In this document: positions 1 through 64,000 of the stretch, piece after piece
How the letters are laid out: every line of letters begins with the position of its first letter
Numbering within the stretch: the first letter of the stretch is position 1
NCBI GenBank assembly: GCA_963829705.1
Contig: CAWHJN010000001.1
Span: 23,844 to 87,843 of the forward strand
Direction of reading: 5' to 3'
DNA from: Rhodothermales bacterium
GTDB taxonomy: Bacteria > Bacteroidota > Rhodothermia > Rhodothermales > BA12
DNA: 64,000 nt
Position numbers and translations under genes: made by a program
Notes under the pieces: generated by a model
What the model saw: only the letters and a program-made list of their open reading frames with translations
Databases searched by the model: none
Told to the model about the DNA's origin: nothing

Positions 1-1410
1 GAGCGCCTGGACGAAGACGGTGAGGGCAGCCAGGAGCAGCATGTCCCACGTCATCGGCAGCACGTACCAGAGCAGGTACTTGCCCAGCTCCAGATCGGTG
101 TACCCGAGGGCAAGCTGGACAGCGACGGACGCGAAGACGGTCGTCAGCAGTAGAGATACGAGCACGAGCGCCATCGCCAGCGTCTTCGGCAGCACGTACC
201 CCCAGTTGGGCATCGGCGATGCGCCGACGATCTCGTGCATGCGTCGGTCGCGTTCGCGCCAGACGAGTTCGCCGGCGTAGTAGATGGCGATGACGAGTGG
301 GATCAACGCCATCCCGTTCTCCAGCTCGGGAATCATCGAGAGCGTGGTCGGGTAGGTCGGCTTCCCGTCCGGGTCGCGCTGCGTCGTCAGCGAGATGAGG
401 GTCGTGAACAGGCCCCACACCATCAGGACGGGGAAGGCAGGGCTCAGCACGACCTGCTTCACCTCGAACCGGGTGCGTAGCCACAGCAGGGCGCGCAGGG
501 CGGCCGGGCCGTGTCGTGGAGAGGGGAGGGGCGTGGCCTCCTCCAGGTGCGGGGCGTGCGCGGACGCACGCAGCGCGCGCTTCTGCTTTTTCCGCTCGCG
601 TTTCGATATCCCGCGGTCGGCATAGCGGTAGGCGGTGTAGGCGAGCGCCAGGCAGAGGAGGGCGACGCCGATCCACAGCAGCCGGTTGTAGAGGAGCGCC
701 CCGGAGAAATCGGGCAGCATCACGTCCCGCTGCGCCACCGTCCAGTACCGCGTGGCGTCGCTGAGGGCGCGCCCCCCGAACGGGTCGGCGAGCGCCACCG
801 TCATCTCGAGCTGCGGCCGGTCTTCGAAGGCATTCGCCAGGACGAAGAACCCCGAGACGAAGCCGATGACGCCGAGGTACGTCCCCATCAGCGAGCGGGT
901 GATCGTCGCCAGCGCGAAGAAGACGGCCGAATGGATGAGGAGGTTTGGCAGCGCGAGCAGGAAGTAGCCGTAGAGGTGGTCGCGGAGTCGGTTGGGGCCG
1001 AGCTGCGCCGGATCTGCCCAGGGCATGAGGGATCCGAGCCAGATGCCGAGCGGCACGACCAGCAGGCAGAGGGCGGCAACCGCGAAGGCGCCGGCGAAGC
1101 GCCCGATGACGTAGTCGAACTTCGTGATCCGCGTCGAACGGACGATCGGGCCGAAGCCGGTCTCGTCGTCGCGGATGACGGCGCCCGCGACGAACGCCGT
1201 CGTCACGAACATGAAGAAGACCGAGACCACGAGGTAGTTGCGCAGCGTCGCATAGGCCGCGTTTTCCAGGAGGCCGCCTTCAGAGCCGAGTTCGAAGCCC
1301 TGCACGCTCATGCCGGCGACCATGAGCGCAAAGGCCGCGGCGGCCGTGGCCCACAGGAGCGGGTTCCGGAGCAGGTAGCGGAATTCGAAGCGAGCGACAG
1401 CGGTGAACAT
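1..1410 (-). CDS. ABC transporter permease (ABC-2 type), N-terminal part; gene continues past the left edge
   Basis: Absent from the ORF track because it has no stop in the window. Hand translation of the minus strand from ATG at 1410 gives MFTAVARFEFRYLLRNPLLWATAAAAFALMVAGMSVQGFELG..., with repeated hydrophobic segments and an open frame to position 1. It starts 10 nt after the stop of the upstream ABC ATPase gene. Confidence 0.7.
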   Translation of the reverse strand, partial: MFTAVARFEFRYLLRNPLLWATAAAAFALMVAGMSVQGFELGSEGGLLENAAYATLRNYLVVSVFFMFVTTAFVAGAVIRDDETGFGPIVRSTRITKFDYVIGRFAGAFAVAALCLLVVPLGIWLGSLMPWADPAQLGPNRLRDHLYGYFLLALPNLLIHSAVFFALATITRSLMGTYLGVIGFVSGFFVLANAFEDRPQLEMTVALADPFGGRALSDATRYWTVAQRDVMLPDFSGALLYNRLLWIGVALLCLALAYTAYRYADRGISKRERKKQKRALRASAHAPHLEEATPLPSPRHGPAALRALLWLRTRFEVKQVVLSPAFPVLMVWGLFTTLISLTTQRDPDGKPTYPTTLSMIPELENGMALIPLVIAIYYAGELVWRERDRRMHEIVGASPMPNWGYVLPKTLAMALVLVSLLLTTVFASVAVQLALGYTDLELGKYLLWYVLPMTWDMLLLAALTVFVQAL

Positions 1411-1419
1411 GGTTGCGGA

Positions 1420-2337
1420 TCAGGCGGCGCGGCGCGTCTGGGCGAGCGTGGAGAAATAGACGTCTTCGAGGCCGGCGTCGACGGGGGCGAAGCCATGGCC
1501 AGGGTCGCCCTCGGAGAGGATGTGGATCGCGGTCCGCCCGGCGAACAGACGGGTCGAGAGGATCTCGTACTGCTCGCGGTAGCGGGCGAGCGCACCCCGT
1601 TCGATGACCTTCATCCAGATCCGGCCTCGGGTTGCGCGGATGAGCTCCTGGGGTGCCCCTTCGAGCTGGACGCGCCCGTCCGCAAGCACCGCCACGAGCG
1701 GGCAGAGGTCCGACACGTCCGCCACGATGTGCGTCGACAGGATCACGACCACGCGCTCACCGATCTCGGCGAGCAGGTTCAGAAACCGGTTCCGCTCCTC
1801 CGGGTCGAGGCCGGCGGTTGGCTCGTCGACGATGATCAGCTCCGGGTTGCCGATGAGCGCCTGGGCGATGCCGAAGCGCTGGCGCATACCCCCTGAAAAG
1901 CCGGAGAGCATCTTCTTGCGAACGCTCCACAGGTTCGTCTGGTGCAACAGCGTTTCGACGGTGACCTTGCGGTCCGACGCGGAGGCGACGCCCTTGAGGG
2001 TGGCCATGTGGTCGAGCATCTCGTACGCGGAGACGCGGGGATAGACGCCGAAATCCTGTGGCAGGTAGCCGAGCGTGCGCCGCAGCTTCTCCGGCTCGGC
2101 GATCACATCGATGTCACCGAACCGAATCGTCCCTTCCGTCGGCGTCTGTAGCGTCGCGATGGTGCGCATCAGCGTCGACTTGCCGGCGCCGTTCGGGCCC
2201 AGCAGACCGTACATGCCGTGGGGGATAGACAGCGTGACGCGGTCGAGCGCTCGCGTGCCGTTGGCATAGATGTGGCTAACGTCCTGAACGCTCAGCACCA
2301 TGCGCTTTTCCGTATCACGAAGGGTTACTTCATGCAT
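1420..2337 (-). CDS. ABC transporter ATP-binding protein
   Basis: C-terminal 305 aa of ORF 1420..3021(-). Walker A GPNGAGKST, signature FSGGMRQR, Walker B LIIVDEPTAGLD. Start taken at MHEVTL (2337); an alternative is MVLSVQ (2301). The N-terminal 230 aa of the long ORF is Arg/Pro-rich overprint. Confidence 0.9.
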   Translation of the reverse strand: MHEVTLRDTEKRMVLSVQDVSHIYANGTRALDRVTLSIPHGMYGLLGPNGAGKSTLMRTIATLQTPTEGTIRFGDIDVIAEPEKLRRTLGYLPQDFGVYPRVSAYEMLDHMATLKGVASASDRKVTVETLLHQTNLWSVRKKMLSGFSGGMRQRFGIAQALIGNPELIIVDEPTAGLDPEERNRFLNLLAEIGERVVVILSTHIVADVSDLCPLVAVLADGRVQLEGAPQELIRATRGRIWMKVIERGALARYREQYEILSTRLFAGRTAIHILSEGDPGHGFAPVDAGLEDVYFSTLAQTRRAA

Positions 2338-2448
2338 GTTCAGATCCTTTCGTTGGGGTAGCGTGAGAGACGATCCCGGACTGCAGAGACCGTCGTTCGC
2401 CCGGACGTTAAGCCGGAGTCCGGGTATCCAGGAACGGATCATCGCCCA

Positions 2449-3549
2449 ATGGCAGGTTGGGGCCGTCGAACGGCAGACGAGGTCCTCCCGGTGTGCCTGC
2501 CGGGCTCGTATACTCATCGCCGGCCGGTCCGACACGCGCGTGTACGGGTGACGGCGTCCCTGGCAAACGCGATCCTCCTGATGCCTCTTCCCGCAATCAT
2601 GTACCTGCTGACGGGCCTCTTCGGCGGCGTCTGGACCCGGAGCGAGATCGTGAGCCTCGTGGTCTCGGTGACCGTTGGCGTCGCCCTCACGCTCCTCGTG
2701 TACCGCCTCGTCCGCCGGATGCCGTGGCCGCGGCCCTTCCGCTTTCGGTTCGCCCTTCTGCATCTGGTAGCGGCACTCGGAAGTGGCCTGGCGTGGCTCC
2801 TCGTATCGAAGGCAATCGTGAGCCTCATCATCGGCTGGCCCGACGAAGACCAGGAGTGGATGATCGTCGTCGGGGCCTACGTGTACGCCGTCGTGGCGGG
2901 GATCTCGTACGCGGTCGAGGCGACCGCGCGGGCTGCGCAGGCCGAAGCCGCGGAGGCACAGGCTCAGCTGGCGGCGCTTCGGGCGCAGCTCCACCCGCAC
3001 TTTCTCTTCAACGCGTTGCACGCCGTGGTGCAGCTCATCCCCCTCGATCCCGCGCGCGCCGCCGATGCTGCGGAACTCGTCGCGTCACTCCTCCGCACGA
3101 CGGTGGAGGAGGAGCGCGACGTCGTGACCCTCCGAGACGAGTGGGCCTTCGTGTCGCGCTACCTCGAGGTCGAGCGCATGCGCTTCGGCGACCGGCTCTG
3201 TGTGCGTACGGAGATGCCCCCGGAACTCCTCGGCGAGCGCATTCCCTCCTTCGCGCTGCATACGCTCGTGGAGAACGCGGTGCGGCACGGAGCGGCGCCT
3301 CGCGTCGCCCCTACGGAGATCGTCATCACGGCTGTGCGGAGTGATTCGAACCTGTCGCTTACGGTGCAGAACACAGGCGACCCGCGGCCCACCAGCCCGG
3401 CGACGAACGGGGCGGGGACGGGACTGACGCGCCTCCGCGAGCGGCTCTCCTTCCTATACGGGGGCGCGGCGCGGTTGACGTACGGCGCAGCCGATGGCGG
3501 CGGCTTCGAGGCGCACATCGTCGTCCCACGCAGCCAGAGGGAGCCGTGA
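2449..3549 (+). CDS. Sensor histidine kinase, LytS/YehU-type (His_kinase + HATPase_c)
   Basis: N-terminal TM segments, H-box LHPHFLFNALHAVVQLI, ATPase motifs LVENAVRHG and GTGLTRLRERL. A more likely start is ATG 2581 (MPLPAIMYLL). The stop overlaps the response-regulator start (GTGA). Confidence 0.85.
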   Translation: MAGWGRRTADEVLPVCLPGSYTHRRPVRHARVRVTASLANAILLMPLPAIMYLLTGLFGGVWTRSEIVSLVVSVTVGVALTLLVYRLVRRMPWPRPFRFRFALLHLVAALGSGLAWLLVSKAIVSLIIGWPDEDQEWMIVVGAYVYAVVAGISYAVEATARAAQAEAAEAQAQLAALRAQLHPHFLFNALHAVVQLIPLDPARAADAAELVASLLRTTVEEERDVVTLRDEWAFVSRYLEVERMRFGDRLCVRTEMPPELLGERIPSFALHTLVENAVRHGAAPRVAPTEIVITAVRSDSNLSLTVQNTGDPRPTSPATNGAGTGLTRLRERLSFLYGGAARLTYGAADGGGFEAHIVVPRSQREP

Positions 3550-4283
3550 AAGTCAGGACGCTGGTAGTGGACGACGAGCCGGTCGCGCGCGTGGGTCTAC
3601 GCGCGATGCTGACGGCGTTCGACTGGGTGGAAGTGGTAGGCGACGCAGCTGACGGCGAGGCAGCCGTGGAAGCAATCCATCGGTTGCGACCGGAGCTCGT
3701 TTTTCTGGACGTGCAGATGCCGGGGCTGCTCGGCACGGACGTGCTACGCCGCATCGAGCGGCAGCCGTTCGTCATCTTCACGACCGCCTTCTCGCAGCAT
3801 GCGGTCAGCGCATTCGAGTTGGGCGCGGTGGACTACCTGCTGAAGCCCTTTGGCCCCACCCGCCTGAAGACCGCGATGGAGCGGATTCGCTCGGCGATCG
3901 GGGAGCCGGGCAGCGTAGGCGCGCTCGAGCGCCTCACCGGCGCGATGCCGGGAGGGCCGATCAGCCGCCTGTTCGTTCGCCTGGGAGGGAGCCTCGTTCC
4001 GCTGCCTGTAGAGAAGGTTTCATGCTTCGAGGCCGACGGGGATTACGTGATCGCCTATGCAGAGGGCACGCGGCACCTGCTGCACCTCTCGCTGAGCCGC
4101 CTCGACGCGCGCCTCGATCCACAGCGCTTTGTGCGCGTGCATCGGGCACACATCGTGAATCTCGACCGCGTCCGCGCGTTCAGGCGGGACGCTCGTGGAA
4201 ACCTCGAGGCCGAACTGGACGACGGGAGGCGGGTGCCGGTGAGCCGCACACGGGCGCAGGAACTCAGGAGACTGGGTCTTTGA
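3546..4283 (+). CDS. LytTR-family response regulator
   Basis: Receiver domain (VVDDEP...LVFLDVQMPG...FTTA...DYLLKP) plus a C-terminal LytTR DNA-binding domain (FVRVHRAHIVNLDRV). Translationally coupled to the kinase. Confidence 0.9.
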   Translation: MKVRTLVVDDEPVARVGLRAMLTAFDWVEVVGDAADGEAAVEAIHRLRPELVFLDVQMPGLLGTDVLRRIERQPFVIFTTAFSQHAVSAFELGAVDYLLKPFGPTRLKTAMERIRSAIGEPGSVGALERLTGAMPGGPISRLFVRLGGSLVPLPVEKVSCFEADGDYVIAYAEGTRHLLHLSLSRLDARLDPQRFVRVHRAHIVNLDRVRAFRRDARGNLEAELDDGRRVPVSRTRAQELRRLGL

Positions 4284-4731
4284 CCGGCCTCAAATGAACA
4301 GAGGAGGTTCACGCATGGCCCCTCTTCACGTGTGAACAAGCGCCTCCAGCGGACTTCTGACGGCGTGCCTGTGGGCACGCACGGACCCTCCATGCAGAGT
4401 CCGTCCATGTTGCTCGGCTCCGGGTGGTGGGCCGCCATTCCGAGTGAAATCAGCGTCGATACGAAAGTATCTCAGGTCTATCACAGGTATTCGCTTCACG
4501 CTGTCGTGCAGTGCGGCCTGCGGTCCTCACGGGCCATAGGTTGGCGGGCGCTGCGGCGGCGGGTGCAGGTCTGCTGCCTGCCTTTGCGTGGGAGGAGTAC
4601 GGTTTGAATGAGCTGGCACGGCTGCCCGATGACAGGCGCGGCGTGTGTTGCCCCTTCAATCTGCGGCGTTTACTTTGCTCGTACACCCTTCACGGCTGCC
4701 CGTCGCGGCAGCGCTTCGCCGTCAGGCACGC

Positions 4732-5115
4732 ATGGCACTCTCCTCGCTGCGTGAGTGGTCGCGCCGGCTGAAACGCGAGGCGCTCACGGTCTACTTCGCG
4801 GCACGTCATCCCGATACGCCAGTGCTGGTGCGGCTGTTTGCACTGGCGGTCGCCGCCTATGCCCTCAGCCCGATCGACCTGATCCCGGACTTCATTCCGG
4901 TGCTCGGCTACCTTGACGATCTGGTCCTGGTGCCCCTGGGTGTGTGGCTGGTCGTACGGATGCTACCGCCTGCCGTGATCCTGGCGGCCCGTGCTCAGGC
5001 TGCGGCGGCTGCCCGGCAGCCGGTGAGCCGGGGCGCCGCCGCTGTTATCGTGTGCCTCTGGGCCATCGCGCTGGCCTGGGGCGCGTGGCTCAGCTATCGC
5101 TGGCTGCATGCCTGA
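4732..5115 (+). CDS. DUF1232 (YkvA-like) membrane protein
   Basis: Motif YALSPIDLIPDFIPVLGYLDDLVLVPLGVW. Start placed at the internal ATG 4732 (MALSSLREW) of ORF 4645..5115. Confidence 0.75.
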   Translation: MALSSLREWSRRLKREALTVYFAARHPDTPVLVRLFALAVAAYALSPIDLIPDFIPVLGYLDDLVLVPLGVWLVVRMLPPAVILAARAQAAAAARQPVSRGAAAVIVCLWAIALAWGAWLSYRWLHA

Positions 5116-5219
5116 CAAGGTGTCCAGGCCGACGCGGTGGGCACGTCTTGACGGTAGTGGTCGTGTGGCGTATCGTGCCTCGGCCAGCGTCCATTTCCGG
5201 GCGTGGCTAAGCTTCGTCC

Positions 5220-5373
5220 GTTACCCGGCACAGCGGGCGGGCCTCCGTTCAACGGTGCCCGTAGACAGCACAGCGGTTCGTGGCGCGGCGTCGTTCGTTG
5301 CCCGCTCGCCGTTCGTCGGCACACCGTCGCCATTCGTCAGCAGCCTTTCGTCGCGCCCGCTGTGCCGGGTAAC
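5220..5373. repeat. Perfect 20-bp inverted repeat (GTTACCCGGCACAGCGGGCG / CGCCCGCTGTGCCGGGTAAC) enclosing 114 nt
   Basis: Arms at 5220-5239 and 5354-5373 are exact reverse complements. The enclosed segment carries four spaced TTCGT-containing repeats at 5294, 5312, 5333 and 5347. Confidence 0.8.
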
Positions 5374-5707
5374 CCGGCGCCGCTGGCCCACGCACGCCAG
5401 CCCGGTTTGCGCGTTGCAGCGCGGCGGTGTATCGTGCGCTTTCACACGCTGCCGTCTGTGCGCGGCAAACCTTGTTCTGTTCTACCGCGCCTGCCCTCAT
5501 CGCTTGAGTGCTGCTTCCGGATGCGGTGGTTCGAAAACCGGTGTGTTCCCTTTCCCTAAGCGTCCCTAACAAAACCTCCCGAACTGATTTCGGCATCCCC
5601 ACGAAAGTGGGGATTCACCTCGCCAGCGTGGTTTCCTGCGCAGGCGGGAATGACCGCAATGGGTTTTGTCAGCGGTTCTAAGTCGATCGGATCATCCGAT
5701 TGGGCCA

Positions 5708-6136
5708 ATGAATGCCAATCTAGACTACGCAATACTTCCAGGGGAAAGACTCATCTTGGAACGCCTTAGCGGCCCGATATCCTATCTAGACCTCGTCTCG
5801 TTGACGGAGGAAATTTGGAATGACGAGTTGTATGACAAGTCATACAGTGGGATAATCGACATCAGGCACGCTTCTATCGACATGGGCCACTCGAGCCTAA
5901 TGTCGTTTGCTCAGCTGATCCTTGCCTCTGAGTCTGCAAGCGAGGGGCAGGTCGCAGTCATTTCGAGTAAGCCCGTCGAGACGGCGTTGAGCTATTTGCT
6001 GGCCAAGAAGCTGACGAAGGGAGGGGTTATATCCGTCTTCAGCACGTGGGAGGGCGTCGTCGCTCACCTCGGCTTGGCGGAGTCCGTGCGGACACAGATC
6101 ACGGACGAGCGGGCATACGACGCCATGTTCGACTGA
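5708..6136 (+). CDS. Hypothetical protein (AT-richer orphan ORF)
   Basis: ORF 5666..6136. Start moved to ATG 5708 (MNANLDYAIL) because the TTG-initiated first 14 codons overlap a tRNA-like repeat. Balanced, non-overprint amino-acid composition. No motif recognised. Confidence 0.5.
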   Translation: MNANLDYAILPGERLILERLSGPISYLDLVSLTEEIWNDELYDKSYSGIIDIRHASIDMGHSSLMSFAQLILASESASEGQVAVISSKPVETALSYLLAKKLTKGGVISVFSTWEGVVAHLGLAESVRTQITDERAYDAMFD

Positions 6137-6729
6137 GTCAGAGGAGCGTGGGGCCCTGTGAGCGTTTGCGCCGTCTCGGCCACCCTTCGGACTCGCGTTT
6201 GCATCTGCGACGGCTAACCGGGCCTGTGGTTATCGTCCGCAGGAGTGCTTGAGACCGAGGGCGTCGCGGTTTCTGCTCGGCTCCTGAACACGTGATCCCG
6301 GCGCGGCAGAACCCTCCACTGCAGGCCGGCATGGGGCGTCAGCGTGGTCGACTCGTCCTGATGTCGGCATTTCTGCTGCTCGTCCAACCGTCGTGCTGAT
6401 TGCCCCATGCGGCTGAGCGGCCCTTGTTCTACCGCGCGCACTGGCCGGCCCGCAACCAGCACTGGGCAAGACCGTAATCGGCACCTTAGCCCTAGCCTCT
6501 GCGAGAGCATATCATCCAAGGCGCCCCGCCGCCGTGCGCATCCTGGCGATGTTGCAAGAGACGGAGGCTGGCAGCGTCCACCTCGACGCGCTACACCAGA
6601 AGGACGACGTACGAAAGACACCCGGCTACCTGAGGGTGAGCGCCGAGGACCTGCTGGAGCACTTCGCCGAACAAGCATAGAAGGGACGCCGCACATCATT
6701 CTTTCTCGGCTAGCCAGTTCAGCCCCGCC

Positions 6730-9116
6730 ATGTTCAAGAATTACTTCAAGACCGCTACGCGTAGCCTATCGAAGAATGCATTCTTCACAACCTTAAATGT
6801 CTTTGGCTTAGCGCTGGGCATGTCGCTCAACCTGCTGGTCGTTGCCATGGTCGTTTTCGCCTATCGATTCGATGACTTCCATCCAAATAAGGAGCGCATA
6901 TACCGGGTAATCACTCACGTTCGGGATTGGCATGAAAACCCGTCGTATGCCTCCTCGCCTACCGGCATATATCAACTTCTGGAAGGCAATGTAGCCGGTG
7001 TGGAAAAGGTCGTCCGTATTCATCAATCGCTTCGCACGATACGTTCGTTATGCGGGTGTCGAAGTGCCTGTAAACGGGTACTTTGTGGATGCAGAGTATC
7101 TCTCGATGTTCAACTTCCCACTGCTGCAGGGCGACGTCGAGACTTCGCTTTCAAAGCCTTATACGATGGTTGTTACCGAGGCCGCAGCTGCCAGGATATT
7201 CGGGGACAAGGACCCGATGGGCGAACTTGTATTCATCGAGCCATTCGGCGAAGTGATGGTCACAGGTGTAGCGAGAAACATGCCGAAGAACACGCATCTG
7301 AAGGCAGAGGCTCTGGTTTCATTCGCCACGCTCACATCCTATCACGGCGCGCCCTTCACAGACGATGAAGCAAACTGGAATAGCTTCTACAATTCGTACA
7401 ACTATCTGCAGATATCCGAAAATTCGAGCCCTTCTGCCATTGAGGCATCTATTAATGGTGTTGCGAAAGAAAAATACACGACACCTGAGTTTCAAGGCTT
7501 CGTTTGAACTTCAGCGTCTAGACAAGATCGTTCCCGGACCTCAACTAGACAATAACATGGGCAACGAATACAGCTACCAGGAGCTGGTGCTCATGGGAAT
7601 TCTACCGATGCTTATCCTCTTCGCGGCCTGCAGCAACTACGTGAACCTTTCTATCTCTCAATCACTCAGCCGGATGAATGAGATCGGTGTCCGCAAAGCG
7701 CTAGGGGGACGGAAGAGTCAGATCTTCATACAGTTTGTGATGGAGAGCACAATCATGGTGCTGCTGGCCGTGACGCTGTCGTATTTCTTCTATGAGATCA
7801 TTCGCGATGAAGCGCTGTCGCTTACGGGCTCACATGATTGGGTTGACCTGAGTCCGACCTGGGGAACGCTTGCCGGATTTATACTCTTCGCCCTCCTTGT
7901 GGGCTTCGTTGCGGGCATTGTTCCCGCGTTACATTTTTCAAGAATCAGCCCCATCCAGGCATTGAAAGGGAAGGGGCCGCAAATAAGAAAGGGGGGCTGG
8001 TTTTCACTGCGCAAAATCGTAATCACATCTCAGTTCGTCCTGTCGATGGGTTTCATTATGGCAGTGGTGATTATGGTGCAACAGTACCGGTACTCGGTGA
8101 ATTATGATTTCGGATTCAACCAGAATAAAATACTCAACGTTGAGGTTCAACAGGCGAATCCGCAACTGGTCAAGAACGAATTTGAGAAGCTTTCCTTCGT
8201 TCCTCTGATCTCTCTGTCGTCGCACCCGCTGGGAGCTGGAGACGTACCGGGGTTGTACGTGAAGCGGGCGACCACTTCAGATTCCCTATACGCGAGCAGG
8301 ATGGCCATCGATGAAAACTTTATGGCAAACATGGGTCTGCATCTTATGCTGGGCAGGAACTTCACCGACGAGGCCAGCGAAAACGCGCACTCGATCATCA
8401 TCAATGAGGTCTTTGCAAGGACGCTAAGCCCCGATGACGCTTCCAGAGCAATCGACCAAGTAGTCATACTACCAGATAGAGGAGAAGTGAGAGTGATAGG
8501 TATTGTGGAAGATTTCCATTACGCGAGTCTTAAATCGTCTATTGGAAACTTCTTCTTTGAATACGTGCCCGAGCATTTTCGCTATGCGAATGTGCATCTT
8601 CAAGCAACCAACGAGAGCCAGGCTCTTTCGGAAATGGAGGCAGCCTGGAAATCCATCGGCAACAGCACCGCTTTTAAGGCCGAATTCCTCACCGACCAGA
8701 TCCACGATGCCTACGCGTTCTACAACAAGATCGTGAAGATATGGGGGTTCTTGGGACTGTTGGCCATCACCTTGGCGTGCCTGGGGCTACTGGGGACGGT
8801 CGTGTTCACGGTCAAGAACAGGGTCAAAGAAGTGAGCATCCGGAAGGTGTTTGGTGCCTCTTCCGCAGCCCTGGTGTACCTGCTTTCAAGGGACTTCATT
8901 GTGCTGCTGGCCATCGCGGGTATCGTTACCGTTCCAAGCGTCTGGGTGTTGATGAATATGGTGCTGCAGGAGGGACAGTATTATCATGCGCCCATCGGTG
9001 CCTTTGAAGCCATCATAAGCCTAGCCGTCGTATCGCTCCTCGGACTGACCACCATCTTCTCACAAACTCTGAAGGCAGCCAATAGGAATCCAGTGGATAA
9101 TCTGAGGGTAGATTGA
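6730..9116 (+). pseudogene. FtsX/MacB-type ABC transporter permease, disrupted by two +1 frameshifts
   Basis: Three consecutive ORFs (6730.., 6998.., 7365..9116) read as one roughly 790-aa protein: MFKNYFKTATRSLSKNAFFTTLNVFGLALGM...VEKVVRI | NRFARYVRYAGVEVPVNGYFVDAEYLSMFNFPLLQGD...TTPEF | KASFELQRLDKIVPG... followed by FtsX TM bundles. There is an extra base near 7021 and another near 7493. The region is markedly AT-richer than its surroundings. Confidence 0.8.
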
Positions 9117-9471
9117 TCCAATACGACAGCGAGGTAGACGGTACCGTTTTCCTGATGTGATACGCGCAGGATCTTGCCTACCATTGCTCATCTCTCGTTT
9201 GTGGGTTCAGTACGTGCGTCCGACTGTTTGGCTGTAGTGGATAATTTACCAGAACCCCGGGTTTCAACATGAACGTCCGAATACCCGAAGAAAGGCGCGG
9301 CAGAACCCGCTGGGCCGACACAGGGCTCCAGCGTTCTCAGCCGCTCCTAACGTCTCGGCATCCATAGCTTCGGCCAGTCCACCGCGCCCTCAGCCCTGTG
9401 CGGCTGAGCCGCAAGTGTTATGCGGCTACGCACATTGACGTGCCCCAAGAAGGGTGGACGTTTGAGTTTGG

Positions 9472-10628
9472 CTACAGACGCGCTGCCTGAGCCTGATGAT
9501 ACGCCACTTCGTGTTCCGCCGGCGTCCGATAGCCCAGCCGCGAGTGACGCCGCCGGTGGTTGTAGAAGTCGATCCAGTCGGCGAGCCCCTGGATCGCTGC
9601 CTCGTGCGTGGCAAAGTGCTCCTGACGCAGCCACTCGTCTTTGAGCGTGCCGAAGAAGCTCTCCGCCACGGCGTTGTCCAGGCATTGCCCTCGGCCCGAG
9701 AAACTCGCGACCGCCTCGTGCGCCGCCAGCACGTCGAGGTACTGCTGGCTCGTGTATTGACTCCCTTGGTCGGCGTGGTGAATTAGACCCGGCAGGGGCT
9801 GCCGAGCCACAAACGCCGCTTCGATGGCGCTCACCGCCAGCGTTCGATGCATCGACGATCCCCCACGCCAAGCCACCACGCGCCGGGCATAGAGATCGAG
9901 CACGACGGCTACGTAGAGCGTGCCCTCGCCCGTCTTGAACTCGGTCGTGTCGGCCACCCATGCCACGTTGGGTGCCTCGGCTGAGAAGCGGCGTGCCAGC
10001 ACGTTGGTCGCTCCATCGAGCGGTGGCGATGAGCCGGCAGCCCGACGCCTGCGGCCTTGCTCGACGGCGAGTCCCCCTAGCCGCATCAGGCGTCGCACGC
10101 GTTCACGTCCTACCTTGAGCCCCTCGGCGCTCAGCTCTGCGTGGATGCGCCGCACGCCGTAGCGTCCACGCCCCCGCGCATGGGCCGCCCGCACGTGCGC
10201 GAGCAGGCGATGGTCTTCGCGTGCGCGCTCCGCCTCTGGTCGCGACAGCCACGCGTAGTAGCCGCTGCGGCTCACCTGGAGCGCCCGGCAGAGTGCCGGC
10301 ACGCTGTGTTGCCCCCGGTGATCGAGGATGAACTGGTACTTCAGCGGGGGCGTGAGCTGAAGATACCAACGGCTTTTTTTAGGATGGCGACCTCCTCTCT
10401 AAGCCGGGCGTTGTCGCGCATGAGGGCCAGACGCTCGGCGTCGCGAGCATTGCCGTTACCAGGGAAAGCTTGATCGGCGTGTGCGGCAAGGGCGTCGCGC
10501 CAGCGGCGCAGCATCTCCTGGCGGATGCCGAGTTCACGGGCGGTTTTGGAAAGGTTGCCCGATTCGACGGCGAGCCGAACGGCTTCGCGCTTGAATTCAG
10601 GAGAGTACGCTCTGCGTTTGGATGGCAT
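9472..10628 (-). CDS. IS3-family transposase OrfAB (OrfA 10341..10628; OrfB frame 9472..about 10380, joined by programmed -1 frameshift)
   Basis: OrfA is an HTH protein (MPSKRRAYSPEFKREAVRL...AILKKAVGIF). The -1 frame after the A7 run reads KKSRWYLQLTPPLKYQFILDHRGQHSVPALCRALQVSRSGYYAWLSRPE, followed by an integrase core (HHADQGSQYTS...LDNAVAESFFGTLK). Confidence 0.9.
10374..10380 (-). promoter_or_regulatory. A AAA AAA slippery heptamer for -1 ribosomal frameshifting
   Basis: A seven-T run on the plus strand (10374-10380) gives CTA AAA AAA GCC in the OrfA frame, located where the OrfB frame opens. Confidence 0.75.
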
Positions 10629-10818
10629 GTGTGTGGAGGTGATGGTGGAAGATAGAGACTAATCTCATCTGTCCACCATCCTCAGACCACGTCACATCCC
10701 TCGAACGATCGAAGGCCCAACCGTGTTTGTGAAGGGCTACTCCTTGCAACTGTTTCACGAGGCATCTCGTCACAACGTGCCGACAAGACTATCGTCACCC
10801 AAGCTGAGCAGATGACCT

Positions 10819-11010
10819 ATGACCACTTCGATGAAGCGACACTCTCCGCAGGCCTTCCTTGTCATCGGTATCGTCTTTCTGGTTCTTGGCCTGAGTGATC
10901 ACACGGCCTTTATTGCCCTCGGTGCGGCCTTCATCGCGATTAGCGCCGCGTTATCTCGTCGGGAGAAGAGAAACGACCTAAATTCGGAATCCGGCCCAAA
11001 CGCCGCATAA
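10819..11010 (+). CDS. Small two-TM membrane protein (hypothetical)
   Basis: 63 aa with two clear hydrophobic helices (AFLVIGIVFLVLGL, FIALGAAFIAISAAL) and a polar tail. No homology recognised. Confidence 0.4.
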   Translation: MTTSMKRHSPQAFLVIGIVFLVLGLSDHTAFIALGAAFIAISAALSRREKRNDLNSESGPNAA

Positions 11011-11141
11011 CGGCCAAGTTATGCCGCCCGTGTTGGACGGGAAGGATCCACATCGATCCTTCGCGGACTGGTCGTCGCTGAGGACTTTTGGCGGCGGAGA
11101 GCGTAGGGGCCGTCTCTCCAGTTGCTCGTCCGCAATCAACG

Positions 11142-12074
11142 ATGACGATACTCACCAAGGTCTCCCCCCTCGTGCTCGCTCGCTGGAGCATCGTCGTCAG
11201 CTTGGTGGTCCTCGGCCTCAAGTACGTAGCGTTCGCACTCACCGGATCGGTCTCGCTTTACTCCGACGCCCTCGAGTCACTCGTCAACGTAGCCGCCGCG
11301 GTCGTGGCACTCCTCGCAATCCGCGTGGCCATTCGGCCTCCCGATGCGGATCACCCCTACGGCCATACGAAGGCCGAGTACCTCTCGGCCGTCGTTGAGG
11401 GGGCCCTCATTTTGTACGCCGCAATCGAGATCGTGCGGGCGGCGTGGGGGCGGCTCCTCGACCCGATGCCTCTAGAGGCCATCGGCCTCGGTCTCACCGT
11501 CTCTGTCGGGGCGACAGGCCTGAACGCTGCATGGGCAGCGGTCCTTGTCCGTGCCGGTCGCCACAGCCGGTCACCGGCTCTCATCGCCGACGGAAGGCAC
11601 CTATGGACCGATGTGGTGACGACGGTCGGGGTTTTAGCGGGCGTCGGGCTCGCGGTCGTCACCGGGTGGTGGGTGCTCGACCCCATCATCGCGATGGCAG
11701 TGGCTGCGAACGTGGTCGTTGTGGGCGTCCGGCTCGTTCGGGAGTCGGTCGGTGGCCTGATGGACGAGAGCGTGTCTAAGGAGCACCTAGCGTCGATCCG
11801 TGAGACGATCCTCGCCCACATGGGCGAAGCTGAGGAGGTTCATGCCCTTCGAGCCCGCCATGCGGGGCGGCACACATTTATCGAGTTTCACCTTGTGGTC
11901 CGGGGCGAGGCGACGGTGGACGAGGCCCACGCTCTTTGCGACCGCCTGGAGCAATCCATCCGCGGGGCCATCTCTGACTCAAGCGTCACGATTCACGTCG
12001 AACCAGCTCATAAGGCGAAGGGGCACGGCGGGGTCGTCTCCGTGGGGTCTGACGTGCCCCACACGTTCACCTGA
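11142..12074 (+). CDS. Cation diffusion facilitator (CDF) family metal efflux transporter
   Basis: GSVSLYSDALESLVN, PPDADHPYGHTKAEYL, ALIADGRHLWTDVV and a C-terminal cytoplasmic domain (VHALRARHAGRHTFIEFHLVV). Start at ATG 11142 within ORF 11088..12074. Confidence 0.9.
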   Translation: MTILTKVSPLVLARWSIVVSLVVLGLKYVAFALTGSVSLYSDALESLVNVAAAVVALLAIRVAIRPPDADHPYGHTKAEYLSAVVEGALILYAAIEIVRAAWGRLLDPMPLEAIGLGLTVSVGATGLNAAWAAVLVRAGRHSRSPALIADGRHLWTDVVTTVGVLAGVGLAVVTGWWVLDPIIAMAVAANVVVVGVRLVRESVGGLMDESVSKEHLASIRETILAHMGEAEEVHALRARHAGRHTFIEFHLVVRGEATVDEAHALCDRLEQSIRGAISDSSVTIHVEPAHKAKGHGGVVSVGSDVPHTFT

Positions 12075-12186
12075 CTGGATCTCAGTCGACCACCCGTCGC
12101 GGCTGAATCCGCCACTCTAGCGGACGGCACGCGCGAGCGCCCTGCCTGAGTCCTACCTTCCGCCCCTGCGTGCCGCCTCTGAGTGG

Positions 12187-12511
12187 CCCAATGTTCTGCC
12201 GCCCTCGCTTTGGAGCTACGAACAATCGACTACATCGCAGCGCACCGGGCGGGCAACCCTCATCGGCGAGCGCACGCGGGGCGCGGGGCACATCGGCCCC
12301 ACGATGTCCTTGAGCGGGGGATACCGAGTGATGATCCCCATCGGCCGGCCGCGAGACCCAGTGACGGACGGGGGGGGAACTGACCGGCCTCACGCCCGAC
12401 GTGCGGGTGCCCGCCGACTCCGCGCTCGACGAAGCGCTCCGCCGAGCAGGAGTGGACCTGCCCGCCGGACGGAGGGCCCTCCAGGCAGCCGAGGCTCGGC
12501 ACCAGCCGTGA
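12187..12511 (+). pseudogene. C-terminal remnant of an S41 (tail-specific/C-terminal processing) peptidase
   Basis: Reading across three frames gives RATLIGERTRGAGHIGP / LSGGYRVMIPIGRPRDPVTDG / TGLTPDVRVPADSALDEALRRAGVDL...*. The frame breaks include a G8 run at 12371-12378. No start codon and no N-terminal or catalytic part is present. Confidence 0.55.
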
Positions 12512-12736
12512 GGGTGCCCCCCACGGAGCACATTCTCGTGCTCAAGGGCACGCTTGGGTTAGTCGAAGGGTTACTGTTCGGCTAAGCGCCCCCGCAGACC
12601 TGACACTGCGCCGTAGGCCGACGCCCGGCGGGTCGGCTTAACTCAGGTGTTGGGCGGCTTGGCCAAATTGCTGCCGCACTTGACATTCTACAGCTCACGG
12701 CGTATTCCCCGCCAGATCGCAAATCGGCCAGAGCCC

Positions 12737-13813
12737 ATGACCCGAGTCCTTTTCCGGATGCGCCGCATACTGTGGGCTGGCGTTCTCCTCGCCGGGGGAG
12801 TGTATCCAGGTGCCCTCACGGCACAGCAGTCGCGAACTGGCTCTCTTCCCGCGGACGTTGATTCCATCGCGCAGGCGGTTTTCCTCGAGTACCCGAACGC
12901 CGCTCTGTCGCTGGCCGTCTTCCGCGGCTCGGACGCCATTTTCGTCAAGGGTTATGGTGCGGCGGACCGGGAGCAGAACCCTCCCGTCGACGGGCGGACG
13001 GTTTACCGCATCGGCTCGGTGACCAAGCAGTTCACGGCGGCGGCGATTCTGCAGCAGGTGGAGCGTGGTAGACTGGCCCTCGACTCGGCAATCTCGGAGT
13101 ATCTGCCCGAGTACGCACCGCCAGGAGAGCCGACCATCACCCTTCGCCAGCTTCTCAACCATACCTCCGGCATCCCAACGTACACGGAGCCACCGGTTGC
13201 GCTTGAATTCGCCGGTAGAGCCTTGCTCTCCCATGCCGACGTCCTCTCTGCCCTCGACGGCGAGCCCCTTAACTTTGCACCCGGCTCGCGCTACGAATAC
13301 AGCAACTCCAACTACTATCTGCTCGGCGTCATTCTCGAACGCGTAACCGGGCAGTCGTACGCAGCCTACGTTCGGGAGCATCTCACCGAGCCGGTGGGTC
13401 TGGCGGAGACGACGTATTGCGGAGCGGGAGCAACGTCCCCTGTCCAGGGCTACACCGCCGCAGGAAAGGAACTCCACATCGCGCCGCGGCTCCAGATGGA
13501 CTGGCCCTATGCTGCTGGCGCCCTGTGCTCAACCGTCACCGATCTGGCGGCGTGGAACCATGCGCTTTCCCACGGTCAGGTCATCGCGCCGGCTTTGTAC
13601 CAACGCATGGTGTCGCCGAGTCGGCTGCGGGATGGACGCGAGATTGCCTATGGGATGGGACTTCGCATCGATACACTGGCTGGGCATCCGCGCATCTGGC
13701 ACAGCGGCGAGATGTCAGGCTACACCGCCACACTCAGCCAGTACCCTCAGGATAGTCTGACCCTCGTGATTCTGACCAACCGCGGAGCGAATCCCACCGT
13801 TGCCACCTCTTGA
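12737..13813 (+). CDS. Serine hydrolase, beta-lactamase/transpeptidase fold (class C-like)
   Basis: S-x-x-K motif in YRIGSVTKQFTAAAIL, a YSNSNY motif and a signal-like N-terminus (MRRILWAGVLLAGG). Start at ATG 12737 within ORF 12647..13813. Confidence 0.85.
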   Translation: MTRVLFRMRRILWAGVLLAGGVYPGALTAQQSRTGSLPADVDSIAQAVFLEYPNAALSLAVFRGSDAIFVKGYGAADREQNPPVDGRTVYRIGSVTKQFTAAAILQQVERGRLALDSAISEYLPEYAPPGEPTITLRQLLNHTSGIPTYTEPPVALEFAGRALLSHADVLSALDGEPLNFAPGSRYEYSNSNYYLLGVILERVTGQSYAAYVREHLTEPVGLAETTYCGAGATSPVQGYTAAGKELHIAPRLQMDWPYAAGALCSTVTDLAAWNHALSHGQVIAPALYQRMVSPSRLRDGREIAYGMGLRIDTLAGHPRIWHSGEMSGYTATLSQYPQDSLTLVILTNRGANPTVATS

Positions 13814-14016
13814 GCTGCTCGCCCAGTCCAGGGTTTCGCATATCAACGGTTTAATAGAGGGAATCTTAGGAGATTACCCCTTCCATGTCTTCCATGGCGG
13901 TTGGAGGTTGGTTGAGTGCCAGTGTAGGTCAGCACAACCATCTCCGCGACCGTAACACCTTGAGCGAGTGATCGAACAGCAGGGAAGCCTACAATCTGCA
14001 TAGCCTGTCGTCAATC

Positions 14017-14046
14017 TCTATACATGTCGAGGGTGACATGTATAGA
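14017..14046. promoter_or_regulatory. Candidate operator: perfect 12-bp inverted repeat TCTATACATGTC-N6-GACATGTATAGA, with a third half-site CCTATACACGTCAC at 14059-14072
   Basis: Seen directly in AT-rich DNA 45-75 nt upstream of the Fic start codon. No downstream T-run, so it is unlikely to be a terminator. Confidence 0.4.
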
Positions 14047-14090
14047 TTCAAGAGCTTTCCTATACACGTCACTCTGATTCACCGCGCCTC

Positions 14091-15213
14091 ATGCGTGTGC
14101 TTTCTCCTCTCAGCGGGCTCGACGCACAGCGCTTCGAGACGACCGAGATCCTGAAACGCCTCGCCGGAGCGAGCCGCCAGCTTGCCGAACTCAAGGGCGT
14201 CGCTGCCTCGATCCCGCACCAGGGCATACTCGATAAACACGCTCGGCATTCAGGAGGCGAAGGACAGCTCGGCCATCGAGAACATCGTCACGACGCACGA
14301 CGAGCTTTTCCGCGACGACGCCTTCCCGGAGCAGATGGGCAGCGCGGCGGCCAAAGAGGTGCTGCGCTACCGGCAGGCGCTGTGGGTGGGCTTCAGAGCC
14401 GTGCAGCAGACGGGACTGCTCACCAACAAGCACATTCTGGCGATACAGGCCGAACTCGAACGTAACGAGGACGGGTACCGCCGCCTGCCGGGCACGACGC
14501 TCCAGGACGGCGCAGGCCGCCTCGTGTACATGCCGCCGCCACCTGACCTGGTACCGGGCCTGATGGCTGCCCTGGAGCGTTTCGTCAACGATGACGCGGG
14601 CTTCGAAGCCGATCCGCTCATCAGGATGGCGCTCATTCACCACCAGTTCGAGAGCATCCACCCGTTCTACGATGGCAACGGGCGCACGGGCCGCATCGTC
14701 AACGTGCTCTACCTCGTCAAAGAGGGACTGCTCGAAGCGCCCGTGCTCTACCTGAGCCGCCACATCGTGCGGACGAAGGCCGATTACTACCGGCTGCTCC
14801 AGGCCGTCCGCGAAGAGGACGCGTGGGAAGAATGGGTGGTGTATATGCTCACGGCAGTCGAGGAGACGGCGCGCGAGGCGATCACCACCATCACGGCGAT
14901 ACGGGAGGCCCTCTCGGATTACAAGCACCGCATCCGAGAGGGCTACCGCTTTTACAGCCAGGATCTCATCAACAACCTGTTTACGCACCCCTACACGAAG
15001 ATCCAGTTTGTCGAGCAGGATCTGGGCGTGTCGCGTCTGACAGCCACGAAATACCTCGACGCGCTGGCCGATGGCGGCTTTGTGCTCAAGCGGAAGGTGG
15101 GGCGCTCCAACTACTACATCAACGACGCCCTGCAGCGCATCCTGACCGGCGATGCCGCGCGGGCACTGATCGTCTCACCGAAAGCTGATCCAGGAAACCC
15201 GCCATTTCGGTAA
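14091..15213 (+). CDS. Fic family protein (class II, N-terminal inhibitory helix), with an apparent +1 frameshift near 14232
   Basis: Fic motif HPFYDGNGRTGR and inhibitory motif SSAIEN. The N-terminal Fic_N-like part MRVLSPLSGLDAQRFETTEILKRLAGASRQLAELKGVAASIPHQGIL is in one frame (ORF 14091..), and INTLGIQEAKDSSAIENIVTTHDELF... is in the next (ORF 14182..15213). One extra G lies between CTC and ATA. Confidence 0.85.
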
Positions 15214-15364
15214 GAGGCGGGGGAGGGAAGGGGCAAAAGCGTGAAACAAGGGTGAAACAAAACCCTGCGGTTACGTGCGGTTTGGCTCAGTTCCATGAAG
15301 CCGAAACCGGCCTAAACGAGCTGGAATCGCGGTTTTGGGTGCACACAGAGGTGCAATATTGACT

Positions 15365-15409
15365 CTCGTAATGAACAGGTCAGCGGTTCGAATCCGCTTA
15401 TCGGCTCCA
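15365..15409 (+). tRNA. Orphan 3' fragment of a tRNA-Thr(CGU)-like gene (anticodon loop to CCA); not a functional tRNA
   Basis: CTCGTAA (loop, CGT at the anticodon position) TGAAC AGGTC AGCGG TTCGAAT CCGCT TATCGGC T CCA. The T-arm, 3' acceptor strand and encoded CCA are perfect. No complementary 5' anticodon stem, D-arm or acceptor strand could be folded upstream. Confidence 0.65.
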
Positions 15410-15415
15410 CAGGAA

Positions 15416-15463
15416 ACGGCCTCGGAAGCAGCGTTTGCGTGCATTCTGAGGCCGTCTTTGTTT
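15416..15463. terminator. Bidirectional hairpin terminator (ACGGCCTC...GAGGCCGT followed by CTTTGTTT)
   Basis: 8-bp GC-rich stem at 15416-15423 / 15448-15455 with a T-rich tract. It sits between the tRNA fragment (+) and the convergent BNR gene (-). Confidence 0.55.
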
Positions 15464-15476
15464 GCCGGGGGAGGCG

Positions 15477-18416
15477 TCAGCCCCTGACCAGTTCTTCCTC
15501 CATCTCCTCCGAGCGCGGCTCGGCGCGGCGGCGACGCGGGCGTTCCTTGACCTCAAACGTCGCGGTGCCCGTGCCGCCGCCAGCGTCGACCTCGACGGTG
15601 TAGGTGCCGGGGACGAGGTAGACCGCGCCGTTGTCGGCCTTTTTGAATGTGCCTTTGTCCTGCATCTGTTCGAAGCGCGCTGTGTCGAAGGTGAGGTCGT
15701 ACGTCGCGTAGTTGAGGCCCTTGTCTACGTCGAGGGATTTCTCCGCGAGTAGCATTCCCGTGCTGTCTTTGACGCGGAGCGTGCCGCGCCCTTCTGCTGC
15801 GGCGTAGAACGGAATCGTCATCTCGGGTGCGACGGGCTCGCTCCACAGCGTGAAGGCCGTCCCCCACGATTCGTTGTGCATCACGTCGTCTAGGTCGAAC
15901 AGGTGGACGGCCTCGGCCATCAGCGTGGGCGTAAGCGCTTGCACGTGTTCTACGTCGGCCACGAAAATCGACCGTCCGTGCGTGCCGACGACGAGTTCCT
16001 TCTCGCGCGCCTGCACGCGCAAGTCGTGGACGGACACGCTCGGCAGATCGCGCATCATCGCCATGAACGTCGTCCCGCGATCCAGCGAGACGTACAGGCC
16101 GTGGTCGGTGCCGACGTAGAGCAGGTCTGCGTTGTCCGGGTCTTCGAGGATGACGTTGACGGGCTCTTTCGGCAGGTCGGTGCCGATGCGTGTCCACGTC
16201 TTCCCGTAATCGTCGGAGCGGTAGACGTGGGCATCCATGTAATCCCAGCGGTAGCCGTTGAGGCTCGCGTAGACGCGGCCCTCGGCGTGCTTCGACGCCT
16301 CGACGCGGCTCACCCACAGGTCGGAGGGCAGCGCGTCGGAGATGCGCGCCCACGTGTAGCCACCGTCGCGGCTGACGTGGATGAGGCCGTCGTCGCTGCC
16401 GGCGTAGAGCAGCCCGAAGCGCAGCGGCGATTCGTCGATGGAGGAGAGGGTGCCGTAGGGCACGTCGCCCGGCTTGCCGCCCTGCGTGAGGTCGTCCGAG
16501 AGCGTCTGGAACGTTTCGCCCTTGTCGAGCGAGCGGTGGAATTTGTTGGAGCCGAAGTAGAGTACGTCCTGGTTGTGGCGCGACAGGTGGATGGGTGCCT
16601 GCCAGTTGAAGCGCAGCGGACGCTCGCCCAGCACGTGCTGCGGGCGGACGCTTTCGCGCTCGCCCGTCGTGCCGTCGCGGCGGGTGTAGAAGCCGAACTG
16701 CGAGCCGAAATACGCCGTCCCGTCGCGGGTGTCCACCTCTACCTGCATCCCGTCGCCGCCGCCGAGGCGCTCGTACGGGTAGCGGCCGCTTTCGTACCAG
16801 CCGAGCGACGCCCGGTACGTGCGCGGGCCTTTCCAGACGCCGTTGTCCTGCAGGCCGCCGTAGACGTTGTAGGGTTCGGCGTTGTCCACGGCGATGGCGT
16901 AGAACTGGCCCACCGGTGGCGTATTGGCTTTGAACCACGTCTCGCCGTCGTCATAACTGACGTTGAGGCCGCCGTCGTTGCCGTTGACGAGGTGGCCGGG
17001 GCGCGTCGGGCTCACCCACAGCGCGTGGTGGTCGACGTGGACGTTGGCCCCGTTGATGTTCTTCCACGACGCGCCGCCGTCGCCGGAGCGCAGGATGGGC
17101 ACGCCCATGATGTAGATCTTCTGCGCGTCGAGCGGCGATACGCGGATGTCGCCGAAGTAGTAGCCGTAGGAGAAGTAAACGTTGTCGAGATAGTCGTCGT
17201 GCGTGCGCGCCCACGTCGCACCGCCGTCGGTGGAGCGGTAGACCTCGGCCCCGACGACGGGCGTGTCGAAAAGCGCGGCGTTGGCGTCTTCGAGGTAGTC
17301 GACGAGTGCACGCGGCGCGATCTCGCCCTTGCGGACCCGCTCGGTGATGGACTGCGCGGTGTAGGAGGCCGGGAATCCGTTTTCTTCGAGGTACGCTTCG
17401 ACATCCTCAAGGGTGAGCGCGAGGAACTGATCTTTCGTCATCACGAGGAGGGCGTCGCGCGTCAGGCCCTGCGTTTCGTCCTCGTCGGCTTCCTCGGGCC
17501 GGTGCGCCTGGTTGTCGATGAGCGCGTAGAGCGTGCCACTCTCGCTGTGCAGCGCCAGTCCGATGCGCCCGAGCGTCTCGCCGATGGGCAGGCCGCTGGC
17601 GGCGGTGCTGACGAGCGCCCACGTGTCGCCGCCGTCGGTGCTCTTGTAGATGCCTGACGCCGCGCCCGCCTCTACGAAGTCCCACGCCCGCCGCGTGCGC
17701 TCCCACGTGGCGGCGTAGAGCACGTCGGGATTCGTCTCGTCGACGACGAGATCGACAGCTCCCGTGTTGCCGTCGGTGGCGAGCGTCTGCGTCCACGACG
17801 CGCCGCCATCGGTGGTTTTGTAGACGCCTCGCTCGCCGCCCGGACTGTAGAGCGGACCCAGCGCCGCCACCCACGCCGTCTGCGGGTCGTTCGGGTGGAG
17901 CACGATGCGGCTCGTGTGCTGCGTGTCGCCGAGGCCGCGGTGCGTCCACGTCTTGCCGCTGTCGGCACTCGTGTAGAGGCCCACGCCCGCGTACGACGAC
18001 CGGGATGCGTTTTTCTCGCCCGTGCCCACCCACAGCTTTTCGCCATGCGCCCAGTCCACGGCGATGTCGCCGATGGTCATCACGGCCTCCTCGTCGAAGA
18101 CGGGCGTGAACGACTGCCCGTTGGTGCGCGTCACCCACAGCCCGCCCGAGGCGTAGGCGACGTAGAAGTGCGTGGGATCGAAAGGCGACACGTCCATGTC
18201 CACCACGCGCCCACTCATCACCGTCGGGCCGATGTTGTCGAAGGGCACGTTTTTGACGAGCGAGGCGCGTTGGAGCGCCTGCCGCTGTGCCGCTGCCTCC
18301 ATGCGTTCGATGGCGGGTGTGCGCGGGTACGGGTTGGGCGCGAGCGCATCGACCTCCTGCGCCCGGACGGCGGGGACGAGCGTGAGGGCGAGCAGCAGCA
18401 GGAGCGAGCGGAGCAT
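15477..18416 (-). CDS. Secreted BNR/Asp-box repeat protein (sortilin/VPS10-like beta-propeller)
   Basis: Signal peptide MLRSLLLLLALTLVPAVRAQ and about nine Asp-box repeats (SADSGKTW, TTDGGASW, STDGGDTW, STDGGATW, SGDGGASW, SYDDGETW, SRDGGYTW, SDDYGKTW). Start at the internal Met (18416) of ORF 15477..18464. Confidence 0.8.
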   Translation of the reverse strand: MLRSLLLLLALTLVPAVRAQEVDALAPNPYPRTPAIERMEAAAQRQALQRASLVKNVPFDNIGPTVMSGRVVDMDVSPFDPTHFYVAYASGGLWVTRTNGQSFTPVFDEEAVMTIGDIAVDWAHGEKLWVGTGEKNASRSSYAGVGLYTSADSGKTWTHRGLGDTQHTSRIVLHPNDPQTAWVAALGPLYSPGGERGVYKTTDGGASWTQTLATDGNTGAVDLVVDETNPDVLYAATWERTRRAWDFVEAGAASGIYKSTDGGDTWALVSTAASGLPIGETLGRIGLALHSESGTLYALIDNQAHRPEEADEDETQGLTRDALLVMTKDQFLALTLEDVEAYLEENGFPASYTAQSITERVRKGEIAPRALVDYLEDANAALFDTPVVGAEVYRSTDGGATWARTHDDYLDNVYFSYGYYFGDIRVSPLDAQKIYIMGVPILRSGDGGASWKNINGANVHVDHHALWVSPTRPGHLVNGNDGGLNVSYDDGETWFKANTPPVGQFYAIAVDNAEPYNVYGGLQDNGVWKGPRTYRASLGWYESGRYPYERLGGGDGMQVEVDTRDGTAYFGSQFGFYTRRDGTTGERESVRPQHVLGERPLRFNWQAPIHLSRHNQDVLYFGSNKFHRSLDKGETFQTLSDDLTQGGKPGDVPYGTLSSIDESPLRFGLLYAGSDDGLIHVSRDGGYTWARISDALPSDLWVSRVEASKHAEGRVYASLNGYRWDYMDAHVYRSDDYGKTWTRIGTDLPKEPVNVILEDPDNADLLYVGTDHGLYVSLDRGTTFMAMMRDLPSVSVHDLRVQAREKELVVGTHGRSIFVADVEHVQALTPTLMAEAVHLFDLDDVMHNESWGTAFTLWSEPVAPEMTIPFYAAAEGRGTLRVKDSTGMLLAEKSLDVDKGLNYATYDLTFDTARFEQMQDKGTFKKADNGAVYLVPGTYTVEVDAGGGTGTATFEVKERPRRRRAEPRSEEMEEELVRG

Positions 18417-18593
18417 GAGGTAGACGCGGATGGTGACGGAGATGCCTCGAAAATAGGGCGGCACGCAGGTCCCGGCGCACCGCGTCAGAGGCGATGTGGT
18501 TTTTCCGGCTCATTACAGGCGCGCAAGGAGGCGCCGCTCGTTCTGCGCGTAGGTTGGGCTGTTCTGTGCCACCTCCGCTCTGTAATCCCATCG

Positions 18594-19034
18594 ATGGAAA
18601 CTGCTCCTTCCCCCGACGCCGACCTCAGCAAAAAACAGCGCTCTGCCTTTCGCACGGCTCGCAAAAGCGCGGCGCTGCTGCTCAAGAGCCGCTACCGCTC
18701 GCTCTTCCTCGTCCGCGAGGCGTACCAGAAGCTCGTCAAGCACGAGGGGGGGATGCGAGGCGTGTGGGGCGAAGTGCGGATGCTCATCCGGCTCGTGCGG
18801 GCGTGGGCGCGGCGCGACTACACGGCCATCCCGTGGAAACCGCTCCTCTACGCCACCGCCGCGCTCGTCTACTTCGTCAGCCCCTTCGACATGATCCCGG
18901 ACCTGCTGCCTGGCCTCGGCTTCGTGGACGACGTGGCCGTGGTGGGGGCCGTCGTGCGGGCCATCCAGAACGAGTTGACGCTTTTCGAGGCGTGGGAATC
19001 GGGCCGCGCGGCCCTCTCTGATCCTTCCGCATGA
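18594..19034 (+). CDS. DUF1232 (YkvA-like) membrane protein, second copy
   Basis: VSPFDMIPDLLPGLGFVDDVAVVGAVV. Start METAPSPD at 18594 within the long overprinted ORF 17895..19034. The stop overlaps the next start (ATGA). Confidence 0.75.
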   Translation: METAPSPDADLSKKQRSAFRTARKSAALLLKSRYRSLFLVREAYQKLVKHEGGMRGVWGEVRMLIRLVRAWARRDYTAIPWKPLLYATAALVYFVSPFDMIPDLLPGLGFVDDVAVVGAVVRAIQNELTLFEAWESGRAALSDPSA

Positions 19035-19873
19035 CGCGCTTCTTGTTGCTGCTCGTCCTGTTCACCTTCGGATGCGCGCCCGCGCAGGCCCAGAAGCCGC
19101 GTGCCTACGAAGCGTCGCTGACGCGCCTGCTCGGCGGTGTCCTCACCGAAAGCGGAGCCGTCCACTACGACCGCCTCGCCACCGGCCCGCAGCGCGCCCG
19201 GCTCGACAGCCTCCTGGCCGTCCTCGAAACCTATCCGCTCGGCACGCTCACCACCGATGCGGCGAAAAAGGCGTTCTGGATCAACGCCTACAACGCGCTG
19301 ATGCTCGATGCCGTGGCGCGGCAGAGCGGTCGAACCGATGTGCTCGGCTCCGACGAGGGCGCGGTGTTTTTCAAGACTGCCAGAAACGTCGGCGGCCTTC
19401 GCGTCACGCTCGACCAGATCGAGAACGTCATCTTGCGGAGGCAGGAGGGACCGGCAGAGGTGGTGGCGCACCGCGTGGAACGCCTCGACCCGCGCATCCA
19501 CGTGGCGCTCAACTGTGCGGCGGTGTCGTGCCCGCGGCTGCGGCCGGTGGCGCTCACGCCCGCCAACCTCGACGCCCAACTCGACGCGGGCATGAAGGCG
19601 TTCGCCGACAGTCCGAAGCACTTCGACGTGGAAGGCGGCGCCGTCCGGGTTTCGTCGCTGCTGGACTGGTTCGGCGCGGACTTCGATCGCCGTGCGCCCG
19701 CCGGTTCGTACGTCGTCCGCTTCATGTCGCCCGACCGGCCCGGTTACGCAGTGCTGCGCGATGCGCTCGACGGGAAATCGGCGGAGCAAATCCGCGCCAT
19801 GAGTACCGGCGCGCGCCCTGGCGTGGTGTATTTCTACGACTGGGCCCTCAATAGGGCGTCACGAAATCGTTGA
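19031..19873 (+). CDS. DUF547 domain protein (secreted)
   Basis: Signal-like N-terminus MTRFLLLLVLFTFGCAPAQA, plus AFWINAYNALML and HVALNCAAVSCPRLR, which are typical of DUF547. Confidence 0.8.
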   Translation: MTRFLLLLVLFTFGCAPAQAQKPRAYEASLTRLLGGVLTESGAVHYDRLATGPQRARLDSLLAVLETYPLGTLTTDAAKKAFWINAYNALMLDAVARQSGRTDVLGSDEGAVFFKTARNVGGLRVTLDQIENVILRRQEGPAEVVAHRVERLDPRIHVALNCAAVSCPRLRPVALTPANLDAQLDAGMKAFADSPKHFDVEGGAVRVSSLLDWFGADFDRRAPAGSYVVRFMSPDRPGYAVLRDALDGKSAEQIRAMSTGARPGVVYFYDWALNRASRNR

Positions 19874-19987
19874 GCTTTGCGTACGGGTTCGTCACTTGGG
19901 GGCATACGCAGATGCCCTTCGTGTTGTGTACACTTGATCAACGGTGCGTGTAAAGCGCATTCCTATCCCTCAAACTGAGATACTATC

Positions 19988-20134
19988 ATGCTCTGGACGA
20001 TCATCATCATCCTCCTCGTTCTCTGGCTGCTCGGCTTTACCGTGTTCAACCTCGGGTCGATCATCCACATCTTGCTGGTGATTGCGGTCATCGTGCTCGT
20101 CGTGCGCCTCATTCAGGGCCGCAAAGTCATCTGA
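19988..20134 (+). CDS. Small membrane protein, lmo0937-like family (48 aa)
   Basis: Below the ORF-track size cutoff. Hand translation gives MLWTIIIILLVLWLLGFTVFNLGSIIHILLVIAVIVLVVRLIQGRKVI*, which matches the family pattern as I remember it. Confidence 0.6.
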   Translation: MLWTIIIILLVLWLLGFTVFNLGSIIHILLVIAVIVLVVRLIQGRKVI

Positions 20135-20166
20135 GCCTGCTCTTCCCATCTAACCCCTTTACGGTT

Positions 20167-20847
20167 ATGAAACGCAAAATATTAAGCCCGCTGTTATGCG
20201 GGATGCTGCTGCTCTCGGCGTGTGTCGAGCGCACGGAGCCGGAAGCCGTCGACTTCAACCTCGAGCAGGAAAGTGCCGAGGTGCGTGCCGACGCGGAGCG
20301 CTCGCTCCAGGCCTTCGACGCCGAGATGGAGCAGCTTCAGGCCCGCATGGCCGATGCCTCCGACGAAGCCCGCGCCGAGATGGAGCAGGAGATGGCCGAA
20401 CTCCGCACCAAACGCGACGCGCTCGCCCAGGACCTCAACGAACTGGGCAACGCGACGGCGGAGAACTTCGAAGACCTCCGCACACGGCTCCACCGCGAAG
20501 CCGCTGAACTCGACGAGGAGGTCGACCAGATGCGCTATGAAGCGGCGCAGACGAAGGAAGAGTTCGAGCAGGCCGCCAACGCCCGCATGACCGAGATCGA
20601 CCGTGAGATCGACGAGATGCAGGCCGAAGCCGCCAACGCCTCGGAAGAGATGAAAGCCGAGTACGACGCGTCCGTCGCCGAGCTTCGCCAGGAGCGCGAG
20701 GAACTGGGCAACCGCCTCGCCGAACTGGGCGACAAGACCGAGGCGGAGTTCGTGGAGATGCGCGGCGAACTCGCCGACAGCTTCGCTGCATTTGGCGCGA
20801 AAGTCCGGACGGCCACCAACAAGATGGCCAACGACCTGCGCGACTGA
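20167..20847 (+). CDS. Acidic coiled-coil lipoprotein (hypothetical)
   Basis: Lipobox LLLSAC. The remainder is a Glu/Ala/Met-rich heptad-like repeat (EMEQLQARMADASDEARAEMEQEMAELRTKRDAL...). Confidence 0.6.
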   Translation: MKRKILSPLLCGMLLLSACVERTEPEAVDFNLEQESAEVRADAERSLQAFDAEMEQLQARMADASDEARAEMEQEMAELRTKRDALAQDLNELGNATAENFEDLRTRLHREAAELDEEVDQMRYEAAQTKEEFEQAANARMTEIDREIDEMQAEAANASEEMKAEYDASVAELRQEREELGNRLAELGDKTEAEFVEMRGELADSFAAFGAKVRTATNKMANDLRD

Positions 20848-20912
20848 ACTTTTTCAATGCTGCAACGGTGGGAGAGGGGTCCGAGACTCCTCTCCCTTTT
20901 TCTTGTACTGCC

Positions 20913-21380
20913 ATGAACAAGATCCTGCTCGCCCTCGACCTCCACGAACCTCCCTCGATGACGCGCGCCGTCGAAACGATGGCGCAGTCGCTTGGCGCGT
21001 CGCTCGACGCCGTCCACGTCATTCAGCCGCCCGACGTGGTGCCTTTCACGGGCTACGAAGGCCTCATCGGGCTTGAAGGTCTACCGTACACGGCCTACGA
21101 CCCGGCCGTCGCGCGCGAGCGCGACGAAGCGGAAACCGATGCGTTCGAGCGCTTTCTGCTCAGTCACTTCCAGCATCCCATCCGCCACGCCATCCGCCGG
21201 GGCGACCCTGCCATCGTGATCCTCGAAGAAGCTCGCGCCCTCGACGCCGACCTCGTCGTGATGGGAAAGCGCAGGCACGGCCTCGTCGAGCGCCTGTTCG
21301 TGGGGAGCGTGGCGTCAGCGGTGCTGAAAGACTGCAAGCGCCCCGTCCTGCTCTACCCCCTCACGGACGACGGCGGGTGA
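20913..21380 (+). CDS. Universal stress protein (UspA family)
   Basis: MNKILLALDL..., DLVVMGKRRHGLVERLFVGSVASAVLKDCKRPVLL. Start at the internal ATG 20913. Confidence 0.8.
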   Translation: MNKILLALDLHEPPSMTRAVETMAQSLGASLDAVHVIQPPDVVPFTGYEGLIGLEGLPYTAYDPAVARERDEAETDAFERFLLSHFQHPIRHAIRRGDPAIVILEEARALDADLVVMGKRRHGLVERLFVGSVASAVLKDCKRPVLLYPLTDDGG

Positions 21381-23339
21381 CGCGGCCCCTGCGCCCTGGT
21401 CGAGGAACGCCACGAACGTTTCGAGGCTCGCCACGCCGCTGTGCTGCGCCACGAGCGTGCCCGCCTGCACGTCGAGGATCGCGTACGTGGGCAGCGCCAC
21501 CGTGCCCGTCTGCTCCAGCTGGTAGCGGCTGAGGGTTTCTCCTTCCTCCAGGTCGTCGGTGTAGAGGCGGGCGAGCACAAAGTCGCGGGTGAAGCGCGTC
21601 TGCACCTCGGGCTGCGTGAACACGGTGGACTCCATGAAGCGGCAGTTGGAGCATGTATAGCCGGTGAAGTCGATGAACAGCGGTTTGCCCGTTTGCCGCG
21701 CCTCGGCGCGGGCGTCGGCGAGGCCCTGCACGCCCTCGTGCCACGCCTCGGCGGGCTGCGGCGCAGTTGCGCTAGCGGCGTTGAGGGTGAAGTCGGTCGC
21801 GCGACGCGGCGGCAGGTAGGCGTCGAAGGTCCCCAGCGACGCGCCGAAGAGGCCGGGCAAGAGGTAGAGCGACACGCCGAAGAACAGCACCGCCGTCAGC
21901 AGCCGCCCCACGCCCATCTGCGGGGCGAGTTCGACGTTGCGGAGCGGCAGCTTGCCCAGCAGGTACAACCCGCACAGCGCGAACAGCACCACCGACGCTG
22001 CGATGGTGACCGGGCGCGTGAAGATTCCCCAGCCCCACAGCAGATCGGCCTGCGACAGGAATTTGAGCGCCGCCGCCAGTTCGACAAATCCGAGCGTCAC
22101 CTTGAAGGCGTTCATCCACGCACCCGAGCGCGGCAGCGACTGAAGCGCCCGCGGGAACAGCGCGAACAGCACGAACGGCAGTGCAAACGTCACGCTGAAA
22201 ACGAGCATCCCGACGATGGGCTGGAACCACGTGCCTTGCACCGTCGCCGCCAGCAGCCCGCCCACGAACGGGACGGTACACGAAAACGACACGAGCGTGA
22301 GCGTGAAGCCCATGAACGCCACGCCCACGAGTCCCCCGCGCCGCTCCTCGCGGCTGAACCGGTTGACGAGTGCATTCGGCAGTTCGAGTTCGAAGAGCCC
22401 CAGCAGCGACAGCGCGAACACGACGAAGGCGACGCCGATGAACAGGTTGACGTACGGGTTGGCCGCCACCTGCTGCGCGCCCGTCGCGCCCAGCAGCAGC
22501 GCCATCAGCACGCCCAGCCCGGTGAACGTCCCCACGATCGAAAGACCGTAAAAAAGACTCATCCGCACGGCCTCGCCGCGGCTGTGGCTGTGGCGGGTGA
22601 AGTACGAGACGGTGAGCGGGATCATCGGAAACACGCACGGCATGAGCAGCGCGCCCAGCCCCGAGATCAGCGCGAGCAGCAGGAATCCGCTCATCCCGCC
22701 CGCATCGGCTTGGGCAGCGGGGACGGCCGCTGGGGTTGCGATGACTTCTTCTTCGCCGGCCGTCGGCGTCTGGTCGGGGAGGGCCGCGTCGCCGCGTGTG
22801 AAGTCTGGCACTGCGCCGCTGGTCGCGGGCATTCCGGCAGTTGGCGAGGCGTCGAGGTTTTTCAGCCACGCCTGCACATCTGTGCCCTGCCACGCGGCTT
22901 GGAGCGTGTGGGGCGTGGGGGGCAGGCAGATGGACTTGTCGCAGATGGTGAAGCGCAGCGCGACCTCCACCGGCTCCATGCCCGGACCCCCGCCGGAGAT
23001 CGGAGCCTGAAAGACGGCTTCTTCCCGAAACAGCCGCACGGTGACGCCGAGGATAGGGTCAGGCTCGCTGCGCGGCGTCTGCTGCGCGAAGGTGCCCACG
23101 GTGACGCCCGGCGGCGCGACCGCCGAAAGCAGCAGCGGCGGGCTGGGCGGCGGCGTGTCGAGCGCGTAGAGCTTCCACCCCTCGCCGATGGTCGCGTGGA
23201 CGGCCACAACGGTGTCGCCCGCGGCGCTGACGCCCACAGCAGCCTGCCAGGCTACGTGGTCGAGGGCGGGCCTGGGCATCTGCGCCTGCACCGCCGTGGG
23301 GGCGAGGAGCACCAGAAGCAGCAGCAGGCGAGTGGGCAT
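21315..23339 (-). CDS. dsbD: Thiol:disulfide interchange protein DsbD-like (alpha domain + CcdA-type TM core + thioredoxin domain)
   Basis: Signal peptide MPTRLLLLLVLLAPTAVQAQ, alpha-domain TICDKSICLPP, TM core with CVFPMIPL and SFSCTVPF, and a C-terminal thioredoxin FIDFTGYTCSNCRFME. Confidence 0.85.
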   Translation of the reverse strand: MPTRLLLLLVLLAPTAVQAQMPRPALDHVAWQAAVGVSAAGDTVVAVHATIGEGWKLYALDTPPPSPPLLLSAVAPPGVTVGTFAQQTPRSEPDPILGVTVRLFREEAVFQAPISGGGPGMEPVEVALRFTICDKSICLPPTPHTLQAAWQGTDVQAWLKNLDASPTAGMPATSGAVPDFTRGDAALPDQTPTAGEEEVIATPAAVPAAQADAGGMSGFLLLALISGLGALLMPCVFPMIPLTVSYFTRHSHSRGEAVRMSLFYGLSIVGTFTGLGVLMALLLGATGAQQVAANPYVNLFIGVAFVVFALSLLGLFELELPNALVNRFSREERRGGLVGVAFMGFTLTLVSFSCTVPFVGGLLAATVQGTWFQPIVGMLVFSVTFALPFVLFALFPRALQSLPRSGAWMNAFKVTLGFVELAAALKFLSQADLLWGWGIFTRPVTIAASVVLFALCGLYLLGKLPLRNVELAPQMGVGRLLTAVLFFGVSLYLLPGLFGASLGTFDAYLPPRRATDFTLNAASATAPQPAEAWHEGVQGLADARAEARQTGKPLFIDFTGYTCSNCRFMESTVFTQPEVQTRFTRDFVLARLYTDDLEEGETLSRYQLEQTGTVALPTYAILDVQAGTLVAQHSGVASLETFVAFLDQGAGAASPAVVREGVEQDGALAVFQHR

Positions 23340-23344
23340 GATCC

Positions 23345-23380
23345 AAAAAAAGCGGGCGTCCGTGTACAACGAACGCCCGC
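23345..23380 (-). terminator. Intrinsic terminator after rplI (GCGGGCGT-N13-ACGCCCGC + T7)
   Basis: 8-bp GC stem at 23352-23359 / 23373-23380. The A7 run at 23345-23351 on the plus strand reads as T7 on the minus strand. Confidence 0.7.
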
Positions 23381-23404
23381 TTTCTCTGTTGCTCGAAGAA
23401 TCGA

Positions 23405-23860
23405 TCAGAGCGATTCGCTCTCCGACACGACCTTCACCTTGAACTGGCCGGTCACGTCCTTGTGGAGCTTCACCGTCGCGCTGTAAACGCCCGTGGTGCG
23501 GATCTCCTCGTCGAGTTCGATGCGGCGGCGGTCGAGGTCGAAGCCCATCTGCGCGAGCGCGTCGGCGAGTTGGGTGACGGTGACGGTGCCGAAGATGCGG
23601 TTCTCCTCACCCGTGCGGGCGGGGATGATGACCTCGACGTTCTCGAGCTGAGCGGCGACGCGCTTGGCGCTGTCGGCGGCGGCGGCGAGCTTGCGCGAGG
23701 CCTGACGCTGCTCCTCCTCGACGGCCCGCAGCGTGCCTGCCGTGGCCAGGCGGGCCATGCCGCGCGGGATGAGGAAGTTGCGGGCGTAGCCGTCCTTGAC
23801 GGTCACCACGTCGCCCACGTCGCCGAGCTTGTCGTGCTCCTGAAGCAGGATGACTTTCAT
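23405..23860 (-). CDS. rplI: 50S ribosomal protein L9
   Basis: MKVILLQEHDKLGDVGDVVTVKDGYARNFLIPRGMA. Full length, 151 aa. Confidence 0.95.
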   Translation of the reverse strand: MKVILLQEHDKLGDVGDVVTVKDGYARNFLIPRGMARLATAGTLRAVEEEQRQASRKLAAAADSAKRVAAQLENVEVIIPARTGEENRIFGTVTVTQLADALAQMGFDLDRRRIELDEEIRTTGVYSATVKLHKDVTGQFKVKVVSESESL

Positions 23861-23921
23861 GTGTGTATGCGTTGCGCCGCCTGCCGGTTGAGCGGCCCGG
23901 CGGCAGAAAAAAGTCGGTGGA

Positions 23922-24173
23922 TTACTTGACCATGTCGGCCACGAAGGGCAGCAGCGCCATGTGGCGCGCGCGCTTCACGGCACGGGTGACCTGGCGCTGG
24001 ATGTTGGCCGATACGCCCGTCACACGACGGGGCAGCAGCTTGCCTTGCTCGTTGAGGAAACGCTTGAGCAGATCCACATCTTTGTAGTCCACGTAATCGA
24101 TGCCCGTGACGTCGACGAAGTTCTGTTCGTTGATGACGGGCTGCCGGTTCTGCCGGCGGGTGGCGCGTGCCAT
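23922..24173 (-). CDS. rpsR: 30S ribosomal protein S18
   Basis: [53 protein letters not shown]. Confidence 0.95.
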
Positions 24174-24204
24174 ATCAGGAATGCGGTAGTGTCGTGAGGA
24201 AAAA

Positions 24205-24564
24205 TCAGGCGTCGGCCTTGGGCTGCGCGGCTTCGGTGCGGCGCTTCTCGAAGCTGCGGATCATCTTGGCGTCGAGGCGCAGCGTCATGTAGCGCAGCAC
24301 GTCGTCCTCGATCTCGAGCGCGCGCTCGAGGCGCGGAATGAGCGCGCCGGGGGCGTGGAGGTACACGTTGAAGTAGTAGCCGTTGCGCTTTTTGCTGATC
24401 GGGTAGGCCAGCCGGCGGCTGCCCCAGGCTTCGCTGTGCAGAATCTTGCCGCCGTTCTCCTCGATATAGGACTGGTAACGGTCGGACAGTTCTTTGACCT
24501 GGTCCTCGTTGAGAACCGCGTTGACGATGTACGTCAACTCGTAGGTAGGTAGGGTTTCAGGCAT
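24205..24564 (-). CDS. rpsF: 30S ribosomal protein S6
   Basis: [49 protein letters not shown]. Confidence 0.95.
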
Positions 24565-24583
24565 AGTGCTCCCTGTGGTTGAG

Positions 24584-24618
24584 AAAAAAAGCAGCCCTCG
24601 CCCGGAAAGAGCGAGAGC
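24584..24618 (-). promoter_or_regulatory. Terminator-like hairpin + T7 inside the rpsF 5' leader (candidate attenuator)
   Basis: Minus strand reads GCTCTCGC-TCTTTCCGG-GCGAGGGC-TGC-TTTTTTT. It ends 19 nt before the rpsF ATG, with GGGAG between them. Confidence 0.45.
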
Positions 24619-24770
24619 AGGGAATAGCCGCTAAAGGTACGCACCGGCGCTCCCGCCCCCGAGGCGCAGACGCGGATTAACGGGCTTTACATATGGACGC
24701 GCACCCCGCGAGCCTCGCGTGCGGATCCCTCCTCGACGGCGGCACGCTGGAAATGCGAGCCCCTGAACGC

Positions 24771-24802
24771 AAAAACCCGGCAGGCTTCGAAAACCTGCCG
24801 GG
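24771..24802 (-). terminator. Intrinsic terminator after tRNA-Met (CCCGGCAGG-N9-CCTGCCGGG + T5)
   Basis: Perfect 9-bp stem at 24776-24784 / 24794-24802, followed on the minus strand by TTTTT. Confidence 0.7.
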
Positions 24803-24814
24803 TCTGCCAGTGCG

Positions 24815-24888
24815 TGGCGTGGGAGAGACTTGAACTCTCGACCTTACGATTATGAGTCGTACGCTCTAACCAGCTGAGCTACCACGCC
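24815..24888 (-). tRNA. tRNA-Met (anticodon CAU; an elongator type, or possibly tRNA-Ile2)
   Basis: Manual cloverleaf: GGCGTGG TA GCTC AGCTGGTTA GAGC G TACGA CTCATAA TCGTA AGGTC GAGAG TTCAAGT CTCTC CCACGCC A. No encoded CCA. No initiator-type GGG/CCC anticodon stem. Confidence 0.9.
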
Positions 24889-25096
24889 GTGTGGCCGGGC
24901 AAGATACGGTTCTCTCTGGGGCAGGAGCAACGTGGCGGCGGTCTGCAAACCGTGAGCGATTGGCGAAGACGCGGCGCACACGCGGACGGGCACTGTCACC
25001 CCCGTGCGCTGAGATCGGGTGGCACCTGCGTGGGGGGAGGACGTTGGAGGGGACGAAGCAGCACGTCTCCCATCTCTACCCTCTAACCTCTCCTAC

Positions 25097-26239
25097 ATGA
25101 TCATCGGGCAGGAACGGGTTCTCGAAACCCTGCACCGCGCCATCGCCGCCGACCGGGTGGCGCACGCCTACCTCTTCCACGGCCCCGACGGCGTGGGCAA
25201 GCGAGCGGTGGGGCTGTACTTCGCGCAGGCGCTCTTGTGCGAAAAGGGCGGCCCCGCGCCCTGCGGTGTGTGTTCGAGTTGCACCCGGGCAGCGCGGCTG
25301 ATCCACCCGGATCTGCACGTGCTCTTCCCGTATCCCAACGACGTGACGGACGCCGACCTCGCCGAGCGGCGGGCACTCCTGGCGCAGAACCCGTATGCCG
25401 TCATCGACTTCGTGCGGCGACCCTCGCTCACCGACCCGGCAAAGACATCCAACAAGCAGGCGTTCTACTCGATTGCGCGCATCCACGAGGAGGTCCACCG
25501 CCCGATGAGCTTCAAGCCCGTCGAGGGCCGCTACAAAGTCTCGGTGATCGCCGACGCCGACGAGATGCGCGTCGAGGCAGCCAATGCATTCCTCAAAGTA
25601 TTGGAGGAGCCGACGCCGCAGACCGTCTTCATCCTCACCACCACGCGCCCCGATCGGCTGCTGCCGACGGTCGCGTCGCGCTGCCAGAAACTGCGCTTCG
25701 ATACGCTCGACGACGACGCCATCGCCGAGGCGCTCGTCGAGCGCGAGGGCGCCGACCCCACGCAGGCCCGCCTCGTCGCCCGCATGGCCGACGGCTCGTA
25801 CGCGCAGGCGCTCGACCTCATCGGGCACGACGATCTGATGGCGCAGCGCGGGCAGGTCGTCGCCTTTCTGCGCCACGCCTACGTAGGCGGGCCAGACGTG
25901 ACGCTCGATGTCGAAACCTTCAGCGCGTTGGGGCGCGAGCAGGCCAAGGCGCTCCTCGGGCTGCTGCTGCGCTGGACGCGCGACCTGCTGCTCTACCGCA
26001 CGCTCGGCGACGCAGCCCCGCTCGTCAACGTCGACCAGGCAGAATCCATCGCCCTGTTCTGTCGTAACCTGCCCGGTGCCGACCTCGAAGGCATGGCGCG
26101 GCTCGCCGAGGAAGCCCTCGATTTGCTCGAGCGCAACACGAGCGCCCGCCTCGTCTTCCAGGTGCTCGCGGCCCGCCTCCACGCGGCCATGCGCGGTTCC
26201 GCGCCCGTGCCGCTCTTCGTCCCTCTCGCTGACGCTTGA
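25097..26239 (+). CDS. holB: DNA polymerase III subunit delta'
   Basis: MIIGQERVLETLHRAIAADRVAHAYLFHGPDGVGKRAVGLYFAQALLCE, a Zn-module CGVCSSC, and NAFLKVLEEP...TTRPDRLLPTVASRCQ. Confidence 0.85.
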   Translation: MIIGQERVLETLHRAIAADRVAHAYLFHGPDGVGKRAVGLYFAQALLCEKGGPAPCGVCSSCTRAARLIHPDLHVLFPYPNDVTDADLAERRALLAQNPYAVIDFVRRPSLTDPAKTSNKQAFYSIARIHEEVHRPMSFKPVEGRYKVSVIADADEMRVEAANAFLKVLEEPTPQTVFILTTTRPDRLLPTVASRCQKLRFDTLDDDAIAEALVEREGADPTQARLVARMADGSYAQALDLIGHDDLMAQRGQVVAFLRHAYVGGPDVTLDVETFSALGREQAKALLGLLLRWTRDLLLYRTLGDAAPLVNVDQAESIALFCRNLPGADLEGMARLAEEALDLLERNTSARLVFQVLAARLHAAMRGSAPVPLFVPLADA

Positions 26240-26250
26240 TTTTCTCTGTT

Positions 26251-27249
26251 ATGGCCTGTGGTTCTGGTGGTTCTTGTGGTTCGGGTGGAGCAGGTGGATG
26301 CAGTTCGGGCGCGTGCGGCACGTCGGCGTGCCCGTCGCTGCAAGCCCACGACTGGCTCACGGACATGGGCATCACCTCGCCCACGCGTACCTTCGACGCC
26401 GTCGAGGTGCAGTTCAAGGGCGGCAGGAAGGCATTCTACCATGTCCCGCCCGACGTGGACGCGCATACAGGCGACCTCGTCATCGTCGAGGCCGACCGGG
26501 GCGTCGATTGCGGGCACGTACACCTGAGTGGCGAGATGGCGCGGCTGCGCTACAAATCCCACACGCCTGCCGAGGGTGAGCGCCTGCCCAACGTCATCCG
26601 GCGCGGCACGGCGGAGGACTGGGATCGGTGGGAGGACAACCGTAGCGGCGAGGGCGAGGCGTTCCAGCACTGCCGGGGGGCCATCGGCGCGCTGGATTTG
26701 CCGATGAAGCTCACCGATGCCGAGTGGCAGTTCGACCGCAAGAAGATCACGTTCTACTTTACCGCCGAGCAGCGCGTGGATTTCCGCCAGCTTGTGCGCG
26801 ACCTCGCGGGTCACTTCCGCACGCGCGTGGAGTTGCGCCAGATCGGTGCGCGCGACGGGGCGGCCCGCATCGGCGGCATCGGCTCATGCGGGCGCGAGCT
26901 GTGCTGCTCGACGTGGCTGACCGAGTTCAAGCCCGTCTCCACGCAGGCCGCCCGCGCTCAGCATCTGCCTTTGAATCCCACACGCCTCAGCGGGCAGTGC
27001 GGTCGCCTCAAGTGCTGCCTCAACTACGAATTGGAGCAGTACATGCGCGCGCTCAAAGAATTCCCGCGTTCGGGCACGGCGGTAAAGACCGACCACGGCA
27101 GCGGCCGCGTCACCCAGGTGGATATTTTCAAGCGCCTCGTATGGGTCGAGTACGAAGACAAAACGTGGACGGAATTCCGCGTCGAGGAAATCCAGTCGTT
27201 CATCGTCAAGAAATCCCCGCCCCGCCACAAACTGCCACCTGGTCAGTGA
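26251..27249 (+). CDS. PSP1 domain protein (YaaT/RicT-like)
   Basis: PSP1 core (DLVIVEADRGVDCGHV...KITFYFTAEQRVDFRQLVRDLAGHFRTRVELRQIGARD) and a Cys/Gly-rich N-terminus. Immediately follows holB, which is a conserved pairing. Confidence 0.85.
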   Translation: MACGSGGSCGSGGAGGCSSGACGTSACPSLQAHDWLTDMGITSPTRTFDAVEVQFKGGRKAFYHVPPDVDAHTGDLVIVEADRGVDCGHVHLSGEMARLRYKSHTPAEGERLPNVIRRGTAEDWDRWEDNRSGEGEAFQHCRGAIGALDLPMKLTDAEWQFDRKKITFYFTAEQRVDFRQLVRDLAGHFRTRVELRQIGARDGAARIGGIGSCGRELCCSTWLTEFKPVSTQAARAQHLPLNPTRLSGQCGRLKCCLNYELEQYMRALKEFPRSGTAVKTDHGSGRVTQVDIFKRLVWVEYEDKTWTEFRVEEIQSFIVKKSPPRHKLPPGQ

Positions 27250-27315
27250 GCTATAGTTGGTGAAGGCGAGGGTCGATGGGCGGCTCTGTACGCGCTCGTC
27301 ATCCTTCATCCCCAA

Positions 27316-27774
27316 TCATTCCATCGCGCAATCGTCGCGGCGGCGGGTGTCGAGGATCTGGAGGATCTTCCAGCCGTCGGCGGTGCGGACGAGGGTGAAC
27401 TGGTTGGTGCCGCAGTGGCTGAACGCGCCGTTGTAGTAAAAGCGGTAGGGCGTCCACGCCATCGCCATGGTGCCGTCCACACGCAGTTCTACGTCGTAGA
27501 GTTTCTCGTTGAGCGAACCTGCGGGCGCATCGGCCACGCTCGTTTTGAACGCCGCAAAGGGCGTCGTGATGACGACCGGCGTGCCGTCGGGCTGGATGGC
27601 CGTCGTCATCAGGCGGGCCTGCGGGTGCAGCGTGGCCGCGAGGCGGGTGCTGTCGGAGGCCAGCATCGCCTCGAAGAGTTCGGTGACCGTGGCCATCGGC
27701 TCATCGACCGCGTTCTGGGCAGACGTGGCCGGTGCGAGGGCGAGCAGGAGGGCAAAAAGAGCAGCGGGGCGCAT
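27316..27774 (-). CDS. NTF2-like/SnoaL-like fold secreted protein (tentative)
   Basis: C-terminal 152 aa of ORF 27316..29589(-). Signal peptide MRPAALFALLLALAPATSAQ and the pattern AMAWTPYRFYYNGAFSHCGTNQFTLVRTADGWKI. The rest of that ORF is antisense to ggt. Confidence 0.55.
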   Translation of the reverse strand: MRPAALFALLLALAPATSAQNAVDEPMATVTELFEAMLASDSTRLAATLHPQARLMTTAIQPDGTPVVITTPFAAFKTSVADAPAGSLNEKLYDVELRVDGTMAMAWTPYRFYYNGAFSHCGTNQFTLVRTADGWKILQILDTRRRDDCAME

Positions 27775-28023
27775 GGCGTGGAGAGGAGAAAAGGGCCCCT
27801 CTCTACGCGACGCGCCCGGCGGCGTTGCACTCTTCAGGGCAGCAACCCGAAAACCACCAGAACGACGAACGAAACGAAGCTGGCGACGACGCTCAGAAAC
27901 GTGATGGAGCGTGTGACGGGCGAATGGATGGAGCGAAGCATGGTCGTGTTTCTTACAGAGGGTAAGACTGACATATACTGTCCCTATCGTCCATCGAATC
28001 TCCGGGTTAAGCCTCTCTTCGCC

Positions 28024-29787
28024 ATGCGCTCCATCGCTCGTCTGTGTTGCCTCTCGCTGCTGCTGCTCTCGTTCACGCCCTTCGCGCCGTCCTCCCCCGA
28101 TCCCGTGCGCGGGCGCAACGGCATGGTCGTCTCTGCCCACGGCGAGGCCACGGCGGCCGGGCTCGAAGTGCTCAAGGCGGGTGGTAATGCCGTCGACGCC
28201 GCGGTGGCGACGGGCTTCGCCCTCGCTGTCACGTACCCCGTGGCGGGCAACATCGGCGGCGGCGGCTTTATGGTCATCCGCCAGCCCGACGGCACCGCGA
28301 CGACCTTCGACTACCGTGAGAAAGCACCGGGTGGCGCCTCGCGCGACATGTTTCTGGACGAAAACGGCGACTTCGTGCCGGACCGCTCGCAGCGGGGTTA
28401 CCTCGCCTCCGGCGTGCCCGGCTCCGTCGCGGGGATGCTCCAGGCGCACGCGAAGTACGGCTCCTTGCCGCTCGCCCAGGTCCTCGCCCCGGCCATCCGC
28501 CTGGCCGACGAAGGCTTCGTGCTCGGCTACCGGCAGGCGCAGCGCTTCAACGGCTACCGCGGCGCGTTCGCGCCTTTCCCCTCGACGCTCAAATACTTCG
28601 CCCCCGCCGACACGTCGCTGCGCTGGCAAGAAGGCCAGCGTTTCGTCCAGAAAGACCTCGCCAAGGTGCTGCGCCGCATCGTGGACAAAGGCCGCGACGG
28701 GTTTTACAAGGGCGAGACGGCTACCCTCATCGCCGCCGAGATGCAGCGCGGCGGCGGGCTCATCACGCTCGAAGACCTCGCCGCGTACGAGGCCGTCGAG
28801 CGCGCGCCCATCATCGGTTCGTACCGGGGCCGCCGCGTGATCACGATGGGGCCGCCGTCGTCGGGAGGCGTGGCGCTGCTCCAGATGCTGAACGCCGTCG
28901 AGCCCTACGACATCCGGGCAATGGGGTGGAACGGCAGCGAAACCGTCCACCTCATGGGCGAGGCCATGCGCCGCGCCTACGCCGACCGTGCCGAATTCCT
29001 CGGCGACCCCGACTATTTCCCCGTTCCCGTCACCGCGCTCGTCTCGAAAGCGTACACAGACGAGCGGATGCACGATTTCAATCCGTACCGGGCCGACACC
29101 AGCGCCCGCCTCGACCACGGCGACCCGTACGCGGGCGAATCCACCGAGACGACGCATTACTCCGTCGTGGATAAAGACGGCCAGGCCGTCAGCGTGACGA
29201 CGACCATCAACGGCGGCTTCGGCTCGATGGTAGTGGTGGACGGCGCGGGCTTTTTCCTCAACAACGAGATGGACGACTTCTCGGCCAAGCCCGGCGTGCC
29301 CAACATGTTCGGGCTCGTCGGCAACGAGGCCAACAGCATCGCGCCCGGCAAGCGGATGCTCTCGTCGATGACGCCCACCATCGTCGACGACCCCGAGGGG
29401 CGGCTGTTCATGGTCATCGGCACGCCCGGCGGCTCGACCATCATCACGACGGTGTTCCAGAACATCCTCAACGTCGTCGATCACGGCATGGACATTCAGC
29501 AGGCCGTGGACGCGCCGCGTATCCACCACCAGTGGCTGCCCGACGTGCTCAGCGCCGAACCTTTCGCCCTCGGCCCGGACGCCATCCACAACCTGCGGTT
29601 GCGCGGCTGGAACGTGCCCACGCCGCGCGGCACCTGGGGCCAGGCCGACGGCATCGTCGTCGTCTACGACCGCGACAGGGGCCAGATCGACCCGTCGGGG
29701 CTGGACAAACTGGAGGGCGACGCCGTCACGCGCCTCTACCTCGGCGGCGCCGACACACGGGGCGAGAACGTGGCGATGGGGTACTGA
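28024..29787 (+). CDS. ggt: Gamma-glutamyltransferase
   Basis: Signal peptide, then GMVVSAHGEATAAGLEVLKAGGNAVDAAVA, the autoprocessing/nucleophile site ESTETTHYSVVD, and GTPGGSTIITTVFQ. Confidence 0.9.
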   Translation: MRSIARLCCLSLLLLSFTPFAPSSPDPVRGRNGMVVSAHGEATAAGLEVLKAGGNAVDAAVATGFALAVTYPVAGNIGGGGFMVIRQPDGTATTFDYREKAPGGASRDMFLDENGDFVPDRSQRGYLASGVPGSVAGMLQAHAKYGSLPLAQVLAPAIRLADEGFVLGYRQAQRFNGYRGAFAPFPSTLKYFAPADTSLRWQEGQRFVQKDLAKVLRRIVDKGRDGFYKGETATLIAAEMQRGGGLITLEDLAAYEAVERAPIIGSYRGRRVITMGPPSSGGVALLQMLNAVEPYDIRAMGWNGSETVHLMGEAMRRAYADRAEFLGDPDYFPVPVTALVSKAYTDERMHDFNPYRADTSARLDHGDPYAGESTETTHYSVVDKDGQAVSVTTTINGGFGSMVVVDGAGFFLNNEMDDFSAKPGVPNMFGLVGNEANSIAPGKRMLSSMTPTIVDDPEGRLFMVIGTPGGSTIITTVFQNILNVVDHGMDIQQAVDAPRIHHQWLPDVLSAEPFALGPDAIHNLRLRGWNVPTPRGTWGQADGIVVVYDRDRGQIDPSGLDKLEGDAVTRLYLGGADTRGENVAMGY

Positions 29788-29838
29788 GACAAATGGACCT
29801 GACGGGTTTCGAAAGCCGTCAGGTCTGTGCAGCGAACA

Positions 29839-31338
29839 TCACCCCCACTCGTTTTCCTCTTTCTGCATCCCCAGCACCACGGGCACGGGGTATTCGCCCG
29901 AGAAGCAGGCGTTGCACATCGTGCCCTCGCAGGCGCTGTTGGCCTTGCTGACGGCGTCCATCATGCCGTCGATGGAGAGGTAGGCGAGCGAGTCCACGCC
30001 CAGCCAGGCGGCCATCTCGTCGAGGGATTCGAACTGGTTGACGAGCAGTTCTTCCTTGCTCGGGAAGTCCATCCCGTAGAAACAGGGCGACATCACGGGC
30101 GGCGAGGCGACGCGGAAATGCACCTCGCTGGCTCCAGCTTCGCGCACCATCTTGACGAGCTGGCGCGCCGTGGTGCCGCGCACGACGGAATCGTCCACCA
30201 TCACGACGATGCGGTCTTTGATGACCCCCTCGACGGTGTTGAACTTGGTGCGGACCTTCAACTCGCGCTTGTCCTGACCGGGCGAGATAAAGGTGCGTCC
30301 GACGTAGTGGTTGCGGATCAGCCCGATCTCGAACTTGCACGGAAACCCGATCTTGTTGCACTCCGACACGTAGCCGAGCGTGGCCGTGTTGGACGAGTCG
30401 GGCACGGCGATGACGATGGGCGGCTTCTGGTTTTTCTTGACCTTGGGCACGGGCGCGTCGTGCGCGAGCGCCTTGCCGATCTTGCGGCGCACCTTGTCCA
30501 CCATCTCGCCGAAGACTTTGGAGTCGGGCCGGGAGAAGTAGACGTACTCGAACACGCACTGGCTCGTGCCGAAGCGACGGGCGAGCGTGAACGACTCGAA
30601 ATCGCCGCTCGCCACGCCGTCGCGGTCGATGACGAGCACTTCGCCCGGTGCCACGTCGCGCAGGTATTCCGCGCCGATGAGGTCGAAGGCGCACGTTTCC
30701 GAGGCGATGCAGTAGGCGAACGTGCCGTCGCGGTTGGGGCGGCGGCCCAGCGCGAGCGGGCGGAAGCCGTTGGGGTCGCGCACGGCGATGAGCGCGTCGT
30801 CGGTGAGGATGACGAGGCAGAAGGCCCCTTCGACCTGCGAGAGCGCGTCGAGCACCTGGTCGATGCGCTTGTCGCGGCGGCTCTGCGCGATGAGGTGGAG
30901 GATGAGTTCGGAGTCGCTCGTCGTCTGGAACAGCGTGCCGCGCTCCTGGAACGCCCGCCTGAGTTCGCGCGCGTTCGAGATGTTGCCGTTGTGCGCGAGT
31001 GCAACGTTGCCCGTACGGTCGTGGACGACGAACGGCTGGATGTTGGCGCTGTTGTCCGACGAACCCGTTGTGGAGTACCGGTTGTGGCCGATGCCGCTGT
31101 CGCCGAGGAGTTTCTCGGTAAAGAGCGACTGGTCGCGGAAGACGTCGAGCACGAGGCCGTCGCCTTTGTGGAGCGGCATCACGGCCCGGCCTTTGGCCTC
31201 GTCGAACGTCGCCGTCACGATGCCCGCCGACTCCTGCCCTCGGTGCTGGAGCGCGTGCAGGCCATAGTAGGTCGTCTGCGCGGCATCGGGGGCGTTGTAG
31301 ATGCCGAAGATGCCGCAATACTCCCGAATCTGACGCAT
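29839..31338 (-). CDS. purF: Amidophosphoribosyltransferase
   Basis: MRQIREYCGIFGIY (propeptide + Cys nucleophile), LQHRGQESAGI, the PRPP loop VVMVDDSVVRGTT and C-terminal Fe-S cysteines. Confidence 0.95.
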   Translation of the reverse strand: MRQIREYCGIFGIYNAPDAAQTTYYGLHALQHRGQESAGIVTATFDEAKGRAVMPLHKGDGLVLDVFRDQSLFTEKLLGDSGIGHNRYSTTGSSDNSANIQPFVVHDRTGNVALAHNGNISNARELRRAFQERGTLFQTTSDSELILHLIAQSRRDKRIDQVLDALSQVEGAFCLVILTDDALIAVRDPNGFRPLALGRRPNRDGTFAYCIASETCAFDLIGAEYLRDVAPGEVLVIDRDGVASGDFESFTLARRFGTSQCVFEYVYFSRPDSKVFGEMVDKVRRKIGKALAHDAPVPKVKKNQKPPIVIAVPDSSNTATLGYVSECNKIGFPCKFEIGLIRNHYVGRTFISPGQDKRELKVRTKFNTVEGVIKDRIVVMVDDSVVRGTTARQLVKMVREAGASEVHFRVASPPVMSPCFYGMDFPSKEELLVNQFESLDEMAAWLGVDSLAYLSIDGMMDAVSKANSACEGTMCNACFSGEYPVPVVLGMQKEENEWG

Positions 31339-31350
31339 GAAAAAGCCGTG

Positions 31351-31812
31351 TTAGAGCGCGATGAGAAGAGAAGCGCAGGCGATTCCCGCGGCGTCCCAGA
31401 CGAGGTCCTTGTAGCTGAAGCCGGTTCCGCCGGGGCGGCTGTCGCGCAGCTCTTTGGCGAGCCCGATGCCCGCGCTGATGCCGATGGAGGCGGGCAGCGC
31501 GTTCGTTTCCGAGACGTCGGCTTTGTTCACCAGCGTGTACTGGCTACCGACGGTGAAAAGAAAGCTGAACGTGACGTGCTGCACCTTGTCGAAGCCGAAC
31601 CAGGAATCTCGTCGAGGCAACGGCGTGGCGCGAGCGGGTGTTCTGTGAAAAGCCGCCGCGCCCGGCACGAGGTCGGGCACCTCGGCCAGTGCCTGCACGC
31701 GCTGCGCGGGCGACTGGGCACGCGCAAGGCCCGCGTGCAGCGCAAAGGCGAGCGCGAGCAGGAAAAGGCTACGCCTCAAAAAGCTTCCACAGTGCATAGA
31801 TGGCCCCTCCAA
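31351..31812 (-). CDS. DUF2279/YfiM-like protein (tentative)
   Basis: Signal peptide, DKVQHVTFSF...GLAKELRDS...FSYKDLVWDAAGI. The start is uncertain because the ORF overlaps the upstream gene by 44 nt. Confidence 0.5.
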   Translation of the reverse strand: MEGPSMHCGSFLRRSLFLLALAFALHAGLARAQSPAQRVQALAEVPDLVPGAAAFHRTPARATPLPRRDSWFGFDKVQHVTFSFLFTVGSQYTLVNKADVSETNALPASIGISAGIGLAKELRDSRPGGTGFSYKDLVWDAAGIACASLLIAL

Positions 31813-32155
31813 ACAGAATGAACCCGGCGATGAGCAGCACGACGATCCCGCTCACGGGCGGCTTGACGTAGCGCACCGACACGTTCTGCGCGGCGTCGCC
31901 CGCGGCGAGGCGCACCACACCTGCCGTGCTGGGCGTCCACGTGTACGTCGCGGCGCCCTGCGTCAGCACCAGGTCGGTGTGCGAGATGGCAGCGCTGGGG
32001 CGGTAGACGACGCGGAGCGTGTCGGGCGTGGGGGTGGGCAGCGTCACCTCGATGGGCTGGCCGCGCACGACGAGCGCGCCGTCGGGCAGGAACTGCGCGC
32101 GGGCCGCCAGCGCCGGCAGCGCCATCAGGCACGCGAGGGCAAAGAGGAAACGCAT
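31769..32155 (-). CDS. Hypothetical secreted protein with a C-terminal TM anchor
   Basis: Signal peptide MRFLFALACLMALPALAARAQ and a C-terminal helix GIVVLLIAGFILFGGAIYALW. No motif recognised. Confidence 0.45.
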   Translation of the reverse strand: MRFLFALACLMALPALAARAQFLPDGALVVRGQPIEVTLPTPTPDTLRVVYRPSAAISHTDLVLTQGAATYTWTPSTAGVVRLAAGDAAQNVSVRYVKPPVSGIVVLLIAGFILFGGAIYALWKLFEA

Positions 32156-32157
32156 GG

Positions 32158-33753
32158 TCAGGCAGGGGTGTCGGTGGAGCGGTGGCGGAAGGGCAGCGAA
32201 TCGAGTTCCACGGAGGGGTAATCGCGCTTAAACGTCAGGTAGGCGGCAAAGCCCAGGGTACCCGCGAGCCACACGAACGGAATGACGTACGGAATCCAGT
32301 TGTAGCCGCCGAGATCGACGCCCGACCCGTAGAGTGGCGAGGTGAATTCGTCCACCAGGCTCCACACCAGCACGGTGGCAAGCAGGCCCGGCGCGACGAA
32401 CTTGATGAGCCCGTTGAACCATGGGCCGAGGTGAAACTTCGAGTGCTCGTTGACGGCGCGGCGGAGCTTGTCGGCCCCCAGCACCCATCCCACCATGATG
32501 CATTCGAGCAGCCCGACGGTGAGCAGGCTGTACTTGAACGCCCAGTGGTCCATGACGTCGAGCAAACTGAGGCCGAGCGTGCCGTTGCCGTTGAGGCCCG
32601 GGTCGATGATGGTGGGGAGCGTGTAGCCGATCGAACCGATGACGCCGGGCACGAGGATCAGCGCCAGCGCCTTGCCGCGCGAGATGTTCAGCTTGTCGAT
32701 GAGCGCCGAGGCGGGGCTTTCGATGAGCGAGATCGACGAGGTCAGGCCCGCGATGACGATGAGGAAGAAGAAAAAGAAACCGAACACCTTCACGCCCCAC
32801 GGAAACTCCGCCAGTCCCTCGGGGATGACGAAGAACGACAGCGACAGCGTGGTGCCCGCCGGGTTGAGTGAGAACGCGAACAGGAGCGCGAAGATGGCGA
32901 TGCCCGCCAGGTACTCAAAGCCGCAGTTCATGAAGGACACCAGCAGCGAGTTGTTGACCTGGTCGGCGTCTTTGGGCAGGTACGAGGCGTAGGCCGTCAT
33001 CGTGCCGAGGCCGAGCGAGAGGGAGAAGAACATCTGCGCGAACGCGCCCGTCCACACCTGCGGGTCGGCGATGGCCTCGAAGTCGGGCGTGAAGAGGTAG
33101 AGCACGCCGTCGGTGCCACCGGGCAGCGTAAGCCCGCGCACGATGAGCACAATCATGAACACCCACATCAGCGGCACGAACACGCGCACCGCCGCCTCGA
33201 TGGTTTTGGTGCCCTTGTTGAGAATGAGGATGTTGAGCGCCCAGATGACGACCACGCACAGCATGGGCCACCACGTGGTGATGAGGTTGAAGAAGTAGAT
33301 CATCGCGCTCGGGTCGTCGGGCGCGGTGGGCGTCATAAAGGGCGTGAAGGGTGCCGCCGCGCTACCCTCGAAGAGGCTGCCCAGCGCGCCGAACATCATG
33401 CCCAGCGCCCAGCCGAGGATGGCGATGTAGTACATCGTGATAAAGCCCGCCGCGGCGATGCTCCACCAGCCCACGAACTCGGCCCTGCGCCCGCCGATGC
33501 GGTAGAGCGCCTCGGGAAACGAGCGCCGCGTCATCGTGCCCAGCCCGAACTCCATGATCATCACGGGGATGCCGAGGGCGAAGAGGGCGAAAAAGTAGGG
33601 CAGGTAAAATGCGCCGCCACCGAACTGGTAGGCGTTCGAGGCGAAGAACACGATGTTGCCCAGCCCGATGGCGGAGCCTGACGCGGCAAGGATGAACCCG
33701 AGCTTCGAGTTCCACGCGCCGCGCTCGGAGGCGGGAGAGACGTCTGAGGCCAA
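32158..33753 (-). CDS. Sodium-dependent transporter, neurotransmitter:sodium symporter (SNF/NSS) family
   Basis: WNSKLGFILAASGSAIGLGNIVFF...YLPYFFALFALGIPVMIMEFGLG, with about 12 TM segments. Confidence 0.9.
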   Translation of the reverse strand: MASDVSPASERGAWNSKLGFILAASGSAIGLGNIVFFASNAYQFGGGAFYLPYFFALFALGIPVMIMEFGLGTMTRRSFPEALYRIGGRRAEFVGWWSIAAAGFITMYYIAILGWALGMMFGALGSLFEGSAAAPFTPFMTPTAPDDPSAMIYFFNLITTWWPMLCVVVIWALNILILNKGTKTIEAAVRVFVPLMWVFMIVLIVRGLTLPGGTDGVLYLFTPDFEAIADPQVWTGAFAQMFFSLSLGLGTMTAYASYLPKDADQVNNSLLVSFMNCGFEYLAGIAIFALLFAFSLNPAGTTLSLSFFVIPEGLAEFPWGVKVFGFFFFFLIVIAGLTSSISLIESPASALIDKLNISRGKALALILVPGVIGSIGYTLPTIIDPGLNGNGTLGLSLLDVMDHWAFKYSLLTVGLLECIMVGWVLGADKLRRAVNEHSKFHLGPWFNGLIKFVAPGLLATVLVWSLVDEFTSPLYGSGVDLGGYNWIPYVIPFVWLAGTLGFAAYLTFKRDYPSVELDSLPFRHRSTDTPA

Positions 33754-33979
33754 AGCAGTAAAAGGTGGCGGGTGATAGGAGAGGTGAAGGGCAAGTTAAG
33801 GCATCGCGTCCACTCCACCGGGGCGGGCGTAAACACTCTGTTGCACGTGCATCGTTCACGGTACAACCCGGCGCGTGGCGTGGCGTGCCGAAACACCCCG
33901 GCAGGGTTAGACGATGCAAGCGCCGTATTCCACGAGCGGACTACTCTGTGGATTTTCCTCCCAAACACCACGCTTTCAC

Positions 33980-34792
33980 ATGCGATTCTCCCTACTTCTC
34001 CTCCTCGCACTCGTGTGCGTTCTTCCCGCCACCGCGCAGCGCACCATCATCGAAACCGACCGGCCCGGACAGGTGCCGTCTCCTTACACCGTGCCGCAGG
34101 GCGTCCTTCAGGCCGAACTCGGTGCGCTTAACGGTCTGTACACCGAAGACAGCGGCAACACCTCGACGGTCTTCAACTTCCCGCTCTCGCTGCGCTTCGG
34201 TCTCACCGACGGCATCGAGGCGCGGGTGTCTTCCAATGTCTACCAGTTCAACTCCGTCGAAAACGCTGCCGGTGTCAAGATGAACAGCGACGGTTTCGCG
34301 GACATCGTGGCGGGCATCAAGTACACGATCCCGGCAGGCACGCGCGTCAACGTCGTCGTCATTCCCGAGGTCATCATCCCCGTGGCTGAGGATCAGGGGC
34401 GCGATCCGCGTCTCCACACGAACGAGGTCGGATTCCGGGGCAACTTCGTGGCTCGTTTCGACCTCGGCGCGAGCCCGCTCGAACTGAGTACGCTCATCGG
34501 CACCGACGTGTTGAAGCAGTTCGCGACCACCGGCACGGGCACCAAGTACTACGCCTACGCCAACCTCGCCGCGCGCCTTGCGGGCGACCTCAACGAGAAG
34601 GCCAAGCTGTTCGGCGAGATCGGCGTGTACCCGCAGATCATCGACTTCAACAACCGCTACGCCGTCGTGAGCGCGGGCGCGAAAATCCTCGCCGCCGACA
34701 ACGTCTCGTTCGACGTCTTCGGTGGGCGTGCCTTCGCCAAGTCGGCCCCGTACGACTGGACGTTCGGTCTCGGCGTCTCGACACGCTTCTGA
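33980..34792 (+). CDS. Outer-membrane beta-barrel protein (MetA-pathway/transporter-like family, tentative)
   Basis: Signal peptide MRFSLLLLLALVCVLPATAQ, ETDRPGQVPSPYTVPQGVLQAELG, alternating beta-strand pattern and a C-terminal aromatic residue (...GVSTRF). Confidence 0.6.
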   Translation: MRFSLLLLLALVCVLPATAQRTIIETDRPGQVPSPYTVPQGVLQAELGALNGLYTEDSGNTSTVFNFPLSLRFGLTDGIEARVSSNVYQFNSVENAAGVKMNSDGFADIVAGIKYTIPAGTRVNVVVIPEVIIPVAEDQGRDPRLHTNEVGFRGNFVARFDLGASPLELSTLIGTDVLKQFATTGTGTKYYAYANLAARLAGDLNEKAKLFGEIGVYPQIIDFNNRYAVVSAGAKILAADNVSFDVFGGRAFAKSAPYDWTFGLGVSTRF

Positions 34793-34886
34793 TCGGCGTC
34801 TTTCCGACGCTGCCGCATCGCGCGGGTGCTTTCTTTCGGGAAGGCACCCGCGTTTTATTTTGACGATCCCTCTTTCCGTGCTGCCC

Positions 34887-37560
34887 ATGCGACTGCTCGT
34901 CTTTCTGCTGCTGTTCGTCCTCGTGCCCTCCGCCTTCGCACAGTCGCCCACGGCGGGCGAGCGCGTGCAGGGCTACGCCGTCCGCAGCGACTCGACCCTC
35001 TTTGTCTTCGACCCCGCGCTGTACGGCGTCGCGCCCGAGCGGGTGGTGGTGACCGGTGCGTTTCGCGGGTGGAGCCAGGACCTGAACGACCCCGCGTGGC
35101 ATCTCAGCGCCGCAGGGCGACGGCACGTGGCAACTCGCCATCGAGAATCCCGGCTTCGCCACCGTCGCCCCGGCGAGCCCGTTCAAGTTTCGCGTCGATG
35201 CCGGCGCGTGGCTCGACCCGCCCGCTACAGCGTCCAACGTCGAAGGCGGCAACCTCGTCTTCCTCCACGGCGTCACGCCCACGCGGCTGCGCGCCGAGCT
35301 GCGCGGGCGGCACGGCATCTGGATAGATCTCACCGGCATGCCGCTGCCTCTCGACGCAGACGCCTACCGGATCGAGCGGTGGGATGGGGTAGCGGTGCCC
35401 GTCGCGCAGGTGTTGCCGCAGGCTGAGGCGGCGGCGCTGCTCGTGACGGGCGAGGCGCTGGATGTAGATCAGGTCTACTACGCCCACGTGCCGAGCCACG
35501 GGCTGCATGCCCGCGCCCGCCACGACGGCCTGTGGCGCGACCTCGTCTCGGACAAAACGCTGGGCGCGGAAATCTCCGGCGATTCCACCATTTTCCGCCT
35601 GTTCTCGCCCCGCGCCAACCGCATCACGCTGTTTCTGTACGACGACCGCAACGCCACCCCGGGCGCAGGAGCCGTGGCCACCCATGAACTGCGGCAGGAT
35701 GCCGAGGGCGTATGGGAAATCGCGCTGCCGGGCAGTTTGCACGGCGCGTGGTACGACTTCCGCGTCTACGGCCCCGAAGGCCCTGGCTCGCGGTTTTATG
35801 GCACCCACCCCGTCCACGTCACCGACCCGTACGCGCGCGTGAGCGACGACAGCTGGGGCAAGGCGCGCGTGTGGCATAAAACCACGCCCGCGCCGCCGGT
35901 GAAAGGCGGTCGGCCCACGATGGAGAGCGTGGTCGCCTACGAAGTCCACGTGCAGGACTTCACCGACGAGTTGCCGGTCTCGGAGGGATTGAAAGGCACC
36001 TTCGCGGCGATGGCGATGCCCGGCCTGACCAACAGCCGAGGCGCGAAAATCGGCTTCGACCACCTCGTGGCGCTGGGCGTCAACGTCGTCCACCTCATGC
36101 CCGTGCAGGAGTTTTTGCACTACCCAGATAGCCTGTGGCGGGCGTCGTTCGCCGACGATCCGTACATGGTGGAGCAGGGCGTGGCGCGCGAAAACTACCA
36201 GTGGGGTTACCGCACGACCCACGCCTTCGCCATCGAGAGCCGCTTCCGCACGCCCGGCACCGAGCCTGGCGACGAGCGCGCGCAGTTCCGCGACCTCGTC
36301 GCCGCCTTCCACGAAAAAGGCATCGCCGTCGTCGTCGACCTCGTGCCCAACCACACCGGCGAGAACATGGACGGGCGCGACTTCGTGTTCAACTTCAACG
36401 CCCTCGGTAAGCTCTATTACTACCGGACGGACGAAAACGGCGACCACATCGGGCCGTTCGGCAACGAGGTCAAGACCGAGGAGCGCCCGATGGTGCAGCG
36501 CTGGCTCATCGACCAGTGCCGCGCGCTCGTCGAGGAGTTTGGCATCGACGGCTTCCGCATCGACCTCGCCGGGCAGATCGACGAGCAGACGCTGAAGGCC
36601 GTGAAGGCCGCTCTGCCGCCGGATCTCATCGTCTATGGCGAGCCGTGGATTCCGCCCTCCGACGCCGACGTGGCCGCCAACCCCGACTGGGCGTGGTACA
36701 AAACCGACGCGCCCATCACGTTTTTCCAGGACGACGCCCGCAACGCCTTCAAGGGGCCCGTCAGCAATCCCGAAAGCAAGGCCACCGACCGGGGTTTCGC
36801 GGGCGGCGACGCTTCGCAGCGCGAAAACGTGATGCGGGCGCTCGCCAACACGTTCGCCGACGAGCGCGATCCCAACGCGGGCATCGGCTACCTCGACATC
36901 CACGACAACTGGGCGCTGGCGGATCAATTCGCCACGACGGATTGGAACGGCCTGCAGGGTGTGGACGAAGGGCCGTTCAAAATTGCCGCGGGCCTGCTGC
37001 TGACCTCCGCCGGGCCAGTCGTGTTGCACGGCGGCACGGAGATCCTGCGCTCGAAAGGCCTCGCGCCGCTCGAAGAACGGGTGCAGATGCTGGGTGAGCA
37101 CCCACTCTATTTCCACGGCAAGCGCGACACCTACAACCTCCGCCGCGCGAATTCTTTCCTCTGGGAGAGCGTCGGCCAGAGGCGTGGGGAAAACGGCAGC
37201 CCCGACGATTTCGCCGCAATGTTCGACTACTGGCGCGGCCTGATCGCCTTCCGGCTGTCGGAGCGCGGCGAGGTGTTCCGGCAGGACGAAAACCTGCCTG
37301 CGGATTATTATCGCTTCATCACCCCAGAAAACCCGTACCTGCTGGGGTATTTCGTGGATGAAAAAGTGCTCGTGCTCGTCAACACGTCCGACGAGGCCGC
37401 GACCTTCGAGAACGTGGCGTTGCCCTCTGGCGCGTGGATGCAGGTGGCCGATGCCGAGCGCGTCGATGCCGAGGGAGGCGTCGGCCCCGACCTCGCGGGT
37501 GGCGACACGCACACGCTCACCATTCCGCCGCAGAGCCTCGCCCTCTGGGCGCTGCGGTGA
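34887..37560 (+). CDS. GH13 pullulanase-type alpha-1,6-glucosidase with an N-terminal CBM48-like domain; apparent +1 frameshift at about 35086-35115
   Basis: Catalytic regions VVDLVPNHTG, GIDGFRIDLAGQ, YGEPW and LDIHDNW in ORF 35338..37560. The signal peptide and first half of the CBM (MRLLVFLLLFVLVPSAFAQ...VVVTGAFRGWSQDLNDPAWHL) are in another frame. The downstream frame is open from 35086 (GDGTWQLAIENPGF...FKFRVDAGAWLDPP) but has no start codon before 35338. Confidence 0.85.
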
Positions 37561-37631
37561 ATGAAAGGGCGTAGGGGTGTGCCGCTGCTGCTCGTTCCCA
37601 CGGGTCGAAAGGTCAGCGTGCGGGGCGCGAG

Positions 37632-39071
37632 TCAGTGCAGGACGGTGAGCGAGCGGGTGAGCACCTGCCCGGCGGCTTCTGCGTGGAGGACGTACAGCCC
37701 CGCCGCGAGCCGCCGCGTGTCGAGCGTCGCGGTGTGCAGTCCGGCACTCTCTGTTCCATCCACGAGCGTCGCCACGCGCTGACCGAGCATGTTGAAGACC
37801 TCTACGCGCACCGCGCCCGCCGCCGGAAGCCGGTAGGTCAGCGTAGCCGTTTCGCGTGCGGGATCGGGGTAGATAGGCAGCAGCGCGAACGAAACTGGAT
37901 CTGCCGCCTCGTCTTCCGTTCCCGTCGCCGTGAGGTTGAGGACGAGAGCCGGGACGTTCCGCTGCGACTTCTCCCCGGTGCCCAGGCGACCGTCATCCCC
38001 GTTGCCCCAGCACACGGCGCTGCCATCGCTCCTGATAGCACACGTGTGCTCGTGGCCCGCCTCGACGCTCACGGCGTTTGTCAGGCCGCTCACCTGTACG
38101 GGAGTCGGCTGCGCCAGCGGCGTGCCGCCGAAACCGAGCTGGCCGAACTCGCCGTAGCCCCAGCAGAACACGGTGCCGTCGTCTTTGAGCGCGCACACGT
38201 GGTTGCCTCCGGCGCTCACGGCCTTCACGCCGGAGAGGCCGGCAACGTCCACCGGGGTCGAGGAATCGGCCATACCGCCGTTGCCGAGTTGCCCGCGGAA
38301 CGAGCTGCCCCAGCACGAGACGGTGCCGTCGCTTTTGAGGGCGCAGGTGGAGCTTTCGCCTGCACTCACGCTGACAGCGTTCGTCAATCCCGCCACGGCG
38401 GTCGGCGTCGTGGCAGGGCTCGTGGTCCCGTCGCCCTGAAGAATCCAGCCCCAGCAGACCACCGTGCCTGCGCCCCGGACGGCGCAGGTGTGCGCGCCGC
38501 CCGCGCTCAGGCTCACCACGTCGGTCAGGCCTGGCACGGCGACAGGTGCGGGCGCGTCGGCGGTGGCGGGGAAGCCGAGGAGGCCGTTGGTGCCGCTGCC
38601 CCAGCACACGACCGTACCGTCGTTCTTGAGCGCGCAGGTGTGTTGCGCGGCTGTGGTCACGCGCGTGGCGTTGGTGAGGCCGGTCACGTCCACGGGCGTG
38701 TTGGCATTCGTGGTGGCCCCGTTGCCGAGCCTGAGGGACTTACCGCTGCCCCAGCACGCGACCGTTCCATCGCCCCGGACGGCGCACGAGTACGGGACAT
38801 ACGGCCCGGCATCTACCTGCACGACATCCGAGAGCCCCGTGACGGTGCCGACGGTGCGGCGGTCGTCGGCGAGGCCGTCGCCGAGTTCGCCGTCGTTCCC
38901 GTTGCCCCAGCAGCCGACGGTGCCGTCGCCCTTGATGGCACAGGTGTGCGAGAAGCCCGCACTGATGGACTGGGCATGAGCGGAGGTGCCGAGCAAAAGC
39001 AGCAGGCCCGGCACGACAAAGGCGCGGATCAGGAGGAAACGAGAGCGGAGAGGGGGAGCGATCGTCTGCAT
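37632..39071 (-). CDS. RCC1-repeat (beta-propeller) protein with a T9SS C-terminal sorting domain
   Basis: Signal peptide MQTIAPPLRSRFLLIRAFVVPGLLLLLGTSAHAQ, seven repeats of the type HTCA(L/V)...DGTV.CWG.G..GQLG, and a C-terminal T9SS tail (VRVEVFNMLGQRVATLVDGTESAGLHTATLDTRRLAAGLYVLH...LTVLH). Confidence 0.85.
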   Translation of the reverse strand: MQTIAPPLRSRFLLIRAFVVPGLLLLLGTSAHAQSISAGFSHTCAIKGDGTVGCWGNGNDGELGDGLADDRRTVGTVTGLSDVVQVDAGPYVPYSCAVRGDGTVACWGSGKSLRLGNGATTNANTPVDVTGLTNATRVTTAAQHTCALKNDGTVVCWGSGTNGLLGFPATADAPAPVAVPGLTDVVSLSAGGAHTCAVRGAGTVVCWGWILQGDGTTSPATTPTAVAGLTNAVSVSAGESSTCALKSDGTVSCWGSSFRGQLGNGGMADSSTPVDVAGLSGVKAVSAGGNHVCALKDDGTVFCWGYGEFGQLGFGGTPLAQPTPVQVSGLTNAVSVEAGHEHTCAIRSDGSAVCWGNGDDGRLGTGEKSQRNVPALVLNLTATGTEDEAADPVSFALLPIYPDPARETATLTYRLPAAGAVRVEVFNMLGQRVATLVDGTESAGLHTATLDTRRLAAGLYVLHAEAAGQVLTRSLTVLH

Positions 39072-39135
39072 GGCTGGGTCAGGGAGGTGGAGGCCATGCA
39101 AGAGTAGAGGCGGTGTTGCCGGGAGCACCATCCCC

Positions 39136-39194
39136 CAAAAATGTGATTCGGCGCATCCGCCACATGCCGATATGCGTGGCGGATGCGCCGAATC
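39136..39194 (-). terminator. Very long perfect hairpin (19-bp stem, 12-nt loop) followed on the minus strand by ACATTTTTGG
   Basis: GATTCGGCGCATCCGCCAC (39145-39163) and GTGGCGGATGCGCCGAATC (39176-39194) are exact reverse complements. The hairpin lies just downstream of the 39215..39805(-) gene. Confidence 0.65.
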
Positions 39195-39214
39195 CCGGCT
39201 GTCGCGTGAGCAGG

Positions 39215-39805
39215 TCAGCTTCGCGGCTCGGTACCCGCAGCGGAGGACCTCCGTGCCGCTTCCTGAAACAGCACGCCCGAGGCGGTATAGAGCGCCGCGA
39301 AAAAGCCGTTCAGCAAGACGACCTCCCAGGGCCATATCACGCTTTCCGAGCCCCATCGTGTGACCAGTACGACCCCGACGATCAGGCCCAGCGCGGCGGC
39401 CACCGCGAACATTGCGCGCGCCATTCCCTGCGCGCGCAACCGCGCGAGGATGACGCCGAATATCCCGACCAAGAGCGCGACGAAATACATCATGTTGGCG
39501 AGGTTGCCTTCGCTCCCGATGATGCCCACGGCGCCGCTTATCCAGATGATGAGGAAGGTGGCCGTGAGCGCTATGCCCACCGCGACGCGGTACGCCGTGT
39601 TGCGCGTCGTCCGCACGGCCAACTCCAACACGAACCCGGTGCCGTAGATGAGGGCGCCCGCGAAGATGAAATCAAACGCCGTCCATTGCACCTCGTCGGT
39701 GAACTGCATGGCGATGAGGGGCAGCAGCAGCAAAAGCGTGGCCGCCGCCCAGGCCACGATCCTGAGGGGGTGGGTGGGCCGGCTGCCCGTGTGGTGTTCT
39801 GTCAT
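39215..39805 (-). CDS. Hypothetical polytopic membrane protein (about 196 aa)
   Basis: MTEHHTGSRPTHPLRIVAWAAATLLLLLPLIAMQF... with 5-6 hydrophobic helices. The start ATG overlaps the upstream stop (ATGA at 39802-39805). Confidence 0.55.
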   Translation of the reverse strand: MTEHHTGSRPTHPLRIVAWAAATLLLLLPLIAMQFTDEVQWTAFDFIFAGALIYGTGFVLELAVRTTRNTAYRVAVGIALTATFLIIWISGAVGIIGSEGNLANMMYFVALLVGIFGVILARLRAQGMARAMFAVAAALGLIVGVVLVTRWGSESVIWPWEVVLLNGFFAALYTASGVLFQEAARRSSAAGTEPRS

Positions 39806-40068
39806 GGCTTTACTTCTGTTGAGGGGTGAGCAGGTCCGTGATGCGCCCGAATGCGGACGTGCGTGAAGGCATACCATCCGCCGCCCAGCACAACCAGCAG
39901 GAGAGGAAGCGCGCCGGGTTCGCTTTCGGCGTATATCATGTAGGCCATGAGGGCAACGCCTATCACGAAGAGGATGGCCGATAGGAGCCTCTGCATCTTT
40001 AGCTTCCTGGCGTCGTCACGGTGCCCGTGCCGCACGCCCTCGTGTGCTGTGTTTTCTGACTTTAGCAT
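39802..40068 (-). CDS. Small two-TM membrane protein with His-rich termini (hypothetical)
   Basis: HEGVRHGHRDD...LLSAILFVIGVALMAYMIY...LPLLLVVLGGGWYAF...HVRIRAHHGPAH. Possible internal start at MQRLL. Confidence 0.45.
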   Translation of the reverse strand: MLKSENTAHEGVRHGHRDDARKLKMQRLLSAILFVIGVALMAYMIYAESEPGALPLLLVVLGGGWYAFTHVRIRAHHGPAHPSTEVKP

Positions 40069-40183
40069 CGTTTCGTTGTGGATCGTTGGTGAAGGTGGGA
40101 GTGGATGGGGGAGGCGACGCTTCCGCTCGGTTGTAACATGCGAAAAGGCCGCCTGCGCGGCGTGAGCCCCTTCTGAGATTTAC

Positions 40184-41341
40184 GTGAGCATGGATAAGGA
40201 CGACCCGATGTACCGCTTTGGCGACTTCCGCCTCGACGCTGCCAACCGGCAACTCTGGCGCGGAGATGTCCCGGTAGACCTCAACGCCCGGTACTTCGAC
40301 GCCCTCGTGCTGCTGGTGCAGGAGCACGGCCAACTCGTTGAGAAAGACCGGTTTTTCGCCGAGGTGTGGGAGGATGTCGTCGTCAGCGACAGCGCGCTCA
40401 CGCAGTGCATCAAGGACGTCCGCAAGCAACTCGGCGACGACGCCTCGAATCCCCGGTTCATCCAGACGGTGCCCCGGCACGGCTACCGGTTCATCGGCGC
40501 GGTGGAGCGTGTTCGTTCCGAAGCCGCTGTGGATGCACCGCGTGCGACGGCTGATCTTCCAGAAAAGGCCGTTCCTCCCCTCGTGGAAGCCGCCTCCCTC
40601 GTTGGTGCGTCTGCGCGGAGCCGGGCGCGCGTGCCGCTGTACGATGTGCTGTTCGACGGCGCTGCCGGAATGCTCGGCGGCGGGGTGGCGGGCGTGCTGG
40701 GCGGATTGCTCTATGGGCTCGGAACCGCCACGACGCCCTCCGGTGCGGGGCCAGGCACGGCCTCCATCCTCATCGTGCTGCTCAGTCTCAACGTCTTCGT
40801 CGGCCTCGCGGGTGGCCTCGGGGTGAGCTTCGGCATGGCGGCGGCAGCGGTGGCGTCGGGTGGTCGACCGAGGTGGTGGATCGCGGGGGCTGCCGCCGGA
40901 GGGATGGTCGTGGGCGGGCTGGCGCGGCTGCTCGGCGTGGATGCCTTCAACCTGCTCTTCGGGCGCGCACCAGCAGGTATCACCGGCGGTGTAGAGGGCG
41001 CAGTGCTGGGGGCCGCGCTCGCGCTGGGCGCGTACCTCGGCGGCGGGTTCGACGCCACGAGGCGCTGGCGCCCGGTGCTCGGAGCGGGGATCGCGGGCGC
41101 TGCCGCCGGGGTGCTCATCCCGCTCGCGGGCGGACGCCTCATGGGAGGCAGCCTCGAACTGCTGGCCCGCTCGTTCGCCGACTCCCGTCTCCACCTCGAC
41201 GCGCTGGGCCGCTTTTTCGGTGAGGTGCATTTCGGCCCCACGACGCAGGTGGCCCTCGGCGGGGTCGAAGGCCTCTTGTTCGGCGGTTGTCTGACCGCGG
41301 CTCTCGTGCTGGCACGCCACGCCCGGCGCTCCGAAACGTGA
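40184..41341 (+). CDS. Membrane-anchored winged-helix transcriptional regulator (OmpR/PhoB-type C-terminal-effector domain at the N-terminus, ToxR/CadC-like architecture)
   Basis: YRFGDFRLDAANRQLWRGDVPVDLNARYFDALVLLVQEHGQLVEKDRFFAEVWEDVVVSDSALTQCIKDVRKQLGD...FIQTVPRHGYRFIG, followed by about 250 aa of Gly/Ala-rich TM segments. Confidence 0.8.
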   Translation: MSMDKDDPMYRFGDFRLDAANRQLWRGDVPVDLNARYFDALVLLVQEHGQLVEKDRFFAEVWEDVVVSDSALTQCIKDVRKQLGDDASNPRFIQTVPRHGYRFIGAVERVRSEAAVDAPRATADLPEKAVPPLVEAASLVGASARSRARVPLYDVLFDGAAGMLGGGVAGVLGGLLYGLGTATTPSGAGPGTASILIVLLSLNVFVGLAGGLGVSFGMAAAAVASGGRPRWWIAGAAAGGMVVGGLARLLGVDAFNLLFGRAPAGITGGVEGAVLGAALALGAYLGGGFDATRRWRPVLGAGIAGAAAGVLIPLAGGRLMGGSLELLARSFADSRLHLDALGRFFGEVHFGPTTQVALGGVEGLLFGGCLTAALVLARHARRSET

Positions 41342-41417
41342 GCAGCGGGAGGTGACACGGTGCAAGGGGGCAGCGTCCCTACGATTCCCACCCCGCATCC
41401 CGCACCCTGCGTGCCCT

Positions 41418-42272
41418 CTACCGGCGCGTCAGCAGCACGACGCCCAGCGTGATCGTCGCCGCCCCCAGCAGGCTCCACCCGTCCGGTACGTGGCCGAACA
41501 ACAAAGCACCCCAGCACGCCGCGAAGACGACCTGCACGTAGCCCGTCGTCGTGGCGCGCGACGCTTTTTCGAGCGAAAGGCCCTTCGTGAGCGCCACCTG
41601 CGCGAGCTGCGTCAGCACGGCCACGGCGAGCAGCAGGCCCCACTCGCGCGGCGTCGGCCACACGCTGCGGTGCCACGTCAGGAGCGCCGCCGCGGGCAGG
41701 CTCACGAGCGGCAGGTAGAACACAATCGTCAGCGGTGCCTCGCGCCCCGCGAGCCGCCGGATGCTCAGGTAGGCCAGCGACGAGAAGAACGCCCCCGACA
41801 ACGCCACGGCGACGGCCACCCCGTTGAGCGGCTCGGCAGCACCCCACAGCCCGAACGGCTTGGCCACGAGCACCAGCCCTGCCAGACACAGCGCCAGGCT
41901 GACGGCGCCCCGCCGGCCCAGCGCCTCGCCCAGCAGCGGTGCCGCCAGCAGCGCCACGAAGACGGGGTTCATGTACTGGAACAGCGTCGCCTCGGCCAGC
42001 GGCAGGCGCGGCAGCGCCCAGAACAAGCACAGCAGCGCGATAAAGCCGAACACGCCCCGCGCCACCAGCAGGCCGCGGTTGTGGCCCAGCACCGGCAGGT
42101 TGCGGCGGCGCAGCAGCGCATACGTCACCCCGAGCGAGAACACCGTCCGCACCAGCACGATCTCCGCGGGCGGGATGCGCTCGCCCAGCAGCTTCGCGCA
42201 CGCCGTCATCAGGCTGAACAGGAAGGCCGCCAGCAGCATCTGCCGGAGGCCGGGCGAGGGCAGGGAACGCAC
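41418..42272 (-). CDS. DMT-superfamily transporter (EamA family)
   Basis: Ten predicted TM helices with the two-EamA-repeat pattern (LLAAFLFSLMTACAKLL..., GLLLAVAVLTQLAQVALTKGL). Confidence 0.85.
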   Translation of the reverse strand: MRSLPSPGLRQMLLAAFLFSLMTACAKLLGERIPPAEIVLVRTVFSLGVTYALLRRRNLPVLGHNRGLLVARGVFGFIALLCLFWALPRLPLAEATLFQYMNPVFVALLAAPLLGEALGRRGAVSLALCLAGLVLVAKPFGLWGAAEPLNGVAVAVALSGAFFSSLAYLSIRRLAGREAPLTIVFYLPLVSLPAAALLTWHRSVWPTPREWGLLLAVAVLTQLAQVALTKGLSLEKASRATTTGYVQVVFAACWGALLFGHVPDGWSLLGAATITLGVVLLTRR

Positions 42273-42403
42273 GGCGTCGGGGTGGGGAGGCGGCAGGTTA
42301 CCGTGGCGGGAAGGGCGGCGGTGTTAAGAATGGATGGAAGGGAACCCCTCTCCGTAAAGAAGCATTTTCCGCGCCGAACGAGGTCTGATCTCGTTTTCCC
42401 AGC

Positions 42404-42476
<73 letters not shown>

Positions 42477-42480
42477 CCCG

Positions 42481-42515
42481 GCGCGGGCGGCGTTTTTGCC
42501 GTCCGCGCTTTTTTT
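42481..42515 (+). terminator. Intrinsic terminator after tRNA-Lys
   Basis: GCGCGGGCGGC-GTTTTT-GCCGTCCGCGC (one G-U pair) followed by T7. Confidence 0.7.
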
Positions 42516-42530
42516 ATCCCATCCCTCGTT

Positions 42531-43128
42531 ATGACGCTTCCCGCTCGGACTCACCTACGACGCTTACAGAGAGACGTGGCACGCGGCGCTCGAAGCCCCG
42601 CTGCCCGTTGGCGATCCCGCCGCCCGCCGCGTCCACTTTTTCCGCAAGTACAACCTCGAAAGGAGTGCCCGCGTCGAGGAGGCTTACGAACCCTCCGAGA
42701 GGCTCCGCGAGCAGCTGGCACTCATCGACGCGCCGCAGACGTGGATGGTGCTCACCGAGGCGTGGTGCGTCGATTCTGCCTTCAGCCTGCCCGTCATCGC
42801 CCGTGCAGCGATGCTGAGCGACGCGGTGACGCTCTCCATCCTGCCCCGCGACGCGCACCTGGAGATCATGGACCGCTACCTCACCGGCGGCAGCCGCAGC
42901 ATCCCCAAACTCGTCGCCTTCGACGCCGACGGCAACGAGCTGTTCACGTGGGGGCCGCGCCCCGCCGCTGGATTGGCTTTCCGGCAGAGCCTCGTGGAGC
43001 AGGGGATGGACAAGCCGCTCATCTCAGCCCGTATGGTGGACTGGTACGAGGCGGGCGGCTGGCAGCAGGTCGAGGACGAACTCGCCGCGTGCCTCGAAAA
43101 CGCGCGCGTGCGCCAGGCCGCGAACTGA
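42531..43128 (+). CDS. Thioredoxin-fold family protein; the start codon is out of frame with the body (apparent +1 indel at about 42537)
   Basis: The conserved body is in the frame of ORF 42745..43128 and stays open back to 42535: (R)FPLGLTYDAYRETWHAALEAPL...QTWMVLTEAWCVDSAFSLPVIA...IPKLVAFDADGNELFTWGPRP. That frame has no ATG/GTG/TTG before 42745. The ATG at 42531 is one base out of register. Confidence 0.7.
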
Positions 43129-43137
43129 CCCGGCAGA

Positions 43138-44019
43138 TTGGGAAAGTCCGGTAGTATGCCGCCAGATGGCGCGGATTCACCCGGTGTGCGGGCGATCTTG
43201 ACCGCTCTCTACCCCACAGATATGAACGACGACTGGACGCGCTGTCACGACCTGGCCCTCGTATTCCTCGCCCTCGCCTACGGCCCCGATCACCAGCTTG
43301 CCGAGCGCGAACTGGCCCTCATCACCGACGCCCTCGACGGGTGGGGGCGTGACGGAGACGACGTGCAGGAGGTGGTGATGGAAGCCCTCGCGGTGCTGCT
43401 TGAACCTGGCATCCAGGCCGATGACGTCGTCACGCGGGCACTCGACCGGCTCGCCGAGACGTTGAGCCTCGAAGACCGCCAGCGCGCCGTCGAAGAACTC
43501 GTCCGCATCGCCGACGCCGACGGCACGCTGCTCCGCACTGAGCGGACCACCATCGCCATGATCGCGCGCCGCTGGAACGTCAAAGAGCACGCCGTCTCGC
43601 TGCTCGACGCCACGCACGGCGACGCCGACGACTGGACGCTGCTGCACGACATCGGCTTCGTCTACGTCATCCTCGCCCACAGCACCGACGGCGACCTCTC
43701 CCGGCCCGAACTCGACGAGATCGTGCAGCGCATGGCCGGCTGGCAGCCGGATTGGGACGAGGAGCAGATCCGGGTGGTGCTGCGGCAGGTGCTGACGCAG
43801 TACGGCAGCGCCCCCGGTGCGGAGGCCATCCACCGTTCGCTCGCCAGTATTCGCCACCGTCTGCCCGTGGTGCAGCGCCTCGCCCTCATCGACGACCTCT
43901 ACGCCATCGCCGAAGCCGATGGTCAGGTACTCGACGCCGAACGCGAGATGATCGTGATGCTCACCGGCCGGTGGCAGGTGGATGAGACTCGGCAGCCGTC
44001 CGAAGACCCCGCCGTGTGA
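43138..44019 (+). CDS. Tandem TerB-like domain protein (tellurite-resistance TerB / DjlA-N family)
   Basis: Two repeats of the pattern ...LAERELALITDAL...ELVRIADADGTLLRTERTTIAMIARRW and ...LSRPELDEIVQRM...DLYAIAEADGQVLDAEREMIVMLTGRW. The start may be ATG 43222. Confidence 0.65.
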   Translation: MGKSGSMPPDGADSPGVRAILTALYPTDMNDDWTRCHDLALVFLALAYGPDHQLAERELALITDALDGWGRDGDDVQEVVMEALAVLLEPGIQADDVVTRALDRLAETLSLEDRQRAVEELVRIADADGTLLRTERTTIAMIARRWNVKEHAVSLLDATHGDADDWTLLHDIGFVYVILAHSTDGDLSRPELDEIVQRMAGWQPDWDEEQIRVVLRQVLTQYGSAPGAEAIHRSLASIRHRLPVVQRLALIDDLYAIAEADGQVLDAEREMIVMLTGRWQVDETRQPSEDPAV

Positions 44020-44230
44020 CGCCCCTGCGGATGCACCCTCAGGTCAATCCGGTCGCAGAAGAATGGACCGGTGCGTTACGGGGTTTTGGGGATGAGCAGG
44101 TCGAATGAGCCCGCTGTGACGACGTGCAATGGCCCCTCGCGCCGAAGGGCGGGGGCTGTGAACGGCTTTTTCTGCACGGGTGCGGAAAGATGAGAGGAGG
44201 TCCTGTCGGCAGGTGGTTGTTGGGAGTGCC

Positions 44231-44420
44231 TCAGCGTGCGATGGTGAGCGTGCGGGTGCGCGAGCGCCCGGCTGCGTCGAGGCGGTAGACGTAGAGGCCC
44301 GCCGGTAGGCGCGACGTGTCGAGCGCGACCTCGTGGCGTCCATCCTTTGCGCCTGAAGTAGCTCGGATGCCCAGGTGGCAGTCCTCTGCCACAGGATGCC
44401 GTGCTCCGACCTTCCGTTTT
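44231..44420 (-). pseudogene. Orphan remnant of a T9SS C-terminal sorting domain
   Basis: The tail of ORF 44231..44932(-) reads ...GAKDGRHEVALDTSRLPAGLYVYRLDAAGRSRTRTLTIAR*, closely paralleling the CTD of the RCC1 protein (GLHTATLDTRRLAAGLYVLHAEAAGQVLTRSLTVLH). No start codon and no cargo domain is present; the upstream DNA is the fxsA 3' end. Confidence 0.5.
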
Positions 44421-44433
44421 GCTCCCACTTCTG

Positions 44434-44916
44434 CTACACGTCGTCCGTGTGGCGCGGCGACACGCGCGGCTGGCCCTGCCAGTCCTCGTCTGCGGGCGGG
44501 ATGGGAGCGTTGCCCATCGTGTAGACGGAAAACAGGAGCGAGCCGTCCTGCTGCTTGCGCGCCAGGCGCTTCTCGATGGCGCGGCGCACGACGGCGCGCG
44601 TGGCGGGAATGAGACCCATAAAGCCGAAAAAGTCGGTGAGCAGCCCTGGCGTCACCAGCAGCGCGCCCGCAACGAGAATGATGACGCCGTCCAGCAATTC
44701 CTTGCCCGGCAGTTCGGCGTGGTCGAGTCGTGCTTTCAGGCGCTGCCACGCGCTCAGTCCCTCGCGCTTGGCGAGGTAGCCGCCGAGGATACCCGTGCCG
44801 AGGATGAGCGCCACCGTAGGCCAGAAGCCCGTGAAGCGATGGAACTGCAGCAGCAGCGCCAGTTCGACGGCGGGAAGTATGATGAAAAGCGCCAGCAGGC
44901 GCGTGAGCCATTTCAT
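44434..44916 (-). CDS. fxsA: FxsA family membrane protein
   Basis: MKWLTRLLALFIILPAVELALLLQFHRFTGFWPTVALILGTGILGGYLAKREG...LVAGALLVTPGLLTDFFGFMGLIP. Confidence 0.8.
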   Translation of the reverse strand: MKWLTRLLALFIILPAVELALLLQFHRFTGFWPTVALILGTGILGGYLAKREGLSAWQRLKARLDHAELPGKELLDGVIILVAGALLVTPGLLTDFFGFMGLIPATRAVVRRAIEKRLARKQQDGSLLFSVYTMGNAPIPPADEDWQGQPRVSPRHTDDV

Positions 44917-44958
44917 AGCATTCGGGAGGCAATTCCCTACAAACGACCGACTTCTCCT

Positions 44959-46002
44959 ATGGCTCCACCCTTCCACACGCCCCGCGTCGGCATCATCGGG
45001 GCCGGGATGGCCGGGCTGGGCGTTGCCATTGCGCTGCACGACGCGCCCGTCGAAACCATCCTGATCGAGAAAAGCCACGGACCGTCGGGGCGTGCCGCCA
45101 CCCGCCGCCGCGACGGCATTGCGTACGACCACGGAGCCAACTTTATTGACTTGAGCGCGGTGGAGGAGGTGCGCGGTGTGTTCGAGCGCTGGGTACCGGA
45201 GCACGAACGCGCGCCGGTAGCGGGTGCGATCTGGACGCACGATGCGGAAGGAAACCGCTCGCCCGGTCGCAACGAAATCCAGCAGCGATTCTCGCTGAAA
45301 GACGGCATCAGCCGGCTCGGGCGGCATCTGAGCGAGGCCAGCGGAGCCGTGCTGCGTACCGAAACCCGCGCCACGTCGGTGCATCGCGCGGAAACCGGGT
45401 GGATCGTCGAGGCAGAAGAAGAAAAAACCCTCGGGCCTTTCGATGCGCTCGTCCTCACGCCGCCCGCGCCACAGGCCGCCGCGCTGCTCACGCACGACGA
45501 TCAGGCCGATCTGCGCCGCGCACTCGCAGACGTGTCGTACCGGTCGCAGTTTTCCGTCGTGCTGGCGCTCACGCACCCGCTGCCCGCGCACGACGGCATC
45601 TATGCCTACCTCAACACCGACCGCACGCACCCCATCGCGTGGCTGTCGTTCGAGTCGCGCAAACCGGGGCACGTGCCCGAGGGCCAGGAAGTGCTGATCG
45701 TGCAGATGGCCCATGCGTGGACGGCGGAGCACTACGACGATGACCGCGACGACCTCGCACAGCGGGCAACCGCGCTCGCCGAACATCTCCTCGGCGCCAG
45801 ACTCGACGTGGCGTGGCACGACGTGCAGCGCTGGCGCTATGCCCTCCCGAACTCCGCTCTCGACCTATCCACTGTGCGCGCCGCCGAGGAAACCGGGCTG
45901 TACGTGGCGGGCGATGCCGTCGTGGGCAAAGGGCGCGTGGCGGAGTCGCTCGCCTCGGGCCTCGACGTGGGCCGGCGGGTGCGCGACGCTCTCGGCGGCT
46001 GA
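44959..46002 (+). CDS. NAD(P)/FAD-dependent oxidoreductase (renalase-like amine-oxidase fold)
   Basis: Dinucleotide-binding motif RVGIIGAGMAGLGVA...IEKSHGPSGRAATRR and a C-terminal LYVAGDAV. Start MAPPFH at 44959 within ORF 44401..46002. Confidence 0.8.
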   Translation: MAPPFHTPRVGIIGAGMAGLGVAIALHDAPVETILIEKSHGPSGRAATRRRDGIAYDHGANFIDLSAVEEVRGVFERWVPEHERAPVAGAIWTHDAEGNRSPGRNEIQQRFSLKDGISRLGRHLSEASGAVLRTETRATSVHRAETGWIVEAEEEKTLGPFDALVLTPPAPQAAALLTHDDQADLRRALADVSYRSQFSVVLALTHPLPAHDGIYAYLNTDRTHPIAWLSFESRKPGHVPEGQEVLIVQMAHAWTAEHYDDDRDDLAQRATALAEHLLGARLDVAWHDVQRWRYALPNSALDLSTVRAAEETGLYVAGDAVVGKGRVAESLASGLDVGRRVRDALGG

Positions 46003-46577
46003 CTCAGCAGAACACGTCGGTGAAGTAGATCGAATCGTCCTGCCCAAAGGCGACGCCGATGGCGTGGCGGCGCGACTCTGCGTTGAGCAGGTTGCGGCGG
46101 TGGCCGGGGCTGTTCATCCACTCGGTGACCGCCTGCCGGGCGAGGGCGTCTTCGTCGAGGTAGTCGTACGTCGTGCGTGTACCCGTGGCCGTCGTCTCAC
46201 GCTTGTAGCCGGAGTAGCGGTACGACTGAAAGAGGTTCTCGGCGAAGCCAGTGTAGGTCACGTCGCCGACCTCGTAGCGGCACCGCAGCCCAAGAGCTTT
46301 TGCGCGCGCGTTGGCGTCGTCGCCGTCGGGGTTCTGGTGGGCGAAGAAAGCGCGCCGCGCCATGTCTTCGCTGTGCGTTTTTGCGAGCGGCACGAGGGCA
46401 TCGTCCCATTCGAGAAGGGAGCGGTTTTCCTGCGCCCGCGCCCGGTTGACCTCGGCGTGCGTCCTCCTCGCCAGCGAGGCGGCGTCGAGTGCGGGGCGGG
46501 CCTCCGGTGCGGCGTCGGAGCGCGGTGGGGCCGCAGGCGTCGCGCATGCGGCGACGAACAGCAGGCCGACGAGCAGG

Positions 46578-47564
<987 letters not shown>

Positions 47565-47603
47565 AGGCGCGGGGGTGGGTGAGGAGAGAGAGAAGGAAAA
47601 CGG

Positions 47604-48932
47604 TCAGCGCTGCGCCATCAGGGCCTGCGCCTTGCCTCGCAGGTCGATGTAGACGCGGCTCCGCAACTCGTCGAGCCACTCGCGCAACTCGGTGTTCTGC
47701 TTGTCCTGCAACGCGATCTGTTCGAGCTGCTCGTAATCCGTCTCCACGTTGACGCGGTGCGACGGCGTGCGGCGCTGGAGCAGCACGATGTGGTAGGCGC
47801 GCCGCCCGTTGAGCAGTTGCACGGCGGCAGGCTCGCTGAGGTCGCCTTCCTCCAGCGTCGCCAGCGTCGTCTGCCACTGCGGGCCGAGCGCCTCGACGGG
47901 CAGGTCGCGGTTGCGCGTGCGCGGATCGACCACGCGCCCGCCGAGCTGCGACGACGACGGGTCCTCGGAGTGCCGCCGCGCCATGAGTTCGAAGGGCAGG
48001 TTCTGCGTCAGGATCGAATCGCGCACGGTGCTGAGGTACTCAATGGCCGGGCCGGGCTGGGCGCTGGACTCGTCGACGCGGATGAGGATGTGGCTGAAAT
48101 CGACGACGTCGCCGCGGCGGTCGTTGACGCGCAGGATGTGGTAGCCGAAGATGGTGCGGAACGGAGCCGAGAGCGAGTCGAGCGGCAGCCGCGACGCCAT
48201 CGCGCCGAACTCGGGCACGAGTTCCTGGATGCGGATGTCGCTGATGCGCCCGCCTTCCTGCGCCGATCCCTGGTCTTCCGAAAACTGCTTCGCCATGTCT
48301 TCGAGCGTCACCTTGCCCGTGGCGATGCTGTCGCGCAGCGTCGTGATAACCTCGACGGCGTCGCGCACGGCGCGCTCGGAGGGTTCGAGGTAGCGGGCGA
48401 TGTGGGCCACGCGGACGGTCGTGGGCAGTGTGGGCAGCGAGTCCGCCGGGATGCGGTCGAACCACGCCTGCACCTCGCTGGGCGTGACGCGGATCGTGCG
48501 GATCTTGCGCTGCTGCAACTGCTCGGCCAGCAGGCGGTCGCCGAACGTCTTGCGGAGGTCCTCGCGGATCTGGACGGTCGATTTTCCATAGGCCTCCTCG
48601 AGCTGCATCGCGCCGCCGACCTGCTGCGTCATCTGGTCGAGCTGCCGGTCCACAGCCTGCCGCACCTGCTCGGGCGTGACGGTGATGGTGGTGTCCTTCT
48701 GCGCCGTCATCACCATCACCTGCTGGTCGATGAGGTCGCTCAGGGCCTGCTGCCAGAGGGCATCGGAGTAGGGCGTGCCCCGCTGCTGCGCGTTGTAGAC
48801 GAGGCCGTCGACTTCGGAGCGCAGCACGATGCGGTTGCCGACGACGGCGACGATTTCGTCCAGCACCTGCTCCTGCGCGCTCGCCACGAGGGGCAGGCAG
48901 AAGAGGACGAGAAAACTCAGGAAACGGGTCAT
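47604..48932 (-). CDS. SurA-like periplasmic chaperone / PpiC-type peptidyl-prolyl isomerase
   Basis: Signal peptide MTRFLSFLVLFCLPLVASAQ, SurA_N-like region (IVAVVGNRIVLRSEVD) and two parvulin domains (FSEDQGSAQEGGRI, HSEDPSSSQLGGRV...YHIVLL). Confidence 0.85.
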   Translation of the reverse strand: MTRFLSFLVLFCLPLVASAQEQVLDEIVAVVGNRIVLRSEVDGLVYNAQQRGTPYSDALWQQALSDLIDQQVMVMTAQKDTTITVTPEQVRQAVDRQLDQMTQQVGGAMQLEEAYGKSTVQIREDLRKTFGDRLLAEQLQQRKIRTIRVTPSEVQAWFDRIPADSLPTLPTTVRVAHIARYLEPSERAVRDAVEVITTLRDSIATGKVTLEDMAKQFSEDQGSAQEGGRISDIRIQELVPEFGAMASRLPLDSLSAPFRTIFGYHILRVNDRRGDVVDFSHILIRVDESSAQPGPAIEYLSTVRDSILTQNLPFELMARRHSEDPSSSQLGGRVVDPRTRNRDLPVEALGPQWQTTLATLEEGDLSEPAAVQLLNGRRAYHIVLLQRRTPSHRVNVETDYEQLEQIALQDKQNTELREWLDELRSRVYIDLRGKAQALMAQR

Positions 48933-48979
48933 GCAGAAGGGTAAAAGAGTGCCCGGAGCCAACGCCCCGCGCAACGGGG

Positions 48980-49831
48980 TTATTGCAGCGTGTCGGCGCC
49001 GACGGCGATGTCGAGCGCCGAGCGGGCGATGGCCTCGGCGCGCAGCGTCTGAACGAGGCGGCGCGCCATCTGTTTGCGCGCGTCGATCATCAGGCGCTGC
49101 TCAATCTCGGGCCGCACCCACGCGAGGCGCGCCGGGCCGCCCTCGGGCACCCGGCTGACGACCTGGACGACGTAAAAGGCGGAGTCGGCTTCGATGACGC
49201 CCGACGTCTGGCCGGGCGCGAGCGAGAGCAGCACGTCGCGCACCTCGGGAACGGTGGCGAAGAGGCCGCGCTCGGGGGCCGCGTCGAGCGGGACGATGGT
49301 GTAGCCATCGCGCCGGGGCCACGCCTGCCACAGCGTGTCGGGCACGCCACCGCGGCGGGTGAGGGCCGAGCGGGCGCGGCGCACCTCGGCGTCCGTCGGC
49401 GCGCGGAACAGGCGGTATTCGACGTATGGCTCGCGCACCTGCAAACTCTCGCCGTGGGAGTCGAAGTACGCCGCGATCTGCTCGTCGGTGAAGGTGGGCG
49501 TATGCTCCTCGAAGTACTGGTCGAGAAACGCCGCCGACGCGATGGCGCGCGTGTTGCGCTCGATCTGACTGCGAATCTCCTCATCCTGCAACACTCCGCC
49601 GCGCTGAGCGGCATCGAACAGGAGGGCGTCGGCGACCCACTGTTCGACAAGCACCTGCCGCAGCGCCACGGTGTCCTGCCCGGCGACGGCCTGCTCGACG
49701 AGGGCCGACAACTCGCCGTGCGTAAGCACCTGCTGGCCCACGCGCGCGGCGTACGGATCGGCGGGCGGCTCGGGCCTGCACCCCGCCACGACGCCCGCCA
49801 TCATCAACCCGACGCCGACGATCCACCTCAC
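48980..49831 (-). CDS. SurA-N-like lipoprotein (no clear catalytic parvulin motif)
   Basis: Tail of ORF 48980..50926(-). Lipobox VVAGC. The GTG start overlaps the upstream stop (GTGA at 49828-49831). ARVGQQVLTHGELSALVEQAV... matches the chaperone-domain pattern. Confidence 0.65.
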   Translation of the reverse strand: MRWIVGVGLMMAGVVAGCRPEPPADPYAARVGQQVLTHGELSALVEQAVAGQDTVALRQVLVEQWVADALLFDAAQRGGVLQDEEIRSQIERNTRAIASAAFLDQYFEEHTPTFTDEQIAAYFDSHGESLQVREPYVEYRLFRAPTDAEVRRARSALTRRGGVPDTLWQAWPRRDGYTIVPLDAAPERGLFATVPEVRDVLLSLAPGQTSGVIEADSAFYVVQVVSRVPEGGPARLAWVRPEIEQRLMIDARKQMARRLVQTLRAEAIARSALDIAVGADTLQ

Positions 49832-51845
49832 CGCGCTTCCCCACCCGAGGCAGCGCTCGCGTCCGAGAAGACGAGCGGAAGATTGCCGGGGTAGATGCGG
49901 GCATCGTAGCGCGCGCGCAGCGATTCGATGAGCTGTTTGTCGAGCGTGTCCTGGTACTGCGAGGTCACCTCGGCGCGGGCCTCCTCGAACGTTTTGGGCC
50001 GCGCCGCCTCGACACCCGCGTGGTAGAGCAGCACGCGCCCGGTGCCCCGGTTGGGGAACGGCCCCACGAACGCGCCTTCCTGGAGGGGCAGTGCGCGGTC
50101 GTAGATGGTGTTCGTCGCGTCGGCGATGAGCACGGTGTCGATGCGGACGCCGTCGAGGGCATCGGCGGCGAGGTCGGCGAAGCTCGCGCCGCCGTCGAGG
50201 CGCGCGCGGAGCACCGTCAGCACCGAGTCCGACGGCGCGTTGAGGGCGACGACGCGGATGCGGTCGGGGTAGGTGTACTCGGCGCGGTGCGCTTCGTAGT
50301 AGTCCACGAGGGCGAGCGAATCCGTCTGCGCGGCGTTCCACACCGAGTCTTCCATCAACCGGAAGAGGAGCAGCCCGTCGCGGAACTCGGACATGATGCG
50401 CCCGAACTCGGGGTCGGTGTCCTCCAGCCGGGCCGACTCGAAGTCGATGGCTTTTTCGAGCACGAAGCGGTGCAGCAGCGTGCCGATGGTGCCTGCGTCG
50501 GCGGCATTGGCGTCGGCGCGCGTGCCCTCCACGTGGGTCAGGAACTCGTCGAGCGTGTAGGCCTGCGTGCCGATAGTGGCCACCGTCTGCGTGGCGCCCG
50601 TGAGCGTACCCGCGCGGTGGTGGGCGGCGAGCGTGTCGAGCGTGCCACCGGCGAGGGCGGCGAGCACGGCGGCGGTGTCCACGCGCACGCTGTTTTCGCT
50701 CAGGATGCGCTCGGCGAGGACGTTCTGCGCGGCCTGCGCGCGCGGCATCCGAGCGGCGGCGCTTTTGAGGTCGCTGTACTGCTCCTCGAACGTCGGCGCG
50801 GGCAGTTTTTCGAGCAGCTTGATGATGTGGAAGCCGAACTGCGTCTCGGTGACATCCGAGATTTCGCCCTCGTTTTCGAGCGCGAGGGCGACGGATTTGA
50901 AGGGCTCGACGACGTTCGTCCGCCACGTGAGCTGGCCGAGTTCGCCACCGCGTTCGGCGCTGCCGGGGTCGTCGCTGTACTGGGCGGCGAGCGCGGCGAA
51001 GTCTTCCCCGGCCGCGATGCGCGCCCGCAGAGCCTCGGCTTCCTGCCGCGCGCTGTCGAGCTGGGCGAGGTCGCTGCCGTTCGGACGGATCATGATGTGG
51101 GCCACGCGGGCGTCGGCGGGACGTGCCTTACGGTCGTTGACGCGGAGGACGTGGTAGCCGAAGCGGGTGCGGAAGATGGGCGACATCTGCCCGACGGGCG
51201 TCGTGTAGGCCATCGTCTCGAACTCGTCCACCATGTCGCCCGCCGAGAAGTAGCCCAGCGCCCCCTGTGCGCCCGGCCCGTTGCCCTGCGCCGAGGGATC
51301 CTCGGAAAAGCGCGTGGCAGCGTCGGCAAACGGCATCCCCGCCTCGACCGAGTCGATGGCGGCGGCGAGTTTCTGGTAGGCCGCCATCGTGTCGGCGGGT
51401 GAGGCGTCGGGTCCCACGCGGATGAGGATGTGGCTCGCGTCCACGATGGTCTGCTGCTTCTCGAACAGGTCGCGCACGACGGGTTCGATGACCGCCTGCT
51501 CCAGCATGTACGGGCGCGCGAGGTTCTTCTGGTACTCACCGATCTCGGCGACGATGGCCGAGTCGCCGGCCAGCCCGGCATCGCGGGCAGCCATGACCTT
51601 GAGGCGGAAGTTGACGTAGCGGTCGAGAAAGTCGCGGTACGCGCCCATCGAGTCGGCGGCGGCGATGGCGCGGCTGCCGACGGCGCGGGCGTAGCGGTCC
51701 TCGAACGTCTCCACGTCGAGCACGTCGCCGCCGTAGGTGGCCAGCACGTCGCCGGGCACGTCAGGCGGGAAGTCACGCTGCGGCTGCCGCCGCAGGCAGA
51801 TGCCAGCACCAGGAGTCCAAAAAGAGCAGAAAGTCGAAGCGTCAC
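49828..51845 (-). CDS. PpiC-type peptidyl-prolyl isomerase (two parvulin domains); the lipoprotein signal peptide is in a different frame (apparent -1 indel near 51775)
   Basis: The body is ORF 49828..51759 (FSEDPSAQGNGPGAQGALGYF, YSDDPGSAERGGELG). Upstream, the ORF starting at GTG 51845 encodes MTLRLSALFGLLVLASACGGSRSV, a good lipobox. The body frame is open upstream to a TAG at 51861-51863 but has no start codon before 51759. Confidence 0.8.
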
Positions 51846-52095
51846 GGAGGGTACGGGTCTAACGAAACAGGGCGGAACGGGGCCGAAAACGTACAGCCTC
51901 TCAAGTTAGTGCGCGCCCGGAGGGCCGTCCAATGGAAGCCTGCGCGAACTTTGGGGAGGGGAATCGTTGGTACGGGAGAAAGCAAGATCGCCTTGCCGCT
52001 GCCCTCTGGAACCGTTCGCCACTCGGTATCCCCAGATACCAACCCGCAGCAACTATCCGTTCTTCACCGTGTCTCTATAAAAAGCCGCTCTTTGT

Positions 52096-52659
52096 ATGCA
52101 CGACGACACCGCCCTGATCGAGGCGTTTCAGGCAGGAGACGAGTTCGCCTTTGTGACGCTTTACAACCGGCACAAGGGGGCGGTGTATGCCTTCACGTCG
52201 AAGATGCTGCTCGACCGGCAGGCGGCCCAGGACGTGACGCAGGAGACGTTTATCCGGGTCTACGAAAACCGGGATCGGTTGCAGCGCACGGGCGCGTTCA
52301 AGTCGTGGCTCTTCACCATCGCGCGCAACCAGTGCCTCAACTACCTGCGCCGCACCAACCGGCTGCAACCGCTCGACGACGAGGTGGCGCTGCCGATGGG
52401 CGAGGGGGCGGGGGCGCAACTCGAACGCAACGAGGCCATCGACCTCGTCAACGACGTCCTCGAACGCCTCAAGCCCGACTACCGCGAGATCATCGTGCTG
52501 CGCGAGTATCAGAACCTCAACTACGAGGAAATCGCCGCGGTGACGCGCACGACCGTCTCGGCGGTGAAGTCGAAGCTTTTCAAGGCGCGCCGCAAGATGG
52601 CGGCCCTCCTCGAAACCATGACGCGCGAAGCGGCTCCCGAGTCGCCGCGTGTTGCCTGA
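52096..52659 (+). CDS. RNA polymerase ECF-type sigma-70 factor
   Basis: Region 2 (FVTLYNRHKGAVYAFTSKML...AQDVTQETFIRVY, WLFTIARNQCLNYLRR) and region 4 (YREIIVLREYQNLNYEEIAAVTRTTVSAVKSKLFKARRKM). Confidence 0.9.
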   Translation: MHDDTALIEAFQAGDEFAFVTLYNRHKGAVYAFTSKMLLDRQAAQDVTQETFIRVYENRDRLQRTGAFKSWLFTIARNQCLNYLRRTNRLQPLDDEVALPMGEGAGAQLERNEAIDLVNDVLERLKPDYREIIVLREYQNLNYEEIAAVTRTTVSAVKSKLFKARRKMAALLETMTREAAPESPRVA

Positions 52660-53140
52660 ATACCCGCGTCCCATGCTTTCTGCTTACGAAGAGATGATCC
52701 ACCTGTATGCTGATGGCGAGTTGCCCTTCGGGCAGCAGGGCGCGTTGTTCGCCCACCTCGCCGCCGACGAGGACGCCCGCCACCTGCTTGAGTCGGTGAT
52801 GCAGTTCCGCCGGATGAGTCGGCAGGAGACGTTCCCCGTGACGCCCGCGATGGACGCCGCCTTCATGCGGCGCCTCTCCGAACACCGGCGCGGCCCGCGC
52901 CGCCCGCGGCAGGCCCCGGCCTCGACGCCCCTCTGGCAGAAACGCGCGCGCATCTCGCTCCGGTCGGCCACGCTGCTGGCGCTCGTGATCCTGCTCATCG
53001 GCGTCTGGGGCGCCCAGGATCGCACGGAGGCTCCGGCCCGCGCCGCGCAGGTGCTCCCGGCGGCGGAGGAAGAACCCGTCGTGATGAGCGCGCAGTACGT
53101 GTTCCTGCCGGGCGTCGTGGTGGAGGCCGAGCGGCAGTAA
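52649..53140 (+). CDS. Putative anti-sigma factor (single TM)
   Basis: Immediately follows and overlaps the ECF sigma gene. IHLYADGELPFGQQGALFAHLAADEDARHLLE resembles an anti-sigma N-terminal helix, and there is one TM helix ATLLALVILLIGVWGA. Start is GTG 52649 or ATG 52673. Confidence 0.55.
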   Translation: MLPEYPRPMLSAYEEMIHLYADGELPFGQQGALFAHLAADEDARHLLESVMQFRRMSRQETFPVTPAMDAAFMRRLSEHRRGPRRPRQAPASTPLWQKRARISLRSATLLALVILLIGVWGAQDRTEAPARAAQVLPAAEEEPVVMSAQYVFLPGVVVEAERQ

Positions 53141-53242
53141 GCGGAGGTCCGTGGTACAGGGTGCGTTGGAGCGGGCACCCGTCCGTGCCTCGTACCCGTC
53201 CGCACAAGCGGTATCTTGAGCGTTTCGCTTTCGATTCCCTCC

Positions 53243-54718
53243 ATGCCCGATCCCGTCCGCGTTCGCTTCGCGCCTTCACCCACCGGCCTGCTGCACGTCG
53301 GCGGCCTCCGCACGGCCCTCTACAACTACCTGTTCGCCCGTCAGCACGGTGGCGTGTTCGTTCTGCGGATCGAAGACACCGATCAGGAGCGGTTCGTCGA
53401 GGGGGCCGAGGCCGACATCCTCGACAGTCTGCGCTGGGCCGGACTCGCCTTCGACGAGGGGCCAGAAATCGGCGGGCCGAAAGCGCCGTACCGGCAGTCG
53501 GAGCGCCGCGCCGCGTACGCCGCGCACGTCCAGACGCTGCTCGACGGCGGGCACGCCTACTACGCCTTCGACACGCGCGAGGCCATCGAGGCGATGCGCG
53601 AAAACCTGGGCACGCCGCAGGCCCCGGCAGCCTACGACGCCGTCACGCGCATGAGTATGACCAACAGCCTCACGATGCCCGACGCCGAGGTGCAGGAAAG
53701 GCTGGCCTCGGGCGAAGCGTACGTGGTGCGCTTGAAGGTCGAGCCGGGCGAAACCGTCCGCTTCGAGGACGCCGTGCGCGACTGGGTTTCGTTCGAGACG
53801 GCGCAGATCGACGACCAGGTGCTGCTCAAATCCGACGGGTTGCCGACGTACCACCTCGCCAACGTCGTGGACGACCACCTGATGGGCATCACGCACGTCA
53901 TTCGGGGCGAGGAGTGGCTTCCGTCCACGCCCAAGCACCTCTTGCTGTACCATGCCTTCGGGTGGACGCCGCCGCAGATGGCGCACCTGCCGCTCATCAT
54001 GAGCCCCACGGGCGGCAAACTCTCCAAGCGCAATGCGGAAAAGCAGGGCATTCCCGTCTCGGTGAAAGACTACCGCGCGATGGGCTACGAACCCGAGGCG
54101 CTGGTCAACTTCCTGGCGTTTCTGGGCTGGAATCCGGGCACGGACGAGGAGGTGTTTTCGCTCGATAGACTGGTGGAGGCGTTCAGCCTGGAGCGGGTCG
54201 TCAAAACGGGCGCGCAGTTCAACCTCGACAAGCTGCGCTGGTACCAGGAAACCTACCTGCGACGCCTTCCGGTCGAGGCCCTCGCCGCCCGAATGCGCCC
54301 CCACGTCGAGCAGGCCGGTTTCAGCGCCGACGACGCCTATCTCGCCGAGGTCGCCGCGCTGCTTCAGGAGCGCATCGCGTTTCCCGCCGACGTCGTGACC
54401 GAGCACGCGTACTTTTTCGCCGACCCCGAGACGTACGACGAGAAGGGCGTCAAAAAGCGCTGGAAGGACGATTCCGCCCGCCTCGCTCTCGCCTACGCCG
54501 ACGCGCTCGAAGCCCTGCCCGCGTTTACGGTCGAAACGGCAGAAGAAGCGCTCCGCGCCATCACGGGCGAGGAGTTGGGCGCGGGACGCCTCATCCACCC
54601 CGCCCGCCTTGCCATCACCGGCACGACCGCAGGGCCCGGCCTGTTCGAGTTAATGGTGCTCGTGGGCCGCGACGCCTGCGCCCGTCGCCTCCGCCGCGCC
54701 GCCGAGGTGCTGGGGTAA
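53243..54718 (+). CDS. gltX: Glutamate--tRNA ligase
   Basis: [28 protein letters not shown] (HIGH-type motif) and KLSKRN (KMSKS-type motif). Confidence 0.95.
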
Positions 54719-54795
54719 GGAAGGGCGAGGGTGAACAGGAAAGAGCGAAATGCGTGGAGACCTATCGTAGAGATGTGCCGGGGCACGTCCGTGCA

Positions 54796-55767
54796 TCAGC
54801 CCGTCATGGCTCGGGCGGCGGCGCGCAGGCTGCGCGTGCCGTCCACCGCCGCTTGCGCCACGGCATCTGTGCCTTTGGCTGCCGACTGCGCCAGAAACCT
54901 CGCCATCAGCACGTCGCGTACGGTTTCAGTGAGCACGTGTCGGCGCTGCGTGGCACGGCGGAGGGTGATCGCTTGCTGCCGCTCGGGCGGCTCGAAAAAA
55001 TCGGCCAGAAGGGCGTCGAGCTTTTCGAAGCCCGCACCCGTCAACGACGAGGCGGCGAGGACTCTGGGGGTCCATCCATCCTCGCGAGCGGCAAAGAGGT
55101 GGAGCGCTCCCCGGTACGCCCGGACGGCCTCGCGGGCGCGCGGGTCGTCGAGGTCGGATTTGTGGACGATGAGGGCGTCGATGTGTTCGAGGATGCCGCG
55201 TTTGATGCCCTGGATCTCGTCGCCGCCGCCCGGCACCACGAGCATCAGCACGCAATCGACGACCTGGGCGACGGCGATCTCCGACTGCCCAACGCCGACG
55301 GTCTCGACGAACACGGTCCCATAGCCCGCTGCTTCCAGCACCGCCAGCGCCTCGTGCGTGTGCTGGGCGACGCCGCCGAGCTGCCCGCGCGTGGGAGACG
55401 GGCGGATAAAGGCGTTCGGGTGAACGGCCAGCCGCGCCATGCGCGTTTTGTCGCCCAGCAGGCTGCCGCCCGATCGCGTGCTCGATGGATCGATGGCGAG
55501 CACGGCGATTTTTTCGCCCCTTTCCGCGAGGCGGTGGCCGTAGGCGTCGATGAACGTGCTCTTGCCCGCGCCGGGCGTGCCCGTCACCCCGATGCGGCGG
55601 CTCTTGCCCGCGTGCGGCGCGAGCGCGTCGAGCAGCGCCGCGGCGGCCTCGTCGTCCTGCGGGCGGCGGCTCTCGATGAGCGTCAGGGCACGGCCCAGCG
55701 CCACCCGGTCGGCGCGCAGCACGCCCTCGGCGAGCGCGGTCACGTCAACGCTTTTCTCCACGCTCAC
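54796..55767 (-). CDS. meaB: Methylmalonyl-CoA mutase-associated GTPase MeaB (ArgK)
   Basis: P-loop [27 protein letters not shown] and IVHKSDLDD. Overlaps the mutB stop by 4 nt. Confidence 0.9.
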
Positions 55768-57836
55768 GCCTCGTTTTCGTCCACGAACGGCGCGAGGAGT
55801 TCGGTGGCGGCCTCGGCGATGACGGTGCCCGGCCCGAAGATCGCCGTCACACCTGCGTTCTTGAGGGCGTCGTGGTCCTGCGGCGGCACCACGCCGCCGA
55901 CGACCACGCGGATGTCGCCGCGCCCGTAGCCGCGCAGCGCCGCGAGAAGGTGCGGCACGAGTGCGCGGTGGCCACCTGCCAGACTCGACACGCCGAGGAA
56001 ATGCACGTCGCTCTCGACGGCTTGCCGGGCGGCCTCCTCAGGGGTCTGGAAAAGCGGGCCGAGGTCCACGTCGAAGCCCACGTCGGCAAAGGCCGAGGCG
56101 ATGACTTTCGCGCCTCGGTCGTGACCGTCCTGCCCGAGCTTGACGACGAGCATGCGGGGGCGGCGGCCTTCGATTTCCTCGAACGCCTCGGCGAGTGCGC
56201 GGGCGTGCTGAAACGGCGTGTCGTGTTGCGCCTCCTGCACGTACACGCCGCTCGTGGCGCGGGGCGTGGGGCGGTAGCGCCCGAACACGTCTTCGAGCGC
56301 CTGCGACATCTCGCCGAGCGTCGCCCGCGCCCGCGCTGCCTCGACGCTCGCCGCCAGCAGGTTACCCGCGCCCCGTGCCGCCTCGCGCAGCGCGTCGAGC
56401 GTTTCTTCGACGGCCGCCTCGTCGCGTTCGGCGCGCACCTTCGCCAGCTTTTCGAGCTGTGCCGCCCGCACGGTTTCGTTGTCGATGGTCAGGAGGTCGA
56501 GGCCGTCGTCGCCGTCGTGTTTGTAGGCGTTGACGCCCACGATCACGTCGTGCCCGGTGTCGATGCGGGCCTGTTTGCGCGCCGCGGCCTCTTCGATGCG
56601 CGACTGCGGCACGCCCGCCTCAATGGCTTTCGTCATCCCCCCCAACTCCTCGATTTCGGCGAGGTGCGCGCGGGCTTTCCGGGCGAGGGCATCCGTCAGG
56701 CTTTCGAGCCTCTGGCTGCCGCCGAGGGGATCGACGAGGCGCGTCAGGCCCGACTCGGCCTGCAACAAGAGTTGCGTGTCGCGGGCGATGCGGGCCGAGT
56801 GGTCGGTGGGTAGCGCGAGGGCTTCGTCGAGCGCATTGGTATGCAGGGACTGCGTGCCGCCGACGACCCCCGCCATCGCCTCGATGCACGTGCGGACGAC
56901 GTTGTTGTAGGGATCCTGCGCCGTCAGGCTCCACCCCGACGTCTGGCAGTGCGCCCGCAGCATCGACGAACGCGGGTTTTGGGGATCGAACGAGTGCACG
57001 ATCTCCGCCCACAGCATCCGGGCGGCGCGCAGCTTGGCGGCTTCGGTGAAAAAATCCATCCCGAGTCCCCAGAAAAACGACAGGCGTGGCGCGAAAGCGT
57101 CGATGCCGAGCCCCGCCCGCACGCCTGTGCGGAGGTATTCGAGCCCGTCGGCGAGCGTGTAGGCGAGTTCGAGATCCGCCGTCGCCCCGGCCTCCTGCAT
57201 GTGGTAACCCGAGATCGAGATCGAGTTGAAGCGGGGCATGTGCCGGGCCGTGTAGCCGAAAATGTCGCCCACGATCCGCATCGACGCCTCGGGTGGGTAG
57301 ATGAAGGTGTTCCGCACCATGAACTCCTTCAAAATGTCGTTCTGGATCGTCCCGCTGAGTGTGCCGGGCGCGACGCCCTGCTCCTCGCCCGCGACGACGT
57401 AAAATGCCAGGATGGGCAGCACGGCCCCGTTCATCGTCATCGACACCGACATCTCCCCCAGCGGGATGCCGTCGAAGAGCACCTTCATGTCCTCGACGGT
57501 GTCGATGGCAACGCCCGCCATGCCCACGTCGCCCACGACGCGCGGGTGGTCGGAGTCGTAGCCGCGGTGCGTGGCGAGGTCGAAGGCAACCGACAGCCCT
57601 TTCTGCCCGGCGGCGAGGTTGCGGCGGTAGAAGGCGTTGGATTCCTCGGCGGTCGAGAAGCCCGCGTACTGCCGCACCGTCCACGGGCGCGTGGTGTACA
57701 TCGTCGCGTACGGGCCGCGCAGGTACGGCGCTTCGCCCGCGCCGAAGCCCAGGTGCGGTGCGTCGGCGTCGTAACGCAGTGGCGCGTCGAGGCCGTCGGG
57801 CGTGTACACAGGAGAGGCAGGAGCGTCGGAATGCAT
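55764..57836 (-). CDS. mutB: Methylmalonyl-CoA mutase large (alpha) subunit with a C-terminal B12-binding domain
   Basis: [59 protein letters not shown] and the B12 domain [25 protein letters not shown]. Confidence 0.95.
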
Positions 57837-57839
57837 GGC

Positions 57840-59264
57840 TCAGTCGAGGAGGTGCAGCAGGGCGAGGGTGTCGCGGAGGTGGGGGTAGAGCGGCGCGCGG
57901 GCGTGGATGAAAAACGCGGCCCCGGCTTCGCGCAGCGCGCCTTCGGAGGCTGGTTTGCCCGCCACGCCGATGGGCACGCCGGGCGTTTTTTTGCCGAGCG
58001 CGGTGAGCACATCCGCCCCCGTGGCGTCGTAGTCCGCATCGGCAGCGCAGACGACGACGGCGGCAGCACCGGCGGGGATCGCGTCGATCTCGTGAACGTC
58101 CACCGTCGAAAGCCCGGCCGTACCAAAAAACTCGCGGCTGAACCCGGCGCGGGCTGACGCCTGCGCGCGGTCGCCGAACAGGTACAGGCACACGGGCGCG
58201 TTTTTGCGGGCGGCGGCGCGCAGCGTCTCGAAGGGCGTGGCGAGACGGCGCGGCGCGAGGCTCGTTCCGGCGGCTTCCGGCGCGATCTCCGGCACCACGT
58301 CGGCGGGATCGGGTGAGCGTGTGACGCCGACGATGCGCGCCTTGCCACTCAGTACCTGTGCCTGCCGCGCCCGGTGCTGCGCCGCGACGCGCTCCGCGAG
58401 ATCGGCATCGTGGCACGTGGAAAAGCCGCCCCCGCGTTCGATCTCGTCGTGGCGCGCGCGGGCCGCCTCCACGAACTGCTGCGTCAACACCTCGACGGCG
58501 TACGCGCCGCGCGCCGGGTCGAGGAGTGAGCCGAGGTGCGACTCGTCGCGCAGGAGAAGATGCGTCTGCCGCGCCAGCCTGCGTCCGTTCTCCGTCGTGC
58601 CGCTCAGGCTGTCGTGCGGGCGCACGCACAGCGCGTCCGCGCCGCCGACGAGGGCGGCAGAGGCCGCGAGTGTGTTGCGGAGCAGGTTGGTGTGTGGCGC
58701 GGCGGCGGTGTGGAAGTAGCGCAGCGTGAGGACGAGCAGATGCAGGTCGGCGTCCTCGAAAAGATGCCGCAGCGCCCGCAGAAATGCGATTTCTGCGATC
58801 CATTCCGGCCCCACGCCCGTCGTCACGCGCAGCGGCGTCGCGCTCGGCGCTGCGGCGCGCTGAGCCAGCAGCCACGCCAGCGTCTCCACGCGCGTCGCGC
58901 CCGCCTCGCGCAGCGTCAGCCCGTCGAGGCCGGTCGAGAGGTCGCCCCACGTGGGCGGTGCGAGCAGGTCGAGACCGGTGTGCGTAGGCGCGTCGCCGGT
59001 TTCGACGTACACCGCCTCGGCTCCGTCGAGCGAGGCCGCATCGTCCCAGCGAGAGAAAAACTGCACGACGGCAGCGGGACGAGCAGGTGCGGTCGGCACG
59101 TCGAGCGGCGTGCTGTCGTCCGGGAAGTAGATCGGTTCCAGCACGATGCCCGGCTCAACTTCCCAGCGCAGGCTTTCGACCGAGCGGTCGCCGAGTGTGC
59201 GGCGTGCCTCGGCGGTCCAGGCGTCGCGGGTTTGCGGGGTGAAAGGCGGCGTGCCAGCGAGCAT
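57840..59264 (-). CDS. mutA: Methylmalonyl-CoA mutase small (beta) subunit
   Basis: Mutase-fold similarity without the catalytic B12 His motif, positioned directly upstream of mutB. Start MLAGTPPF at 59264 overlaps the upstream stop (TGATG). Confidence 0.8.
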   Translation of the reverse strand: MLAGTPPFTPQTRDAWTAEARRTLGDRSVESLRWEVEPGIVLEPIYFPDDSTPLDVPTAPARPAAVVQFFSRWDDAASLDGAEAVYVETGDAPTHTGLDLLAPPTWGDLSTGLDGLTLREAGATRVETLAWLLAQRAAAPSATPLRVTTGVGPEWIAEIAFLRALRHLFEDADLHLLVLTLRYFHTAAAPHTNLLRNTLAASAALVGGADALCVRPHDSLSGTTENGRRLARQTHLLLRDESHLGSLLDPARGAYAVEVLTQQFVEAARARHDEIERGGGFSTCHDADLAERVAAQHRARQAQVLSGKARIVGVTRSPDPADVVPEIAPEAAGTSLAPRRLATPFETLRAAARKNAPVCLYLFGDRAQASARAGFSREFFGTAGLSTVDVHEIDAIPAGAAAVVVCAADADYDATGADVLTALGKKTPGVPIGVAGKPASEGALREAGAAFFIHARAPLYPHLRDTLALLHLLD

Positions 59265-59878
59265 CAAGGGGCGGGCGTTTGAGAGAGGCGGCGGTAGTGG
59301 CGCACGAGGTCGTAGAACATCACCCCGAAGGCGACGGAAACGTTGAGCGACTGCTTCGCCCCGAACTGCGGCAGCTCGAGCGCGAGGTCGGCCTGGGCCA
59401 TCAAAGTATCGTCCACGCCGGTGACTTCGTTCCCCACGATGCACGCGAGGGGGAAATGGCCGAGCGTGAGCGCGTCGAGCGGCGTGGGCGCGTCGGTGAT
59501 TTCGAGCGCGCCGATGGTGTAGCCTTCAGCGCGGAGCGCGGCGATGGCGGCGAGGGGATCGGCGTGGTGCGTCCACGGCACGGTGTCCTGCGCGCCCAGC
59601 GCCGTCTTGTGGATCGCGCGGTTATCGGGTGTGCCGGTGTAGCCGCAGAGGTAAAGGTGACCGAGCCGGAGCGCGTCGGCGGTGCGAAACATCGCGCCGA
59701 CGTTGTGGATCGAACGCACGTCGGCGAGCACGGCGGCGACGGGATGGCGGGGCAGCGCCGCCAGCGCCTCCGGCGTCGGTCGCGGGATCTCGTGGTGTCG
59801 TAGTTTGTGCAGCAAGAGGAGGTTTGACGTTTGAGGACGGAGGGTGGATCTGCAATCCGCTCCCGCGAGCCCGCTCAT
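59264..59878 (-). CDS. SpoU/TrmH-family RNA 2'-O-methyltransferase
   Basis: LADVRSIHNVGAMFRTADA...CIVGNEVTGVDD...LELPQFGAKQSLNVSVAFGVMFYD. The start is uncertain (59878, or a non-ATG codon nearer LLLLHKL). Confidence 0.8.
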   Translation of the reverse strand: MSGLAGADCRSTLRPQTSNLLLLHKLRHHEIPRPTPEALAALPRHPVAAVLADVRSIHNVGAMFRTADALRLGHLYLCGYTGTPDNRAIHKTALGAQDTVPWTHHADPLAAIAALRAEGYTIGALEITDAPTPLDALTLGHFPLACIVGNEVTGVDDTLMAQADLALELPQFGAKQSLNVSVAFGVMFYDLVRHYRRLSQTPAP

Positions 59879-59931
59879 TTCTTCCCGCCAATCTCCAACC
59901 TCTACCCTCCGTTTTCCAACCGCTCCCGCAC

Positions 59932-60527
59932 ATGCGCCGCGTTCTCCCACTCGTTTTCGCCGTTTTCGCCAGCAGCCTCGCCCTCCCGGCCTGCACGACG
60001 CTCCAGCAGGTGGCAGCGCTCAAAGATGTGAAGTTCGACCTCGACGGCGTCGCGCAGCCGTTCCTCGCGGGCGTGGATTTGCAGCGCGTGCGCGGCTACA
60101 ACGACCTCCGCCCGACGGACCTGCTGCGCCTCACCAACGCCATCTCCAGCCGCGAACTGCCGCTGACGTTCACGCTCCTCGTGGGCGCGGAAAACCCCGC
60201 CGACAACCCCGTTACGGCGCGCATGCTGCAACTCGACTGGACGCTCTTTCTCGAAGACCGCGAGACGATCTCGGGCGTGCTCAACCGCGAAATCGCCCTC
60301 CAGCCCGGCACCCCGCAGCAGATCCCCGTGGATATCACAGTCGATCTCATCGAGTTTTTCGGCACCAACGCGCAAGATCTCGTCGAACTCGCGCTGGCGG
60401 TTTCGGGGCAGGAGGGGGCGCACCCAAGAACATCCGGCTGCGCGCCACGCCGACGATCAACACGCCCATCGGGCCGATTCGCTATCCGCAGCCCATCACG
60501 ATCGTCAGCCGCACGGTGGGCCAGTGA
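59932..60527 (+). CDS. Lipoprotein, LEA_2/WHy-like (tentative); apparent -1 indel in a G5 run at 60413-60417
   Basis: Lipobox LALPAC, then LPLTFTLLVGAENPADNPVTARMLQLDWTLFLEDRETISG. After ...LALAVSGQEG the sensible C-terminus (GAPKNIRLRATPTINTPIGPIRYPQPITIVSRTVGQ*) is in the -1 frame, and its stop overlaps the cmk GTG (GTGA at 60524-60527). Confidence 0.55.
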
Positions 60528-61207
60528 ACGCGCATCCGGTGATCGTCGCCATCGACGGGCCAGCAGGCAGCGGCAAGAGCACGACGGCGCGCCGCGTGGC
60601 CGAGAAGCTGGGTTTTCTCTATCTCGACACGGGCGCGATGTACCGCGCCGTGGCGCTGGCGCTGCACCGCGTCCACGCCGATCCTGCTCACGCCACGGCG
60701 CTGCCCGAGGGTTTTTCGCTCCACCTCAGCCACGGCCCGGACGGCGAGATGCAGGTGTGGCTGGGCGACGAAAACGTGAGCCGCGCCATCCGTGCGCCCG
60801 AGATGGGGGGGCTTGCGAGCGTGGTGAGCGCGCTTCCGTGGGTACGCGACGCGATGGTGGCGCTGCAACGCGAGGTTGCCGGAAAGGCGCGGGCAGCGGG
60901 TCAGGGCGTCGTCCTCGACGGGCGCGACATCGGCACGGTGGTTTTTCCCGACGCTGAAGTCAAAATCTTCATGGTCGCCGACAGCCGCGAGCGGGCGCGC
61001 CGCCGCCACGCCGAACTCGTCGCGCGCGGCGCTGAATTGACGGTTGAGGAAGTCGAAGCCGACCTCGTGGCACGCGACACGCAGGACGCCACGCGCGCCG
61101 TCGCGCCGCTGCGCCCGGCCTCCGACGTGGTCCACCTCGACACCACCGCGCTCGCTCCTGAAGATCAGGTGGATTTCGTCGTCAGGCGGGTGCTGGAACG
61201 CCGGTAA
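60524..61207 (+). CDS. cmk: Cytidylate kinase
   Basis: VIVAIDGPAGSGKSTTARRVAEKLGFLYLDTGAMYRAVA and VVLDGRDIGTVVFPDAEVKIFMVA. Confidence 0.95.
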   Translation: MNAHPVIVAIDGPAGSGKSTTARRVAEKLGFLYLDTGAMYRAVALALHRVHADPAHATALPEGFSLHLSHGPDGEMQVWLGDENVSRAIRAPEMGGLASVVSALPWVRDAMVALQREVAGKARAAGQGVVLDGRDIGTVVFPDAEVKIFMVADSRERARRRHAELVARGAELTVEEVEADLVARDTQDATRAVAPLRPASDVVHLDTTALAPEDQVDFVVRRVLERR

Positions 61208-61398
61208 GGGTCTTTCGTAGGCTATTTTTCGCCCTTGACTCTCGCCGTGCGTCCGTGGCCCAGGGCTGCTTCCCCGACGCGCGGCGGTTTTGTCTACACA
61301 CCAAACCGGCCGGTGGGCTCGCGGGGAACGCGCCGCACCTGGCAGACAATGGCAACCACGGCACCTCGCGTGCCCAGGCGTTGCCGGGAGCACTGTAC

Positions 61399-63948
61399 AT
61401 GGCTGAAGATCAGCAGAAACCGGAAACCCCGGACACCCCGACCTCCGATACGGTCGAAGAAGTCGCGCAGGACGTGCAGCAGGAAGAAGGGGCGGTTGCC
61501 TCTACCGAGCCCGAAGTGGCGCTCACCGAGCCCATCAGCGGCGACGGAGCCGACACCGCCACGGCACCTGCCGACGAAGAAACCTCTGCCGAAGCAGAAG
61601 AAGACAAGCCCTCGTTCGTCGAGCGCGCCGTCGATGCCGTCGAGCACGCACTCGGTCTGGACGACGACGAAGCCCCCGATTCGAGCGAGGCCGAGGAAGC
61701 GACCACCGACGCGGCAGGCACCGCAGATGCGGAAGACGACGAGCGTTCGTTCGTCGAGCGCGCCGTCGATGCGTTCCAGGATGCTGTTGGTAGCGTGGCT
61801 GAAACCGTCAGCGCCGTCCGCCACGCCATCACCGGCGAGGAAGACGTTCCTACTTCTAGCATCGGCTCGGTCGAGGCGCTGCGAAAAGGCCGCACGAAGA
61901 TCGGCTACACCGGCGAGATCATCGGCGACGTGGTCAAGCTCGAAGACATCGAGCGCGAATCGTCGAGCGAAGTCGAGCGCACGCACGCCGAACTCCGCCG
62001 CATGGTCGAGGCGACGATGCGCGAGATTCCCGAGCAGGACATCGTCCAGGGCCGCGTCGTCACCATCGGCGACAAGGACGTCGTCATCGACATCGGCTTT
62101 AAGAGCGACGGCGTCGTGGCCAAGAACGAGTTCGACCGCGAACTCGTCGCCGGCGACACCGTCGAGGTCTTCATCGAGCGCCGCGAAAACTACCAGGGCC
62201 AGCTCGTCCTGTCGAAGACCAAGGCCAACACCGTCCAGCGCTGGCGGCGCGTCGAGAACGCGTTCGAGAACGAAGAAGTCCTCGAAGGCACCATCATCCG
62301 CCGCATCAAGGGTGGCATGATCGTCGAGCTGTTCGACAACATGGAGGCCTTCCTGCCCGGCTCGCAGATCGACGTCCGCCCCGTGCGCGACTTCGACGCG
62401 TACCTCGAGCGGCGCATGGAATTCAAGATCGTCAAGCTCAACCCGGCCAACGAGAACATCGTCGTCTCGCACAAGGCCCTCATCGAGCGCGACCTTCAGG
62501 AGCAGCGCGAGAGCATCCTCGAGACGATGGAAGCCGGCCAGATTCTGGAAGGCGTCGTCAAGAACATCACCGACTTCGGTGCCTTTATCGACCTCGGCGG
62601 CGTGGACGGATTGCTCCACATCACCGACCTGTCGTGGGGCCGCGTCTCGCACCCGAGCGAAGTGGTCACCATCGAGGACAAGATCAACATCGTCGTCCTC
62701 GACTACGACAAGGAGCGCCAGCGCATCTCGCTGGGCCTCAAGCAGCTTCAGCCGCACCCGTGGGACGACATCCACGAGCAGTTTGCCGAGGGGCAGACGG
62801 TCGAGGGCAAGGTCGTTTCGATCACCGACTACGGCGCGTTCGTCGAGCTGGAGCGGGGCATCGAAGGGCTCGTCCACATCTCCGAGATGTCGTGGACGGA
62901 GCACGTCAAGCACCCGAGCCAGGTCGTGGCGCTCGGCCAGATGGTCGAGGTCAAGATTCTCAACATCGACAACGACTCCAAGAAGATCTCGCTGGGCATG
63001 AAGCAGCTCCAGCCGGATCCGTGGGAAGGCATCGCGGCGCGCTACCCGGCGGGCACGGTGCTCTCCGGCAAGGTGCGCAACATCACCGCGTTCGGCGTTT
63101 TCGTCGAGATCGAGAGCGGCATCGACGGGCTCGTCCACATCAGCGACCTGTCGTGGACGAAGAAAGTCCGCCACCCGGGTGAAGTGGTCAAGAAAGGCCA
63201 GGAACTCGACGTGGTGGTGCTCGGCATCGACGAGAAGAACCGCCGCATCTCGCTGGGTCACAAGCAGGTGGAGACGAACCCGTGGAACACGTTTGCGAAC
63301 GTGTACACCGAGGGTTCCGACCACGATGCGACCGTCCAGCGGGTGCTCGAGGCAGGCGTCGTGGTCGATCTTCCGCTCGACGTCGAGGGCTTCATCCCGG
63401 CGGGCGAGTTGAAGAAGACGGGCCACCCGGCGGATTACTACCGCGAGGGCCAGACGCTCGAAGGTCTGCGCGTGATTCGCTTCGACTCGCAGGGCAAGGA
63501 GATCATCCTGTCCGAGACGGCCGCCGAGCGTGAAGGCGAGCGGACCGCGCAGCAGCAGGAGCGGCAGCAGGAGCGCGACGAGCGCTCGCGTGCCCGCCGC
63601 GAAGTGCGCGACTACGTCGAAACGTCCAACACTGGCCCGGCGACGCTGGGCGAGTTGAGTGGCCTGGCAGCCCTCAAGGCCGAGATGGAGAAAGCCGAAG
63701 CCGCACAGGCCAAAGCCGATGCCGAAGCGGAGACCGAGAACGTCGACGCCGTGGCCGATGAGGCCGTGGCCGAGAAGCCGATCTCCGCGCTTGAAGGCGG
63801 CGAGTCGGTCAGGAGCATCGAAGAGACCACCGAACCCGCGGACGACGCCGAGATGGCCGTCACCACGGGAGACGTGATCGAGATGGCGGAGGAGGAGATC
63901 GACGACGAGGACGACTCGGACGACGATGAAGACGACGAAAATGCGTAA
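61399..63948 (+). CDS. rpsA: 30S ribosomal protein S1 with long acidic N- and C-terminal extensions
   Basis: Six S1/OB repeats beginning at about QGRVVTIGDKDVVIDIGFKSDGVV. Start taken at MAEDQQKPE (61399) within ORF 61255..63948. About 190 acidic residues precede the first S1 domain, and there is an acidic tail ...IDDEDDSDDDEDDENA. Confidence 0.9.
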   Translation: MAEDQQKPETPDTPTSDTVEEVAQDVQQEEGAVASTEPEVALTEPISGDGADTATAPADEETSAEAEEDKPSFVERAVDAVEHALGLDDDEAPDSSEAEEATTDAAGTADAEDDERSFVERAVDAFQDAVGSVAETVSAVRHAITGEEDVPTSSIGSVEALRKGRTKIGYTGEIIGDVVKLEDIERESSSEVERTHAELRRMVEATMREIPEQDIVQGRVVTIGDKDVVIDIGFKSDGVVAKNEFDRELVAGDTVEVFIERRENYQGQLVLSKTKANTVQRWRRVENAFENEEVLEGTIIRRIKGGMIVELFDNMEAFLPGSQIDVRPVRDFDAYLERRMEFKIVKLNPANENIVVSHKALIERDLQEQRESILETMEAGQILEGVVKNITDFGAFIDLGGVDGLLHITDLSWGRVSHPSEVVTIEDKINIVVLDYDKERQRISLGLKQLQPHPWDDIHEQFAEGQTVEGKVVSITDYGAFVELERGIEGLVHISEMSWTEHVKHPSQVVALGQMVEVKILNIDNDSKKISLGMKQLQPDPWEGIAARYPAGTVLSGKVRNITAFGVFVEIESGIDGLVHISDLSWTKKVRHPGEVVKKGQELDVVVLGIDEKNRRISLGHKQVETNPWNTFANVYTEGSDHDATVQRVLEAGVVVDLPLDVEGFIPAGELKKTGHPADYYREGQTLEGLRVIRFDSQGKEIILSETAAEREGERTAQQQERQQERDERSRARREVRDYVETSNTGPATLGELSGLAALKAEMEKAEAAQAKADAEAETENVDAVADEAVAEKPISALEGGESVRSIEETTEPADDAEMAVTTGDVIEMAEEEIDDEDDSDDDEDDENA
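61612..61772 (+). repeat. Perfect 26-nt direct repeat (TCGTTCGTCGAGCGCGCCGTCGATGC) spaced 135 nt apart inside the rpsA 5' extension
   Basis: Copies at 61612-61637 and 61747-61772, each encoding SFVERAVDA. The spacing is exactly 45 codons. Confidence 0.85.
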
Positions 63949-64000
63949 GCGCAGCGTCGTGTAGCTTGGAGGGCGGCTCTCGCAGGAGGGTCGCCCTTCT

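Follow-up and report, generated by a model that had tools for sequence, protein, structure and literature searches.

Is the AT-richer, partly broken DNA that ends at a truncated tRNA-Thr gene in this Rhodothermales bacterium a single integrated element, or did it come together in several steps? The first-pass annotation took positions 5668–15409 of the window (the whole 64-kb stretch of DNA that we analyzed) to be one decaying 9.7-kb genomic island, left by integrase-mediated insertion into a tRNA gene. Windowed GC and tetranucleotide profiles both showed the deviation of the AT-richer compositional mosaic that it had described. All of the 1-kb windows with a GC content below 0.60 fell within 5.5–11.5 kb, the GC drop beginning at ~5560, and tetranucleotide outliers ran unbroken across 5001–15500 (z 2.5–9.5), which makes ~5.0–15.5 kb the single long compositional outlier of the 64 kb. 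The only other tetranucleotide outlier, at 61.5–64 kb, was the ribosomal protein S1 gene. Composition deviating from that of the genome is a general criterion for genomic islands, and the region shows it; together with its frameshifts and a truncation, this bears out the view that the DNA is foreign and decaying.

As the annotation had proposed, the right end is the 3' part of a tRNA-Thr(CGU) gene (15365–15409, + strand). These 45 nt hold exact versions of the anticodon loop, the 3' anticodon stem, the variable loop, the T arm, the 3' acceptor strand, the discriminator, and CCA, and when they were joined to a generic 5' half, ARAGORN called them tRNA-Thr(cgt). The natural 5' half is absent next to the fragment; the sequence directly upstream is TGACT instead of the GTTCA required, which places the break in the tRNA gene at the anticodon loop. 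Among the islands cataloged by Islander, 3760 of 3919 have a 3' tDNA fragment and 2083 have sites centered on the anticodon, and by the Islander rules, the side and orientation of the fragment match those of a displaced 3' piece with its island to the left (PMC4383910). The calls that ARAGORN made in the 64 kb were limited to tRNA-Met and tRNA-Lys, with no intact tRNA-Thr, and neither an integrase nor a remnant of one was found by Phage_integrase searches of the ORFs and inter-ORF segments or by tblastn, in agreement with what had been reported earlier. The results support the identification of 15365–15409 as a genuine tRNA-Thr(CGU) 3' fragment of the kind left by tyrosine-integrase insertion. 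Since the window holds no integrase, intact tRNA-Thr, or second clear att site, it is this fragment by itself that carries the case for integrase involvement.

Could the strong hairpin that follows the fragment (15416–15455) be the tRNA's own terminator, as was suggested? The hairpin lies between the tRNA piece and a convergent 995-aa gene, is real on both strands, and was not called by a simple terminator scan; from its sequence, it could act as a terminator for either strand. Relatives have a hairpin of their own directly after the same 995-aa gene, with no tRNA, and therefore the structure, real as it is, may be the terminator of that gene and not of the tRNA.

The 995-aa gene (15477–18464, − strand) encodes a conserved VPS10/BNR-repeat protein and is the first gene of a block syntenic with relatives. 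Synteny with four of them (L001, L019, L032, and L034) covers 15480–24630 and ends at the 3' end of this gene, which is 68–69% identical in nucleotides and 74% in amino acids to its closest relatives. What comes after it in L032 and L034 is a set of ADOP/FtsX, Zn-ribbon, YggS, and DivIVA genes, and the window lacks all of them. No tRNA adjoins or lies downstream of the 995-aa gene in ~25 relatives, so a native tRNA-Thr at that spot is unproven. The annotation had suggested that 5116 might join directly to about 15410 elsewhere; no relative joins them, and no empty site emerged. The relatives lack the region, but the left flank is missing from them as well, and the genes that come after the 995-aa gene are different ones; as the nearest share only 74% protein identity, no empty site could be identified.

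The left flank, which had been regarded as normal core genes, turned out to be different. Positions 1–4283 hold an ABC/LytTR cassette, in which a permease fused to an M1 peptidase and an ATPase lie on the − strand and a LytS-type kinase and a LytTR regulator complete the cassette on the + strand (Pfam). The cassette is 86% and 80% identical in nucleotides to two Rubricoccaceae MAG contigs (L039 and L040), the homology stopping at 4260–4283. Homologues of the regulator, with 80–86% protein identity and always 245 aa long, occur in Gemmatimonadota, in Acidobacteriota, and on a Gemmatirosa plasmid, in surroundings that vary from genome to genome. Judged by this cross-phylum occurrence in unrelated contexts, 1–4283 is a cassette prone to horizontal transfer and not core. 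Positions 1–5000 are, moreover, compositionally native and thus fit poorly with membership in one recent island. The last compositionally native gene ahead of the GC drop is a DUF1232 gene (4645–5115, + strand; Pfam); it has only a distant relationship with the DUF1232 gene that lies upstream of the 995-aa gene. Between it and the drop, a 20-nt perfect inverted repeat (5220–5239/5354–5373; fold z of −4.5 for 5220–5373) encloses 114 nt; these include several TTCGT motifs as well as the first T-arm-like match, CAGCGGTTC (5271–5279).

The contents of the region, which had been read as one 9.7-kb island, are a mosaic from several sources with sharp homology junctions. An intact 142-aa gene (5708–6136, + strand; GC 0.545) was described as an orphan ORF, but it has 234 homologous representative clusters (best identity 59%). 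Its protein has no Pfam match; the best Foldseek matches of its AlphaFold model (pLDDT 89.4) were a DUF3478 SpoIIAA-like fold, SpoIIAA, and RsbV, and we predict a STAS/SpoIIAA-like fold of an uncharacterized family. The next module is an ADOP-family duplicated FtsX/MacB permease pseudogene (6724–9116, + strand; GC ~0.50), detected with TIGR03434 and tblastn. A Fibrella permease aligns to it in three frames (6724–7044, 7037–7498, and 7488–9113), with frameshifts near 7040 and near 7493, and the permease gene on Fibrella plasmid CP155473 is 77.7% identical to it in nucleotides over 2.38 kb. TIGR03434 describes two FtsX domains, each after a MacB-like periplasmic domain, in one ~800-aa polypeptide. 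Here, the domains are present, the frame is broken twice, and the largest fragment scores under the cut-off; by its sequence, the locus is a pseudogene of the ADOP family and not an intact member.

The intact IS3-family element (9436–10694, − strand; ends placed both by eye and with a script) is the only IS3 copy in the 64-kb window. It has orfA and orfB, the −1 slippery site (an A7G run at 10374–10381, read from the sequence), terminal inverted repeats that start with TGACGTG and agree at 26 of 40 positions, and, where the family makes 3–4-bp duplications, a flanking 3-bp target duplication (CAT); it scored 319 bits against NCBIfam transpos_IS3, the cut-off of which is 160. The intact duplication indicates a simple insertion that did not cause any deletion. 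Beyond it lie a small predicted membrane ORF of 63 aa in low-GC DNA (10819–11010, + strand; weak matches only) and the intact gene of an MntE-like CDF cation exporter (11142–12074, + strand; Pfam Cation_efflux and ZT_dimer), which scored 392 bits against NCBIfam MntE, under the equivalog cut-off of 500. These are followed by a peptidase S41 gene reduced to a C-terminal stump (12178–12508, + strand; Pfam) and an intact gene for a serine hydrolase of the beta-lactamase fold (12737–13813, + strand), which is probably secreted. The stump covers only positions 109–165 of the 165 in the S41 model and scored 17.5 bits as it is, but 26.4 bits, over the Pfam cut-off, with its one internal frameshift repaired.

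The rightmost module is a Fic cassette (13994–15160, + strand), comprising a palindromic operator-like site (14018–14045) and a SoFic-type Fic gene (14091–15213, + strand). The gene has the domain order Fic_N, Fic, SoFic-like_C, and a single +1 frameshift near 14231, outside any homopolymer run; it completes the gene content listed in the first-pass annotation, all of which was recovered save that the ORF is no orphan. The cassette is 91% identical in nucleotides to the phage-like contigs L044 and L045, in which a tyrosine integrase gene immediately precedes it and a terminase fragment lies downstream. The homology begins 7 nt past the would-be integrase stop codon, and the integrase of L044 had no tblastn match in the window. 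An integrase beside the closest relative of the cassette offers new, if indirect, support for an integrase origin, as far as sequence comparison goes. The Fic gene is also 83% identical (aa/nt) to unrelated contigs and is common on plasmids and viral contigs, with homologues of 50–56% identity in IMG/VR viral contigs. In L044, it adjoins neither an att site nor a tRNA, which makes any connection of Fic to the tRNA scar circumstantial. The ~150-nt spacer between the Fic gene and the tRNA piece (15214–15364, + strand) contains two tandem copies of GTGAAACAA, at 15241 and 15252; searches found no homologue of the spacer, and it may be an integrase arm region. In all, three frameshifts fall across two genes of the region, and the S41 gene is both truncated and frameshifted; those genes that were compared outside the region are intact and free of frameshifts. 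The contig is metagenome-assembled, and frameshifts in it could be sequencing errors.

Does the proposed left repeat (5668–5694, + strand) mark the other end of a single island? If so, one ~9.7-kb element would have entered tRNA-Thr(CGU), 5668–5694 would be its eroded tRNA-proximal att site, and the integrase and the tRNA would since have decayed. The site does contain an 11-nt exact match to the variable-loop/T-arm part of the fragment, followed by weak similarity, and it lies close to the GC drop, within the compositional outlier. The three copies of CAGCGGTTC in the window (5271, 5670, and 15381) are all on the + strand, and on that strand of 5100–5800, the scores of 23 (5668) and 22 (5265) are rare among shuffled fragments (P of 0.0075 for the best match and 0.001 for the second-best) and exceed the maxima of 21 and 20 across 63 other regions. 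The test region, however, was picked post hoc, and correcting for ~180 region-by-strand choices abolishes the significance. Over the whole window, the local alignment score of 23 is equaled by chance matches at unrelated sites and falls below the median maximum of shuffled fragments. Moreover, the sequence upstream of 5668 contains no tRNA 5' half, Rfam matched no tRNA-like sequence in 5100–5800, and an 11/11 core beside unrecognizable, roughly random sequence is unlike the product of uniform decay. The exact core thus stands, and its role as a left att site is at best suggested by the sequence. With contents of several sources, a left flank that is not core, and no relative that joins 5116 to 15410, the analyses did not show a single 9.7-kb unit with two matching ends, and we consider such an island unlikely. 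It is conceivable, but very improbable, that the three co-oriented CAGCGGTTC cores form a landing pad, made up of the tRNA-Thr scar plus two pseudo-att sites, that is still in use by an integrase encoded elsewhere in the genome, in which case the mosaic would derive from repeated site-specific captures at degenerate cores resembling a tRNA and not from random accretion.

A history with no integrase at all, in which a native tRNA-Thr(CGU) gene by the 995-aa gene lost its 5' half in an illegitimate deletion or insertion as neighboring DNA was replaced, is quite unlikely in our judgment. It agrees with a window from which an integrase, an intact tRNA, and a convincing second repeat are all missing, with a fragment adjoining a hairpin that is possibly the shared terminator of two convergent genes, and with the other non-site-specific junctions, namely the S41 truncation and the clean integrase loss upstream of Fic. 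On the other hand, the loss of the only tRNA-Thr(CGU) should be costly in a genome of 66% GC, and in all of the ~25 relatives, the DNA downstream of the 995-aa gene is without a tRNA. In addition, integrases cross over most commonly at the anticodon loop (PMC4383910), and we estimate the chance of a random break there at ~1 in 6. Least credible of all is an artefact, with the low-GC block an assembly chimera and the frameshifts sequencing errors: the source is a single record, a 1.01-Mb metagenome contig, and two of the three frameshifts lie in lower-GC DNA, but the block has high-GC sequence on both sides and sits amid other accessory genes, the IS3 target duplication is clean, the S41 gene is truncated and not just frameshifted, the compared genes outside the region have no frameshifts, and the Fic frameshift falls outside homopolymer runs.

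The region is a mosaic of horizontally acquired, separately derived modules, partly broken. As to how it arose, the reading that we favor, at about even chances, is a multi-event accessory patchwork at the synteny break downstream of the conserved VPS10/BNR gene, with an attR-type scar as its right edge. We infer that the fragment is the work of an integrase, that the integrated element included the Fic cassette, and that events ran as follows. A tyrosine integrase would have recombined an element into the tRNA-Thr(CGU) gene, crossing over in or near the anticodon loop and leaving the 45-nt 3' part beside the chromosomal flank as the scar. Of this element, the Fic cassette and ~150 nt of arm DNA would survive, the integrase having gone. 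The Cytophagales-like ADOP permease gene, the STAS-fold gene, and the CDF exporter joined to the truncated S41 peptidase gene and the serine hydrolase gene would have arrived separately, IS3 would be a recent simple insertion, and several modules would since have been decaying via frameshifts and truncation. A matching left end (an intact tRNA-Thr and then an integrase) is not in the window and so would have been deleted or would lie beyond the left window edge; in the latter case, the variable region would be at least 15.4 kb long, the ABC/LytTR cassette included.

How does the locus compare with known systems? As in the tDNA-integrated islands of Islander (Hudson, Lau and Williams 2015, PMC4383910), one end carries a displaced 3' tRNA fragment that starts at the anticodon loop, and compositionally foreign cargo lies on its upstream side; 15365–15409, with foreign DNA on its 5' side, corresponds to the cognate tDNA fragment at the far end of such islands. 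The Islander definition also needs one end to carry the target tRNA or tmRNA gene in intact form, a gene absent from the 64-kb window, and a tyrosine integrase gene inside the island, which was found neither in ORFs and inter-ORF segments nor by tblastn with the L044 integrase. As for the att core, which should recur as a direct repeat at the two ends, the 11-nt exact match at 5668 is at the level of chance over the whole window and suggestive in the post hoc regional test. Islander islands are, furthermore, one element, whereas the region here has several sources. The Fic gene resembles the Fic/Doc "morons" of temperate phages and integrative elements in its three domains and in that its closest relative adjoins a phage-type integrase, with a terminase gene close by, but here it is frameshifted, its integrase neighbor is missing, and it scored 305 bits against NF046030, the NCBIfam model of SoFic-type protein adenylyltransferases, under the equivalog cut-off of 550. 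Like regions of genomic plasticity, or integration hotspots with cryptic, degraded islands and prophages, the locus lies at a synteny break by a conserved gene, has its place taken by different DNA in different relatives, and includes an IS element, pseudogenes, and modules from separate donors. A region of genomic plasticity with remnants of several elements is the category that fits best, and nothing specific sets this one apart: it is an ordinary patchwork of accessory DNA that ends at a tRNA-Thr remnant.

The right edge of the region is a genuine integration scar of tRNA-Thr(CGU). The segment at 15365–15409 (CTCGTAA-TGAAC-AGGTC-AGCGG-TTCGAAT-CCGCT-TATCGGC-T-CCA) comprises the anticodon loop, 3' anticodon stem, variable loop, T arm, 3' acceptor strand, discriminator and CCA at exact canonical spacing. 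When this fragment was joined to a generic 5' half, ARAGORN called tRNA-Thr(cgt); with its native upstream sequence, no call was returned. The five bases 5' of the fragment are TGACT instead of the required GTTCA and, therefore, the tRNA gene ends at the anticodon loop. Its acceptor stem, GCCGAUA/UAUCGGC, is that of E. coli thrW. On a 52-nt piece alone, a tmRNA 3' end outranked tRNA in Rfam, but this reading was rejected because it needs a 3-nt insertion. An exact search of IMG/VR with the fragment gave 0 matches, and in the ORFs examined next to tRNA-Met and tRNA-Lys, Pfam found no integrase. Insertion by tyrosine integrases most commonly leaves a 3' fragment that starts at the anticodon loop; in Islander, 3760 of 3919 islands have a 3' tRNA fragment, and 2083 have anticodon-centred sites (PMC4383910).

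The hairpin that the first-pass annotation had assigned to the tRNA as its terminator is present at 15416–15455 and folds strongly on both strands, but the attribution is unsupported. Only 22 nt separate it from the stop codon of the 995-aa gene, which is convergent, and relatives have their own hairpins after this gene with no tRNA there.

The window, assigned to Rhodothermales by its conserved genes, has a GC content of 66%. In 1-kb windows, GC below 0.60 is confined to 5.5–11.5 kb, and tetranucleotide distance, measured against the remainder of the window, forms an unbroken outlier at 5001–15500 (z 2.5–9.5), bearing out the compositional mosaic described earlier. Third-position GC is 0.58–0.64 in the permease, 0.71–0.79 in the small protein, CDF exporter and hydrolase, and 0.83–0.89 in core genes. 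Elsewhere in the window, composition deviates only at 61500–64000; this outlier corresponds to the gene for ribosomal protein S1, with five S1 domains, which is highly expressed and not an island.

Nearly all of the initial gene calls between 5.5 and 15.5 kb (permease, IS3, CDF, S41, hydrolase and Fic) held, the exception being the "orphan" label of the first ORF. This ORF (5708–6136, ATG at 5708) encodes a 142-aa protein that has no Pfam family and has homologues in 234 clusters (best 59% identity); a STAS/SpoIIAA-like fold is predicted with confidence (pLDDT 89), and no partner kinase or phosphatase gene was found beside it. The FtsX gene (6724–9116) is an ADOP-family duplicated permease that needs three successive frames (6724–7044, 7037–7498 and 7488–9113) to align to its Fibrella homologue. 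It is 77.7% identical in nucleotides over 2.38 kb to this gene on a Fibrella (Cytophagales) plasmid, where its neighbours are unrelated to those in the window, the hypothetical 143-aa protein and PadR regulator being not homologous to the 142-aa ORF or 6417–6677. The IS3 element is intact (orfA, A7G slippery run, orfB), with inverted repeats beginning TGACGTG at 9436 and 10694 and a flanking 3-bp CAT duplication, and is therefore a simple, probably recent insertion. The MntE-like CDF exporter and the beta-lactamase-fold hydrolase are also intact. The S41 remnant, on the other hand, needs the repair of one frameshift to reach the Pfam cut-off and spans no more than the final third of the domain, and the SoFic-type Fic gene has one extra base near 14231. 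A weak Pfam Exc match at 10943–11119 (E 0.059), a candidate excisionase, was taken as noise.

L044 and L045, contigs of 5.9 kb each, carry an intact 369-aa Fic of the same 90% cluster; one of the two shares a metagenome assembly with L001, a contig bearing a relative of the 995-aa gene. Window positions 13994–15160 match these contigs at 91.1% nucleotide identity, starting 7 nt past the stop codon of a 420-aa tyrosine integrase (domains Arm-DNA-bind_5, SAM_5 and Phage_integrase), and a terminase fragment lies farther downstream of the matched stretch. The L044 integrase has no trace anywhere in the window, in line with the initial report that an integrase gene is absent. Taken together, the match behind the integrase and the missing integrase indicate that the module nearest the tRNA scar comes from a phage-like element that encoded an integrase, and that this integrase has been cleanly lost here. 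The L044 integrase has no relatives in IMG/VR, and none of the 160 Fic relatives there (≤56% identical) has a tRNA-Thr beside it. Fic homologues with 83% protein identity occur in the defence and toxin-antitoxin settings of unrelated contigs; many plasmids, as well as viral contigs, also carry homologues.

Several further features were seen around the Fic gene. On the unrelated contig L035, a tRNA-Met gene (9388–9463) is followed ~540 nt downstream by an 83% identical Fic gene (10001–11095), another Fic copy in a tRNA-adjacent position. A palindrome, CTATACATGTC-N6-GACATGTATAG, just 5' of Fic (window 14018–14045; L044 ~1497–1524) is conserved among Fic relatives, including those on L037 and L038, and probably serves as an operator through which the cassette regulates itself. 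Two exact copies of GTGAAACAA, 11 nt apart in the stretch that separates Fic from the tRNA fragment (15241–15260), could be arm-type integrase sites; there are no further copies near the left boundary, and the 23 IMG/VR matches to the tandem motif are all unrelated and uninformative.

Does the foreign DNA have a recognizable left end? The left flank had been taken as core, but positions 1–4283 hold an ABC/LytTR cassette (M1-peptidase-fused permease and ATPase, LytS kinase and LytTR regulator) found in unrelated neighbourhoods. This cassette is 86% and 80% identical in nucleotides to a Rubricoccaceae MAG, whereas the 995-aa core gene is far less conserved (68–69%). The regulator, always 245 aa, is 80–86% identical in Gemmatimonadota, Acidobacteriota and a Gemmatirosa plasmid. 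With the Rhodothermales copies included, the neighbourhood of the cassette (L039–L042 and the window; 80–86% protein identity) differs each time, and it looks like DNA transferred between phyla. The two DUF1232 genes were rejected as recent duplicates, having just a 26-aa motif in common.

The gene order at 15480–24630 is common to four contigs with relatives of the 995-aa VPS10/BNR gene (15477–18464, minus strand) and ends exactly at the 3' end of that gene. Thereafter, L032 and L034 carry genes for ADOP/FtsX, Zn-ribbon, YggS and DivIVA proteins that are absent from the entire window, and L001 and L019 carry still different DNA. Therefore, the proposed comparison with relatives revealed no empty site, and the synteny discontinuity reaches at least to window position 1. 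Apart from one exact match, on a metagenome contig of 1.01 Mb, genome and metagenome contigs contained no relative of the 995-aa protein above 74% identity. The native permease gene of L032 and L034 directly follows the 995-aa homologue; the window's Cytophagales-like pseudogene is unrelated to it and lies ~6 kb from the 995-aa gene on the opposite strand. The presence of ADOP permeases in both is probably a coincidence, because the family has many paralogues.

The first-pass annotation had proposed a single island of roughly 9.7 kb, for which 5668–5694 would be the left att site. The 11-nt identity to the tRNA fragment does exist there. However, its score is at chance level window-wide: a score of 23 also occurs at unrelated opposite-strand places, and the maxima obtained with shuffled fragments have a median of 24. 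The tRNA context is likewise missing, with nothing resembling a tRNA 5' half upstream of 5668 and only noise from Rfam over 5100–5800 and over the island. Speaking for the site, the same strand has a second match (score 22) at a distance of 400 nt, at 5265–5281. Within 5100–5800 only, shuffled fragments seldom give scores of 23 and 22 (P 0.0075, 0.001), and scores as at 5668 and 5265 were not reached in 63 other regions. The three copies of CAGCGGTTC in the window are also all co-oriented. These observations are suggestive only, because the region was selected after the match was seen. Thus, foreign, decaying DNA with a tRNA scar at its right end stands, but its unity and the left att site are unproven, and we consider the single island unlikely. 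It is more likely that the left end, with an intact tRNA and integrase, has been deleted or is located beyond the window.

Other repeats occur in this area. Repeat D3 (6402/9393) and the 13-nt repeat TGTTCTACCGCGC (~5478 and ~6425, spotted by eye) were rejected, both being at the level estimated by chance for 13 kb. At 5220–5373, 114 nt with several TTCGT motifs are framed by a perfect inverted repeat of 20 nt, GTTACCCGGCACAGCGGGCG, in high-GC non-coding DNA downstream of a DUF1232 gene; this stretch occurs once in the window and folds far better than shuffles (z −4.5). The GC drop coincides exactly with two adjacent hairpins at 5586–5655, ATCCCCAC-GAAA-GTGGGGAT and TTCCTGC-GCAG-GCGGGAA; the second, occurring once in the window, weakly matches a CRISPR-repeat model (E 0.97).

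The region is composite, decaying accessory DNA at a variable spot, and even its apparently core flank turned out to be mobile. Its significance beyond the annotation of this genome is small; the practical lesson is that island boundaries cannot be set from a lone tRNA fragment and a short repeat. A composite accessory region with a tRNA scar is a well-known kind of feature, and this is another case, from a poorly sampled Rhodothermales lineage, of accessory DNA that came from far-off donors (Cytophagales-like, phage-like and cross-phylum cassettes) accumulating and decaying by a tRNA-derived scar.
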